From NCBI GenBank assembly GCA_013152225.1, contig JAADGR010000204.1, positions 1-42,792 of the forward strand: a stretch of 42,792 bases of DNA, given 5' to 3'. The DNA is from Calditrichota bacterium. Its GTDB lineage: Bacteria > Zhuqueibacterota > Zhuqueibacteria > Residuimicrobiales > Krinioviventaceae. Positions 1 to 42,792 of this stretch are shown here, in pieces. The notes beneath the pieces were generated by a model that was not told where the DNA came from, did not search any database, and saw only the letters and a list, made by a program, of their open reading frames with translations. The number at the start of each line of letters is the position of its first letter. Position 1 is the first letter of the stretch. A program made the translations under genes and the position numbers.

Positions 1-527
1 TAATTTTTGTAAGTTACCCAGTCAATAACGAACTTCGTTTTCACTGGCTTTGTTTCTTCAATTTTTATCATAGAGTATGGGTGTGCCATCGAGGAAAACC
101 ATGTACTGTCGGCTAAATTCCAGGTACCCGAAAACTTTGTTGTTTGCGTAGTAATCTTATACCATTTCATCCCTAAGGAATCTCCCACTGATCTCCCAAC
201 AAATTGACCTACATAAACATTCACATAAATCGAATCAATCGGTTCTGCCCGGATGCTTAATAAGGCATATCCCGACCGATTCTCAATTGGCACCGAAAGC
301 AGCGTATCCGTTTCAGAATTCATGAATTTGACACGTTTATAGGGCCACTGGTTCAAAGTGGTATTGCTGTCAGTAACGACTTCCCAGAATATACTATCAG
401 CCGGATTTTCCGGAAATAACTTAAAAGTGTCATAATATTCGAAAGCAACGTTCTTTCGAAAATTCAGATTGCCGAGAAGGATGATTACCACAATTATCAA
501 AAGAATTGTGTTAATATTATTTTTCAT
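1..527 (-). CDS. hypothetical protein with N-terminal hydrophobic signal/anchor segment; C-terminus lies beyond the window start
   Basis: The minus-strand ATG at 527-525 is preceded by AAGGAG (534-539). Hand translation gives MKNNINTILLIIVVIILLGNLNFRKNVAFEYYDTFK... and stays open to position 3. It is absent from the ORF track because it is truncated. Confidence 0.55.
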   Translation of the reverse strand, partial: MKNNINTILLIIVVIILLGNLNFRKNVAFEYYDTFKLFPENPADSIFWEVVTDSNTTLNQWPYKRVKFMNSETDTLLSVPIENRSGYALLSIRAEPIDSIYVNVYVGQFVGRSVGDSLGMKWYKITTQTTKFSGTWNLADSTWFSSMAHPYSMIKIEETKPVKTKFVIDWVTYKN

Positions 528-537
528 AATCATCTCC

Positions 538-3500
538 TTATTTTGCTATCAATTCTCTTTCTTTAACCTTAAATTTATTCTGCAAATAAATATATTCAAA
601 ATATTCTTCGGGCTTAAATTTACGTGCTTTTATCTTTATTCTCAACACTTTTAATCGCTCTTTATCTTCCGTTTTCCATTTTTCAACGAGTTTCCAATTC
701 TGTGTAATAATATCTGCAATCTGTTTGTCTTTTTCCTTTTTCGTCAATTTCTTATTCCGCTGAATAGAGCGAATCCGTTTGATTGTGTATTTAATAAAAG
801 GCTCTAATGGATGCGGATTCTCTGTATTTCTGCGAATTAACATTTCACGATATTCACGATAAAATCTCTGCGTGTATTTGTTTCTTAGCGGCATATCCCG
901 TGCAAATAATGTACCGATGATAGGCAGATCTGCCAGTTCTTCGCGCTTTTCTTTTTCCTTTATACCCGTAACTGCTTCTACTGGTCTGATAATTCGGCCA
1001 AATAATCCGCCGGTATAAGCATTGAGTAAATATTCTAATTGAATTGGTGATATACCATCAATCCCCAGCGGTTTCAATATCTTTTTCACCGCCATTTCGG
1101 CTGTCTTGGTGGTCCAGGGATAAGTAATTTCAGACGGTGGTTTTGTTTCTCGCGCATATTTAGGCTCAATAGGCCTGCCCGCCCAATCCTTATTTGCCAT
1201 AACCTGCATATAGGGGCCGATTCCAGCAATATTCATTGGCAAGGGGAATAGACTTACAAATTGTTCGTAAAATAAATATTTCAAATACTCTTCGGTTACT
1301 TCGGGATCATTTTCTAATTCCAGAAGCAGCGTTTGTGTAGCCCCATGAAACAGAGCACCTATGACAAAGGGCGTAGGAATGATTAAATGCGTTCCGTTTA
1401 TCCAGAAGTGGAAATAATTATATCGGAAATGTGGTTCCAGTTTTTCCCATTCATCTCTATTCCGCAGAAAATAAGAAAGCATTGATAGCCCTACAAGCCA
1501 TACGATCCCTTTCGCGAATCGTTTTGCGGCATTAATTCGGGTGTAAACTGGTCTTTGTGTGTAAGGATCATAGCCAGTAATCTCTTTTTCTGTGAAGAAA
1601 GCACGGATAAATTTTGAGAATCCCTGGATACCCGCATTATAGAATGGAATAATCTGATTTAATTCACGACCAACGGTTCCTGCACGTGCAAAATCCACAG
1701 TCACATCCTGGCTGGCCCTGGCGGCTCTGGCAAAGGCTTCCTCTTTGTCCCCGGTCTCCTTAAGTACTTTATAGTAAACTTTTTTAAACTCATCAATGCG
1801 TGTTGCATTTTCAATGGCAGAAAACAGTAATCTTAAGCCTTCAACCGGATGTTTCATCCCAAATTTAATTACATTCCCGTCCACACGTTCGATGAGCAAA
1901 TCGGCCATGGCTTCGAGTTTCGCGCGGTCATATCCGGCCATGGTGGACATCACACCACCAGATTTTGCATAAAGCTCGGCCATCTTTGGATCAATGCCCA
2001 GTTGCTTCAACACATCCGATACTTCCTTTCCGCGCATTAGTTCGGATATTAGACCGCTAACTGTATTGTGTAATGGGATTGTTTTTCCGCTTTGTGACAT
2101 TACCAAACCTTCAAAAGAATCCCGGAGTGCGTTACGGATAAATATAAAAGAAGGATTGATACCCGTAGCGCCGAGGCGCACTGCCCTTGCAAAAGGGGCA
2201 AGAAATTTAGCAAGTCCAGTAACAGGTTTCGCGTCAATCTGCATAATGAATTTATAAAGTTCTGGGTGCAATTCATACCATTTGCGTCTTCCATTTTCCC
2301 AAACAGATACTACTGGAATACCCTGTTTGTTGAAATAAACCTGCGTAAAAAAAAGATTCAATTTTATATCGATGTCCCCGATATCTTCATTTGGTTCTAC
2401 CACGCCAAGATCTGTTAGCATATCTACTAAATTATTTACACTAATTGTCTTTGCCTCCACCGGCGGGCTGGTCTTTTTAATCAATGCAGACAGACCTTCA
2501 AAATTGGTCAAATTGACCATAGCATTCATTAACCGCGCTTTCTGGGCCCATATTACCATTCGCTCCGTATGTTTAATCCACGCATTTATCATTGGCTCCA
2601 ACGGTAAATCAGATCCCTTCGCACGCTTGATTGGTGAAGGTTGATTGGCCAAACCTCTTCGAGTAATAGCATAAACAAGGTCTTTATCACTTAATAAATT
2701 CCTGAGCAAAGGAATGTAATATGGGTATCGATCACGCATCTTCTGATAGAGCTCTTCGGATATACCACCCTCGCGCATGACCATTCGCAAAAGTTCATCA
2801 AAATATTTCGTTACTTCATCGCCGAGATCATCAAAATCCTTATTTTTGTACTTATCTACAATGTACCTTGCCTGCTCTTCGGAAATCCCCGGATTTTTCG
2901 GTTCAACACCCTCTTCCACTGGATTCCACCAGGTCAATGCATGTCTTGCATAGATGTACATCAGAAAATCATCTAATCGATGTCCGCGATCTACGACATC
3001 TTTAAGGATTTGCCGGATGCCACGGGTAATTGTTTCACCAGTATGAATATCGTAAACCCCATTATTAATCATTTCATCGGCAATCGCTCCAGCTTTCATC
3101 TTAAAATTGCGGTAAATATGAATGGGATTCTCTTTTGCCCTGAGACCATAATAGTTAGCTCCCAGCATCTTTTTAAATAACCACTCAACAACTGCCGCAT
3201 CATCAACGAATTTCTGACGCAGACGCTGATAGAGCAACGCGATACTGTTTAGCGTGTGTTCAAAAGGTGAATCCCCGATATCCTTTAGCACTTCTTTAAT
3301 TCGTTTAAGCCGATTTCTCGGTTCTGTTAGGCCCGCTTGTGCTTTGACAAAATTCTCGATCCCCTGTTCTCTAAATTTCTTAATTAATTTCCGTGCCTTA
3401 CGGAAGCTTTTATTTTTATCATGTTTTTCAAGAATCTCACTTTCAAAATATTCTGTAAAGTTAGGTGCATATCGTTTTGTATCTTCTCCAGTTAACCATA

Positions 3501-6500
3501 AACGAATGAATTCAGAAAACCCTTCGGCAGTGCGTCTCAAATCCTGATCATAGTCCAGATTTCTTAGCTCAGCGTTGAAAACTTCTTTGCCGAAGTCTTG
3601 ATCAATATCCACTTTACCAAACATGCGATTTTGCAGGTAATGACCTAATTCATGGGCAATAGCGTCAATATCTGCTTCACTTCTGGATTTGACCAATCCG
3701 TAAACGTAATATTTCGCTTTAATCTCTTTGAGCCATCGATCCAGATTTTTCTTTCTGAATTGGACCTCCGGGAACAGCTTACGTAATTTTCTGATCAAAT
3801 CCTTAGTGGACATTGCTTCCTGCTCGCCCACATCAACAATCAAATCCGCCGGAGCCTGAATCGGACGAACGGTGCCAGCTGCCACAGCAAATCCTTCTCC
3901 TTGGCGCCGTCTCCGGATGGATTTCCCCTTTTCTTCAAGAATTTCATTTACTAATGCTTCGCTGGATTCAACAATGCCTTCTTCAATATCAAGTTTTTTG
4001 ACATCCCCTTTTACCGTTGCTCCCAGCGCTTTCATTTTATAAGAAATGATTGCCTTATTCCATTCATCGACTTCTGTATCAGAAAAAATAAAGTAAACTT
4101 TTGCACGGGATTTAGTCGTTACACGAACAATACGGCCAGCCATCTGGACGTTATCCATCGCTGAAAATGGCGGCGTAATAACAATCATACTTCGCGGCTT
4201 ATCGCCGATTACATCATCCAGATTGATGCCCGTACCCCCGCTTTGTGGGGTTGCCACCAATACCTTAGTTTCACCTTTTTGAAAACGCTGGATTTCTTTT
4301 TTCGCGTCTTTATTAGAACCATATACTCTGGAAAAAGAATTTTCCCCGTATTTCTCCGTTAAAGCTTGCTCTAATTCTTTTATCGTTCCTTCAGTGGCAG
4401 AAATAACCTCCACATGGTAGTCCACGAGATTACCAGATTGATCATAAATTGGAGTTCGATGAACAACTTCTGTTGCATTAACTCTTGTGGCAAATACGAC
4501 AACTTGTCTACCTTCTTTAATCTCTCTCTCAATGATTTCCAGAGTGGAATTTACTTTGTAATATTCTAAAGCCCGGCGTTGCGCCATGAGATTCCTGGCC
4601 TTCAGCAATCCATCCATTTTTGGATCGCCGGTCATCATATTTGTATAATATTTGTCGATGGCCTCAAGATCAATGTATGCCTGATCAGGTAATTGAACCG
4701 TTACAACTTCCACATCCAGCTTATCCAATGATACTTCACGTTTAACCATCTTTCCTTCAGATGTAAGCTGGTCAAAGTAACGGGACAAATTAGCGGCCAT
4801 TTCTGCAGCAGTTACATCCGGTTTCCTGGAATAGTAAATGATTTCTTTTCTGCCATATTTCGTGTTGATTTTTCGACGTACTTCAATGACACCCAGTTCA
4901 TTAAGGATGGCCAGGAATTCATTGTAGTCTTTAAAAATCCCGAGCTTATTCAAATAATAAATTTGTTGGGGTTTGTCTAATGGTGTGGCCGAAGCATAAA
5001 GTACCCGCGCGGAATATTCGGCAAGTCTAATCCCGTTTTTCGCTTTGGCGCTTTTATCAAAATTTTTCAAATTGTGAGATTCATCGAATATTAAAACAGA
5101 TAATCTCGAACCAATAGACAATGGGATCTTTTTGCGTGTAAGGTCATGATATGTAGCTACATAAATTTTATTGTCTTCAATGTTCCCTTTGAACCTCTCA
5201 ATTTCCACTCCGAGTACAGCCGCATCCTTTTCAAACGCATCTTTGATAATTCGATCGTTTTCCGTAATGATTAGCGCAGGTTTGTTTTCTCTGTCCGCAT
5301 AATATGCCGCAATAGCAAGTTCTTGCATTGTTTTTCCTGCACCCGTTCCATCGGCAAGTAAAAAACCACCATTTTTATCAATGGATTCAATTGCCAGATT
5401 AACGCCATCTCTTTGATGTGGTTTTAAAATTCCGCTAATGCTCGGATGTAAGTGATCCTCCGACGGACTCCGGGTGAATTCCGACCGCGCTTCGACAACT
5501 TCTTCGTATTTTCTTGGACTTCGTGGTAAAAGTCGGTATTTACGTCCACGACCACTTTCTTTTGCAATGCTTTTCGAAGTCTCTTGTGATTTGCCTTCAT
5601 CTCTGGCCTCCTTATGATCTATTAATTGCTTAATTAAAACTCGATTTGCATCAACACGGAATGTTGCCAAATCATCCTCAACGAAATCCGGGTGAATCTC
5701 AACAATCTCACCATTATTAAGTACCCGAACAATTGTGCCAGTAACTTCCTTTTCCCATTCTTTTTCCGGTTTAACCAGTACCTTAGTCCCATAGAATCTT
5801 TCTTCTTCCTCAATGGGCACTTTACCGATGACTTTATCAAATGAATTTTCTTCTGCCGGTTTGTTGATAGTTACTAACCGCACCTTCACTCCAGTCGGTC
5901 TCTCGGAAGAAAGAAAAGCTCCTTCTGGCAACTTCTCACTTTCCCCACCAATTCGCGCTAACCATTCACGAAATTCGACGCTCTTTTTATCTGTTCTATT
6001 AAATGGGCCTTCACTCATGATGGCCACAAGTTTGCCACCGGGTTTAAGCAGTCGATAAGCATGCTGGACATGATCAATGTCTTGACCGTTCTCAAACGGT
6101 GGGTTCATTAAAATTTTATCGTATTCTCCTTCAAATTGCAGAAAATCCTGGCCGACGATTTTAAATCCGCGCAATTCCAGTAATTCACGCAATGTTGAGC
6201 TAATCTCGATAACATCCGGTTCAACGCCTGTTTTCTCACGTATGACCAATGCAATATTCCCTTTTCCTGCACTTGGTTCTAATACCTTATCGCCCTTTTT
6301 AATATCAGCGATTTCGACCATCCGCTCCGCAATTGGCTTTGGAGTCGGAAAGTAGCTTTCTATTTTTGTTCCGATTAATTCACGTTCACGTTCCTTAATC
6401 TTTTCTTCTTTAATTTCAGCTTCAGTTTTTGGTCTGATGTATTCATTTAATAACTTCTTAACTTTTTTTAAGTCACCCGTTGTCTCAATTCCTGCACGCT

Positions 6501-9500
6501 CAAATCGCCTGATTTGTTTGATCGTATCATCAAGTATTTTCAATGTTGGATTGATTTCACCTTTTTGTTTCTTAATCGCCTTCAGAATAGATTCTACAGC
6601 ATCGATTTCAACATCAGATAATATAGCTTTTGCCCCTTCACCGGATAATCTCTTTTCAATTTTCTTGATTATCGCTTTATCTTTGGAAATCCCTTTTACA
6701 TTTTCACTGTCTTTCAGTAAATCGTTGAGTCGGAATGGATATAAAACAACTTCCGGAAAATTTTCTAATCTGAGTACATCTTTAATAATTTGCTGAGTGT
6801 CCAATTTGAAAAGAGCAGAATTCAATTGGCCTTTTTCCGCATCTGTGATCATTCCCTTAATGATATCTCTCACTTTCTTAAGAAATTCCGCTTCCCGGGC
6901 CATACCGGCGGCAATTCTTGCCCTTCTCGGCGTAACACGTTGTTGAGCAATCGCCGGATTTTCCAGCTCATCAATTTTCTTTTCAATGCCGGGTAAAATC
7001 TTTTCTAATTTTTGAGCTAACTTCTGCTGATCAGTTGGAGGTTGTTTTTCTTCTTTCTCAGCTTTTTCAGGAACAGTTGGAGCCGTTTCAGTTGCTTCTT
7101 CAATTCCTCGGTTGATGGCATCACGACGACCTTGTTTGATTTCCTGGATGGTTTCATCCTTTACACCTTCCTCTCTTATTTCATTTTCAAGATTCTCTAT
7201 TTGACTGAATAGATCTAATTGAGATTGCCGTATTTTTTTAAGCGCTTCATCTCGGTTCTGCTTTAACTCAATTAATTCCTTTTGAATTGCGGAAACTTTC
7301 TCTTCATAAGGCTTTAGCGCATTAATTAATTGTTCACCTTCAGCCCCTTGTTTCAGAAAATATTTACGTTTTTCATCAAGCTCTTTCTTGGCATCTTTGA
7401 GTTCGCCTTCTAAATGCGCGATTTTTTCATCGTATTCAATTTCATCTGCACTACGTGGTACAAGATTTTTCAGATTAAGAGGTTGGCCTTTAATTCCACC
7501 GAAAAGTCCACCACCACGTTTCTGGATTGCGCGATTTATGAATTCTCGGAATTCTGAAGATGTACCGAATCGTTTACCAAATTCCATTAAATAATCCCAC
7601 ATCTCAGTTTCGTGGGAATCTTCAAGTTCCGTGAATTGACGCCTGGCCTCCCCAACCCATTGGGCATATTTAACTACATCCGGATCTTCACCAGTGCGTT
7701 CAAGCGCTTCAATAACTTTACCGTCTGGATTTAAGAAAGAATAAGCAAGGATTCGATTTGCGTTTCGACCTTCGTATTTTTGTGCTTCTTCAATGATTTC
7801 CTTTCTGCTTTTCCCCTGTCTTCTGAGTTCACGGTAGTATTGAGCACGTTCGACGGCCGTTTCTTTTGTGGCCAATACATTCGATCGTTTAGCGATTTCC
7901 TGAGCTTCCTGTTTACTTACTCCTCGAATGATTTTGGCAGGGATTTTCTCAAAATCCGTTAGACCCTCTTTTGCTAATCGCTTAAAAGCCTCAGTTCTTG
8001 AATGCCCGGCAAGGATATACAATTCATTCGTTTCCGGATCTTCCCACAATAAAATTGGATCGAACTCCTCAAATCGGAATTCACCCTTTTTTGCAGCCTC
8101 AACAATTCGATTTACAGACTCTTCGCTGTATTCACGTTTGCGATTTTGAAAGGCATCAACATCGGTTTTAATTTGAGATAAAGGTATATCAGAAATTTGG
8201 ATTTTTTCTGTTGGTTTAAGTTCCTTCCGTTCCTTCAATTTATTTTTGATTCTTTCATATAGGTTTTTAATTAAATTATAATTCTCCTCTAATTTTTTCG
8301 TCATTGCATCATCGGGCATCTTCTGGCGCATTTCTGCAAGAGAAGGTTCAACTCTTTTCATGTAATTTTTTAATTCCTGAAGGATTACATCAGCGTTGTT
8401 AGGTTGTTCCTGCTTCAACAATAATTCAGCACGTTCAACGAGTCCTGATATGAGATTATCTGGTTTTTCTGGTGTTCTACCTTCAGACTTCTCTAATAAT
8501 TTGTTGTTTATGTCTTCATATTTTTTAAATAAGTCTGGATAATTGCTAAGGATATCGGGTGGGACTGGATGACCTTTTAAAATCTGCTTTTCAATAGTCT
8601 TTTTATGTTGAATCAATTGAATTTCATCAAATAAGTTACTCTCAGTTAAATCTTTGCCTTTCTTTTTCAGTTCTCTTCTGGCGATCTGTTCTACTTGTTC
8701 ATCGGATAGATGGGCATATAGTGTTTTTTCTTCGGCTTCCTTCTCTTCCTGTTTTTTCCGATAGGTCTTAATTTCATCCATGAATCGTTCATATGGAATG
8801 ATCTCAACATCTTTAGCTTCTTCTTCAAATCGCTTTCGACTCTCCTTATCTAATTCATGGATTTCTGGACGATATCCAATTGTGGAACCTTGCGGATCGT
8901 TAACCAAAACAACTGCCTTCTTGGCGCCCGGGACAAACTGTAACCCTACATATTCGACCGGGATTTTCTCTTCTTTTTCTGGTACCGCTTCTTCGCCCTT
9001 TCGACCTTCTTCCGGTCGTATCCCGGATATACCGGGTTGTCCGGGTGCTGGCTGTTCCAGATCCTTGCGGCCTTCCGTTTCGCGGCCTTCAGGGGCAATC
9101 CTTCTCTCACGAATTTGTCCCTCATCTTTTCGTAACCTTTGGGCATTTTCTATTTCCTCCGCTAATGCCTTTTTGCCAATCTGGAAAATATTCCCTTTGT
9201 CATTCTTTACTGTCACTAAAGATCCTGTAATATCAGTAATCTCAACCGGGCCATATTTTTCTGTATCTACGATATTTCCGATTTTAATCTCAGCAGGCTT
9301 CTCAATTCTTTGTTTAATAGGCTCCTTCTTCTTTTTTGCGCGTTGTTTAATTCGTTCCAACTTTTCACGATCTATTTTTTCCCTGCGTTTACGCTCTTCC
9401 TCGCCGCGAACATTAATGCGTTCATGAAGTTGTCTTTGTTTAAACTCTTCCAGTGTTTCACCGAGACGAACGGGGCCACCTGGACGTTGAACATTTAATG

Positions 9501-10800
9501 CTTCGCGCTTGGCAATTTCATCAAGGATCTGTCGATATTGCTCTTCTTCTGCTCTCTCCATCCTTTGTTGTTGGATCGCATTAATTGCATCGACGTTAAT
9601 CTGTCCAACAGCTCGACCACCCAGCAAGATAGCCATGGGGCCGGCGGATTCTAAGAGTGTACGCATTACGTTTATGAAATAGTCACGGAGACCGAAGTTT
9701 TGGACATCTGTTCCAGCGATCAAATTTGATATCTTTCGTCCCACATCCTGAAAGATCATTTGCGATAATTCCTGTAAACCTTCTTCGCCAACTTCCTGAA
9801 TCCAGTCGCGCCCATATCGCTTTACCATCTGCTGGACATACTCTTTAGCCGTATCGGCGATAATACGGTTTGCTGTTTGTTTGAGGCCTGGAAAAATTTT
9901 CGCTGCCTGACTGAATTCTATGGCTGCATAGGGTAAACCACCTGCCTGTGAAACAATAGAAGCTATTTCTCTGGGTATCCCTTCACGACGAAGATCCCTG
10001 TACAAATCCCCAACACCTTGCCGATACCAATATTGTGCGGATCCAATAATAGTACCAATCGATGCTGCAGCCGGGACTGTGAAAACTTCTTCTGGAGCAA
10101 GGATTTGTGGCCCGGCCTGGCCTGCGGCAGCTGCAGCGCCTGCCAGTGCACCACCGTAAATTAAACCTTCAAGCGTACCCTTTGCCATGGGGCCAGCAAT
10201 ACCAGCGGCACCATAAACAAATTTCTCCAGCCAGTTGCGTGCTTTAATTGGATCATCTTTGTACATCTCAATAAATTTCTTTTCCGCTACCTGCCATTCG
10301 CGATCACCACTTAATCCAACTGCCGCCTGATAAGCAAGATGATCGATGTTAACATCTTCCATAGACCGCTTAAATGATTCCTTTAGATTCTCAAGGAATC
10401 CTCTCGGTCTGGGTTCAAGTTTGGGCAATGGCTTTTCTTTAACTCCCGGGGCATACTTTAAACCCGCAGGGAGAGGCGGAGGAGTAACCTCTCCCTGCTG
10501 TGGTTCGGCCGTGGGAGCTGGAGGAGGTACGGCAGAAGGAGTAATCTTTTCTTTTCGGAGTTGTGGCAACTCTCTGACTCCACCAGCAAGCGTAATTAAT
10601 TTGGCTTCTGCTGGCTCCTGTGGGCCAGGGGCTTTATATTTAATTTTTCCTGCGAATCTTAACGTGAAAGCACCCAAAAATTTATTGTAAGGGATGTCTG
10701 AATAATATTTCTTATGAATCCCTTTCAGGATTTGATCATCAGAGAGATCATTGTATTGCGGGTATTTCTCCCTGAAATTTTTGAGTGCCTGATCAATCAT
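538..10800 (-). CDS. giant polyvalent protein (3,420 aa): ParB-like domain + N6-adenine DNA methyltransferase + SNF2/SF2 helicase + HExxH metallopeptidase motif + hydrophobic segments; probable virion-packaged ejected protein
   Basis: This is an uninterrupted 10.3-kb ORF. Motifs read from the translation: ParB-like ELYILAGHSRTEAF (about 7981-8030); MTase motif I VLEPSAGKGN (6256-6285) and motif IV NPPF (6094-6105). Helicase motifs are PHQRDGV, LADGTGAGKT (about 5328-5360), DESH (5074-5085) and QMAGRIVR (about 4121-4150). HELGH lies at 3640-3654. Gly/Ala-rich hydrophobic stretches lie at about 10000-10230 and hydrophobic segments at about 1320-1520. Confidence 0.85.
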   Translation of the reverse strand: MIDQALKNFREKYPQYNDLSDDQILKGIHKKYYSDIPYNKFLGAFTLRFAGKIKYKAPGPQEPAEAKLITLAGGVRELPQLRKEKITPSAVPPPAPTAEPQQGEVTPPPLPAGLKYAPGVKEKPLPKLEPRPRGFLENLKESFKRSMEDVNIDHLAYQAAVGLSGDREWQVAEKKFIEMYKDDPIKARNWLEKFVYGAAGIAGPMAKGTLEGLIYGGALAGAAAAAGQAGPQILAPEEVFTVPAAASIGTIIGSAQYWYRQGVGDLYRDLRREGIPREIASIVSQAGGLPYAAIEFSQAAKIFPGLKQTANRIIADTAKEYVQQMVKRYGRDWIQEVGEEGLQELSQMIFQDVGRKISNLIAGTDVQNFGLRDYFINVMRTLLESAGPMAILLGGRAVGQINVDAINAIQQQRMERAEEEQYRQILDEIAKREALNVQRPGGPVRLGETLEEFKQRQLHERINVRGEEERKRREKIDREKLERIKQRAKKKKEPIKQRIEKPAEIKIGNIVDTEKYGPVEITDITGSLVTVKNDKGNIFQIGKKALAEEIENAQRLRKDEGQIRERRIAPEGRETEGRKDLEQPAPGQPGISGIRPEEGRKGEEAVPEKEEKIPVEYVGLQFVPGAKKAVVLVNDPQGSTIGYRPEIHELDKESRKRFEEEAKDVEIIPYERFMDEIKTYRKKQEEKEAEEKTLYAHLSDEQVEQIARRELKKKGKDLTESNLFDEIQLIQHKKTIEKQILKGHPVPPDILSNYPDLFKKYEDINNKLLEKSEGRTPEKPDNLISGLVERAELLLKQEQPNNADVILQELKNYMKRVEPSLAEMRQKMPDDAMTKKLEENYNLIKNLYERIKNKLKERKELKPTEKIQISDIPLSQIKTDVDAFQNRKREYSEESVNRIVEAAKKGEFRFEEFDPILLWEDPETNELYILAGHSRTEAFKRLAKEGLTDFEKIPAKIIRGVSKQEAQEIAKRSNVLATKETAVERAQYYRELRRQGKSRKEIIEEAQKYEGRNANRILAYSFLNPDGKVIEALERTGEDPDVVKYAQWVGEARRQFTELEDSHETEMWDYLMEFGKRFGTSSEFREFINRAIQKRGGGLFGGIKGQPLNLKNLVPRSADEIEYDEKIAHLEGELKDAKKELDEKRKYFLKQGAEGEQLINALKPYEEKVSAIQKELIELKQNRDEALKKIRQSQLDLFSQIENLENEIREEGVKDETIQEIKQGRRDAINRGIEEATETAPTVPEKAEKEEKQPPTDQQKLAQKLEKILPGIEKKIDELENPAIAQQRVTPRRARIAAGMAREAEFLKKVRDIIKGMITDAEKGQLNSALFKLDTQQIIKDVLRLENFPEVVLYPFRLNDLLKDSENVKGISKDKAIIKKIEKRLSGEGAKAILSDVEIDAVESILKAIKKQKGEINPTLKILDDTIKQIRRFERAGIETTGDLKKVKKLLNEYIRPKTEAEIKEEKIKERERELIGTKIESYFPTPKPIAERMVEIADIKKGDKVLEPSAGKGNIALVIREKTGVEPDVIEISSTLRELLELRGFKIVGQDFLQFEGEYDKILMNPPFENGQDIDHVQHAYRLLKPGGKLVAIMSEGPFNRTDKKSVEFREWLARIGGESEKLPEGAFLSSERPTGVKVRLVTINKPAEENSFDKVIGKVPIEEEERFYGTKVLVKPEKEWEKEVTGTIVRVLNNGEIVEIHPDFVEDDLATFRVDANRVLIKQLIDHKEARDEGKSQETSKSIAKESGRGRKYRLLPRSPRKYEEVVEARSEFTRSPSEDHLHPSISGILKPHQRDGVNLAIESIDKNGGFLLADGTGAGKTMQELAIAAYYADRENKPALIITENDRIIKDAFEKDAAVLGVEIERFKGNIEDNKIYVATYHDLTRKKIPLSIGSRLSVLIFDESHNLKNFDKSAKAKNGIRLAEYSARVLYASATPLDKPQQIYYLNKLGIFKDYNEFLAILNELGVIEVRRKINTKYGRKEIIYYSRKPDVTAAEMAANLSRYFDQLTSEGKMVKREVSLDKLDVEVVTVQLPDQAYIDLEAIDKYYTNMMTGDPKMDGLLKARNLMAQRRALEYYKVNSTLEIIEREIKEGRQVVVFATRVNATEVVHRTPIYDQSGNLVDYHVEVISATEGTIKELEQALTEKYGENSFSRVYGSNKDAKKEIQRFQKGETKVLVATPQSGGTGINLDDVIGDKPRSMIVITPPFSAMDNVQMAGRIVRVTTKSRAKVYFIFSDTEVDEWNKAIISYKMKALGATVKGDVKKLDIEEGIVESSEALVNEILEEKGKSIRRRRQGEGFAVAAGTVRPIQAPADLIVDVGEQEAMSTKDLIRKLRKLFPEVQFRKKNLDRWLKEIKAKYYVYGLVKSRSEADIDAIAHELGHYLQNRMFGKVDIDQDFGKEVFNAELRNLDYDQDLRRTAEGFSEFIRLWLTGEDTKRYAPNFTEYFESEILEKHDKNKSFRKARKLIKKFREQGIENFVKAQAGLTEPRNRLKRIKEVLKDIGDSPFEHTLNSIALLYQRLRQKFVDDAAVVEWLFKKMLGANYYGLRAKENPIHIYRNFKMKAGAIADEMINNGVYDIHTGETITRGIRQILKDVVDRGHRLDDFLMYIYARHALTWWNPVEEGVEPKNPGISEEQARYIVDKYKNKDFDDLGDEVTKYFDELLRMVMREGGISEELYQKMRDRYPYYIPLLRNLLSDKDLVYAITRRGLANQPSPIKRAKGSDLPLEPMINAWIKHTERMVIWAQKARLMNAMVNLTNFEGLSALIKKTSPPVEAKTISVNNLVDMLTDLGVVEPNEDIGDIDIKLNLFFTQVYFNKQGIPVVSVWENGRRKWYELHPELYKFIMQIDAKPVTGLAKFLAPFARAVRLGATGINPSFIFIRNALRDSFEGLVMSQSGKTIPLHNTVSGLISELMRGKEVSDVLKQLGIDPKMAELYAKSGGVMSTMAGYDRAKLEAMADLLIERVDGNVIKFGMKHPVEGLRLLFSAIENATRIDEFKKVYYKVLKETGDKEEAFARAARASQDVTVDFARAGTVGRELNQIIPFYNAGIQGFSKFIRAFFTEKEITGYDPYTQRPVYTRINAAKRFAKGIVWLVGLSMLSYFLRNRDEWEKLEPHFRYNYFHFWINGTHLIIPTPFVIGALFHGATQTLLLELENDPEVTEEYLKYLFYEQFVSLFPLPMNIAGIGPYMQVMANKDWAGRPIEPKYARETKPPSEITYPWTTKTAEMAVKKILKPLGIDGISPIQLEYLLNAYTGGLFGRIIRPVEAVTGIKEKEKREELADLPIIGTLFARDMPLRNKYTQRFYREYREMLIRRNTENPHPLEPFIKYTIKRIRSIQRNKKLTKKEKDKQIADIITQNWKLVEKWKTEDKERLKVLRIKIKARKFKPEEYFEYIYLQNKFKVKERELIAK

Positions 10801-11639
10801 AATAACCCTCTAATTCCCAGAGGATCCTTTTTATGCGCCGGCTCCGGTTCCGCACGAATACCCTTTTCTTCAATGCGCTTTATCATCGATCGATTCCGGC
10901 GATATAAATCAAAAGTTTTCATTTTATTTAAAATTTCTTCGTCCTTTTTAGTCCAATTCCCACTTTCACGTTTCTTCCGAAGCATTTCAATTTTATCCAG
11001 ATATTCGGCATAAATCTGTTCATCTACAGCACGTCGTTTAAACTTTGTTTCTGGCATCCCTGTTGTTGGGCTAATTGTTTTCTCCTCAAATGGAACACCT
11101 TTCTCATAACGTTCACGAGCTGATTGCTCTAATCGATTCAATCGTTTAATGATTGGATCTTCAGTTCTAACTTTTCCTCCTCTTGCACCTCCCGGCTTCT
11201 TTGTTAATTCTCGGTATCGTTTTGAAATAAGTCTGACTTCTTCGCGTGTCCAGTTGGCATCCGCAGGGATCCGAAAGAAATTAGCCACTTCCGGATCCAA
11301 TTTATATGTTTCGAATCTAACCGGCGCCTGGCCACTCTGGCCAACCATCCCGATTAATTCGCCCATTTTCATATAAGCCTGTTGACGAATCGCAGGATCA
11401 ATATTTTCATTATCGGCAATACTCTTCCAGTAATCGTATTCGTTTTTAGATCTCTGTAAAGTTTCCTGTCTTTTTAGGATTTCCTCTTGATATTTTCGCT
11501 GACGATTTAGAATTTCTTCCTGTCTTTTCCTCTCGGCTTCAAGACTTCGCTGGAGCTCGCGTTTCCTCAAATTCTCTTCAGCAATCATATCCACAGCGGA
11601 CATAATTTGAGAAAGATATGGATTTTGATGGATGCTCAT
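10797..11639 (-). CDS. charged coiled-coil protein, possible internal virion protein
   Basis: This 280-aa ORF has an ATGA overlap with the giant gene start. It contains a heptad-like charged sequence (RKRELQRSLEAERKRQEEILNRQRKYQEEILKRQ). Function is inferred from position only. Confidence 0.6.
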   Translation of the reverse strand: MSIHQNPYLSQIMSAVDMIAEENLRKRELQRSLEAERKRQEEILNRQRKYQEEILKRQETLQRSKNEYDYWKSIADNENIDPAIRQQAYMKMGELIGMVGQSGQAPVRFETYKLDPEVANFFRIPADANWTREEVRLISKRYRELTKKPGGARGGKVRTEDPIIKRLNRLEQSARERYEKGVPFEEKTISPTTGMPETKFKRRAVDEQIYAEYLDKIEMLRKKRESGNWTKKDEEILNKMKTFDLYRRNRSMIKRIEEKGIRAEPEPAHKKDPLGIRGLL

Positions 11640-11800
11640 ACGCGCACTCCAGTATATTTTTCAAATAATTCAATCAATTCCAGCATGCGATCGGCAAGAA
11701 TCGCCGTAACCAGATTTCGGTCATTGGCATGTCGATTTGCCATCCGCTTAATCATTTTTAATCTTTCTCGATCTTTCTTATCGATCTCTTTTAAAGCCAT
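11636..11800 (-). CDS. small hypothetical protein (54 aa), below the ORF-track size cutoff
   Basis: Hand translation is MALKEIDKKDRERLKMIKRMANRHANDRNLVTAILADRMLELIELFEKYTGVRV. The ORF exactly fills the 162-nt gap between neighbours. Its ATG is 1 nt after the upstream TAA and its TGA overlaps the downstream ATG (ATGA). Confidence 0.55.
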   Translation of the reverse strand: MALKEIDKKDRERLKMIKRMANRHANDRNLVTAILADRMLELIELFEKYTGVRV

Positions 11801-11801
11801 T

Positions 11802-12296
11802 TTAACCTAATAGCCCTGCCTGCCATAATAATGCAATTTTCCCTAAACTCCCAGTTGTACCAAATAACTCATCAATTTGAGCATTACGGAATGCTGCCTC
11901 TCCCATTTTGTAACGATTCAAATAATCAAAAAATCGTCTCTCCCCTTCTTTCTTCATTTGAGCCAATCTGGCTTCAATTTTAGGTACAGCCTCAATGGCT
12001 CCGCGTCCGACTTGGTAGGTTGACCCGGCAATACCCGATAAGATGGCACCGGAGGGCATACGCCGTGCAGCCCCTGCTTGCTGTATTGCTGATACATTTT
12101 TCAGGTTCAGCATGTTCAAATTCTCGCGGACACCCGACATCGCCCCTTCACGTATTTTTGCCAGGTCGCTACCGCTGTACATGATGTAGTCCCGATATAG
12201 CTCGGGATTCAACATGCCGAATTCCATGAGAAACGGCTTGATAAAATTCAATGCCGTCATACCGCCAGCAATTAATGGTAATGCCGGGCCAGCCAT
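11802..12296 (-). CDS. hypothetical structural-module protein (164 aa)
   Basis: The ORF sits in the co-directional late operon. It has a hydrophobic/Gly-rich N-terminus (MAGPALPLIAGGMTALNF). Confidence 0.6.
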   Translation of the reverse strand: MAGPALPLIAGGMTALNFIKPFLMEFGMLNPELYRDYIMYSGSDLAKIREGAMSGVRENLNMLNLKNVSAIQQAGAARRMPSGAILSGIAGSTYQVGRGAIEAVPKIEARLAQMKKEGERRFFDYLNRYKMGEAAFRNAQIDELFGTTGSLGKIALLWQAGLLG

Positions 12297-12308
12297 GGTT
12301 TTTCCTCC

Positions 12309-12635
12309 TTAAGCAAAGTGTTTCTTCAAAAACACCAGAATTACCACCGCGATTTTGATTGCATCTTCGATGATCGGCTCAATGTTGTCCTGCGGGATAT
12401 CGAATTCCTTGGCGATGGTTTCTTTGATCACTTCAAATTCGGCTTCTTCCATGTCTTTGAGTTCTTCCGGAACCTTCTCAAAGCCAGAAAGCGCACTGGG
12501 TAACTTGGTGAGCGAATCCACAAAATATAAAAGATCCGCGACATCAAACTTCTTGTCCTGCAGGGCTTTTCCCAGGCTGTTACCAACGGCTAAACCAAAT
12601 CGGATGACATCTAATGTCTCTTGAATACCGGCCAT
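12309..12635 (-). CDS. hypothetical acidic protein (108 aa)
   Basis: The ORF sits in the late operon with short intergenic spacers. Confidence 0.55.
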   Translation of the reverse strand: MAGIQETLDVIRFGLAVGNSLGKALQDKKFDVADLLYFVDSLTKLPSALSGFEKVPEELKDMEEAEFEVIKETIAKEFDIPQDNIEPIIEDAIKIAVVILVFLKKHFA

Positions 12636-12650
12636 AACGACCTCCTTAAA

Positions 12651-12971
12651 TTAGTTTAAAATTATTTTGTTTAAATATAAAACAATCAGTGCACTGAGCA
12701 AAGCACTTAAGAAACCCAATGCACTGCTAAATATCAGCATCGATGCATCGTAGCGTCGCTTTTTTTGATTCTTTATCCATCGTTTGATTTCCCTGATTTC
12801 CTTTGAATTGTCAGCGACACTAAAAACGATGCTCTCTTTACCACCGTTCTTTTCGAAAAGAAGATTATGAATCTTCTCCAGAACGATTTGAGTAGCTTCC
12901 TGGTTATTAATGACTGTCTGCACCTTCGTTTCCAGTGCCGCAATCCGCTCTTCGATTGTGATTTTCCCCAT
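12651..12971 (-). CDS. hypothetical protein with C-terminal transmembrane helix (106 aa)
   Basis: The N-terminus looks like a coiled coil. The C-terminus is hydrophobic (MLIFSSALGFLSALLSALIVLYL). Confidence 0.6.
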   Translation of the reverse strand: MGKITIEERIAALETKVQTVINNQEATQIVLEKIHNLLFEKNGGKESIVFSVADNSKEIREIKRWIKNQKKRRYDASMLIFSSALGFLSALLSALIVLYLNKIILN

Positions 12972-12974
12972 TTC

Positions 12975-13214
12975 TCAATCCTTTGTTAAGTCCGAACTAT
13001 TTAAAGCGTCAATTAATTCATTCAACTTATCAAAAACATTTTGTAGGGTCTTACTATCGTTGCTTCCTTTTTCGGCTTTGTCGAGTTTTTTAATTCGCCT
13101 TGAATTCAGAAAACGTATCTGATCATCATAGTGCGCGAATAGCTTCTCGAAAACTTCAGGTTTGTTGGTATCTTCAGGTCTCATTATCTTTAGTGGACGA
13201 TTTTTTGTTTCCAT
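12975..13214 (-). CDS. hypothetical protein (79 aa)
   Basis: The ORF has an AAGGA-type SD upstream of the ATG at 13214. It overlaps the 3' end of the upstream gene. Confidence 0.5.
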   Translation of the reverse strand: METKNRPLKIMRPEDTNKPEVFEKLFAHYDDQIRFLNSRRIKKLDKAEKGSNDSKTLQNVFDKLNELIDALNSSDLTKD

Positions 13215-13428
13215 TGACCTTGTCCTTTATTTTATCTTTAATTTGTTTACTCTTTTCAAGGCTCTTCTCGTATCGATCCCGGATAAATTCAATGAATATA
13301 TCAAATACCTTCAAGAACAATCCCACCTGGCCACCAATAATCAATCCTAATTTATCAGATAGGGCCAAAAAATCCAGAATTGTTTTGATGATTTTCTTTT
13401 TTTTCTTTTTGTCCTTTTCTTTGGCCAT
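13174..13428 (-). CDS. hypothetical Lys-rich/amphipathic small protein (84 aa)
   Basis: The ORF lies immediately downstream of the 894-aa gene. It has a poly-K N-terminus followed by a hydrophobic stretch (IIKTILDFLALSDKLGLIIGGQVGLFL). Confidence 0.5.
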   Translation of the reverse strand: MAKEKDKKKKKKIIKTILDFLALSDKLGLIIGGQVGLFLKVFDIFIEFIRDRYEKSLEKSKQIKDKIKDKVNGNKKSSTKDNET

Positions 13429-13437
13429 ATTTAATCC

Positions 13438-16122
13438 TTACATGTTATTCCATTTTTCAATGATTAATTCAATTTTCTTAATTTCATTTGACACATCCGT
13501 TGAAGCCGCTTCTGCGCTAACGGTTAAATCCATCGTCTTAAACAGATATTTCGGGAAATCTTTGATTTCCTTCTCATTAGTCGCATCCGGAGTTAATGTC
13601 TTCTGATATTCCGTTTTTTGTGGATCTTTCACTTTCACAACAAGATTCTTATTTCCTTTGCCGAATATTCGAATCTCCTTTAGTTTTTTCCAGAAATAAG
13701 GTGAATCATTGTCAATAATCCGACTTTTAAGCGAAAAGGTTACACTTTCGTTGAATGTCGAATCGTTATGGCTATAATCCACAAATTTTGTTTGATTGAA
13801 CACAACAAATCGTCCGTCTGCATCAACAAAATAACCTTTTATCGGGTCAATGTCTGTGTCTCTCTCATACCATTCTTGCCGATTTGGATTATAAACGAAT
13901 ATCCGACCATTGAGGAAAAGCCATAATTCGTTATTCACTTTATCCCAGGCCAAAAAACTATTTTTGTCAACGTATTGTTTATAAATGTTCTGCATCATCT
14001 GGTTAGCGAGGATTGGTCTGGGGGCAACGCCGGTGTATTCATAGACTTCTTCACGATCCATAAAATAAAGAATGTTACCAATGACTACTGTTCCGTTTTC
14101 AGCAAATAGGCCGATCTGGTTATCAATGTAATCATGGTAAAATTGATTTCCCGCAAACTGAACCTGTGATATGCTTCTCTTCTTTAGAATCATCAGGCGA
14201 TCATCACGTTTGACGATTGAAAGATTTTTATCAAAATCGCCTGTTTCTGTTTGAATAATATTGAGGTTCGGAAACACATCAAATTGATATTCTGGGCTGT
14301 AGCGAATCACATCTTCTTCTTCGTCCTCAAGTGATGTTACAAATGCACGTTCATTCAAAACGACGTGATGACGATAATTCGGGCTAATATCTTTTGTACC
14401 TGGTGGAATACCTGTGAATTCGTGGTATTCGACACCTTTATAACCAATTGACAAATCTGTTAAATAAACATTATTATTTGTATCTTCTCTCCAGATTCTA
14501 TCGATTTCAAAAGTAGCATCGAATACCTGATCTACATCTGAATTCAATAAATTAGGATATACGTCATCTGCAAGTTGGATATACCACGCACTACCAAGAT
14601 AAGAAGATGATGCCCGTCCTTGCTTTATAACAGTTGTATCTAATCTGCCACCACCAACAACCTCAATAGTAACTTTACATCCCTCGTAAAAATAACCATT
14701 CTCCCACCAAACTTTTGTCGTGTGATTTCCTGCAGCAATATAAATTCGATCTTTAGTCGCCGTTTCGTATACGCATTCAGTATGTTCATACTTAATAGGT
14801 GTTAAAGGTTTTGTAAAATCAAAAGTGGTGACGACATACCACGGTATTTTTTCCCTTTCATATACAGACGTAGCTACATCATAAGGCGTACCCCACTCGG
14901 AGACATAAGTAATTCTTTCATTCAATCCTACTACTATAGCAATTCCGGTAATTCTTTCATCCAAATCAGTAGGTATTCCAAGGGAAATTTTTTGTGGTTC
15001 CATCTCAAGAATATAGTTTTGAGGTAACCACCTAAAACCAGAATCTGTCTTTTTGCATATCATATCCTCATGTAGAGGATATTGTCCAAAATCATATATG
15101 TAAAAATATCCCAAATACATTGTACCTGGGGCTGTATTATGTTTTTTAAATACATCATCAAACTGTGTATTCCAATAATTCTCAGCAATTTCGTTTTCAA
15201 TCCTGGCCTTTTTAAGGAACCATGCAGGACCAACTTGATCAGCGTCAATTCTTTCGACTTTTACTTCATCAATGTACAACGTTCCCGTTCCTGTAGATTC
15301 ATCACTTGGCCAGACTGCAATTTCAATTTGATTTGTTTCCGCTTTAAAAATACTTGAAGTAAATTTTATCCATCTGTCAGTTGAACTAAAGGTTCGCTCT
15401 TCTATGGTTTCAGTTCCACTTGATAAATGTTTCCATATTTTTACTTTGTAAATCCTTTGATCGTCATTACTATCCTTATACATATTTATTGAGACACGAT
15501 AATATTTGCCTACCGTAACATTTATTGGCTGACTTGTTGCGTAACCATAAGTCTGTGACTGAACAATCTTTAGAGAATAAGTTCCCTGAAAAGCATATGT
15601 CGAACTCTGCGATATATTTGCCCAATTACCAAACCAGCCATCCGTTCCACTCTCGAAAGTATCTTGTTTAATTGTTACTAAATTATGATAAAATCTTTGC
15701 CTATCGATATAACCATACCACATAGGCTCAGAAGCACCTGTAATCCTGACCACCCCACGATAATAAAAGAATTTTAATACGGCATTGGAATCAATCGTGA
15801 CATCATCAGGCAACGTTAAAGTAGTTGGCGTAGCATTGCTATATCCATTCGTTTGATCCCAATCTAATCGTTTTAGAGATGTTCCATCCTGATAAAGAAT
15901 AAACCGATCTCCGGATATATCATCCGTAACTTCAATTGCCGCCCGGATATCTGCACCGGAAAGAGCAAGAATATCCTTATAACCTTTACAGGTCACCCAT
16001 TTCCCGAATTTGTCCTGTTTGAGATTCTTGACTTCCTGATATTCGATGTTGCTGAGATCATTCTCAGAAACGTCTGTTCGCATTCCACCAGGACGCAATG
16101 TGACTTTTACCAACTCTCCCAT
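13438..16122 (-). CDS. large tail (nozzle / tail tubular B-like) protein with CBM-like jelly-roll insertion
   Basis: This 894-aa ORF follows a ~200-aa ORF, the same size and order as T7 gp11/gp12. The segment DTFESGTDGWFGNWANISQSSTYAFQGTYSLKI...YIDEVKV (about 15245-15665) resembles CBM_4_9-type carbohydrate-binding modules. Confidence 0.6.
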   Translation of the reverse strand: MGELVKVTLRPGGMRTDVSENDLSNIEYQEVKNLKQDKFGKWVTCKGYKDILALSGADIRAAIEVTDDISGDRFILYQDGTSLKRLDWDQTNGYSNATPTTLTLPDDVTIDSNAVLKFFYYRGVVRITGASEPMWYGYIDRQRFYHNLVTIKQDTFESGTDGWFGNWANISQSSTYAFQGTYSLKIVQSQTYGYATSQPINVTVGKYYRVSINMYKDSNDDQRIYKVKIWKHLSSGTETIEERTFSSTDRWIKFTSSIFKAETNQIEIAVWPSDESTGTGTLYIDEVKVERIDADQVGPAWFLKKARIENEIAENYWNTQFDDVFKKHNTAPGTMYLGYFYIYDFGQYPLHEDMICKKTDSGFRWLPQNYILEMEPQKISLGIPTDLDERITGIAIVVGLNERITYVSEWGTPYDVATSVYEREKIPWYVVTTFDFTKPLTPIKYEHTECVYETATKDRIYIAAGNHTTKVWWENGYFYEGCKVTIEVVGGGRLDTTVIKQGRASSSYLGSAWYIQLADDVYPNLLNSDVDQVFDATFEIDRIWREDTNNNVYLTDLSIGYKGVEYHEFTGIPPGTKDISPNYRHHVVLNERAFVTSLEDEEEDVIRYSPEYQFDVFPNLNIIQTETGDFDKNLSIVKRDDRLMILKKRSISQVQFAGNQFYHDYIDNQIGLFAENGTVVIGNILYFMDREEVYEYTGVAPRPILANQMMQNIYKQYVDKNSFLAWDKVNNELWLFLNGRIFVYNPNRQEWYERDTDIDPIKGYFVDADGRFVVFNQTKFVDYSHNDSTFNESVTFSLKSRIIDNDSPYFWKKLKEIRIFGKGNKNLVVKVKDPQKTEYQKTLTPDATNEKEIKDFPKYLFKTMDLTVSAEAASTDVSNEIKKIELIIEKWNNM

Positions 16123-16748
16123 TAGGTCAACCCATATGGATCATTTGTTTGATAAATTTTAACTGCACCGCCAATAATCTTCGGCGTTGTATGGCTGAAA
16201 TCTTTGACTTCGCTCAACCTTGCTTTGAGTTTAAAAAATAATGCCTCATCCCTCTGCCTGAATGGATAATCTGGAGATAAGTCCAATGCCGTCCCATACA
16301 CCAGAATCTGGTGAAGATCCTCCTCAACCCATTCAGGGACATTCGTTTCCCCGGTTGCAGGCGTGTCTTTATCAACGATTTCGTATCCGGTTGAATAATA
16401 CCAGGCTTCAATCGAAGTCGAAGAATCCACGTTGTAAAAGTAAATTTTATCCCCTTTGAAAGTGAAAATCTTCTGATCTGTACTGGCCAGCATAAAATCC
16501 TGTAAATCAACATAATCGTAAGCCGGATCCATCGCGAAAAACTGTATTAAATCACTGGGGCGATCGACGTAATTGACCGTATCAGTAAAGCTATTAAACG
16601 TTGTTTTACGTGTCAGGCAAAGCAATTCACGGTTCAATTGATGATATACGCGATTGATGGCCCGCAAAATAAATTTAGGGCCGTTTTCTCGCAGAACCGA
16701 AACGCCTACTCGATGAACAACATCTTCAATGATTTCAGAAGCTTTCAT
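16122..16748 (-). CDS. tail tubular A / adaptor-like protein (positional)
   Basis: This 208-aa ORF has a 1-nt TAATG overlap with the downstream 894-aa gene. Function is inferred from synteny only. Confidence 0.5.
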   Translation of the reverse strand: MKASEIIEDVVHRVGVSVLRENGPKFILRAINRVYHQLNRELLCLTRKTTFNSFTDTVNYVDRPSDLIQFFAMDPAYDYVDLQDFMLASTDQKIFTFKGDKIYFYNVDSSTSIEAWYYSTGYEIVDKDTPATGETNVPEWVEEDLHQILVYGTALDLSPDYPFRQRDEALFFKLKARLSEVKDFSHTTPKIIGGAVKIYQTNDPYGLT

Positions 16749-16756
16749 TCTTTACC

Positions 16757-16975
16757 TCAAAAATAAATGTATTTTTTAACAGCCCATAGAAATCTTTTAA
16801 ACCAATCCCATGTTCTATGATCGTAGTAAAAACAATCGAAAATAGAGTAACCGCAAGAGAATGACCATAGTAAAGATAGCCAGTACGACCTGCCTTCATT
16901 CCGAAATGCTTTATGGTAGAGCCAATTCGGAATTCTCCTTCGAATGAACTCCAATTTCCAGTAAAGATTTATCAT
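16757..16975 (-). CDS. small Trp/Phe/Tyr-rich hypothetical protein (72 aa)
   Basis: The ORF fits the gap exactly and has a 4-nt overlap with the upstream gene. Its unusual aromatic-rich composition lowers confidence. Confidence 0.4.
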   Translation of the reverse strand: MINLYWKLEFIRRRIPNWLYHKAFRNEGRSYWLSLLWSFSCGYSIFDCFYYDHRTWDWFKRFLWAVKKYIYF

Positions 16976-17595
16976 TTCTCCTCCTTTGGCAGCATGCCAT
17001 TAAGCTCATCCTGAAAAAGTTGCTGCATTGCTGAAGCCAGATTCGGCCGGTAATTTTCGATCAGGGCAGACAAAGACGTCGCATAATAAACCAGAAGATT
17101 TTTAAGGGAATATCTCAAAAGCGAATCCTGCGTTGAGGAAATATTCGGCAACGAATAAACATACCGAATTCGAATACCCTCAGTGACCGTGGTCTGTGGC
17201 TCCGGATAAATAGCAAATCCGTTCTCTACATTCAAATCAATCATTGGGAAATTTTCAGAAGCAAAGGTTTGTTTATTACCGATGTAAATAAAACGTTCAT
17301 CGGGCAGGGGAGTACAGGGTTTTCCGGGATTTGAATAGGTGATGGTGTTCTTGTAATCCACCCAGGCAGCAACAAAGCGAATATAATCATCTGGCCATTG
17401 ATAGGCAGATTGCCCGGCCTTTAAGTCCGTTTTGGACGTCTTTACCGCATTAGAGATAAACTCAAGCGGTAAAATCAAAAGCAGGTGTTCTTGAGCTTTA
17501 TTAAGATTTTCGTCGACCTGAAATCGATCTTTATCCGTTGAATCGATTTCCAGAAACCCAAGAACAGCATCCCGGAGCTCAGTGTATTTAATCAA
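16972..17595 (-). CDS. hypothetical head-tail connector-region protein (207 aa)
   Basis: The ORF lies in the structural operon between the capsid genes and tail genes. Confidence 0.55.
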   Translation of the reverse strand: MIKYTELRDAVLGFLEIDSTDKDRFQVDENLNKAQEHLLLILPLEFISNAVKTSKTDLKAGQSAYQWPDDYIRFVAAWVDYKNTITYSNPGKPCTPLPDERFIYIGNKQTFASENFPMIDLNVENGFAIYPEPQTTVTEGIRIRYVYSLPNISSTQDSLLRYSLKNLLVYYATSLSALIENYRPNLASAMQQLFQDELNGMLPKEEK

Positions 17596-18079
17596 CTTTT
17601 GCTACCTGTTTTTCTTTAGCTTGACTAACCAGTTCCTTACACCTTTCCTCCAGCATTTTAATCTGTTTCTTTTTCGGCGCATTCGACGGGATTTTAATCC
17701 CTAATTCGCGGCCCCATTCACGGATTTGAGCCGTCTTCACGTCCTCCAGCTTCAGTCCGGCTATCTTTTGAACGACCTTAATCTTATCCCAGAATTCTTT
17801 GTCATCATCTGAATTACCGTCATTTTGCTCCTCGTACAGCGTTACAACATTCTCAGCGTCCGGATGTTTTGTTTCAGTTGCCTCTTCCTTAGTCTTTTGC
17901 AACGGCTTCGTGTCAACCAGATGCGGATTTTGCTTCAAAATTTCTCTCGCGTGATGATCAGGGATCTCGGTCGGTTCATACGGCCTTACAATGAACCCCT
18001 TCACAACACGATTCCGGTGGTCTCTATAACCAACTTCCTTCTTCTCCACATCAAGTTTACAATATAGCTTCATGTTCAC
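17588..18079 (-). CDS. hypothetical protein with C-terminal SAP/HeH-like motif (163 aa)
   Basis: A GGAGGTG SD precedes the ATG at 18079. The C-terminal sequence TAQIREWGRELGIKIPSNAPKKKQIKMLEERCKEL resembles Rho-N/SAP helix-extended-helix motifs. Confidence 0.6.
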   Translation of the reverse strand: MNMKLYCKLDVEKKEVGYRDHRNRVVKGFIVRPYEPTEIPDHHAREILKQNPHLVDTKPLQKTKEEATETKHPDAENVVTLYEEQNDGNSDDDKEFWDKIKVVQKIAGLKLEDVKTAQIREWGRELGIKIPSNAPKKKQIKMLEERCKELVSQAKEKQVAKVD

Positions 18080-18089
18080 CTCCGTTTTT

Positions 18090-18120
18090 AAATAAAGCGG
18101 GGAGCATTGGCCCCCCGCTT
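18090..18120 (-). terminator. intrinsic terminator downstream of the capsid genes
   Basis: On the minus strand the stem is AAGCGGGG / CCCCGCTT (18113-18120 pairing with 18095-18102) with a 10-nt loop. It is followed by TTATTT. Confidence 0.6.
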
Positions 18121-18127
18121 ATTCGGT

Positions 18128-18421
18128 TTATGTTACATTGCCAATGATCGTCCAGGCCGTGGTCGTACCGTTATTGTAACGGATATACCACTTTCCATCG
18201 TTCAGGTTAATCAGAATGGCGCCCAGTGGGACATCGGTACCATCGTCGTATTGGTTGAAATCCGACAGGGTCAGCGTCGCTGTGTCGACGACAATGAAAG
18301 GAATTTCCTTCTTATTGTCGCGACTCCGAAGCCAGAACATGTAGACGGTACCCGAATAATTGGAGAATTCTTTCGTCTTCTCCAGAACCACCGGGACTGC
18401 CAGACGCATTAAATCACCCAT
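18128..18421 (-). CDS. small capsid-associated (possible decoration) protein (97 aa)
   Basis: The ORF is directly downstream of the major capsid gene and upstream of the terminator. Function is positional only. Confidence 0.55.
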   Translation of the reverse strand: MGDLMRLAVPVVLEKTKEFSNYSGTVYMFWLRSRDNKKEIPFIVVDTATLTLSDFNQYDDGTDVPLGAILINLNDGKWYIRYNNGTTTAWTIIGNVT

Positions 18422-18448
18422 ATTGTTCTCCTTTTTGTTTTTCAGTCA

Positions 18449-19687
18449 TTAGGTAGACGGCGGCGATTCGTAAGTGATGAACAATGCGGAACCTCGGTTG
18501 ATCAGATACTCACCACGAGTTCCGTCATCTTCATTCCAGAAATCACCGCGTGCATAACCTTCGATCGTCTGATAGGCAATACCCAGAATGGCACCGTAGT
18601 CGTCCACACGGGTCTTGAATTGATTAACAAGCCGGGATTGCGCTTTGAACAGAGCATTGATACCCAAAACGAACCCGGCTACTGCACCTGCAGAGCTGGG
18701 CAGCAATTTGGATTCGAAGTCATCCAGATCCGTGAAAGAAGACGGGCCATAAACAGGCTTGCCGCCGGACACCGAAACCGGCCAGCATACCGTTTCCGCT
18801 TCAAAAATCGCGAATCCTTCCCAGATGTACCGCGCACCGTACAAGTACGGGTTGTCTTTTGCAAAGGCCTGCGCACGTGCCGCGGCAACCTGATTGTCGA
18901 ATTGAGAATCGTTTTTCAGACTAATCAGCTGATACGGATGCGCAACTATCAGACGCAACCGGTTTCCTTCATTGGTCACGATGGGAGCGATCTTCCGAAT
19001 TTCCGGCTGCACAGCCAGAAAGCGCAGAAAACCGGTATCGAAGTTATTTGCAGCACCCAGATTCGACACTGCGGTTCCGATGTTCGTTTCGTAAGTGGAC
19101 GTACCTGGCGTTCCGGATACTTTACCGGTACCGGCCACGTAGCAATTGGGATGGGAATTCTTTTTGACGATGCTATGGCTACCCCAGTTCGAGGAATTCA
19201 GCACGTTGTAACTGAACCCGTAGTACATCGCATAAGATGCCTGCAGATATTCAGAGACACGCGCGTAGTACCGCAGCAATGCCGGTCGAGCGTTCTTCAA
19301 AAGATTGTACTGCTTCGTAATCTGCTGATCGAAAAACCCTTCATACGGCATTTCCGCATGACGCAGCACATCGATCGGTACACTTGCATGGTTGATTTTG
19401 GGCCGTTCTTCATGATCTTTCAACTGCTGATTCCCGACCCGGGGCAATTGGTTAAGATTTCGATGAACCGGAATTTGGATCAGCGATTTCCCCTGCGACA
19501 ACTCGTTCTGAATGACGACGGGAGATTCCGTCACCCGGGGAATCATCTTATCGGAGACAGGAACACCACCAGGAGTGGTAAACTTCGCCCATCGCCCCCA
19601 GAACATCTGCTTCAGAACGTCAAAGCCCATACGTTGCGCAAGGACTACCGCCGGATCACCTGTCCAACCTTGCTGAAAATTAGGCAT
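18449..19687 (-). CDS. major capsid protein
   Basis: This 412-aa ORF lies directly after the acidic scaffold gene and has an AAGGAG SD. The portal-scaffold-capsid order and the following terminator are typical for this gene. No motif-level confirmation was possible by eye. Confidence 0.7.
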   Translation of the reverse strand: MPNFQQGWTGDPAVVLAQRMGFDVLKQMFWGRWAKFTTPGGVPVSDKMIPRVTESPVVIQNELSQGKSLIQIPVHRNLNQLPRVGNQQLKDHEERPKINHASVPIDVLRHAEMPYEGFFDQQITKQYNLLKNARPALLRYYARVSEYLQASYAMYYGFSYNVLNSSNWGSHSIVKKNSHPNCYVAGTGKVSGTPGTSTYETNIGTAVSNLGAANNFDTGFLRFLAVQPEIRKIAPIVTNEGNRLRLIVAHPYQLISLKNDSQFDNQVAAARAQAFAKDNPYLYGARYIWEGFAIFEAETVCWPVSVSGGKPVYGPSSFTDLDDFESKLLPSSAGAVAGFVLGINALFKAQSRLVNQFKTRVDDYGAILGIAYQTIEGYARGDFWNEDDGTRGEYLINRGSALFITYESPPST

Positions 19688-19714
19688 ATTTTAATCTCCT
19701 TGTTTTCGTTTGAT

Positions 19715-20656
19715 TTACAACCCTTGTTCTTCTAACCACTTTTCATACTGAGCAATTTCTTCCTCAGTCGCGTTCATGATGTCTCGAGCAGTCCAATTCG
19801 CAAATTTTTCTTTTTCACGCCCTGCATCTGTCCGCGAAGCGCGATCGAATCGCGAACCACCCTGCCCGGCCTTTGAAATGTCCTCAACGGCTTCCTGCCG
19901 TCCATTAATGCGTTCCTGAGCCGCCAGTTTCTCGAAATTGAGCGCTTTCCATGCCATCTCCATTTGTTCCTTTGTGTAAACACCGTTCCGCGGCAGGAAA
20001 TTCTCGGTAACAAACTGGTCCAGCTTCCGAAACTCTTCAGATTGGAGAAATTTCTGGAAGTTTTCGGCATCCGATTCCGGATCGTAGCCCACAGATTTGG
20101 CAAATTCCACAATGTTTTCCCATGTCTGCTTCTGGGCCTGCTGAATCTGAGCCTCTTCTTCCATCTGCTTCTTTTCTTCCTGCAACTGTTTCCAGCGCTC
20201 ATACTCTTCTTTCTCGCGCAGATACTGGAAAGCGGCTTCAGGGTCTTCTTCTTTGAGGATTTCAAACTCTTCATCCGTGAGTTCCTCGAAATCCTCGAAT
20301 TTTTTACCTTCGAGCTCAAGAAGCTTTTTCTCAAGCTCCTCAGCTTTTTGGCGCCATTTTTCTGCTTCATCTTCGACCTCCTTTTCTTTTGACGCCTGTT
20401 CGGTACGCTCTTCACCCTTTTCCTGGGATTTTTCCCCACCTTCGTCCCCTGATTCACCTTTTTCACCTTCTCCGGTGTCGGTTTCCTGGGACTTGGCAGC
20501 TTCTTCATCCTGCGTACCGGTATCGGAACCCTGTTCGGCCTGGACTTCTTTCTCTAACTCTTCTTCGAGAGAATCCAGGTCTTCAGGGGTAAGTTCAAAA
20601 ATTTCACGATCTTCATTCTGTTCCTGATGTTCCTGATTTTTTTCCTGATCGGTCAT
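19715..20656 (-). CDS. scaffolding protein
   Basis: This 313-aa ORF is extremely acidic and Glu/Lys-rich with coiled-coil character. It lies between the portal and capsid genes. Confidence 0.7.
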   Translation of the reverse strand: MTDQEKNQEHQEQNEDREIFELTPEDLDSLEEELEKEVQAEQGSDTGTQDEEAAKSQETDTGEGEKGESGDEGGEKSQEKGEERTEQASKEKEVEDEAEKWRQKAEELEKKLLELEGKKFEDFEELTDEEFEILKEEDPEAAFQYLREKEEYERWKQLQEEKKQMEEEAQIQQAQKQTWENIVEFAKSVGYDPESDAENFQKFLQSEEFRKLDQFVTENFLPRNGVYTKEQMEMAWKALNFEKLAAQERINGRQEAVEDISKAGQGGSRFDRASRTDAGREKEKFANWTARDIMNATEEEIAQYEKWLEEQGL

Positions 20657-20657
20657 G

Positions 20658-22556
20658 TTACACCTCTACGTTTTGGTTCAATCTATTTACAACCGGTTCA
20701 CTCCCATTTGTTGGGACGGAAGCAAGCCCGGCCTTTTGTTTCGCTAAATCGAGCATGGCTTTGGTAACCTGAAATGCTTCGGCCTGCTGGCCTTGCTGGA
20801 TCTGCTGTTGCACCAGTTGATACCAATTTTCGATCACCCGGCGGATGCCAGTGAGATCCAATTCACCAAGCCACCATTCCGGATCGATGATAAGCACCGC
20901 CTGCGGGCCAAAGAGCTGGAATATTTTGTCCACGATTTCGGTTTTTTGCAGAAACCTCACGTGTCGAGATGTCGGGTTGTTGTCGATCTGTTCCGGCGTA
21001 ACCTGATATTCACCGACGGTGATGTCGTTGAGGATATGATCGCCGATTCGCAAATTGATGTAAATTTCTTTTCGCTCGAATGTTTCCGGATCTGCGACAA
21101 GGAACATCCTTTCGCTGGTGTAATACATCTGGATAAGTCGGATTTCTTTGTTCAGCACGCGATTCCGCATGCGATCTATGTTTTTCACCACCGGAATGAA
21201 ACTTGTAAGCGCTCGTTGCACTTTCTGCGCGTAGAGAGAAGCCGGTTCGTTCGATGATTCTGCGAGCCCCTGCAAGTTCGGCGTGATCCCGGTCACCCGG
21301 TAAAGGAATTCAACTGCTTCTACTGAAAGCCGATCGGTGTTTGGGATCGTCTGCGGTGGATCCACTCTGCGCCATACTTTTGTGATATCATCAACGTCCT
21401 TTTTCACCACAAGGTCAACTCCAGGCTGGTGAATAAATCGTGACGCATCCTTTTCATTCACGAAAGCGCCTTGTTTTCTGATCTGCCCGGGATTCGCGGT
21501 CTTGTTTACGATATCCAGCGTTCGATTGTGTAGGTCATTGAACTCTTTTTGCGGCCCTTTGGCGTTTTTGAAAATACCAAAGTGATCAATCGCCTGTTTT
21601 GTATAGGGATAGGCGACAAATCTTATGTAATCGTAGGTGCCATCCTGCAGGTCTGCCATCCGTTCCTGCAAATAGAAGTTCAAACCGGGTATAACTTCAG
21701 TAATTTTCTTGATCTTCGCTTCTTTTTCAATAAGCTTCATCTGCGGATTCGCACGGAGAAACAGTTCGCGCCTTTTCTCTGACAGATTTTCAACGACAAC
21801 TTCCTCGCGCGTAAGCGTGTCATAGGCTACGAGCACTTTTTCGTACATGATTTCATGGAATTCGATCACCCGGTATTTTCCTTCCTTTTTGTCGACGAAG
21901 TCCGGGTGCTGCATCATTGCCGCAAGGTCAAGGGTCGCATTTTCCATATATCGGCTCTGCTCAATGTCGTCGATGATGGTCTTCAATTTCGAGCGGTGCT
22001 GGGGCCACAACCGAAAAATATCCTCGACAAGCAGGAATCGGGAACGTATCAAATACGCGGCATCGTCCAAAAAGTCCTCCCGGGCACGGGAATCGAACAT
22101 AATTTCAAATTCGTCAACGTTTTTCACGACAATAGAACCGTCGACTTGCAGTTCGTTCGAATACCGCGGGAATATGTACCCGTGTTTCACCAGACCAGCC
22201 AGAATGGTTTTCCCGAGCTCAAATTCGAATTCAGTTTGCTGATTTTCGTGCAGAATGATGTCTTCAAGAAGCGCCGCAATTTCTGGATCGCCACCACGCT
22301 TCGCAAAAATGCGAATGCGCTGTTGATTCTGATATAAATCGCCGAGAGCTTGATTGAATATCGGCAAAAGAAGGTTGAATACGTTTGTGGGGCGACGCTG
22401 GGACTCATACCACCTTTTCTGCTTCTCAGTATACTGCTCACCCGCGAGGAAAAGGTATCCCTCTTCGATTTCGTCATAGATACGCTTCCACGTTCCGTAC
22501 TCATTTAGGAACGTCTGCGCGATTCGGGATACCCTTCTGTCTTTTTCTACACTCAT
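20658..22556 (-). CDS. portal protein
   Basis: This 632-aa ORF lies between the terminase region and the scaffold gene. Size and position are typical for a portal. Confidence 0.7.
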   Translation of the reverse strand: MSVEKDRRVSRIAQTFLNEYGTWKRIYDEIEEGYLFLAGEQYTEKQKRWYESQRRPTNVFNLLLPIFNQALGDLYQNQQRIRIFAKRGGDPEIAALLEDIILHENQQTEFEFELGKTILAGLVKHGYIFPRYSNELQVDGSIVVKNVDEFEIMFDSRAREDFLDDAAYLIRSRFLLVEDIFRLWPQHRSKLKTIIDDIEQSRYMENATLDLAAMMQHPDFVDKKEGKYRVIEFHEIMYEKVLVAYDTLTREEVVVENLSEKRRELFLRANPQMKLIEKEAKIKKITEVIPGLNFYLQERMADLQDGTYDYIRFVAYPYTKQAIDHFGIFKNAKGPQKEFNDLHNRTLDIVNKTANPGQIRKQGAFVNEKDASRFIHQPGVDLVVKKDVDDITKVWRRVDPPQTIPNTDRLSVEAVEFLYRVTGITPNLQGLAESSNEPASLYAQKVQRALTSFIPVVKNIDRMRNRVLNKEIRLIQMYYTSERMFLVADPETFERKEIYINLRIGDHILNDITVGEYQVTPEQIDNNPTSRHVRFLQKTEIVDKIFQLFGPQAVLIIDPEWWLGELDLTGIRRVIENWYQLVQQQIQQGQQAEAFQVTKAMLDLAKQKAGLASVPTNGSEPVVNRLNQNVEV

Positions 22557-22831
22557 TTTCCCCCACTCAGGTGTTTTTCAGCAAATTCTTCCCAGGTCAT
22601 GCCGAAATCCTTTTTCAGAACGTCTACTGTAATTTTCGTCGGGATAATCGGTGTATGGAAGCCGCATTCACAGCACGAATAGAATCCGAACATAGGCGGC
22701 TCTTCCGGGTGGACCACCCAATAATTTTCCCAACGAAACCATGTTTCCATCTCACATTCTGGGCACCGACCGCGACAATAATTCGGCGCAAATGACCGCC
22801 ACACATCCTGTATCCAGCGATACAATTTCAT
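22553..22831 (-). CDS. Zn-ribbon protein, paralog A (92 aa)
   Basis: It has CPEC...CCEC cysteine pairs and ATGA overlaps on both sides. It shares ETWFRWE and CCECG motifs, and a 21-nt identical DNA stretch, with the neighbouring gene. Confidence 0.65.
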   Translation of the reverse strand: MKLYRWIQDVWRSFAPNYCRGRCPECEMETWFRWENYWVVHPEEPPMFGFYSCCECGFHTPIIPTKITVDVLKKDFGMTWEEFAEKHLSGGK

Positions 22832-23064
22832 TTTTCCTCCTTTCGAAAAATTTCTTCTGCCGACACACCGAAATGATCCCGGAAATCACACATTTCGGTC
22901 GGCAATACAGCCGAATACCCACCACATTCGCAACACCGATACACGCCGCACATCGTGAATTCGTCCATTTCCCAACGAAACCATGTTTCTTTTTCGCACG
23001 CAGGGCAAAGGCCACGATCGTAATGACGCGAATGCTTTCGATACATTTCAAGAAGCCTTTTCAT
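22828..23064 (-). CDS. Zn-ribbon protein, paralog B (78 aa)
   Basis: It has CPAC...CCEC cysteine pairs and is a paralog of 22553-22831. It has a 4-nt overlap with the terL stop. Confidence 0.65.
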   Translation of the reverse strand: MKRLLEMYRKHSRHYDRGLCPACEKETWFRWEMDEFTMCGVYRCCECGGYSAVLPTEMCDFRDHFGVSAEEIFRKEEK

Positions 23065-24665
23065 ACGCCATCTGCTCCTACAGGTCTTTCCAGTTCAAAT
23101 ACCTCTTCGCGCCAGTTTTCAAGCGCGTAATCATCATCTTCGCGCGGTTGGCGCGGCACATGTTTTTCTGGCTCAAATAGGGCCAGAACGCTGTATCTGG
23201 TCTCATCAAGCGCGTGATCGTACACATTCGGATCATTTCCCCGGCCCTCGATATCCTCCGGCACTTTTTCATCATGCTGGGCGGCAACAATTTCCTCAAT
23301 CAGCGGATCATTGAACCCGTCAAAATACTTCCACTTTCTCTGCCGCATGAGCTGCTTCCATGCCCACCATCCCAATACCCTTTCCGTCCGCGCTTTCCGG
23401 AGCGAAAGGCCCAGGATATTTCGAAAAACGCGCTCGAACGTGTATTCATTCGAATGGATCGCAGAAGGCGAGTTCCGCTCGAATGCATCATGCCCGGCTA
23501 CGATGTAGTCCGGCATCCGCCCGCGCGTATACGGGAAATTTTCGATCATTTCACGGATGGCCCGCGCATGCTGGTCGGGGCTCGCGTCGCGAACGTAATA
23601 TGTGAAAAGCCGGTATATATTCCCTTCGAAATCCCGCGCGGAAAGGCCGAAGGAACAGGGGGAACTCCACCCAGGGTCGAGGGATCCGATGAGAGACCAA
23701 TCTTCCGGGATGATGAACGGCCGCACACATAACTGGTTCGAAAAATCGTCGAAAAAGTCGCCTGAGAAAGCATCCCAGTCGCCGTGGAGTAATGCGCGCT
23801 CATATTTCGCGCCCATGGCCCGGATATTCTGTACGTAAGTAGGGTCATTTTCCATGAGAATGCGGTTCTCATGCAGGAATCCCGGCACAAACGTTCTCGA
23901 TCGCGCGTCCGGGTGGTCCCGGTTGACCATAATGCCCATCGGGTTCACGTACGGATCGGAAACACTGCGATCGGGGGCAAAATAGTAGGTTTTTTTCGGC
24001 TCGAGGACAATATCACCGTTTCGAATGAATCGCTTCTTCACCCACAGCAAACCGGCACCGGTAGGGTTCGTGGTGGCCCGGATGCGTGGGAATAGGCCCG
24101 GAATAGTACTCCGAGCACGGGAAAAAAGGTAAAGATACTGCGTGAGCGTGAATTGGGTGAGTTCGTCAAAGCCGACAAACTGGTACTCAATTCCCTGGTG
24201 CGACTCTTTGTCTTCCTCTAACTCCATGTGACAAAAGAAGATACGCGCACCCGAGGGAAATGTAAACGAAGGGCCCGGATCTCCCCGGCGGTGGGCAGTG
24301 TATGTGGCATGGAATGGGCTGGAACAGTAGTATTTCTTCGCTTCGTCGATGAGCTTCGAGAGCTGCGTGGTCTTCCGGCGGAAGATGACAGCACGGTAGT
24401 CGGGGATTTCGACTGCCGCCTTCTGAACAGGTGTGGATCGAAACTGGAGGCCAAGTGCGTCGATCACCAGCGCCCATGATTTTCCGGGCCCAGCGGCGCC
24501 CCCGAACAGTACTTCGAATTCGCTTCGGGTAAAATATTCCCATTGCCCGCCCTTCTGGGGCTGGATCACCTTCGCATTTTTCGGTATGCGAGGCGTGCCC
24601 TTTTTCGGTCTCCCACGCTTTTTTTGCAACAGCCGAAGCGGTTTTTCAGCCTTTTTCGCCGCCAT
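23061..24665 (-). CDS. terL: terminase large subunit
   Basis: It has the Walker A motif FGGAAGPGKSW and the Walker B-like motif VGFDELTQF, with a nuclease-half-sized C-terminus. I prefer the start at M35 (ATG 24665). The ORF-track start at 24767 would add a hydrophobic extension overlapping terS by 122 nt. Confidence 0.8.
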   Translation of the reverse strand: MAAKKAEKPLRLLQKKRGRPKKGTPRIPKNAKVIQPQKGGQWEYFTRSEFEVLFGGAAGPGKSWALVIDALGLQFRSTPVQKAAVEIPDYRAVIFRRKTTQLSKLIDEAKKYYCSSPFHATYTAHRRGDPGPSFTFPSGARIFFCHMELEEDKESHQGIEYQFVGFDELTQFTLTQYLYLFSRARSTIPGLFPRIRATTNPTGAGLLWVKKRFIRNGDIVLEPKKTYYFAPDRSVSDPYVNPMGIMVNRDHPDARSRTFVPGFLHENRILMENDPTYVQNIRAMGAKYERALLHGDWDAFSGDFFDDFSNQLCVRPFIIPEDWSLIGSLDPGWSSPCSFGLSARDFEGNIYRLFTYYVRDASPDQHARAIREMIENFPYTRGRMPDYIVAGHDAFERNSPSAIHSNEYTFERVFRNILGLSLRKARTERVLGWWAWKQLMRQRKWKYFDGFNDPLIEEIVAAQHDEKVPEDIEGRGNDPNVYDHALDETRYSVLALFEPEKHVPRQPREDDDYALENWREEVFELERPVGADGV

Positions 24666-25083
24666 TTCCAGCGCCACCCCCAGATTCACCGCCCCCAGAA
24701 AAACCAGGAACGACATATACAGCGTGAGAAACGTCCATCTTGCCGTCGAGGGATATGCTTTTTTCATCTTTGTACCCGAAATTGTTCCTGAGATCGAACA
24801 TTGACACGTTTGGGTTGATTTTGTTTCTGAGTGACATATCTAAGCGCTGATTCTCGATTCGCAGCAGCGCCCTCCCTATTGTGTCAGAAAATTTCTTCTT
24901 TTTTTTGAGATCGAAAATCGACTGCCGCCGTGAAAATCCGAGAAAATACGCTATACCCGGCACAGTGTAGAGCTTTCCATCTGCATCACACGCCTGGAAG
25001 TACTCGTCTATTTTCGCCTGTAGCTCTTCCGCAGTTCGATATTTTGGTGGCCTACCTACGCTTTTTTTCTCCTTTTTCGCCAT
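24646..25083 (-). CDS. terS: terminase small subunit
   Basis: The N-terminus (GRPPKYRTAEELQAKIDEYFQ...YTVPGIAYFLGFSRRQSIFD) matches the HTH pattern of small terminases. It lies immediately upstream of terL. Confidence 0.65.
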   Translation of the reverse strand: MAKKEKKSVGRPPKYRTAEELQAKIDEYFQACDADGKLYTVPGIAYFLGFSRRQSIFDLKKKKKFSDTIGRALLRIENQRLDMSLRNKINPNVSMFDLRNNFGYKDEKSISLDGKMDVSHAVYVVPGFSGGGESGGGAGNGGEKG

Positions 25084-25105
25084 ATTCCCCCCATTTTCCG
25101 CGGCG

Positions 25106-25134
25106 AAAATAAATTCACCCGATTAAAATTTCAA
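25106..25134 (-). promoter_or_regulatory. candidate promoter for the late (terS...) operon
   Basis: The minus strand reads TTGAAA (25134-25129), a 17-nt spacer, then TATTTT (25111-25106), about 20 nt upstream of the terS ATG. The match to consensus is weak. Confidence 0.3.
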
Positions 25135-25194
25135 CTATTTTTTTTGAATTTAGGCCATTTCGTTAAAAAAAAATAAAAATTTTCAATTTTCCTC

Positions 25195-25223
25195 CTGACA
25201 ATTGTAGTTCTTTGTCGTATATT
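25195..25223 (+). promoter_or_regulatory. sigma70-type promoter driving the plus-strand island
   Basis: The sequence is CTGACA (25195-25200), exactly 17 nt of spacer, then TATATT (25218-25223). An A/T-rich UP-like tract lies upstream. The first SD+ATG follows at 25266. Confidence 0.6.
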
Positions 25224-25265
25224 GTGGTGGGAGCTGAAAACCACAAAACAAAAGGAGGAGAAGTC

Positions 25266-25703
25266 ATGGCAGTCCAAGTCTCTCAAAACCAAATCCAAAA
25301 GATTTTCGACAGGTTTTCTCGGAGAAACCGTGCAACTCACAGGGCCAAGGAAGATTTTTTTGCTATTCTCCGAAAGATTTCCGAACAATTCCCAGATCGT
25401 GCTTCCGGATATTGCACTCACGAAACATTCTTCGTGAAATTTTCATTCTGGTCTCAGCGCGCTGGTCATTGGGTATACGGTGAAGGTAAATGCTATCTCC
25501 GGATTGAGGATGGAAATGCCGTCGTCGTGACAGACAGAGATCCTGACTGGTCTCGTGTGCTTGAGGAAAACGAAATAGATTACTTCAACGTCAAGCAAGC
25601 CATCAAAGCACTGGATGATTTCGTAGGGAAACTTCTAAACGTGGAAACCTTCGAAATCGAATCAGAAAAGCTCGCTCAAATCCGCAAAATCCTGGAGTCC
25701 TAA
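25266..25703 (+). CDS. hypothetical protein (146 aa)
   Basis: AAAGGAGGAG lies 5 nt before the ATG at 25266. The ORF-track TTG start at 25212 lies inside the promoter -10 region, so I moved the start. Confidence 0.6.
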   Translation: MAVQVSQNQIQKIFDRFSRRNRATHRAKEDFFAILRKISEQFPDRASGYCTHETFFVKFSFWSQRAGHWVYGEGKCYLRIEDGNAVVVTDRDPDWSRVLEENEIDYFNVKQAIKALDDFVGKLLNVETFEIESEKLAQIRKILES

Positions 25704-25704
25704 T

Positions 25705-25857
25705 ATGAAATTGAAATCCGATCGAACAGTAGTGCGTTCTATCCGCCTGCCACTTCGCCTGTGGCGGGCGGTTCAGAAAGAGGCCCAACGAAACTTCACC
25801 ACTCCCGCCGCCATAATTCGGAGAGCGGTGGCAGAGTGGTTAAAAAAGCGGGGTTGA
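25705..25857 (+). CDS. ribbon-helix-helix (CopG/Arc/MetJ-like) DNA-binding protein (50 aa)
   Basis: Hand translation is MKLKSDRTVVRSIRLPLRLWRAVQKEAQRNFTTPAAIIRRAVAEWLKKRG. It shows a beta-strand plus two-helix pattern. The ATG is 1 nt after the upstream stop. It is below the ORF-track size cutoff. Confidence 0.65.
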   Translation: MKLKSDRTVVRSIRLPLRLWRAVQKEAQRNFTTPAAIIRRAVAEWLKKRG

Positions 25858-25870
25858 GTTTGGGGCTGGT

Positions 25871-25938
25871 CTCCCTCGCCTGGTGGCCCCAGCGGGCTGA
25901 AAACCCGCGGGCCCCGGTTCGATTCCGGGAGAGGGAGC
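25871..25938 (+). tRNA. tRNA-like element E1, anticodon loop CTGAAAA (GAA, Phe-like), with reduced D arm (non-canonical, 68 nt)
   Basis: Hand fold: acceptor CTCCCTC/GAGGGAG; mini D arm GCC-TGGT-GGC; anticodon stem GCGGG/CCCGC; T arm CCCGG-TTCGATT-CCGGG. There is no encoded CCA. Confidence 0.45.
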
Positions 25939-25973
25939 TAAAGGCTACAAAAATAAAAGGAGGATGATTCATT

Positions 25974-26228
25974 ATGTTTTACAAAAAATTTCACCGGTAT
26001 GCAGGCAGTGACGGGGTACTTTATTACTGCACATCTCCCGCCACTGCAGAAAGTTTTTTTAAATTAAAACCTGCCAGTTTTAACGCAACATGGCAGGGGA
26101 CTGTCCCTGTTTATCGCCGCGGAGATGGCGAATTATTTGCCGCCAACTTCCGCGGTGATGGGGGAGAGCAATTGAAACGAATCACCAGGGGCGTTTACGT
26201 CCGCTGGCATGGGGATGGTGTGTATTAA
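25974..26228 (+). CDS. hypothetical protein (84 aa)
   Basis: An AAGGAGG SD lies 10 nt upstream of the ATG. The ORF sits between tRNA-like elements E1 and E2. Confidence 0.55.
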   Translation: MFYKKFHRYAGSDGVLYYCTSPATAESFFKLKPASFNATWQGTVPVYRRGDGELFAANFRGDGGEQLKRITRGVYVRWHGDGVY

Positions 26229-26237
26229 GTTTTCAGC

Positions 26238-26305
26238 GGGCCCGTCTTGGTAGGAATGCGGGCCTTGAAACCCGCGGTCGAGGGTTCGAATCCCTCACGG
26301 GCTCC
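26238..26305 (+). tRNA. tRNA-like element E2 with reduced D arm and 8-nt anticodon loop CCTTGAAA (non-canonical, 68 nt)
   Basis: Hand fold: acceptor GGGCCCG/CGGGCTC (one G-U); mini D arm TCT-TGGT-AGG; anticodon stem GCGGG/CCCGC, identical to E1; T arm GAGGG-TTCGAAT-CCCTC. Confidence 0.4.
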
Positions 26306-26318
26306 AAAGGCCGGCCTA

Positions 26319-26378
26319 CCCGGGCGGAGATTTTCGGGGCAACCCCTTTGAATCCGCCGCCCGGGGCCCCGGAAGGGG
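26319..26378 (+). other. GC-rich nested hairpin structure between E2 and E3
   Basis: CCCGGG-CGGA...TCCG-(CCG)-CCCGGG encloses GGGG-CAA-CCCC. A second hairpin, CCCC-GGAA-GGGG, follows. No U-tract follows, so it is not a classical terminator. Confidence 0.4.
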
Positions 26379-26433
26379 TTCAAAAAGGGATTGAAAGAGG
26401 GTTGCCAGCGCCGACGGCTGAGACGGTCGATAT

Positions 26434-26508
26434 TGCGGGGTGGAGCAGTCTGGTAGCTCATCGGGCTCATGACCCGAAGGTCGCAGGTTCGAATCCGGGA
26501 GGGGGAAC
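26434..26508 (+). tRNA. initiator tRNA-Met(CAT)-like element E3; 3' T-stem/acceptor strands do not pair (probable chimeric or pseudo-tRNA)
   Basis: The 5' part (D arm, anticodon arm, variable region, 5' T-stem strand and T loop) resembles bacterial tRNA-fMet. It has D arm GAGC-AGTCTGGTA-GCTC and anticodon arm TCGGG-CTCATGA-CCCGA with 3 G-C pairs. The 3' end CCGGGAGGGGGAAC is not complementary to GCAGG or TGCGGGG. Confidence 0.5.
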
Positions 26509-26521
26509 TAAAGGAGGAGTA

Positions 26522-27166
26522 ATGAAAGCTCGCGTTTGCAAATATTGGGATTCTTCGCAAATCCAGCAATGGTTCGGGGTTTCCCGAGCCACTGCATATC
26601 GGGGGAAAAAGCGGGGCTGGATTCGACTCGGATATCATCATCGAGTTGTGATCCCGGCCCCAAATAACCCCGATATTCCTATCGAAATGATTATTATCCC
26701 CGCAATCGCCGCCGTGAAACGGCTGGCGAATTTGTGGGGATGGAAGATAGATGGATGGTTCTGGGACGCAATTCAGGAGGCATGTCTTCGCCTTCTGGAG
26801 CTCTCTGGCCATCCGGATTTTGGAAATTTTACTTTCCGATGGATCGCGGCAAGGAATGCCGCGAGTAACTTTCTCCGGATGAACATTCGGATGGTATCCG
26901 AACTTCCGGAGAATCTGGCATGGAAGCCTGCAGAAGGAAATGAGGAACTATTTGAAAAAATTTTTGCATCTCTGACGGAGAGAGAGGCGCAAATTCTGGA
27001 TAGATATTTGTCCGGCTATAGAAGGGATCTGCCGGACAAACTGGTAACGAAAATAAAAAGAACCATGTTCGGGGAAACTACCTCCGCTGGTACCGCAGTA
27101 AGTCCCCACTGCGGGTCGGGTTCGAATCCCGAACGTTCGCCGGCGTCCTCGCCAGGCGCTGGATGA
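26522..27166 (+). CDS. ECF-like sigma-70 family factor with N-terminal HTH
   Basis: AAAGGAGGAG precedes the ATG at 26522. A region-2-like segment reads DAIQEACLRLLE...FTFRWIAARNAASNFLR, and a region-4-like segment reads LTEREAQILDRYLSGY...KLVTKIKRTM. I prefer this start to the ORF-track start at 26348, which runs through the tRNA-like DNA. Confidence 0.55.
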   Translation: MKARVCKYWDSSQIQQWFGVSRATAYRGKKRGWIRLGYHHRVVIPAPNNPDIPIEMIIIPAIAAVKRLANLWGWKIDGWFWDAIQEACLRLLELSGHPDFGNFTFRWIAARNAASNFLRMNIRMVSELPENLAWKPAEGNEELFEKIFASLTEREAQILDRYLSGYRRDLPDKLVTKIKRTMFGETTSAGTAVSPHCGSGSNPERSPASSPGAG

Positions 27167-27349
27167 ACGGGAGCGGGGGATGGTTAATCAAAAAAAGGAG
27201 GTGCGGCGACCGTCATCGTAAAGCTGGTTTGCCAGACGTGCGGGGAAACTTTCGATTTTGATCCCCACGACTACTCAATCAAAGGGCTTCAGAGCATTCC
27301 GAAGTCCTGCCCTGCCTGCTGCGACAAGCGGCAGGGGCTGGAAAAGATT

Positions 27350-27895
27350 GTGCTGAGCAGGAAATGTCTCCAAGAATGGGACGGAGTAAAGCTCACCATC
27401 TGGCCATGGTATTTCGAAGAAAAGGTTTCGGGGCTATATTACATCCACGGCTGGGGTGGGCGCAAATACGGAGTCTGGGGCGGTGCCCGGCATATGGGGA
27501 AAACTTTGATCTTCATTCACAAGGAAGTACTCGAAAAATTCAAAAAAGACAAGGAAGTCGTAGTGAAAATCCGGAAAATGAAAAAAACGATTTCCAAAGA
27601 AGGCATTAACGGACAGCAGATTACTGACGATTCCGAGTATCTCGTTTTCGATCCAACCGATGCCACTCCAAAGTTTTATCTTTATGAAGTTCGATCCTGG
27701 CACAAGACCACTTTGAAAGGGTTCGGCCGGGATCGGAATTACGAGGAACAAGTAAAACCCGTGGAAAGTGATATCGCCTACACAGTTACGATCGCTCATC
27801 ACAGCAGCCACGCTAACAGCATGCGGTTCGGGAATGAATACAAACTCATTATTGCCGACCGTGAGTGCGAAATTGTTGGCAAAGGTACGCCTTAA
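27350..27895 (+). CDS. hypothetical protein; the reading frame is open from 27188 and encodes a CxxC...CxxC Zn ribbon upstream of the listed GTG start
   Basis: The same frame upstream of 27350 translates to VIVKLVCQTCGETFDFDPHDYSIKGLQSIPKSCPACCDKRQGLEKI. There is no in-frame ATG, GTG or TTG between 27188 and 27350. The true start is unresolved (see findings). Confidence 0.5.
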   Translation: MLSRKCLQEWDGVKLTIWPWYFEEKVSGLYYIHGWGGRKYGVWGGARHMGKTLIFIHKEVLEKFKKDKEVVVKIRKMKKTISKEGINGQQITDDSEYLVFDPTDATPKFYLYEVRSWHKTTLKGFGRDRNYEEQVKPVESDIAYTVTIAHHSSHANSMRFGNEYKLIIADRECEIVGKGTP

Positions 27896-27971
27896 TCGAA
27901 AAACGCGGCGGCCACGGCCGGAGACGAGTAAAGCCGCCCCGCGTGGCGCAAGGCGGCGAATGGAGGTTGAA

Positions 27972-28157
27972 ATGTCGTTCCTAAAGTTGTTTTTCGCCAT
28001 AGTAGCGGCCATTGTGGCCGCTGTTGTAGTTACCATCGCAATATTTGGGGCAGCATATTTAACTGCCCAAAAATTCTTCGGGATTGTAGCCGGAGGCATA
28101 ATTATTTGCTTGGCGGCGATTGGCATATTCGCCAAGCACATTCACGACCATGCCTGA
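27972..28157 (+). CDS. small two-transmembrane-helix protein (61 aa)
   Basis: GGAGG lies 5 nt before the ATG at 27972. The sequence MSFLKLFFAIVAAIVAAVVVTIAIFGAAYLTAQKFFGIVAGGIIICLAAIGIFAKHIHDHA has two hydrophobic helices. It is the last gene before the terminator. Confidence 0.6.
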   Translation: MSFLKLFFAIVAAIVAAVVVTIAIFGAAYLTAQKFFGIVAGGIIICLAAIGIFAKHIHDHA

Positions 28158-28186
28158 AATACCCCTACCACCGTTTCTCTCCCCCC

Positions 28187-28218
28187 AGCCCCGCCACCGC
28201 GCGGGGCTTTTTATTTTT
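28187..28218 (+). terminator. intrinsic terminator ending the plus-strand island
   Basis: The stem is AGCCCCGC / GCGGGGCT (8 bp) with loop CACCGC, followed by TTTTATTTTT. On the minus strand the hairpin has no U-tract. Confidence 0.7.
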
Positions 28219-28444
28219 AAATGCTCCAGAATATTTTTCCGTTAACAATCTTGTAATAGATAGAACCTTTACCGCCACACAAACCACAAGGTGCTTTTAG
28301 CTCATGATTTATTCCAAGATAGTCAGTGTATTCGAATTCGACATTCCCTTCACCATTGCAAAATTCACATTTTTTCGCATAGAATTCATCCCTGTTTTCG
28401 CACATACATCGCTTACTGTCATTTTCACAGATGGGACATGTCAT
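28217..28444 (-). CDS. DnaJ-type zinc-finger protein (75 aa)
   Basis: It has two CxxCxGxG repeats (CEFCNGEG, CGLCGGKG). I moved the start to the ATG at 28444, which is preceded by GGGAGAA. The longer ORF-track version overlaps the upstream gene by about 180 nt. Confidence 0.6.
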   Translation of the reverse strand: MTCPICENDSKRCMCENRDEFYAKKCEFCNGEGNVEFEYTDYLGINHELKAPCGLCGGKGSIYYKIVNGKIFWSI

Positions 28445-28712
28445 GTTTGTTCTCCCGATTTTTGATGAAACGATTATAGCATCTTTTGCACATTCCCCGG
28501 ACTTCCACGAGCTTTCCACATGCGCATTTCTCGCCATAATATTTTTTTCTGCTTTTGGGCAAGCTAACTTTCCCACGTACCAGTCCGAGATAATCGGCAT
28601 CAAACTTCATTTCTCGCAGACACGTCATACACCGCCAACCAAGCGGTGACCAATATCCTGGAGCAATATCACCGCAACGATAGCACTCGTGTCGAACTCT
28701 TGGCGGTTTCAT
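28425..28712 (-). CDS. Cys-rich zinc-binding protein (95 aa)
   Basis: It has multiple CxxC pairs (CYRCG, CMTC, CACG, CKRC). It has a 4-nt overlap with the upstream RuvC-like gene. Confidence 0.6.
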   Translation of the reverse strand: MKPPRVRHECYRCGDIAPGYWSPLGWRCMTCLREMKFDADYLGLVRGKVSLPKSRKKYYGEKCACGKLVEVRGMCKRCYNRFIKNRENKHDMSHL

Positions 28713-29173
28713 TTTTTCCTCCGTGCATAATACATTCCCAGGAGAACCGCGTCTCGCTCATCTGGTGTGAAATTGTTCCTGCGAATAATGCTTTCTGCGA
28801 TAGAATTCAGTAGCGCATTCGCTTCTTTTGATTTTGCCGGGAATTTTGTTTTTGCAAGGTAACTACGTTTCCAATGTGCTGGCATGATCTGCTGTAACTC
28901 GATGTCCTGTTCATTGCAGAATTCTTCAATTCGGCCGATGATTTGCGCAAACTGCCGGAAAACTTCCGGATTCGCCTTTTTATAGGGCCGCTCAGTCACG
29001 ATCGTTTCAATGTATCGGTAGTTGTATTTGTGGGCGTCGCGGATGAAGGCAAAGATTTCGTCAAGACCAGATGCGCCTTTTTTTTCTGTCGAACCCACAA
29101 ATACCAGCGTGTCCCCGGCAATGCCAGCATAGGCGATCGCTTTTTTCAGACCGATGTCAAGAGAAATGATCAT
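28709..29173 (-). CDS. RuvC-like Holliday junction resolvase
   Basis: It has MIISLDIG (catalytic Asp), TIVTERPY (Glu) and a C-terminal DERDAVLLG. This pattern and the 154-aa size match phage RuvC-fold resolvases. Confidence 0.6.
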   Translation of the reverse strand: MIISLDIGLKKAIAYAGIAGDTLVFVGSTEKKGASGLDEIFAFIRDAHKYNYRYIETIVTERPYKKANPEVFRQFAQIIGRIEEFCNEQDIELQQIMPAHWKRSYLAKTKFPAKSKEANALLNSIAESIIRRNNFTPDERDAVLLGMYYARRKK

Positions 29174-30144
29174 GGCGGTTCTCCTTTCAGTTTTTCCGTG
29201 AGTATTTCATTTCTGAGCCGGATAAAAACATCCATGAACGCCGGCTCTTCCATGGCATCTTCAAAATTGCCGATCTTTTTGTAAATTTCGTAAATGATGG
29301 GGCTGGCTCTTTTCATGCGGGTGAGTGCAATATCTCTTATTTCTGTCTGCTCCGTATCTGGCATGAGTGACCACATCTCTTCAAGTTGCTTTCGTCTTTC
29401 GATTTCTTTTTTCTTTTTCTTTGTGTCTATGAGATCCTTAGGTAGCTTGTAATCCGATTCAACTGCCTTCCTAAGCCATCCGCCTGGATTTTTGATTTCA
29501 TAACCGTTTGCTAAGAGAAATTTTAGATGCTCGATTTGTTCTTTGACTTTCGTTTCTCCGAACGTCTGGAGTAATCTCCGTGTTTGCTTTTCGGTCATTA
29601 AAGAATTTAAAAAAGAAACAACACCAGTAACAGCAACAGCAACAGTTTCATTTTCTTCGCTGCAATCACGTGATTGCACAGTTTGAGCATTCCATGCCTC
29701 TGTTACTGTATCTGTATCTGTTGTTGTATCTGTATCTGTATCTGTATCTGTATCTGTATCTGTATCTGCTGGGCCGGAACTGTGCTTGCATTTCTTGTTG
29801 GAAGTATTAGCACTGTTCATGCACGGTGCAGGTATTGTGCTCGCAGGTTCTCTGATATGCGGGTTTTGATGCTTGGTGAAATTTGATATCTGAATATAAT
29901 GATTTTCATCGACTTGATATCGAATTATAAATCCTTTTTTATAAAGCATTTCTAAAAATTCATCCACATCGCAATCATCATAAGGAAGGATCGCCGCTTT
30001 AATACGCCTTGGTCTGTCCTCTAAACGGCCTTCACGGTCAGCGATTGTCCACAGACCGATAAAAAGAAGCCGGCAAAGCGGTGGTAGCTCTGCCAGCTCA
30101 TCGTTAAGAAAAAATCCCGGGCTAATCAGTCTTTTGCGTGCCAT
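29170..30144 (-). CDS. replication initiator / replisome-organizer-like protein with internal (Thr-Asp)n linker
   Basis: The N-terminus reads ISPGFFLNDELAELPPLCRLLFIGLWTIADREGRLEDRPRRIKAAI...ISNFTKHQNPH, a winged-helix-like segment common in phage replication modules (recalled, not searched). The central stretch is DTDTDTDTDTDTDTTTDTDT. Function is tentative. Confidence 0.45.
   Translation of the reverse strand: MARKRLISPGFFLNDELAELPPLCRLLFIGLWTIADREGRLEDRPRRIKAAILPYDDCDVDEFLEMLYKKGFIIRYQVDENHYIQISNFTKHQNPHIREPASTIPAPCMNSANTSNKKCKHSSGPADTDTDTDTDTDTDTTTDTDTVTEAWNAQTVQSRDCSEENETVAVAVTGVVSFLNSLMTEKQTRRLLQTFGETKVKEQIEHLKFLLANGYEIKNPGGWLRKAVESDYKLPKDLIDTKKKKKEIERRKQLEEMWSLMPDTEQTEIRDIALTRMKRASPIIYEIYKKIGNFEDAMEEPAFMDVFIRLRNEILTEKLKGEPP
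29702..29767. repeat. hexanucleotide microsatellite: 11 units, 7 of them perfect GTATCT (29726-29767)
   Basis: Direct reading gives GTTACT GTATCT GTATCT GTTGTT followed by (GTATCT)x7. It is in frame and encodes the (TD)n tract on the minus strand. Confidence 0.9.
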
Positions 30145-30156
30145 ATCTCTCCCTGA

Positions 30157-31854
30157 CTATTTCTCCAGGTGAAATGTATCAAATTTTTCTGTGTCTTCAA
30201 ATGATTTATTTTGGGATCTGAAAATGAGGATAGTGTCGTACTGGCCCTGGATGCTGAAAATAGCCGCGGATACTTTGACATTTAGCGGCTCTACGAAGAG
30301 TTCAGCATTATCCAGGACCAGCAGACGTAAGTTAGAGAGGCTGGATATGGCGTGCTGCACCGCCAGAGCAATCACATGTTGCTCCGCAGTGCTGTATTGT
30401 AGGTGGGGCTTATCATTTACGAGAATTTCAAAAGTTTCTTTGCCATTTTCCTGAGTTTTAAACGTGATTTTTCCAATACCGGCAGCGTCGGAGACTTCAT
30501 TTGCCTTCTCTTCCATTTTTTTGATCACATCGCGTAGGATTTCCGCTTTGATCCCTTTTTCTCCGTAAGCTTTCTCTAAGCCGTCCCATAACTGCACTTC
30601 TTCGTTCTTCTCAGCGATCTGTTGTTCCAATTCCTTCTTCCGCTCGATTGCATTGGCTTTATCTTTCAATTCCTGAATGTAATTTTTTCCTCGCTGGATC
30701 CTGAATTCCAGCTCCTGGATCTTTTTGTTCAGTTCAGGATCTTCCCATCGCAAATCTCCGCGCTGTTTCATGAGTTCGTTCAGTTCCTGGCCGGCCTTTT
30801 TGATCTTTTTGTCGAGTTTGCTCATTGATTTTTTGATATCATCGTACATTTTCTGTGTTTCTTGAAGGGCAAACTCTTCTGCTTCTATGAGCTTCTGAAT
30901 ATCTTCGCCTGACATCGGACAGTCGATTTTGTCTGACAGCACGCACTTTTTGCCCAGTTTCTTGATTTTTTCGATCATATCCTGATGATTCGCAATATGA
31001 CTTTCGGCTTTCGCAAGGGACGCAGCTACTTCGCTTCGCTGTTTGAAGAGCTCTTCTCGCTCTTTGGTTTTTTTGTCGATCTTTTTATTGAGCTCCTCCA
31101 TCAGCTCAACCTTTTTCTGCCCTTTCTGCTCAAGCGCCTCTTTAAGCTCGGATTCCAGCTGAGATAAGAGAGCCTCTGCCTTGGGCAATAGATTTTTAGC
31201 TTCCGGATCCACTTCCAGATAGCGGTCGATTTCGGCTGACAATTTGTTTAATTCGCGTTTTATTAGTCTCCGCATATCGGTGGCCAATTTGCGGATGTAC
31301 TGCTCCTGATCCAGCTTAAAGAATTTGTCTTCTTTTTTCAGTTTCTTTATGAAGCCAGACCAGTCTTTCCCTTCGAATTTGTTATTGAGCCATTGTATTA
31401 ACTTTTCCTCTGTGATCTCGATGTCTAAAACGTCAAAGACAATTTGCTTCCTTTCATCCGGCTTCATCTGAAGAAATTTCCCGGAATCAATAACCGCACG
31501 GATAACTTTTTCGTTCGTTCCCAGCATTTCTATCAGACGTTGTTGTTTGCTGGTGTTGTTGCCGTCGAATTCACCGCCTTTGACAAATACTTTCAGCTTG
31601 GTAGGCGTGGAAGAATTGTATTCCTGCCTTTCCACAGCGAAATCTGGCGTAACCAGGGCCACCCAGCAGCTTTTTTCGCCATACTTAACCGGATGGCGTC
31701 CAATATCGCCGGTTAATGCGTAAAGGATCGCCTCTCGAATCGCACTTTTACCGGAGCCGTTCGGGCCAGTGATGATATTGATCTTCTTCTTAAAATCCAG
31801 CTCCAGACTCTCGTGGCAGATAAAATTCTTAAGCTTAATTGAATAAATTTGCAT
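30157..31854 (-). CDS. SMC/SbcC/Rad50-like ATPase
   Basis: It has the Walker A motif ITGPNGSGKS, a long central coiled coil, and a C-terminal signature-like STAEQHVIAL plus Walker B LRLLVLDNAE. I moved the start to the ATG at 31854 (GGGAGGAG SD), which removes the overlap with the upstream gene. Confidence 0.65.
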   Translation of the reverse strand: MQIYSIKLKNFICHESLELDFKKKINIITGPNGSGKSAIREAILYALTGDIGRHPVKYGEKSCWVALVTPDFAVERQEYNSSTPTKLKVFVKGGEFDGNNTSKQQRLIEMLGTNEKVIRAVIDSGKFLQMKPDERKQIVFDVLDIEITEEKLIQWLNNKFEGKDWSGFIKKLKKEDKFFKLDQEQYIRKLATDMRRLIKRELNKLSAEIDRYLEVDPEAKNLLPKAEALLSQLESELKEALEQKGQKKVELMEELNKKIDKKTKEREELFKQRSEVAASLAKAESHIANHQDMIEKIKKLGKKCVLSDKIDCPMSGEDIQKLIEAEEFALQETQKMYDDIKKSMSKLDKKIKKAGQELNELMKQRGDLRWEDPELNKKIQELEFRIQRGKNYIQELKDKANAIERKKELEQQIAEKNEEVQLWDGLEKAYGEKGIKAEILRDVIKKMEEKANEVSDAAGIGKITFKTQENGKETFEILVNDKPHLQYSTAEQHVIALAVQHAISSLSNLRLLVLDNAELFVEPLNVKVSAAIFSIQGQYDTILIFRSQNKSFEDTEKFDTFHLEK

Positions 31855-31891
31855 AGCTCCTCCCGTTAAATTTAGAGTGAATATGTATTCA

Positions 31892-32470
31892 TTATATTTT
31901 CTGGGCACAAATAAACCAGCATTGACCCTTTAAACGATCACGAATAAAGCGAATAATAGGCCTAATGCCGATGTGTTCTTTGTTCAATTGGTAAACGCGA
32001 ATCCTTTCGATCTCTATTTTTTGAAAACCTGCGTCCAGAAGCAAAAAAATGAGATCGTCTTCATCATATTCAGCGAAATGATGTTTCCCTTTGCCCATCC
32101 ACCAGCGTACTGGCGTTGTCAAATAGAATGTGCCGCCAGCATCCAGATGGTCGTAGACTTCGTGAACGAAAAGCAACGGATTCTGAAGATGCTCGATAAC
32201 TTCAAAAGCCGTAATTGTCCGATAATTGGGGATCATCTCTGGCCAGGTCCAGTTCAAATCCCAGTCTGTGTTCTGCTTTATGCCCAGTTTTCTGGCCAGT
32301 ACATTCGGTGGGCCACAATCTAAGGCAGGGTATATGATTCCACCATAATGATAAACTTTTTCAATCGTGCTTTTATACCTAACACTATTCAACTTTTCAT
32401 ATCTATCGCTGTCAACATCTTCACCAACATCGATGTATCTGGTCAAATAATCTGACAATTTTTTTGTCAT
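31892..32470 (-). CDS. class I SAM-methyltransferase-fold protein with degenerate motif I
   Basis: ITAFEVIEHLQNPLLFVHEVYDHLDAGGTFYLTTP matches Methyltransf_11/23-type motifs. The expected GxGxG motif reads LDCGPPN. Confidence 0.5.
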   Translation of the reverse strand: MTKKLSDYLTRYIDVGEDVDSDRYEKLNSVRYKSTIEKVYHYGGIIYPALDCGPPNVLARKLGIKQNTDWDLNWTWPEMIPNYRTITAFEVIEHLQNPLLFVHEVYDHLDAGGTFYLTTPVRWWMGKGKHHFAEYDEDDLIFLLLDAGFQKIEIERIRVYQLNKEHIGIRPIIRFIRDRLKGQCWFICAQKI

Positions 32471-32472
32471 TG

Positions 32473-32766
32473 CTACTCCTCCTCGATCTCTTCACACCAG
32501 TCGTAGCGACAGTAGTGGCAATAATAGTGCAAGTGTTCTTTTTTCATTTCATTGTGTGGTTGCGTAAATTTTGATCGACAACCTTTGTAAAAACCATTAT
32601 CTGGATGATAAAAGACAGTATAAACGCTCTTTTTGCACTTTGGGCAGCAGTTGTCTCTATGGCCACAAATAATCTCTTCCTTGTACTCGTATTTAAAACC
32701 ACTTTTGTCTAACAGCTTACCTAACATTTCTTCCAGTTGCTTAATTTTCGGATTTTCACCACTCAT
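32473..32766 (-). CDS. Cys-rich zinc-binding protein (97 aa)
   Basis: I set the start at the ATG at 32766, which is preceded by AAGGAGAA. The cysteine motifs are CGHRDNCCPKCKK and YYCHYCRYDWC. The longer ORF-track start overlaps the upstream gene by 47 nt. Confidence 0.55.
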   Translation of the reverse strand: MSGENPKIKQLEEMLGKLLDKSGFKYEYKEEIICGHRDNCCPKCKKSVYTVFYHPDNGFYKGCRSKFTQPHNEMKKEHLHYYCHYCRYDWCEEIEEE

Positions 32767-32791
32767 TTTCTTTCTCCTTTTATTAAATACC

Positions 32792-32977
32792 TTACTCCCC
32801 CCAGCCATCATCCTGTCGCCAACCCGGGCGGGGTTCATTTTCTTTTTTTATTTCGTAAACGGCCTGATAGTATCCCTCAAGGAAGAGGGAAATATGGTGA
32901 GAAGTATCGGCTTTCTGACAAGGGCCAAATAACCATCCTTCTTCGGCCAGGATTTTTTCTGCTTTTTCTGTGTTCAT
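32792..32977 (-). CDS. hypothetical protein (61 aa)
   Basis: An AAGGAGGAG SD lies 5 nt before the ATG at 32977. Confidence 0.55.
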   Translation of the reverse strand: MNTEKAEKILAEEGWLFGPCQKADTSHHISLFLEGYYQAVYEIKKENEPRPGWRQDDGWGE

Positions 32978-33000
32978 AAGTACTCCTCCTTGTTTTTATT

Positions 33001-33243
33001 TTAACTTCTGCAGTTATCACACAAAACTTCCTCACCATCTTCATCTACCAACTCCCAGCTTTCAACCCACCAGCCACAACCTGGACAAATCTCAAGTCCC
33101 ATATTCAACATTTCTTCCTCCACATCATCGGGTTCGCAGTCCAGATCGAAATAATCAATCGCTTGTGCTGGAGAATAGCAGGTACCAAGCAAATATTCGA
33201 AAATGGCGTCCCAATCAATTTTTACAATTTTTTTCTTACCCAT
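33001..33243 (-). CDS. acidic Zn-ribbon protein (80 aa)
   Basis: It has the cysteine pairs CPGCGWW...CDNC. Confidence 0.55.
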   Translation of the reverse strand: MGKKKIVKIDWDAIFEYLLGTCYSPAQAIDYFDLDCEPDDVEEEMLNMGLEICPGCGWWVESWELVDEDGEEVLCDNCRS

Positions 33244-33338
33244 ATTTCTTCTTCCCCAAAGTAAATTTTGAAAAAGTCATTCATTCCTTCCCTGTATGCC
33301 TTTAAGAAATCGGCTATTGCTTGATATATTTTTTTCAT
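33222..33338 (-). CDS. possible small protein (38 aa)
   Basis: Hand translation is MKKIYQAIADFLKAYREGMNDFFKIYFGEEEIWVRKKL. It fills an otherwise empty 113-nt gap and overlaps the next start. The SD is weak. Confidence 0.3.
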   Translation of the reverse strand: MKKIYQAIADFLKAYREGMNDFFKIYFGEEEIWVRKKL

Positions 33339-33356
33339 ATCTGGCTATCCAGCTTT

Positions 33357-33620
33357 TTATCTTTCATCCTCTTTTTTTGATTCATACTTCTGCCCACAAA
33401 AAGGACAAAAATTATGCGTTATACTTCTTTTAATTTTCCGTTTTCGCTCATTAACTTTGATTTCTATGTTACTAATGGTTTTTAAGTCAATTTCATTTGA
33501 GAAAACGATTGCCTTATCAATGAATTCTACAAATTCTACAGTAAGGCCTTCTTTCTTAAATATTTCCGTTAATTGATCTTTTACTTTGCCCTTTTCAATT
33601 TCCTCGATGCAATTACACAT
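33357..33620 (-). CDS. small Cys-containing protein (87 aa)
   Basis: It has MCNC at the N-terminus and CPFCG at the C-terminus. It lies in the co-directional early operon. Confidence 0.55.
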   Translation of the reverse strand: MCNCIEEIEKGKVKDQLTEIFKKEGLTVEFVEFIDKAIVFSNEIDLKTISNIEIKVNERKRKIKRSITHNFCPFCGQKYESKKEDER

Positions 33621-33622
33621 AG

Positions 33623-34036
33623 TTATTCCTCCAATAAGTCTTCATTCTCATAAATATTTCCGATTATTTCGACATGGTCAGGATCTAAAGGATATTTAGT
33701 AAAAGGGTGAAATCCAAGGTATGTATTATCCCATTTTACAATGCCTATAAATTCTCGTTCGGCAAAGTTTATTTTGAGGATATCTCCTTCGTAAATTTCT
33801 TTATCGTTTTTATCTTTTGAGCCTATATACTGCCCGATTGTTTCTTTGACGACTTCGCAAATTTGATCAGCTCCAATAGTGCCATAAGAAATGTCACCAC
33901 GATCACAAACATCACTATATGGTTCTACCAAAATATATACATCACCATCAACAGTAAGTACGAGCTGGCCATTTACAAATTGACCATTATCTACTTTTTT
34001 ACCTCTAAATTTAATCTCTCTCATTTTTCCCTCCAT
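33623..34036 (-). CDS. YopX-family protein
   Basis: MREIKFRGKKVDNGQFVNG...YEGDILK...VEIIGNIYENEDLLE matches the characteristic YopX N- and C-terminal motifs. Confidence 0.75.
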   Translation of the reverse strand: MEGKMREIKFRGKKVDNGQFVNGQLVLTVDGDVYILVEPYSDVCDRGDISYGTIGADQICEVVKETIGQYIGSKDKNDKEIYEGDILKINFAEREFIGIVKWDNTYLGFHPFTKYPLDPDHVEIIGNIYENEDLLEE

Positions 34037-34683
34037 TTCGCAATTATCCAGTTAGGCGAACGTATTTCAATAATTTCGACTATCCCAAGCATTTCAAGCG
34101 TACGCAATGCCTCCGTGTATGAACCCATGCCTCTGCTATCCAAATTCCCATCCAAATCCGTGCACGCATCCGCAATAAGTGAAATTAAATCTTCAATAAT
34201 TTCCTCCCGCTCCTCAATCCACTGCCTCAAATAAACAGCCAGATCAAGGATTTCCTGATACGCATCCACCAGCGCATTTCTGCCATTAAATGCACGCAGC
34301 GGCTCGCCATATTTCTGTTTGCCAAGCTCTTTGCGTTTGCGGATGTCCTCTATAAGCAGGTCGTGAATTTCATTGCCATTGCCGCATGGTGTGGGCTGTT
34401 GCTGTGTGGCGGGTTCTTCGTCATCAGATTTAAATATATCATTAATCTTGTTCTCTTTACAAAATTCAAACACCCCGTTCCCGTACCGAAGCAGCCAATC
34501 ACCATAGTAAACACGTGTCTCCCCTTCTCGTGTCAAGATTATGATCCCCTCATCAAAAAGTTTTGCCGATATATTATTTTTGTTTCTTCTATTTATCCAA
34601 TGAACTATTTGAAGTGCGTTTTCTCTAATTAACTTTACAGCTTCAATAGAAATGGATCCTTTTTTAAAGCGATATTTTTTCAT
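34021..34683 (-). CDS. two-domain protein: N-terminal domain paralogous to the next gene; C-terminal all-alpha NTP-pyrophosphohydrolase-like segment (tentative)
   Basis: The N-terminus (KKGSISIEAVKL...TREGETRVYYGDWLLRYGNGVFEFCKENKINDIFK) parallels that of 34680-35219. The C-terminal KYGEPLRAFNGRNALVDAYQEILDLAVYLRQ resembles MazG-like helices. Confidence 0.55.
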   Translation of the reverse strand: MKKYRFKKGSISIEAVKLIRENALQIVHWINRRNKNNISAKLFDEGIIILTREGETRVYYGDWLLRYGNGVFEFCKENKINDIFKSDDEEPATQQQPTPCGNGNEIHDLLIEDIRKRKELGKQKYGEPLRAFNGRNALVDAYQEILDLAVYLRQWIEEREEIIEDLISLIADACTDLDGNLDSRGMGSYTEALRTLEMLGIVEIIEIRSPNWIIAKWREK

Positions 34684-35219
34684 AACTTTCCCCTTAGGAA
34701 TTCTTGAATAATTCCAATTATTTCGTTTGCTTCCGCCCGGTCACTATCTTTTTCCTTTTCAGTTAAGTCACTATACAAAGTATTCATCTGCCTTTCCCAT
34801 CTCTTAACAGCCCATTTTGGTATCGTTACAGTCCCATCGCTGTTTTTCTTTGATTTGCTAAACAAATATTTCATCCACCCAGACCATGCTCGGTGTGCAT
34901 AATCTGCCAGTGTTTCCACCAAATCGTTTTGTGTGTGTTCATCATCAACGGGTTCGTACATCTTTTCAAATACATCAGACTTGCATGGGTAGAATTCGCC
35001 TTTAACGCCTTTAATAATCCAGTCACCTACATTCGCTCTCATCACTCCCTCAAGCGTTTTTATAAGTAAATCGTTTGAATATTTTGCATAGACAATTTTC
35101 CGTTTAATCAACTCTTTTTTTGTATCATTACTCCATTTCTCGATCTTTTCATAGGTTTCTGGTTTGCCATCCCATTGGATTGCTTCGATAATGATTGGCC
35201 TCTTGCGGTATTTTTTCAT
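34680..35219 (-). CDS. two-domain protein: N-terminal beta-barrel-like phage domain (GDWIIKGVKGEFYPCKSDVFEKMYE); C-terminal RyR-repeat-like segment (tentative)
   Basis: KRPIIIEAIQWDG...TLEGVMRANVGDWIIKGVKGEFYPC is a common phage domain pattern. The C-terminal LADYAHRAWSGWMKY...LTEKEKDSDRAEANEII resembles RyR-domain repeats. Confidence 0.55.
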   Translation of the reverse strand: MKKYRKRPIIIEAIQWDGKPETYEKIEKWSNDTKKELIKRKIVYAKYSNDLLIKTLEGVMRANVGDWIIKGVKGEFYPCKSDVFEKMYEPVDDEHTQNDLVETLADYAHRAWSGWMKYLFSKSKKNSDGTVTIPKWAVKRWERQMNTLYSDLTEKEKDSDRAEANEIIGIIQEFLRGKL

Positions 35220-35470
35220 TTTTCTCCCCTTTCGTCAATGAAATCATCTCGATCAATTACATATCTGGCGCGACACAATTCAATTTCAATACAATAAATT
35301 CCTTCTTGAACATCTTGGTGGGGAGAGTCGACACGGAATAAAGGGCACCACTCACCACATTCCAACATATCATCCGCCGGCCCCCGGTAAGTGTATGGGC
35401 ACCACACCGGCTTCAATTTCCCAACCCGCTCCAACCACAAATACCCACTCTTATCAACCTTCGCTTTCAT
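35216..35470 (-). CDS. Cys-containing hypothetical protein (84 aa)
   Basis: The ORF has 4-nt ATGA-type overlaps and lies in the early operon. Confidence 0.55.
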   Translation of the reverse strand: MKAKVDKSGYLWLERVGKLKPVWCPYTYRGPADDMLECGEWCPLFRVDSPHQDVQEGIYCIEIELCRARYVIDRDDFIDERGEK

Positions 35471-35654
35471 TGTCTCCTCCTTCTATTTCATAAATGCATA
35501 CCGGATAGGTATCAAGTCTCACAGTCGTATTAACTTTTCTATATATTAATAGCTCACCATCCTTAGAGTAAATCTCTAACACTTCCGGAGCCTTCTCTTT
35601 AAGTATTTTACGGCCTTCTTCTGGCCCGTCTGCAAAATATATGTAGTACATCAT
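35454..35654 (-). CDS. hypothetical protein (66 aa)
   Basis: The ORF lies in the operon and overlaps neighbouring starts and stops. Confidence 0.5.
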   Translation of the reverse strand: MMYYIYFADGPEEGRKILKEKAPEVLEIYSKDGELLIYRKVNTTVRLDTYPVCIYEIEGGDNESEG

Positions 35655-35854
35655 TTCGACCTTTCTTCTAATTGTTCTTGCAAGTCTTCTAATTGTTCTT
35701 GCAAGTCTCTTATTGTCACTTTCATATTCTCTACTTCATCTAATAAATCCTCATATTTACCTTCCAGATCCCAAATCAAATTCTTAACATCCACAATGTA
35801 GTCAATGGCCAGATCCAATTTTGTTAATGCATCATTGAAATCAAAATCGCTCAT
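35651..35854 (-). CDS. acidic coiled-coil protein (67 aa)
   Basis: It has heptad-like sequence ending in LQEQLEDLQEQLEERSK. It contains a perfect 21-bp tandem duplication. Confidence 0.55.
   Translation of the reverse strand: MSDFDFNDALTKLDLAIDYIVDVKNLIWDLEGKYEDLLDEVENMKVTIRDLQEQLEDLQEQLEERSK
35664..35705. repeat. perfect 21-bp tandem duplication (2 copies)
   Basis: TCTTCTAATTGTTCTTGCAAG occurs at 35664-35684 and again at 35685-35705. It is in frame and duplicates one heptad (LQEQLE[D/E]). Confidence 0.9.
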
Positions 35855-36083
35855 CGCTTTCTCCTAATCTCTTTCTTAGTGCCTTTATTTCCTCCATCAA
35901 CATAAAATCCCCGGAAAATTCTTCAACCATGTCAACAAATGATTCCAGTTCGCGGATTTTATTTTGGTCTTTTTTCCTGAAGTAGCTGAATTCCATTTTT
36001 ATTAGTATTCCTACAATTATCAAAACGAGGAATACAAACATATAACCCAGTACAAGGGCGAATATAAGTTCGTCACAATTCAT
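35841..36083 (-). CDS. small membrane protein (80 aa)
   Basis: It has an N-terminal TM helix (LIFALVLGYMFVFLVLIIVGILI). Confidence 0.55.
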   Translation of the reverse strand: MNCDELIFALVLGYMFVFLVLIIVGILIKMEFSYFRKKDQNKIRELESFVDMVEEFSGDFMLMEEIKALRKRLGESDERF

Positions 36084-36436
36084 TTACTGCCTTCCTCATA
36101 AATTTTAATTGCTTTACTAAGTTCATAAAGTTCTATCAGTTCATTAAAAAAATCATATAATTTATCAAACGTATCACTAAAAAATTTGTCAATATTTGCA
36201 TTTGTTGGTACGTGATTCTCCACGAATTCAATAATGTAATAATCATTTTCCAAGTAAATATAACGGATGTTATACTCTTTACCCTTTGTAATAAACTTCC
36301 AAGTATCTCGTTTATTAATTGCTGGTGATAAGATTTCTTTTATGCTATAACCATGGATATAATGGTCATTGCTAATTTTAAAATACCATTTTGCAGAATA
36401 GCCGGCCTTTTTTTCGATTTTGATATTTATTGACAT
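36080..36436 (-). CDS. hypothetical protein (118 aa)
   Basis: An AGGAGGAG SD precedes the ATG at 36436. It is the first gene after the 36437-36647 intergenic region. Confidence 0.6.
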   Translation of the reverse strand: MSINIKIEKKAGYSAKWYFKISNDHYIHGYSIKEILSPAINKRDTWKFITKGKEYNIRYIYLENDYYIIEFVENHVPTNANIDKFFSDTFDKLYDFFNELIELYELSKAIKIYEEGSK

Positions 36437-36455
36437 ATCTCCTCCTGCTATTTTT

Positions 36456-36497
36456 AAAACTTGCCCTGCCGATCTACCCGGCGGAGCCGACAGGGCA
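36456..36497 (-). terminator. hairpin plus short U-tract (terminator or attenuator) upstream of the 36436 gene
   Basis: The minus-strand stem is TGCCCTG...CAGGGCA (36497-36491 / 36468-36462), extended by 2 bp past a mismatch. It is followed by AGTTTTAAAAA, then the SD. Confidence 0.4.
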
Positions 36498-36647
36498 GCC
36501 TTTCACGTGAATCTCATGCATGGCTCTTGAAAAATCGGTTGAAAGATCAAACAATTCCCCATTTAAAAATGGAGAGCCATGTCAAAGACCATTCATCTCG
36601 CTAAACGGGATATAGCCGGGCTTTTTTATGTTATCCTACCACCACTC

Positions 36648-37874
36648 TTAAAACAGTGTCGGCTGATCATTATCTTTATTTTCAACTTTTTCAGCTTTGC
36701 TTTCAGTTTTAGCTTCATTTTCTACCGTCCTCTCTCTATCATCCGGACCGAACATTTGCTCCAGCTCTTCTTTCTCGTTTTTGGGCTTGTACAGGATTTT
36801 GTCTAAGATTTCAAATGCTTCTTCCTCTGTCCACTGAAGACCTTCGCGTTGTTGTTGAACAACGTAATAATGGAATTCCCTCTTGAATTTCTGGAGCACG
36901 TTAATCCCCCAGTCCAGAATTTCGATTGGTAAGGTCTGCACCTTGGTCCAGCTTCGAGTATTAAAAACGCGCTCAGAAAGATCCGCCCGGAATTTCTTTT
37001 CTCTGGCACTTTGTCCTGGAGCAATTTGCAGAAATAACCCTGAAATTTCTTCAGTTAAAATCTGACGCTGGGTGCGTTTATCTTCACCATCTTTCGGGAA
37101 AACATCCGGTGTTTCTTCGACTTCTTCTGGGACATATTCTCCAGCCAACATAGCGTCAATCGCGGGCTTGAAGTCTTCGAAGGTAGGATTCATGAATCTT
37201 TTCCCGTCGATAATTGTCGATCGATCTTTCAACACATTGGCATAGCGCACCAGCCGCATCGTATTCTTTTCCATGATTTTTTCTTTTTCCATCAAAACTA
37301 CGATATCCGGCTCATATTCCATCTCCGTTTCAGCACGCATTTTGATTCCGGTTTTGATCAATTGCTTCTGGCCATCCTCATCCTCTTCAAAATCGAATTC
37401 ATATCCTGCACGGCCGGTGAAAATGATATGAATCGGTGACATCACGAATTTATCACTAAATCGTTCCTTCCACTGTGGCTTGATGATCCCCCAGTCTCCG
37501 AGTGTTAGTCGATTGCGCTTCTTCTGCTTCATATATGCCTGTACAAAGCTCTCCCAGACATGAGAAATGCTGTCGATGATCAAAATATCCGCCGTCCCTT
37601 CCTCGCAATATTTCATTGTCATCTCCAGATCAGCCAGAGTTCTCGATTCCTTTACCAAAACTTTGATACCGGCCTTGTCGAACAGGGGCTTTAGGGCCTT
37701 GAGACTCCTTTCGGTATCGTAGAACACAATCGGCTTTTTTGATTTGATCATCCGGTGCAGACCTATGGCAATCTGACTCGCCGTATAAGTCTTACCGGTA
37801 CCCGGAAAACCTTCAAAGGCCATCTTCAAAAATGGCCGTGTGTTTTCGAGATCCTTAAAAAAGCTGTTACTCAT
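36648..37874 (-). CDS. Sak4-like / AAA_24-type RecA-fold ATPase with C-terminal extension
   Basis: It has the Walker A motif FEGFPGTGKTYT and Walker B ADILIIDSISHVWE, then GDWGIIKPQWKERF and IIFTGRAGYEF. The layout resembles phage Sak4/AAA_24 recombination ATPases. Confidence 0.6.
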   Translation of the reverse strand: MSNSFFKDLENTRPFLKMAFEGFPGTGKTYTASQIAIGLHRMIKSKKPIVFYDTERSLKALKPLFDKAGIKVLVKESRTLADLEMTMKYCEEGTADILIIDSISHVWESFVQAYMKQKKRNRLTLGDWGIIKPQWKERFSDKFVMSPIHIIFTGRAGYEFDFEEDEDGQKQLIKTGIKMRAETEMEYEPDIVVLMEKEKIMEKNTMRLVRYANVLKDRSTIIDGKRFMNPTFEDFKPAIDAMLAGEYVPEEVEETPDVFPKDGEDKRTQRQILTEEISGLFLQIAPGQSAREKKFRADLSERVFNTRSWTKVQTLPIEILDWGINVLQKFKREFHYYVVQQQREGLQWTEEEAFEILDKILYKPKNEKEELEQMFGPDDRERTVENEAKTESKAEKVENKDNDQPTLF

Positions 37875-38163
37875 TGTTTGCGTACCTCCTTAAATTTGTC
37901 AGCTCCTCTTCTATATTTAATAATGCCTGGTATATTTCTTCAGCGTCTTCGGTTTGTATCTGATATTTATATTGTATTTTATAATAAAGATCATCCAGGA
38001 TTTCTATGTACTTATGTATGATTCTTAGAAGATATGACCGGCAACACTCCATACAATACCTGCCTGCCTCAAGGTCATAAACCTGATCTTTATCGTAATC
38101 GATTTTTTCAGCGCAAATTGAACATACTGTGATGCTTTTGTTAACCTCTAACATCCCCGGCAT
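37867..38163 (-). CDS. Zn-ribbon protein (98 aa)
   Basis: It has the cysteine pairs CSICAEK...CMECC. Confidence 0.55.
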   Translation of the reverse strand: MPGMLEVNKSITVCSICAEKIDYDKDQVYDLEAGRYCMECCRSYLLRIIHKYIEILDDLYYKIQYKYQIQTEDAEEIYQALLNIEEELTNLRRYANNE

Positions 38164-38569
38164 GGCTGGGCTCCAGTTCTTTTTGCAATTGAATCAAATT
38201 TTTCAGTAACGATTCAATGTCGATAATGCTGTTTTGCGGTCGGATATCCAATTCCTGAAACATTGTTTTCAGATCCTGGATTACATCAAATGCTCTTTGG
38301 AAATTCTCATGGTTAGTAAATACGAAAGCATGTGTGATCAGGCCATACATTTCATCCCGGGCTGGATTCATATTTAATTCGCCGATTTCCTCCCGCAAAT
38401 CCCACATGATTTTCATCACCCGGTGTTTAAATGATTGAATCTCTTTTTTCTTTGCACGGACGACCATTGGGGTCAGGGCCAATATCGCGCCGGAAACTTT
38501 TAATATGAGTAAAAGACTCAGAATAATCAGACTTAAGCCGATAATTAATAGAATTCGACGATCTTTCAT
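38141..38569 (-). CDS. membrane-anchored protein (142 aa)
   Basis: It has an N-terminal TM segment (RRILLIIGLSLIILSLLLILKVSGAILAL). Confidence 0.55.
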   Translation of the reverse strand: MKDRRILLIIGLSLIILSLLLILKVSGAILALTPMVVRAKKKEIQSFKHRVMKIMWDLREEIGELNMNPARDEMYGLITHAFVFTNHENFQRAFDVIQDLKTMFQELDIRPQNSIIDIESLLKNLIQLQKELEPSHAGDVRG

Positions 38570-38577
38570 GGCTCCTC

Positions 38578-38904
38578 CTATTTTAGTCTTTTAAGAATTC
38601 CGATTTCACAATTTTCAATGATGAAATCGATGCCAACTGAGCCTTTGATGGCGGGATCATCCAGACGGCGGGTTAAACGAAAAACCAGTGCCTCATCACC
38701 CGGTTTCATTTTAATCAATTTCCGATTAACTGGGATTTTTATTCCCACCAGCATTTCCAGTGCCTTGGCAGTTTCCTCGTAACCAAGAGTAGATTCCCAG
38801 GGATTCTCCTTTAACCATCGCCGGGCTTCATTAATGTTAATATGCAGATAAATATAATTTCCCGGTGTGGTTATCACGGCCGAATTGAGAATATAGTATG
38901 CCAT
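38578..38904 (-). CDS. DUF1874 (STIV B116 / AcrIII-1 ring-nuclease family)-like protein
   Basis: YILNSAVITTPGNY...STLGYEETAKALEMLVGIKIPVNRKLIKMKPGDEALVFRLTRRL aligns by eye with the remembered SIRV1 gp29/B116 pattern. That pattern is ANAFSINM...NSIGHDSTIQLINSLCG...QKNRVEIKL...D..YVVQISQRL. Confidence 0.6.
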   Translation of the reverse strand: MAYYILNSAVITTPGNYIYLHININEARRWLKENPWESTLGYEETAKALEMLVGIKIPVNRKLIKMKPGDEALVFRLTRRLDDPAIKGSVGIDFIIENCEIGILKRLK

Positions 38905-38905
38905 A

Positions 38906-39079
38906 TTACTCCTCCTTTATGATTTTTTGGACATATCGCCTAATTTGGCGAGCTTTCTTTGAATTCCTCTGGCGGGTAATTGCCATGCTAACAAATTGGC
39001 GGGAAACTCCGAATTCTTTGGCGATGTCTTCCAAGGTGATACCGCGACTCCACAGTAGTCGAACAATATAACTTGCCAT
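38906..39079 (-). CDS. small HTH DNA-binding protein (57 aa), first gene of the early operon
   Basis: MASYIVRLLWSRGITLEDIAKEFGVSRQFVSMAITRQRNSKKARQIRRYV contains a clear helix-turn-helix. I moved the start to the ATG at 39079. The ORF-track TTG start at 39133 coincides with the promoter -35 hexamer. Confidence 0.6.
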   Translation of the reverse strand: MASYIVRLLWSRGITLEDIAKEFGVSRQFVSMAITRQRNSKKARQIRRYVQKIIKEE

Positions 39080-39104
39080 ATTAGATCCTGTTAATGTTGT
39101 CAAC

Positions 39105-39133
39105 AAAATAGGGAATAAAAATAAGATTGTCAA
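39105..39133 (-). promoter_or_regulatory. candidate early promoter with overlapping palindrome
   Basis: The minus strand reads TTGACA (39133-39128), a 17-nt spacer, then TATTTT (39110-39105). A second TTGACA lies at 39103-39098. The 11-bp palindrome TGTTG-A-CAACA (39095-39105) abuts the -10. Confidence 0.45.
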
Positions 39134-39152
39134 GAGAAAAATTTAGGGTAGG

Positions 39153-39473
39153 CTATTTTACTTCAAAATGGTAAACATCTCTATTATTCCAATCCCCACC
39201 CCACACATGCCCGGGGCCAAGGGATTTCCAGTAACGTCCCATGGCTTCATACTGCCAGCCGTCCTCTACGAATTCCCCATTCTCAATGACCTGCAGATCC
39301 ACTGCCTTTGCCGATAGATGCTTTGACCGCATTGTCCAGCTTACACCAGATCTGAAAAGGTGTTCTTGCTCCCTCGTAGATCGGCGTACCCAGTCGATTT
39401 GTACCTGGATGCCATGGTAATAACAGAAGTTTAACAATTTCCGGACGCTTTCTGTGAATTGAATGCGTGTCAT
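39153..39473 (-). CDS. endolysin, peptidase M15 (VanY / L-Ala-D-Glu peptidase-like)
   Basis: The motifs are WVRRSTREQEHLF, SKHLSAKAVDL (SxHxxxxAxD) and DVYHFEV. These give the H/D/H zinc-ligand pattern of M15 cell-wall peptidases. The protein is 106 aa. Confidence 0.8.
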   Translation of the reverse strand: MTRIQFTESVRKLLNFCYYHGIQVQIDWVRRSTREQEHLFRSGVSWTMRSKHLSAKAVDLQVIENGEFVEDGWQYEAMGRYWKSLGPGHVWGGDWNNRDVYHFEVK

Positions 39474-40159
39474 TACTTATAATCAGAATCTTCAGAAATT
39501 TCTATATAATCCTTTCCAGTTATATTACTCATAAATTTAGCTAAATCTAAAATTAACTCTTCCATATTTACTTTTATCTCCCTGCCTGATTTTAGATTCT
39601 TTGAATAAAATATCCATCTGCCAGTTGAGTCGTGAGGTGATATGAGCGTAGCATTTCCTGCTCCATCATAAACGTACATTTCACCAGAAGAAACATAAAA
39701 TCCTGCGGCGTTAGTGGCAGGCGTCGTGGGAGGTTGCGCTGCATTGTACAATATAAGCATCCCAGACGCCCCTAAATCGTTAGTCGTATTAGTGAACAAA
39801 TGTACATTCTTGTCATTAACTATAAGCCTTTTATTTGAATATTGATAAGTTCCTCCAACAGAAACAACCCATGCACCACCAGCGGCCGGATTCCAAAGAT
39901 ATGTAGCGCTCCTGTAGAATTCAATAACACCACCAAATATCTTGAGATATTCAGTAGTATTCGTAAAGTCGATCTTAAATTCTTCTCCAGCATCCACGTT
40001 AAACAAGGCAGGAGCGTTGAAAATTGAATTTGAATATACACCAAGTGGTTTAGAAATAAGCACCGAGTCAGGAGCCCCACGTATGCCAGGGTGCCTAAAA
40101 AATGACCACTGTGACCACAATGAAGGAACAATTAACAAAAATAATAAAATTCTAACCAT
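39473..40159 (-). CDS. hypothetical protein with N-terminal signal-like segment (228 aa)
   Basis: An AGGAGG SD precedes the start. The N-terminus reads MVRILLFLLIVPSLWSQWSFF. It has a 1-nt overlap with the endolysin start. Confidence 0.6.
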   Translation of the reverse strand: MVRILLFLLIVPSLWSQWSFFRHPGIRGAPDSVLISKPLGVYSNSIFNAPALFNVDAGEEFKIDFTNTTEYLKIFGGVIEFYRSATYLWNPAAGGAWVVSVGGTYQYSNKRLIVNDKNVHLFTNTTNDLGASGMLILYNAAQPPTTPATNAAGFYVSSGEMYVYDGAGNATLISPHDSTGRWIFYSKNLKSGREIKVNMEELILDLAKFMSNITGKDYIEISEDSDYK

Positions 40160-40168
40160 TTTATCCTC

Positions 40169-42334
40169 CTACTTTAACATTATACCTGCCTTTTTAAGAT
40201 TTTCAATTAAATCGTTTAAAGTTTGGCGAATGCCCTCGGTAGTTGTAGGGGTTAAACTTGTGTCCATCGAAACAACCTTTGTAACATTGACTAAACCGAA
40301 GCTTTTCCAGACTGGGGCAGGTTGTCTAACAGTAACACCAGACACCGTTGTCGACGCCTTCTTGCTAAGCCGATATATATTCTTTTCTCTAATTACCTCA
40401 ATAACAGTAGCCTCAAGGTCAGCACCAGAAGGACCCGCACCTGGAACAATAACCCTAACCCCGGGAAACAGATTCTTATCTATAGATACTCTCAAACTGT
40501 CTTCCCCCGAGTTCATAGATGCGTTTGACCATGTAACTGCTCCGTTGCTAACGACCCAGCCAGAGTCAGGAGACACGAGAACGTACCCAAGGGTACCATT
40601 TGTGTCAGGCTTTATGTCAATAAATACGTCACCTTTTTTAACATGCTCGTAACCATTTGGATAATTATCCGCGAACTCAAGCCTATTCCCTGTTAATGTG
40701 TTTCTTTGGTTCCAGCCATAACCAAACGGTGTATTTAGATTTTGGAACACACCATGAGGCTGTGAGTAAACAAGCTCCGATACATCTTGTGACTCATAGG
40801 AAATAGCTATTACTTTGTCTAATACAACATTCACGAGATTCGCCCTTAGTCTCGAAGGCCTTGAAGCCAAGATAAAAAATGGAACGTTTGAGGATTGTCC
40901 GAAAGCCGTAACATTTCTGATAAATAACGTAGGTTGCACAGCGTCATTGCCTATCTCTGGAACGTGTATTATAGAAAACGGAGAACCAAGAGGCTTGTTT
41001 AATTCAATGCGGCCATCCGTAAGCTCTAAATAAACCCCGCCTATACCTCCGCTATCAATAACACTTATCAAACCTTTGCCGACGAAGCTCCCATCCGATG
41101 CACCGTAAGATTTTAGAAGGTTAACAGCAGTAGAATTAGCATTATTGTCCCAAGTAAAATCCTCTATAGATACTGGACGGTTTTCCATACCAGAGGGGGC
41201 AACAAACTTAACACAAAAACCGCCAAACCAACCGAACCTGATTCTATTTACATATAAGTTAACATATCCTTTGTTGAAAACTATTCCATCCCCGAAACTG
41301 CCAGAAAGAAGGACATTATCGAGTTTGAAACCCCAATCTACGCCTGCATCCCAAAATATTATATTTTCCGGCAAAACGCCAGAATTTTCATCACCAATCA
41401 TAGCTATATTAACAAACCCATAATAAGGAGTAGACCCTGAAGCCGCACTATATTTAAATATAAACGTACCAGCACCTCCCGCGCCTTTGTACACCAGAGT
41501 CGTTGACCTGACTTCCTCGCCTTTCACTAAAACATTAATAGGCAACACAACGTTCCCAACATAATAAACACCAACAGGTACATATAAAGTAGGAACTTGT
41601 GTACTATTGTTGGCGATTATTTCAATATGCTTTAAGCACTTTACGAAAGCATCAGTATCATCATTACCATCGAAACCGTTAGCGCCTGCCCATGTTACAT
41701 TAAACAATAAATTAGTGAGAAAGTCAACCCTAACCCACTGTTTACCTGACGTAGGATGATTAAAGGCGATAATGCCTTCTGGATAAGTTGAATCCATAAC
41801 AGCAAACCACCCCCCACCGTTACTGCTCGCTGAAGAAAGTCTTTCAAGATAAGCATAACTTCCTCGATCTAAAGTCTTAAGCTGTGCGGTATCAACAGCA
41901 AATGAGTTTTTAACCATTAACCACAATCCACGGCGGCCTACGGTGTCGGTGGCAGAGGTATTGCCATTAACTTTTTTATCAATATCCGTTAGCATCCAAT
42001 TCCCTGTTGTGTCTACGTATAGCGCGTTAGACTGATTCACCCGTATAGTATGATCATCTGGATTATTCGTAATAGAACCACCTCCAGATGCATCGATATA
42101 TTGGTAAACACCTGGTGATAATTTTGGCTTTGTAATTGTACTATCTTCAATACCCGTAGTTGTTAATTGATTTGAATTGTTCAAATTATCGAAAAAGGTC
42201 GTTCGATCTTTCCCTTTAACGATAAATGTATTAATCGCTTCAAGAGTTTTTACACGCCATTTGCTGATTTGCGTGAACAAAATAGATGACAATATTGTCA
42301 TTAAAGCAAGGAGTACGATGAAAAGTTTTTTCAT
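40169..42334 (-). CDS. right-handed beta-helix (pectate-lyase-superfamily) tailspike/depolymerase-like protein with signal-like N-terminus
   Basis: NVTWAGANGFDGNDDTDAFVKCLKH resembles the GAxGDGxTDDTxAxxxA motif of pectate_lyase_3 domains, and repetitive beta-helix-like sequence follows. I set the start at the ATG at 42334 (AAGGAGG SD). The N-terminus reads MKKLFIVLLALMTILSSILFTQ. Confidence 0.65.
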   Translation of the reverse strand: MKKLFIVLLALMTILSSILFTQISKWRVKTLEAINTFIVKGKDRTTFFDNLNNSNQLTTTGIEDSTITKPKLSPGVYQYIDASGGGSITNNPDDHTIRVNQSNALYVDTTGNWMLTDIDKKVNGNTSATDTVGRRGLWLMVKNSFAVDTAQLKTLDRGSYAYLERLSSASSNGGGWFAVMDSTYPEGIIAFNHPTSGKQWVRVDFLTNLLFNVTWAGANGFDGNDDTDAFVKCLKHIEIIANNSTQVPTLYVPVGVYYVGNVVLPINVLVKGEEVRSTTLVYKGAGGAGTFIFKYSAASGSTPYYGFVNIAMIGDENSGVLPENIIFWDAGVDWGFKLDNVLLSGSFGDGIVFNKGYVNLYVNRIRFGWFGGFCVKFVAPSGMENRPVSIEDFTWDNNANSTAVNLLKSYGASDGSFVGKGLISVIDSGGIGGVYLELTDGRIELNKPLGSPFSIIHVPEIGNDAVQPTLFIRNVTAFGQSSNVPFFILASRPSRLRANLVNVVLDKVIAISYESQDVSELVYSQPHGVFQNLNTPFGYGWNQRNTLTGNRLEFADNYPNGYEHVKKGDVFIDIKPDTNGTLGYVLVSPDSGWVVSNGAVTWSNASMNSGEDSLRVSIDKNLFPGVRVIVPGAGPSGADLEATVIEVIREKNIYRLSKKASTTVSGVTVRQPAPVWKSFGLVNVTKVVSMDTSLTPTTTEGIRQTLNDLIENLKKAGIMLK

Positions 42335-42344
42335 TTTGCCTCCT

Positions 42345-42611
42345 TTAATTAACTGAATCAATCATATCCTGCCCGGGTAACCATTTCCCATTTGTACCAC
42401 TCCAGACAGAATCTTTAGAATAATTTGATCCACCGTTTGGATCAACCCATAATTCATATGGCCCGGAAACTTCGATATTGAACACATACATTCCCCAATT
42501 TGAATTGTATGTCCCCTGAATAGTAATACCAGCTGTATTTTTACCCGATACCCCGCGTAATTGTGCTGAATAACCAGAATTTGGGAGAGGAATTTTAACT
42601 GGATTTGGCAT
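42345..42611 (-). CDS. hypothetical protein (88 aa), likely tail-fibre-module
   Basis: A GGAGGG SD precedes the ATG at 42611. The ORF is directly upstream of the beta-helix gene. Confidence 0.55.
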   Translation of the reverse strand: MPNPVKIPLPNSGYSAQLRGVSGKNTAGITIQGTYNSNWGMYVFNIEVSGPYELWVDPNGGSNYSKDSVWSGTNGKWLPGQDMIDSVN

Positions 42612-42622
42612 TTAATTCCCTC

Positions 42623-42792
42623 CTAATCATCTACATCATCATTTTTTATAACTGTCTGAAATTGAACAGCTTTGAATTCACTTTCATCATAAAACGTCGG
42701 AGTTACTGGTTTTTCAGGGGTGTAATTAGTGCTTGTCGTTTGAGAAGTCCCGTTTTTATTATTTATGTAGAAAATCGTTCCCTCATTATCCA
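42623..42792 (-). CDS. C-terminal end of a gene whose start lies beyond the window end
   Basis: Hand translation of the minus strand is open from the window edge: ...DNEGTIFYINNKNGTSQTTSTNYTPEKPVTPTFYDESEFKAVQFQTVIKNDDVDD. It ends at TAG (42625-42623). Confidence 0.5.
   Translation of the reverse strand, partial: DNEGTIFYINNKNGTSQTTSTNYTPEKPVTPTFYDESEFKAVQFQTVIKNDDVDD

Follow-up and report, generated by a model that had tools for sequence, protein, structure and literature searches.

A giant open reading frame (ORF) of 3,420 aa (~388 kDa), with an ATG start in the ORF listing, spans positions 538..10800 on the (-) strand, and genes for the large terminase (TerL), portal, major capsid protein (MCP) and two SU10_adaptor proteins lie upstream of it on the same strand (Table 1). 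The window, that is, the whole stretch of DNA analysed here, is an entire 42,792-bp contig, with no nucleotide match among 50,697 phage records. Translation of the ORF encounters no internal stop codon, as a sequence-only reading of this DNA had stated. Its ATG is supported by the overlap with the stop codon of the upstream ORF (ATGA) and by a GAGGG Shine-Dalgarno-like site ahead of it. It is also supported by residues 1-40, which share 52% identity with the N-terminus of a 2,634-aa protein of Vibrio phage vB_ValP_FGH.

A 72-aa ORF lies between the two SU10-type adaptor genes. The 894-aa ORF in the nozzle position gave no matches in database, tblastn and PDB searches. Three of the six small ORFs upstream of the giant gene each encode one hydrophobic helix, and the last of the six is the one coupled to the giant gene through the ATGA overlap. 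This gene order is repeated in the loci of relatives, P0004 and P0041 (L003, L007). For comparison, the ejection proteins gp20-24 of SU10 are encoded after the nozzle and needle genes, gp15/gp16 of T7 are encoded after the nozzle gene, and the order in N4 is gp53-gp52-gp51-gp50. The earlier proposal that the giant occupies the ejection-protein slot of a podovirus is supported by the upstream genes, two for SU10_adaptor proteins and one of nozzle size, and by the synteny kept in relatives. The giant gene was also called the last large gene of the late operon; strictly, it is not the last gene, since a further ORF starts at 527 (-).

Table 1. Features of the giant ORF and of its neighbourhood, in window coordinates
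Feature	Residues	Position	Strand	Basis or remark
ORF downstream of giant, N-terminal signal anchor		1..527	(-)	runs off contig end; 177 aa if contig circular
Giant ORF	1-3420	538..10800	(-)	
Basic helical tail, strongly basic	3321-3420	541..840	(-)	composition
C-module, conserved, all-alpha, ends in LPD38	2561-3320	841..3120	(-)	Pfam and homologues
LPD38	3116-3294	919-1455	(-)	Pfam
Zincin-like domain	2368-2560	3121..3699	(-)	HELGH at aa 2383 (3640-3654), then conserved GEGFxEF glutamate
SNF2/Strawberry-notch-type SF2 ATPase	1792-2290	3931..5427	(-)	GTGAGKT, DESH, SATP, QMAGRIVR
Helical lead-in (LPD36-like position) and gamma-class N6-adenine methylase	1346-1657	5830..6765	(-)	FPTPKPIAE, EPSAGKGN, NPPF
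ParB/Srx-like module, divergent	863-1200	7201..8214	(-)	FQNR and GHSR boxes, then helical region; profile-level matches
Spacer, charged, low-complexity or coiled-coil	411-860	8221..9570	(-)	no family matched
N-domain, all-helical, Gly/Ala-rich, conserved	125-400	9601..10428	(-)	at least 854 clusters
Small N-terminal three-helix segment	1-45	10666..10800	(-)	52% identity to N-terminus of vB_ValP_FGH giant
Six small cysteine-free ORFs (280, 164, 108, 106, 79, 84 aa)		10797..13428	(-)	candidate small ejection proteins
894-aa ORF, nozzle position		13438..16122	(-)	position only
Two SU10-type adaptor paralogues		16122-16748 and 16972-17595	(-)	SU10_adaptor
Major capsid protein		18449-19687	(-)	
Scaffold candidate, 313 aa		within 18449..24767	(-)	
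Portal		20658-22556	(-)	
Large terminase		23061-24767	(-)	

Domain architecture of the giant protein

The N-terminal three-helix segment is followed by a Pro-rich disordered linker (aa 50-120) and then by the N-domain, which has no Pfam or PHROG family. The Gly/Ala-rich hydrophobic stretches noticed earlier near the N-terminus are present (aa 208-257 and 375-409, about 9570-10180), and they belong to a domain family that is large and conserved. Members of at least 854 protein clusters carry this domain near the N-terminus of large proteins, with sizes of about 1,000 to 4,400 aa. As an unannotated all-helical domain it appears to be new, and it would merit its own family. A tblastn search of the N-domain against the same 50,697 phage records found no match, for which low-complexity filtering may partly account. 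A universal N-terminal signal is unsupported because the motif KYP...SD.EI occurs in just 2 of 172 relatives.

Profile searches, Pfam included, support the methylase, helicase and ParB assignments of the sequence-only reading and, more weakly, a zincin-like nature of its HExxH motif. All of its motif positions were borne out, with the correction that EPSAGKGN (aa 1508-1515, 6256-6279) ends at 6279 and not at 6285. In the ParB/Srx-like module, ILAGHSR is at aa 929-935 (7996-8016). The giant's own ParB region falls below Pfam significance in the 500-aa tiles, where ParBc was not found, and the assignment holds at the profile level. Indeed, a profile of 20 homologues matches Noc (1.9e-4), Spo0J and ParB in a range of 2e-4 to 8e-3, and its alignment places FQNR opposite FQPR and GHSR opposite GERR. 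The invariant residues of the region are F35, Q36, R38, H84, S85 and R86. The Pfam ParB_N threshold is passed by the homologous segment of SSIP-1 gp43 and by one other member. These profile-level matches suggest that the module has the features of the ParB/Srx superfamily, namely an N-terminal ParB fold with box I and the GxxR arginine motif. It is not of the DdrB type described for polyvalent proteins: none of the 20 members matches the ddrB-ParB model of Pfam, and the giant has no significant match to P1 DdrB. Stand-alone proteins of 344-621 aa share 38-44% identity with the module. When the giant was searched as three pieces against a set of 5.8 billion proteins, no colinear ParB-MTase protein was found elsewhere.

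The methylase and helicase assignments are clear. In the methylase, the TP motif FPTPKPIAE, motif I EPSAGKGN and motif IV NPPF (6094-6105) follow each other in the expected order. The region matches M.TaqI in the PDB and methylase-bearing giant families of PHROG (1e-87). The PHROG matches begin at aa 1346, and about 130 aa preceding the methylase core are conserved in the vB_ValP_FGH and SSIP-1 proteins; LPD36 gave no Pfam match ahead of the methylase in the 500-aa tiles. For the helicase, the Pfam families SNF2-rel_dom, ResIII, AAA_34, Helicase_C and Helicase_C_4 were matched within aa 1792-2269, and ISW1/CHD1L were matched in the PDB. PHQRDGV is located at 5401-5421, the Walker A motif GTGAGKT at 5329-5349, DESH at 5074-5085 and QMAGRIVR, in the arginine finger region, at 4123-4146. 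The pair has two sequence features of a DarB-type dyad, an EcoKI/TaqI-like gamma methylase and a SWI2/SNF2-clade ATPase fused C-terminally to it.

The HExxH motif pointed out earlier belongs to a conserved, putative zincin-like domain. All 10 of 10 relatives that have this domain retain both HExxH and the glutamate of the downstream GE(G/A)xxEF, and the database matches are weak (Pfam ATLF, E 0.019; anthrax lethal factor in Foldseek, probability 0.60, E 2.4). The Pfam polyvalent MPTase model did not match the giant in the 500-aa tiles.

The C-terminal ~1,000 aa had been described as uncharacterised, and are actually a conserved module ending in LPD38 (Pfam E 5.3e-19, with a score of 69.5 bits where the cut-off is 27). 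Further hydrophobic stretches are located here at aa 3094-3202, and a transmembrane reading of the hydrophobic stretches of the giant was rejected because no 19-residue window reaches a hydropathy of 1.5. In the tail, aa 3301-3400 contain 31 K+R against 14 D+E. Bcep22 gp75 contains a homologous C-module (E 1e-76). In a sample of 40 of the 89 matching cultured-phage records, the module occurs in groups which we take to be mostly short-tailed, such as Bcep22-like, GP4-like, HTVC010P and B. megaterium Page-like phages. Other relatives with the C-module bear MuF_C, ART, PBECR3, GNAT, NTase or M15 domains instead. Foldseek searches of the PDB with models, of moderate confidence, of the N-terminal part (pLDDT 70.4) and of the C-module (pLDDT 63.5) gave no significant match, and no solved ejection-protein or other structure was matched to either end module by PDB profile search or Foldseek. 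Resemblances of these models to ABC transporters and MFS proteins were dismissed as generic long-helix matches with TM-scores <0.2.

Known relatives and the absence of cysteine

Polyvalent proteins have been known as a class since Iyer et al. (2017; PMC5512222), and the giant is a well-supported, expected member of it. Like other members, it joins several unrelated enzyme domains in one polypeptide, including a methylase-SNF2 dyad, a putative zincin-like peptidase and a ParB-superfamily domain. Of the features of the class, at least two unrelated effector domains, an LPD (here LPD38) and a late or structural gene setting with portal and terminase are present. It differs from the described class in that its ParB domain is not DdrB-type, its zincin has no polyvalent MPTase match in Pfam, and its N-domain has no Pfam family.

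The closest counterpart in overall plan is Bcep22 gp75 (4,602 aa), with JC1 gp69. Like the giant, these are single giant ORFs which end a podovirus virion module, and gp75 also has the order methylase, SNF2 helicase, LPD38, a homologous C-module and no cysteine. Unlike the giant, gp75 has an SLT transglycosylase at its start as well as LPD3, and searches of it detected neither an N-domain nor a ParB or zincin segment. Profiles made from the methylase, helicase and N-domain of the giant did not match gp75, the methylase and helicase of which are too distant for giant-derived profiles. The same MTase-helicase-LPD38 order is common to six metagenomic giants. The earlier suggestion that the domain order and size may be undescribed needs correction: proteins with the backbone MTase-SNF2-...-LPD38, and others that are larger (up to 4,602 aa), have already been described, and the ParB insertion alone looks unique, as the new element of this protein.

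The likeness to P1 DarB (2,255 aa) noted from the sequence also stands. In DarB, a gamma-class adenine methylase precedes an SF2 helicase; the TP-motif helix of DarB reads YYTPKPIAE against FPTPKPIAE in the giant, and NPPF is common to both. The two proteins are 28.5% identical over 228 aa (E 2e-6), with a marginal match in the helicase (E 0.06). BLASTP and giant-derived profiles found no similarity to the N-domain, ParB, zincin or LPD38 in DarB, and the giant-derived profiles, those of ParB, zincin and C-module included, did not match P1 DarB, DdrB or DarA. DarB is a component of the P1 head and protects DNA in cis. P1 is a myovirus, unlike the podovirus of the giant.

N4 gp50, the virion RNA polymerase (3,500 aa), resembles the giant in size class, in having no cysteine and in its gene position, which is last, behind the tail genes and two small ejection proteins. 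N4 gp50 is an ejected enzyme and not purely structural, and a zincin-like MPTase domain has been reported in it (Iyer et al., PMC5512222). Its cargo is an RNA polymerase, in contrast to the methylase, helicase and ParB of the giant, and no sequence relation between the two was detected. phi24B gp47 (2,811 aa), with LPD5, LPD1, MuF-C and LPD38, shares LPD38 with the giant and has a different cargo set. T7 gp16 (1,318 aa) is shorter than the giant and has SLT as its only enzyme domain; it gave no sequence or fold match to the giant.

Cysteine is absent from all 3,420 residues of the giant and from the 821 residues of the six small ORFs upstream, against 1.05% in the other ORFs counted, a figure that includes the six small ones. 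Among 149 N-domain relatives the content is 0.028%, and there is none in the 4,602 residues of Bcep22 gp75, in T7 gp15 and gp16, or in N4 gp51 and gp52. The same pattern was seen in four IMG/VR loci, obtained by a single-sequence scan. Since P1 DarB has 9 cysteines, the signature is not universal for packaged proteins. As a hallmark, the lack of cysteine is new. This simple composition rule groups the giant with the small proteins encoded upstream of it into one block, and if it holds, sequence could serve to predict which proteins of uncultivated phages are ejected.

A probably packaged and ejected protein, and the alternatives

We consider it probable that the product of this gene is a polyvalent protein of the phage type which also serves a podovirus as its large ejection (internal virion) protein. 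Virion proteomics of homologues, together with the synteny and the absence of cysteine, suggests that the giant is packaged. JC1 gp69, a DarB-like homologue of the Bcep22 type, has been detected in virions by mass spectrometry (JC1 paper), and phi24B gp47, an LPD38 protein, is in the virion proteome, where its authors propose an ejection protein with a conduit role. SSIP-1 gp43 has been annotated as structural.

A few copies of the giant would be packed in the capsid together with the products of the six small cysteine-free ORFs, and at infection they would exit in an extended state via the portal-adaptor-nozzle channel. The helical N-domain and the LPD38 C-module may form a constant 'chassis' which serves packaging, builds a trans-envelope conduit, or both, and the variable middle would be cargo. 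Constant ends and a variable middle are suggested because C-module relatives swap domains and the N-domain heads proteins that range from about 1,000 to 4,400 aa. Within the cargo, the DarB-type adenine methylase, coupled to the SNF2 translocase, would protect the incoming DNA in cis from restriction by methylating or shielding it, the ParB/Srx domain may act as an NTP-dependent DNA clamp or nickase, and the zincin-like domain probably cleaves the polyprotein into working pieces.

A broader idea is possible and is put forward tentatively: the N-domain and the LPD38 C-module may be the two ends of a widespread 'delivery chassis' for arbitrary effectors, near-zero cysteine may be a sequence-only hallmark of tail-threaded proteins, and the giant may be the first to add an unannotated ParB/Srx clade to a DarB-type methylase-translocase. 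If this is true, one injected molecule would mark or shield phage DNA, with an action of ParB on host or phage DNA in addition. In small podoviruses, a fifth to a quarter of the genome is given over to giant polyvalent proteins. To our knowledge, almost none of these proteins has been studied biochemically, and with intact motifs for four activities, a chassis-and-cargo layout and the no-cysteine rule, the present one would be a clean test case.

A methylase and a helicase could also work on replicating DNA, and the protein might then be a late enzyme that stays in the cytoplasm and, in the manner of an orphan phage methylase, methylates or remodels progeny DNA that is yet to be packaged; it would then play no part in the virion. 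We regard this as distinctly unlikely, since homologues are present in virions (JC1 gp69, phi24B gp47, SSIP-1 gp43), the gene lies within a tail/ejection block rather than a replication block, and it is not obvious why a cytoplasmic enzyme should have lost cysteine throughout its family. A virion protein could, on the other hand, be mainly structural, an equivalent of T7 gp16 that builds the trans-envelope conduit, in which the enzyme domains are decayed or accessory and have little or no anti-defence role. Indeed, ~40% of the protein consists of the constant N- and C-modules, where the conservation across the family lies, Bcep22 gp75 has an N-terminal SLT domain as T7 gp16 does, and the phi24B authors propose a conduit role for gp47. 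However, the catalytic motifs are intact (EPSAGKGN, NPPF, GTGAGKT, DESH, QMAGRIVR, HExxH...E and GHSR), and relatives exchange the middle for other clear effectors such as ART, RNase and GNAT. This points to selection acting on the middle as a slot for cargo, and we judge a mainly structural role unlikely.

All of these readings, the packaged and ejected polyvalent protein included, take the ORF as a real gene. Neighbouring genes might instead have been fused by lost stops or by chimeric assembly, and the exact protein is in fact found in one contig, as the single member of its cluster at 90% identity. Such an artefact is very improbable. The survey for homologous architectures found colinear giants of 3,562-4,402 aa, in which N-domain, methylase, helicase and C-module follow each other, in independent assemblies, one of them in a syntenic locus, so that the ORF appears to be neither a chance feature nor an assembly fusion, the latter being what the sequence-only reading had named as fatal to its own proposal. 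Homologues of 2,634-4,602 aa are also present in isolated phages. Promoter-like and terminator-like sites are in no excess over shuffled sequence, and base composition and skew run smoothly along the whole gene.

The giant reading frame and its domains

The giant had been read from the sequence alone as one continuous gene, and the ORF at 538..10800 (-) is indeed uninterrupted and encodes 3,420 aa. A check of the translation placed all the motifs reported earlier at their claimed positions. The hydrophobic stretches of that reading are also present (aa 208-257, 375-409 and 3094-3202), but none of them reaches the hydropathy of a transmembrane helix. The start codon is credible: it shares the sequence ATGA with the stop codon of the ORF before it, has a GAGGG site on its 5' side, and opens 40 residues that have 52% identity with the beginning of a protein of 2,634 aa from Vibrio phage vB_ValP_FGH (FGH). 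At 90% identity clustering, the giant is a singleton.

Features of the giant and of the phage genome
Feature	Giant (aa)	Window (nt, strand)	Remarks
Small helical segment	1-45		followed by Pro-rich disordered linker
N-domain	125-400	9601-10428 (-)	all-helical, Gly/Ala-rich, ~280 aa
Charged spacer	411-860
ParB/Srx-like module	863-1200	7201-8214 (-)
ILAGHSR	929-935
Helical lead-in and gamma-class adenine methylase	1346-1657
EPSAGKGN	1508-1515
NPPF	1566-1569
SNF2/Strawberry-notch-type ATPase	1792-2290
PHQRDGV, GTGAGKT, DESH, QMAGRIVR	1794-2226
Conserved C-terminal module (C-module)	2368-3320		~950 aa; zincin-like start, LPD38 (Pfam) end
HELGH	2383-2387
Strongly basic tail	3321-3420	541-840 (-)	residues 3301-3400: 31 K+R
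ORF beyond the giant		1-527 (-)	start 527; 177 aa if contig circular
SU10-type adaptor paralogues		16972-17595 and 16122-16748 (-)
MCP		18449-19687 (-)
Portal		20658-22556 (-)
TerL		23061-24767 (-)
Replication genes		(-)	initiator, SbcC-like, Sak4-like

The N-domain belongs to no Pfam or PHROG family, its fold is matched by nothing in the PDB, and tblastn against GenBank phage records gave no match. HMMER, run exhaustively over 1.84 billion representatives, matched it to 854 proteins at E <1e-3, 88 of them at E <1e-30; the domain is thus present in at least 854 protein clusters. In the best 150 of the 854, the matching segment is almost always close to the N-terminus, and 122 of these proteins have at least 1,000 aa (the largest ~4,400 aa). 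In BFVD, the domain best matches the initial fragments of further viral giants, whose annotations are RelA/SpoT, LPD-containing, helicase, methylase or MuF-C. This unannotated N-terminal domain family is a side result worth keeping.

The ParB/Srx-like module is divergent from known families. By itself, the sequence in the window finds only Spo0J (E 0.003) and no Pfam match. A profile of 20 homologues matches Noc, ParB and Spo0J at 2e-4 to 8e-3, aligning FQNR against FQPR and GHSR against GERR. The homologous segment of SSIP-1 gp43, with 32% identity over 350 aa, clears the Pfam ParB_N threshold; the module of the giant is not DdrB-type. It is 38-44% identical to stand-alone proteins of 344-621 aa, some of which are fused to DUF3761, RadC or HicA, and to two proteins with precomputed Pfam matches to PF18796 and PF18798 (the latter LPD3); together these are P0020-P0037, P0189 and P0190. 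Many of the stand-alone proteins combine an N-terminal hydrophobic segment with a Cys-rich DUF3761. The behaviour is that of an unannotated ParB/Srx clade that is mobile, and this new clade, employed as a mobile module, is a further side result worth keeping.

The methylase region matches PHROG families at 1e-87 as well as M.TaqI, and it is related to P1 DarB at E 2e-6, with a TPKPIAE helix in common. The C-module is kept in 19 metagenomic proteins and in the FGH protein, and matches Bcep22 gp75 at E 1e-76. In all ten relatives with the zincin-like domain, both the HExxH motif and the glutamate of a downstream GEGFxEF are conserved. An AlphaFold model of the module is all-alpha (mean pLDDT 63.5); its zincin part weakly matches anthrax lethal factor, there is otherwise no significant PDB match, and the family profile has no match in PDB. 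A possible parallel to the basic tail is T7 gp16, where, according to a review, infectivity depends on positively charged residues at the C-terminus.

Position, virion homologues and composition

Three indirect lines of evidence, namely position, homologues in virions and composition, agree, and from them we infer that the giant is packaged and ejected. The gene sits where ejection proteins are encoded, after the adaptor and nozzle-position genes, as in T7, SU10 (gp20-24) and N4 (gp52, gp51, gp50). Of 89 cultured-phage records with the C-module, 40 were sampled, and their phage groups are presumably mostly short-tailed. Among homologues, JC1 gp69, the counterpart of Bcep22 gp75, was detected in virions by mass spectrometry; phi24B gp47, an LPD38 protein, belongs to the virion proteome and has been proposed to act in ejection; SSIP-1 gp43 carries a structural-protein annotation.

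The composition is distinctive. Cysteine is absent from all 3,420 residues of the giant and from the 821 residues of the six ORFs upstream, that is, from 4,241 aa encoded at 538-13428 (-). At the background of 1.05%, counted over 9,469 aa of other ORFs that include those six, zero cysteines in the giant would have a chance of ~2e-16. The 149 N-domain relatives contain 0.028% Cys, with 109 devoid of it, the 19 C-module relatives follow the same pattern, and Bcep22 gp75 has none in 4,602 residues. At four IMG/VR loci, a Cys-free giant comes after ORFs that also lack cysteine and a nozzle-sized ORF that contains it. As controls, T7 gp15 and gp16 lack cysteine whereas other T7 virion proteins contain 0.5-2%; N4 gp50, gp51 and gp52 lack it; DarB of the myovirus P1 has nine. 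Overall, the absence is seen at 538-13428 (-) of the window, at loci L003, L005, L007 and L011-L014, and in T7 (L009) and N4 (L010). It appears to mark the ejection proteins of podoviruses in general. A literature search found no paper describing this signature, which does not prove it unpublished; as a trait common to the giant and proven ejection proteins, it is also a side result worth keeping.

Constant ends, variable middle and a possible mechanism

Six giants of 3,562-4,340 aa are colinear in N-domain, methylase and helicase, three of them with the C-module as well; in the comparison with these giants, the ParB module occurs only in the protein of the window. When the stretch from ParB to methylase was used as query, no protein among 8,000 word-sharing candidates scored covered more than 42% of it. 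A recognisable C-module is found in 22 of the 150 best N-domain relatives. C-module relatives bear different N-terminal domains: MuF_C, ART-PolyVal, PBECR3 RNase, GNAT, nucleotidyltransferase, M15 peptidase or methylase. One of the six colinear giants, the metagenomic P0041 (3,562 aa), has a locus syntenic with the window, in which the MCP and two adaptor genes are followed by a gene of 895 aa, five small ones and finally the giant.

The giant belongs to the polyvalent proteins (Iyer et al., 2017). Bcep22 gp75, with the architecture SLT, methylase, SNF2, LPD3, LPD38 in 4,602 aa, is its closest characterised protein; as a functional analogue, N4 vRNAP comes nearest in size and gene position. 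Thus, the size of the giant is not exceptional, and its backbone order had been described before. The sequence-only reading of this ORF was largely right, but its claim of novelty was overstated.

The small upstream proteins would be packed along with a few copies of the giant, four of which would amount to ~1.55 MDa; we take this, from our own estimate based on published T7 copy numbers, to be about the mass of the T7 core. At infection, the proteins would thread via the tail channel, the N-domain and C-module serving packaging and/or conduit formation. The zincin domain may process the chain, as argued for the class by Iyer et al. Entering DNA would be the substrate of the methylase-SNF2 dyad, in line with the proposal for DarB, and the ParB/Srx domain would be an NTP-dependent DNA clamp or a nickase.

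The surrounding phage genome

The window is one whole contig (42,792 bp) and represents a podovirus-like phage that is uncultivated. The major genes all lie on the minus strand, in the order replication, TerL, portal, MCP, adaptors, an 894-aa gene, six small ORFs, the giant and one further ORF. The 894-aa gene has no detectable relatives, and the window contains no tape-measure or tube gene. The closest cultured-phage portals (KPP25, phiR18) are only 21% identical, and none of 50,697 phage records matches at the nucleotide level. No terminal repeat was found in the contig. Joining its ends (1-527 + 42786-42792) lets the ORF after the giant stop two codons beyond the junction and encode a signal-anchored protein of 177 aa; this closure suggests a complete, circularly permuted genome.

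The tandem adaptor genes are parted by a 72-aa ORF, and the duplication recurs at the P0041 locus; most known podoviruses have one adaptor gene. Between the terminase and portal genes, two adjoining paralogous ORFs (92 and 78 aa; 22553-23064 (-)) are cysteine-rich, with zinc-ribbon-like CxxC pairs, and have a 57-nt direct repeat in common (22726-22782 and 22968-23024). The region 24800-28400 is the sole part of the window with positive GC skew and GC >50%, and may be an early/late module boundary or origin. Two tRNA calls fall within it, a tRNA-Phe (25870-25938 (+)) and an odd tRNA-like one (26239-26305 (+)), as does a palindrome rich in GC (26340-26393). A short tandem array of TCTGTA-like units (29699-29774) lies inside the replication-initiator gene (29170-30144).

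Follow-up and report, generated by a model that had tools for sequence, protein, structure and literature searches.

The window analysed here, a 42,792-nucleotide stretch of contig JAADGR010000204.1, carries two elements, E1 and E2, that are real, tRNA-derived and beyond chance, and that are not canonical tRNAs. Both look like intact but shortened tRNAs. As the best explanation, which we favour tentatively, we propose that E1 and E2 are tRNA-like RNAs that do not decode and that RNase P and RNase Z cut out of the transcript at the borders of cistrons. The preliminary description covered these two elements only. The cluster comprises four tRNA-derived elements on the same strand (E1–E4; Table 1), of which E3 and E4 are broken, and this raises the rival reading of a decaying, recombining tRNA cluster.

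An explicit pair check on the sequence reproduced the 68-nt layout of both elements and found 20 of 20 standard pairs in each (two of those in E2 are G–U), which bears out the shared non-canonical architecture proposed in the preliminary description. As in canonical phage tRNA genes (RF00005), E1 and E2 have a 7-bp acceptor stem (7 of 7 standard pairs) with a discriminator base, a 5-bp anticodon stem, a 4-nt variable region, the GG of the elbow and a 5-bp T stem with the GGTTCGAWTCC motif and a T54-Psi55-C56-R57-A58 loop. From TGGT onward they are collinear with a normal tRNA, and the spacing of 31 nt between TGGT and the T loop is canonical. Like many phage tRNAs, they would be co-transcribed with small ORFs. 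E1 further has a perfect Phe-type anticodon loop (7 nt, CTGAAAA, with U33 and a purine at position 37), is weakly similar to phage tRNA-Phe genes and is descended from a gene of tRNA-Phe type. Unlike canonical tRNAs, both elements are 7 nt shorter on the 5′ side, without positions 8–9 and the 5′ D-stem strand (10 nt precede TGGT, versus 17 in the canonical 5′ part of E3); in place of a U8/N9 connector and a 3–4-bp D stem with a 7–11-nt loop, the best available structure is a 3-bp stem with a 4-nt loop. They also differ from canonical tRNAs in an extra A or an eighth pair at the acceptor/T junction, in the discriminator C and, for E2, in the 8-nt anticodon loop CCTTGAAA.

The unpaired A and the lack of an encoded CCA, both noted in the preliminary description, hold in the register used there. 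In E2, A26297 can pair with T26245 to give an 8-bp acceptor stem, and the absence of CCA is register-dependent because the ARAGORN register (26239–26305) places a CCA (26304–26306) directly 3′ of the acceptor strand. The ARAGORN register of E1 (25870–25938) removes the bulged A at the price of one C–A mismatch and one G–U pair.

Table 1 Features of the accessory cassette, in window coordinates.
Feature	Position	Strand	Description
Promoter-like site	25195–25223	+	CTGACA, 17-nt spacer, TATATT; 10/12 consensus positions; consensus match only
P1	25266–25703	+	145 aa; no known family
P2	25705–25857	+	50 aa; ribbon-helix-helix / Arc-like repressor; PHROG 6506, E = 8e-9; Pfam RHH_1 below cut-off
E1	25871–25938	+	tRNA-Phe-derived element, 68 nt
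E1 acceptor strands	25871–25877 / 25931–25937	+	CTCCCTC / GAGGGAG
E1 D-like hairpin	25878–25887	+	GCC-TGGT-GGC, then linker CCCA
E1 anticodon arm	25892–25908	+	GCGGG-CTGAAAA-CCCGC; anticodon GAA at 25899–25901
E1 variable region	25909–25912	+	GGGC
E1 T arm	25913–25929	+	CCCGG-TTCGATT-CCGGG
E1 bulged A	25930	+	
E1 discriminator C	25938	+	
P3	25974–26228	+	84 aa; between E1 and E2; strong ribosome-binding site
E2	26238–26305	+	Same layout as E1, 68 nt
E2 acceptor strands	26238–26244 / 26298–26304	+	GGGCCCG / CGGGCTC
E2 D-like hairpin	26245–26254	+	TCT-TGGT-AGG, then linker AAT
E2 anticodon arm	26258–26275	+	GCGGG-CCTTGAAA-CCCGC
E2 variable region	26276–26279	+	GGTC
E2 T arm	26280–26296	+	GAGGG-TTCGAAT-CCCTC
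E2 A	26297	+	
E2 C	26305	+	
E2–E3 spacer	26306–26433	+	Non-coding, 63% G+C; long imperfect hairpin at ~26338–26405, z = -1.8
E3	26434–26510	+	Chimeric pseudo-tRNA: initiator tRNA 5′ part and E1-like tail
P4	26522–27166	+	214 aa; N-terminal helix-turn-helix-like motif
E4	27088–27135	+	Degenerate E2-like copy: TGGT, 7-bp helix, T arm, ‘ACG’
P5	27203–27895	+	230-codon ORF; real protein family; N-terminal CxxC...CxxC zinc ribbon
P6	27972–28157	+	61-aa hydrophobic ORF
Terminator-like hairpin and T run	28187–28208	+	Intrinsic type; closes operon; P6–terminator span 27972–28218

ARAGORN called both E1 and E2, and made no call in 260 shuffles (0/60 dinucleotide shuffles of the window and 0/200 shuffles of the cassette). 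The exact T-loop motif GGTTCGAWTCC occurs in four copies, all on the + strand and within 1.2 kb, where 0.03 copies are expected. Against the Rfam tRNA model RF00005, E1 scored 27.7 bits, below the gathering score of 29, and was aligned only with its D arm collapsed; for E2, no RF00005 match was among the Rfam matches listed. ARAGORN labelled E2 as tRNA-??? and, in -mt mode, as a ‘D-loop’ tRNA with anticodon ttga. Neither Rfam nor ARAGORN placed a canonical cloverleaf with other boundaries on either element. ARAGORN found no tmRNA (a tRNA-like domain with a tag mRNA-like domain), and the Rfam tmRNA model gave only an 18-nt local match to the T arm of E2 (15.1 bits; threshold 47 bits). The mascRNA–menRNA model RF01684 likewise stayed below threshold on E2 (18.9 bits, E = 0.79; threshold 42.5 bits). 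Searches for tmRNA, Y-RNA-like, riboswitch and other Rfam families gave no meaningful match.

Thermodynamic predictions were less favourable to the proposed 3-bp D-like stem: its pairs are standard, but the hairpin is weak (pair probability 0.40 in E1 and 0.26 in E2), and the minimum-energy folds use a longer anticodon helix built from linker and variable nucleotides in its place. When 30–50 nt of flank are included, the energy minimum of either element is not uniquely tRNA-like, and the z-scores are not significant. That the predicted minimum-energy structure with flanks is not tRNA-like counts against the excision of E1 and E2 as tRNA-like RNAs.

Comparison of E1 with E2 revealed 58% identity (40 of 69 aligned columns) and ten pair-preserving double changes, at 5 of 7 acceptor, 3 of 5 T-stem and 2 of 3 D-like pairs; every pair is intact in both elements. 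These changes uphold the earlier argument that two copies with different acceptors speak against chance. The T stem of E4 adds two further compensatory changes relative to E2 (repeat D7). The anticodon stems of E1 and E2 are identical and the whole arm nearly so (GCGGGC..TGAAA..CCCGCGG), with the 8-nt loop of E2 arising from the E1 arm by indels (repeat D1). We read E1 and E2 as paralogues of tRNA origin. A point against their excision as processed RNAs is that the ‘compensatory’ differences may reflect nothing more than two different parental tRNAs.

E3 and E4 are the damaged members of the cluster. Positions 26434–26498 of E3 correspond to the 5′ part of a bacterial-type initiator tRNA-fMet, with A11:T24, three G–C pairs in the anticodon stem and a CAT anticodon, but with G37; E3 is ~90% identical to phage and bacterial tRNA-Met genes and scores 29.3 bits against the Rfam tRNA model, at model positions 8–63 only. 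From the T loop onward it continues as an E1-like tail, CCGGGAGGGGGAACTAAAGG, with the junction within GGTTCGAATCC. This tail, E1′, matches E1 at 83% over 36 nt (repeat D5), and the T and acceptor stems of E3 are unable to form (z = -0.02). E4 consists of TGGT, a 7-bp helix with an 8-nt loop (27093–27114), an intact T arm (TCGGG-TTCGAAT-CCCGA, 27116–27132; 89% identical to that of E2) and a final ‘ACG’, without acceptor pairing and without a match to the Rfam tRNA model. Both fit the ‘partial tRNA’ part of the definition of an integration or recombination scar. The order along the strand is E1, E2, E1′ and E2′ (E4), so arranged that the copies bracket first P3 and then P4. A 9-bp complement to the 5′ end of E3 at 26698–26706 was judged to be chance, as ~17 such pairs are expected in 3 kb.

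To judge from its sequence signals, the cluster belongs to a single accessory operon of an SU10-like phage, running from promoter to terminator, and would be transcribed with it. The promoter-like site heads this + strand operon and is divergent from the small terminase gene; between it and the terminator, E1 and E2 lie by position at the boundaries of other RNAs of a putative longer transcript. E1 starts 13 nt past the P2 stop codon and E2 9 nt past that of P3, and AAAGG or a ribosome-binding site follows each element (repeats D2/D4), with the tail of E3 supplying the ribosome-binding site of P4. The last ~28 codons of P4 run through E4, and the collinear homolog at the related locus L014 ends ~28 residues earlier; this P4 tail is predicted to be unstructured by a low-confidence model. 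P5 has a strong ribosome-binding site (27196–27201) and no ATG, GTG or TTG before 27350, and the ATG of its homologs aligns at or beside window codon ACC 27209. E4 is absent from the homologous P4–P5 junction of L014, where P5 has a normal ATG. The E4 insertion seems to have cost P5 its ATG, which looks like damage rather than design and counts against excision as a selected trait.

Among the cassette proteins, searches of Pfam, PHROGs, NCBIfam, PADLOC and PDB sequences identified a function for the RHH/Arc-like P2 only, and AlphaFold2 modelling of P4 and P5 from single sequences gave confidence too low for use (pLDDT 42 and 35). No RNA ligase, kinase/phosphatase or CCA enzyme was present among the other phage ORFs scanned.

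As far as the searches reach, the E1–E4 cluster is found in this one phage only. Exact IUPAC patterns for the E1 D/anticodon region, for the shared core from anticodon arm to T loop and for the E1/E3 tail gave 0 matches in IMG/VR, JGI metagenomes and GTDB genomes, as far as the scans reached, a search by which diverged relatives would be missed. Nor was an E1 or E2 homolog found in INPHARED phages, in six related phage lineages or in three loci with P5 homologs, and no tRNA or T-loop motif lay near the terminase gene in TerL relatives of 58–76% identity from six SU10-like lineages; the closest of these (L010, 76%) spans just 2.3 kb and includes only ~140 bp ahead of TerL, too little to show the position of the cassette. 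No close P3 homolog was found. An exhaustive HMMER search recovered 84 relatives of P5, which marks the 0 matches of a concatenated P1+P3+P4+P5 query as a false negative. The P5/P4 contexts L013, L014 and L015 contained no tRNA-like elements, further scans yielded none, and the sole comparative result is the presence or absence of E4 at P4–P5, in one homologous gene pair (L014). Because none occurs near the terminase gene in six related lineages, nor at the junction of the only homologous P4–P5 module, the elements are dispensable, which counts against the excision reading.

We suggest the following route for E1 and E2. Transcribed within the accessory operon (25224–28215), each would fold so that the GG of TGGT docks on the T loop to form an elbow; host RNase P would cut the putative 5′ ends, and RNase Z or exonucleases would trim the 3′ ends. 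Cleavage would split the polycistronic mRNA at the P1–P2 | E1 | P3 | E2 boundaries and set free tRNA-like RNAs of ~68–70 nt that take no part in decoding. It may be selected, for mRNA punctuation or stability or for the released RNA, or it may merely be tolerated. Both elements keep the features used in end processing, namely an acceptor stem of 7–8 bp that stacks on the 5-bp T stem, the canonical T-loop residues T54, T55, C56, R57 and A58, and the GG of TGGT. Three observations count for this route: the retention of structure while sequence diverges; the loss of decoding features (the 8-nt loop of E2, the missing positions 8–9 and 5′ D strand, the sub-threshold tRNA-model score of E1 and the lack of a listed tRNA match for E2); and the placement of all four elements on the coding strand at cistron boundaries of one promoter-to-terminator unit. 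The nucleotide before the 5′ end of E1 is a T, and bacterial RNase P prefers U at position -1. Against this reading, half of the family, E3 and E4, is clearly broken.

Such elements have precedents. In plant mitochondria, RNase P and RNase Z act on t-elements and so define where mRNAs end (PMC1920247); mascRNA and menRNA (RF01684) mimic tRNAs, and RNase P, by processing them, matures the transcript in which they lie (PMC11693755). Like them, E1 and E2 mimic tRNAs in reduced form, with the acceptor stem and T arm present and the D region minimal; in those systems the mimics lie inside longer transcripts, the RNase P and RNase Z cuts set the ends of the neighbouring RNAs and there is no decoding, and E1 and E2 would be processed in the same manner. 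The known examples are eukaryotic or organellar, and E1 and E2 have no sequence or model homology to them. The tRNA-like domain of tmRNA also has an acceptor stem and a T arm, and its GG lies in a D loop without a stem; unlike tmRNA, E1 and E2 have no mRNA-like domain, tag ORF or G3:U70. Should E1 and E2 prove to be both processed and stable, bacterial viruses would have in them a counterpart to the plant-mitochondrial and mammalian-nuclear tRNA-like processing signals, and a tRNA could lose half its D arm yet stay foldable in a phage.

The main rival, which we consider possible but on balance unlikely, is that the elements are inert remnants: the wreck of a phage tRNA cluster reshaped by deletions and T-loop recombination, with E1 and E2 as pseudogenes and any processing incidental. 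E3, which joins an initiator 5′ part to an E1-like tail and cannot fold, is what such a history would leave, as is E4, a copy without acceptor stem that sits within the 3′ part of an ORF and is missing from the homologous junction. The lack of such elements in every relative examined and the covariance-model scores below threshold point the same way, and partial tRNA genes from recombination or integration, a class that E3 and E4 resemble, are often mis-called as tRNAs by automatic tools in prokaryotic annotation (PMC9897764). E1 and E2 differ from that class in holding both acceptor strands, perfectly paired; the window contains no full-length parent, and no integrase is among the ORFs scanned. 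Decay is also hard to reconcile with 20 of 20 pairs intact in each element despite 42% sequence divergence, or with the contrast between E1′, in which 2 of 7 acceptor positions have drifted, and the fully paired E1. The same 7-nt shortening at the same place would require two identical independent deletions, which is unlikely, and the different linkers after TGGT (GGCCCCA in E1 versus AGGAAT in E2) mean that a single gene-conversion tract does not explain the shared layout. If the elements are debris, the locus would still show clearly how recombination through T loops can remodel a phage operon, and how tRNA finders report non-canonical elements as tRNA genes.

A bolder proposal places E1 and E2 in a phage-borne class of tRNA-like RNAs with truncated D arms under structural selection, either the first reduced-D adaptors working outside organelles or decoys that trap a tRNA-targeting defence or enzyme through a conserved anticodon arm; we regard it as improbable. 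For decoys or ligands as such, in which the anticodon arm of the released RNAs would bind a host defence nuclease that targets tRNAs, a toxin, a tRNA-modifying enzyme or else a protein encoded in the phage operon, the probability is low. Decoys, like processing signals between cistrons, were among the ideas of the preliminary description. The identical anticodon stems suggest sequence-specific recognition of the arm, as the acceptor and T stems diverged freely, but arm identity may merely reflect recent gene conversion. We know of no nuclease that targets tRNA-Phe-like arms, and the cassette proteins gave no match to a defence or anti-defence family. The cassette is accessory, lineage-specific and located at the early/late junction, where counter-defence genes tend to lie, and phage tRNAs do counter tRNA-cleaving defences (PMC12409363; bioRxiv 10.1101/2023.03.15.532788). 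Decoys of this type would be a new kind of counter-defence RNA.

Working adaptors are very unlikely. Under this explanation E1 would be a minimal tRNA-Phe and E2 a tRNA with an 8-nt loop (reading the quadruplet UCAA, or a Ser or Gln codon), both charged and used by the ribosome, as the preliminary description had allowed in proposing minimal functional tRNAs. For E1 this is doubtful: it retains GAA, U33, A37, A38, U20 and the elbow-forming nucleotides, and its U59–U60 (T loop TTCGATT) presumably match E. coli tRNA-Phe, but U8, A14 and the 5′ D strand are missing, as they are from E2, and the discriminator is C (or G), not the A73 of tRNA-Phe. For E2 it is unlikely, the anticodon arm being that of E1 with indels. 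The extra A or eighth pair at the acceptor/T junction and the model scores given above also count against adaptors, and the long ORFs of the phage read normally in the standard code, with no need for recoding or frameshifting visible.

Two groups of aberrant tRNAs bear on this point. D-arm-lacking mitochondrial tRNAs often have no canonical T loop and are served by specialised elongation factors. They are A+T-rich, in contrast to E1 and E2, which have 66–74% G+C, a fully canonical T arm and a bacteriophage setting. Those of animals (tRNA-Ser) and nematodes do function, with a D-replacement loop in a cloverleaf-like molecule as in E1 and E2 (PMC7609411), and odd-shaped tRNAs exist in bacteria and their phages; size reduction is nonetheless a mitochondrial feature, other tRNAs keeping a standardised size and structure (PMC5389517). 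The 4-nt D loop of tRNA-Sec recurs in E1 and E2, and E2 can form the 13-bp arm (8-bp acceptor plus 5-bp T stem) known from tRNA-Sec and allo-tRNA (PMC5389517, PMC7609411), a geometry that lowers EF-Tu binding in tRNA-Sec (PMC7609411) and so argues against an adaptor. Unlike tRNA-Sec and allo-tRNA, E1 and E2 lack a long variable arm, their D stem has at most 3 pairs versus 6, and their anticodons are neither UCA nor of a described allo-tRNA type. If E1 and E2 proved to be charged, the minimum shape accepted for working tRNAs outside organelles would have to be revised.

A role at the DNA level, as att-like recombination sites or cassette ends with E3 as the hybrid of a T-loop crossover with an initiator tRNA gene, is highly improbable: the flanking of P3, and likewise of P4, by an E1-type copy on the upstream side and an E2-type copy on the downstream side, the E3 junction inside the T-loop core (where many tyrosine integrases cross over) and the presence/absence polymorphism of E4 would suit it, but the reciprocal hybrid site is missing, the ORFs scanned yielded no integrase or recombinase, and pair-preserving stem changes are expected for RNA rather than for a protein-bound DNA site.

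An antisense regulator in the style of phage P1 C4 or phage P4 CI RNA is not supported: complementarity is limited to one 9-mer, shared by the E1 loop and the leader of E2, such matches also occur elsewhere in the window, and the Rfam C4-target match (12.4 bits) is noise. A foreign origin of the cassette, as judged from G+C, was rejected as well. The cassette ORFs (45–54% G+C) resemble the neighbouring head genes (47–54%), and the G+C peak is formed by the elements themselves.

The elements E1 and E2, two shortened 68-nt tRNA-like genes, can both fold into a single layout, as seen on reading positions 25500–26700 and in a scripted check of each proposed pair: a 7-bp acceptor stem, a 3-bp stem around TGGT, a 3–4-nt linker, the same anticodon stem (GCGGG/CCCGC), a 4-nt variable region, a 5-bp T stem with the loop TTCGAWT, a single A 5′ of the 3′ acceptor strand and a terminal C. 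The pairs are standard throughout (20 of 20 in each element), which bears out the architecture given in the preliminary description. The elements are not due to chance, since ARAGORN called a tRNA-Phe(gaa) at 25870–25938 and a 'tRNA-???' at 26239–26305 but made no call in 60 dinucleotide-shuffled copies of the window or in 200 of the 3-kb cassette. In the ARAGORN register, CCA lies directly 3′ of the 3′ acceptor strand of E2, and the bulged A of E1 disappears at the cost of one C–A mismatch and one G–U pair; in E2, A26297 is able to pair with T26245, yielding an 8-bp acceptor stem. The 3-bp 'D' hairpin is weak (pair probability 0.40 in E1 and 0.26 in E2), and in the minimum-energy folds the anticodon helix is instead lengthened by linker and variable nucleotides. 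When flanks are folded as well, the predicted optimum is no longer uniquely the tRNA-like fold. Nucleotides 26316–26328 can also base-pair with E2 itself, in its 5′ acceptor and D region (26241–26254), and compete with this fold. The 9 nt directly upstream of E2 (26229–26237, GTTTTCAGC) complement the anticodon loop and closing pair of E1 (25895–25903, GCTGAAAAC); this 9-mer has one further copy elsewhere in the window, the shorter TTTTCAG is common, and the complementarity may be due to chance.

When aligned to E3, the adjoining canonical tRNA fragment, E1 and E2 run collinear with an ordinary tRNA between TGGT (the G18–G19 region) and the T loop; the TGGT-to-GGTTCGA spacing is 31 nt in E1, E2 and E3 alike. 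The whole difference lies on the 5′ side, where 10 nt precede TGGT in E1 and E2 versus 17 in E3, indicating that E1 and E2 lack positions 8–9, the 5′ strand of the D stem and the initial bases of the D loop. The Rfam tRNA model (RF00005) scored E1 at 27.7 bits, below the 29-bit gathering score, and aligned it only by collapsing the D arm; the model matches listed for E2 were only to tmRNA, locally and on the T arm alone (15.1 bits), and, weakly, to mascRNA (18.9 versus 42.5 bits). With E1 below threshold and no tRNA match listed for E2, canonical cloverleaves with other boundaries do not displace the proposed ones. Failure on connector and D arm, on score threshold and, in E2, on loop size rules out assignment to canonical tRNA, and neither element belongs to tmRNA or mascRNA. 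Both acceptor strands are present, which sets E1 and E2 apart from partial tRNA genes (PMC9897764), a known class that E3 and E4 fit. E1 retains tRNA-Phe-like details (GAA, A37, A38, U20 and U59–U60 of the T loop). BLAST against 50,697 phage records returned only weak matches to ordinary tRNA genes, those of E1 being to phage tRNA-Phe genes, and E2 showed no likeness there to any particular isotype. Size reduction of tRNAs is a mitochondrial feature, other tRNAs being of standardised size and structure (PMC5389517), and the literature searched yielded no description of D-arm-truncated tRNA-like genes in phages, an absence that is weak evidence. E1 and E2 are a new structural variant among phage tRNA-derived and tRNA-like elements, unusual as paired, compensated and identically truncated copies.

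The window is the genome of a tailed phage, of the SU10-like podovirus type. Its relatives have genes for a P22-type portal, an SU10 major capsid and an adaptor, and its own M15 peptidase indicates a bacterial host. One − strand ORF of 3420 aa (538–10800) takes up a quarter of the genome. The tRNA-like elements lie in a + strand accessory unit, bounded by the small terminase gene on one side and the end of the early genes on the other, whose six ORFs (P1–P6) each have a AAAGGAGG-type ribosome-binding site. The cassette ORFs (45–54% G+C) match the neighbouring head genes, ruling out a compositionally foreign cassette, and the elements themselves (62–74% G+C) form a local peak. The exact motif GGTTCGAWTCC was expected 0.03 times in the window and occurs four times, always on the + strand inside this unit. 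The order of the elements is E1, E2, E1′ (the E1-like tail of E3) and E2′ (E4 as an E2-type copy), so P3 and P4 each have an E1-type copy before and an E2-type copy after.

Features of the accessory unit and its surroundings
Feature	Position	Strand	Description
Terminase small and large subunits	23061–25083	−	Terminase genes of the phage
Promoter-like site	25195–25223	+	Head of the accessory unit
E1	25871–25938	+	68 nt; anticodon loop CTGAAAA, anticodon GAA
E2	26238–26305	+	68 nt; anticodon loop CCTTGAAA, 8 nt
E3	26434–26510	+	5′ part of initiator tRNA-fMet with E1-like 3′ tail
E4	27088–27135	+	TGGT, 7-bp helix with 8-nt loop, intact T arm
GGTTCGAWTCC copies	25916, 26283, 26486, 27119	+	Exact motif match
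Strong terminator	28187–28208	+	End of the accessory unit

The first ~65 nt of E3 are about 90% identical to tRNA-Met genes, and this 5′ part carries the bacterial initiator hallmarks A11:T24 and three G–C pairs in the anticodon stem, together with an unusual G37. From the T loop on, E3 instead matches the 3′ end of E1 and its trailer at 83% identity (CCGGGAGRGGGARCTAAAGG; repeat D5). Neither its T stem nor its acceptor stem can form (folding z = −0.02), and its tail supplies the ribosome-binding site of the next ORF, P4. E3 is a chimera that arose when an initiator tRNA gene and an E1-type element recombined inside the T loop, and is direct evidence of T-loop-mediated recombination within the operon. 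E1/P3 and E3/P4 have apparently homologous junctions (CTAAAGG...AGGA..ATG), that of E1/P3 carrying a 16-nt insertion, and near-identical ribosome-binding contexts (AAYWAAAGGAGG) precede P1, P3, P4 and P5 (25247–25258, 25952–25963, 26506–26517 and 27190–27201). The spacer between E2 and E3 (26306–26433; 128 nt, 63% G+C) is non-coding and contains a long imperfect hairpin at ~26338–26405.

The T arm of E4 is 89% identical to that of E2, trailing ACG included (repeat D7), with two pair-preserving changes in the T stem; no acceptor pairing or tRNA-model match was found for E4. P5, the ORF that follows, belongs to a real family (84 matches by exhaustive HMMER, the best at 45–47% identity over the full length) of conserved ~220-aa proteins with an N-terminal CxxC...CxxC zinc ribbon. 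On L014, a metagenomic contig of 1.36 kb, homologs of P4 (31% identity overall, 40% in the best stretch) and P5 (48%) lie in collinear order; this is the only homologous P4–P5 pair found and the sole presence/absence datum for the tRNA-like elements. There, in the stretch compared (560–660), the P4 stop overlaps the P5 ATG with no tRNA-like element in between, whereas the window junction (27088–27202) holds E4 and a ~75-nt trailer with a new ribosome-binding site, and P4 has gained a ~28-residue tail read through E4. At least one member of the element family is therefore a lineage-specific insertion or junction remodelling. Compared with its homologs, P5 has ACC (27209) at or next to the aligned ATG position; a strong AGGAGG lies at 27196–27201, yet no ATG, GTG or TTG occurs before 27350. 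The nearest near-cognate start codon is ATC at 27215, and the automatic gene call (133 aa) begins at an internal ATG. From its sequence, P5 would either use a non-canonical start or have been recently crippled, and the insertion of E4 seems to have damaged the gene start.

Neither the shared core nor the E1/E3 tail, used as a scan pattern, found a match to E1 or E2 in IMG/VR, JGI metagenomes or GTDB genomes. The large terminase subunit (TerL) has many relatives at 50–76% identity; no tRNA gene or T-loop motif was found in L001–L007 and L010–L012, contigs of six distinct TerL relatives, of which the closest (L010) reaches only ~140 bp beyond TerL on the upstream side, so that the cassette position lies outside the contig. 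Relatives in which the junction is covered have other genes or a short gap there, which makes the cassette accessory. In an SU10-like phage with a 64% identical TerL (L001), an RNA ligase gene (PF09414; 11982–12875) adjoins the terminase gene; the scanned ORFs of the window yielded no RNA ligase.

E1 and E2 share only 58% identity, with every pair intact in both, and they differ by double, pair-preserving changes at 5 of 7 acceptor, 3 of 5 T-stem and 2 of 3 D-like pairs, the T loop and GG being kept. The 7-nt shortening is identical and the linker after TGGT differs, so the layout was not copied by a single conversion tract. The broken copy E1′ has drifted at acceptor positions, whereas E1 is still perfectly paired. 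Decoding geometry was not kept, the E2 anticodon arm being the E1 arm with indels that give an 8-nt loop. This pattern fits putative selection on the acceptor/T minihelix and overall fold, and not on codon reading. RNase P, RNase Z and the CCA-adding enzyme recognise the minihelix and overall fold. We tentatively favour, at somewhat less than even confidence, an interpretation of E1 and E2 as tRNA-like RNAs that do not decode and that host tRNA-processing enzymes cut from the operon transcript; their excision would split the mRNA at the boundaries between cistrons. Plant mitochondrial t-elements mediate mRNA cutting in this way (PMC1920247), and mascRNA/menRNA undergo processing of the same kind (PMC11693755). 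By analogy, E1 and E2 would work most like tRNA-like processing elements, homologous to no described family. Functional claims are speculative because no homolog was found and the wrecked siblings E3 and E4 adjoin.

Graded by probability, the rivals run from inert remnants through a decoy or ligand and true decoding to a DNA-level site. That a recombining tRNA cluster left E1 and E2 behind as inert remnants is unlikely but the strongest of these: the family is a singleton, it is dispensable in relatives, two of its four copies are wrecks and one insertion seems to have harmed the start of a gene, but all pairs are intact in E1 and E2 at 58% identity. A decoy or ligand role, exerted through the sequence-conserved anticodon arm, is improbable. 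True decoding is more doubtful still, as E1 and E2 are without U8, A14 and the D strand, have the wrong discriminator and an extra A or a 13-bp arm, and give sub-threshold model scores; the same features disfavour the suggestion that they are minimal functional tRNAs. A role as a DNA-level recombination site is the least credible, no recombinase having been found among the ORFs scanned. The observation of the preliminary description was confirmed and extended to four elements, and its interpretation stands in part.

A 14-nt repeat, AAAAAGCGGGG(T/C)TG (25843–25856 and 26606–26619), encodes 'KKRG' at the C terminus of the RHH/Arc-like P2 and in the interior of P4. Its first copy, as GCGGGGT...CTGGT (25848–25870), is also similar to the initiator-tRNA 5′ end present in E3 and, judged by this similarity, may be a further tRNA remnant immediately upstream of E1.
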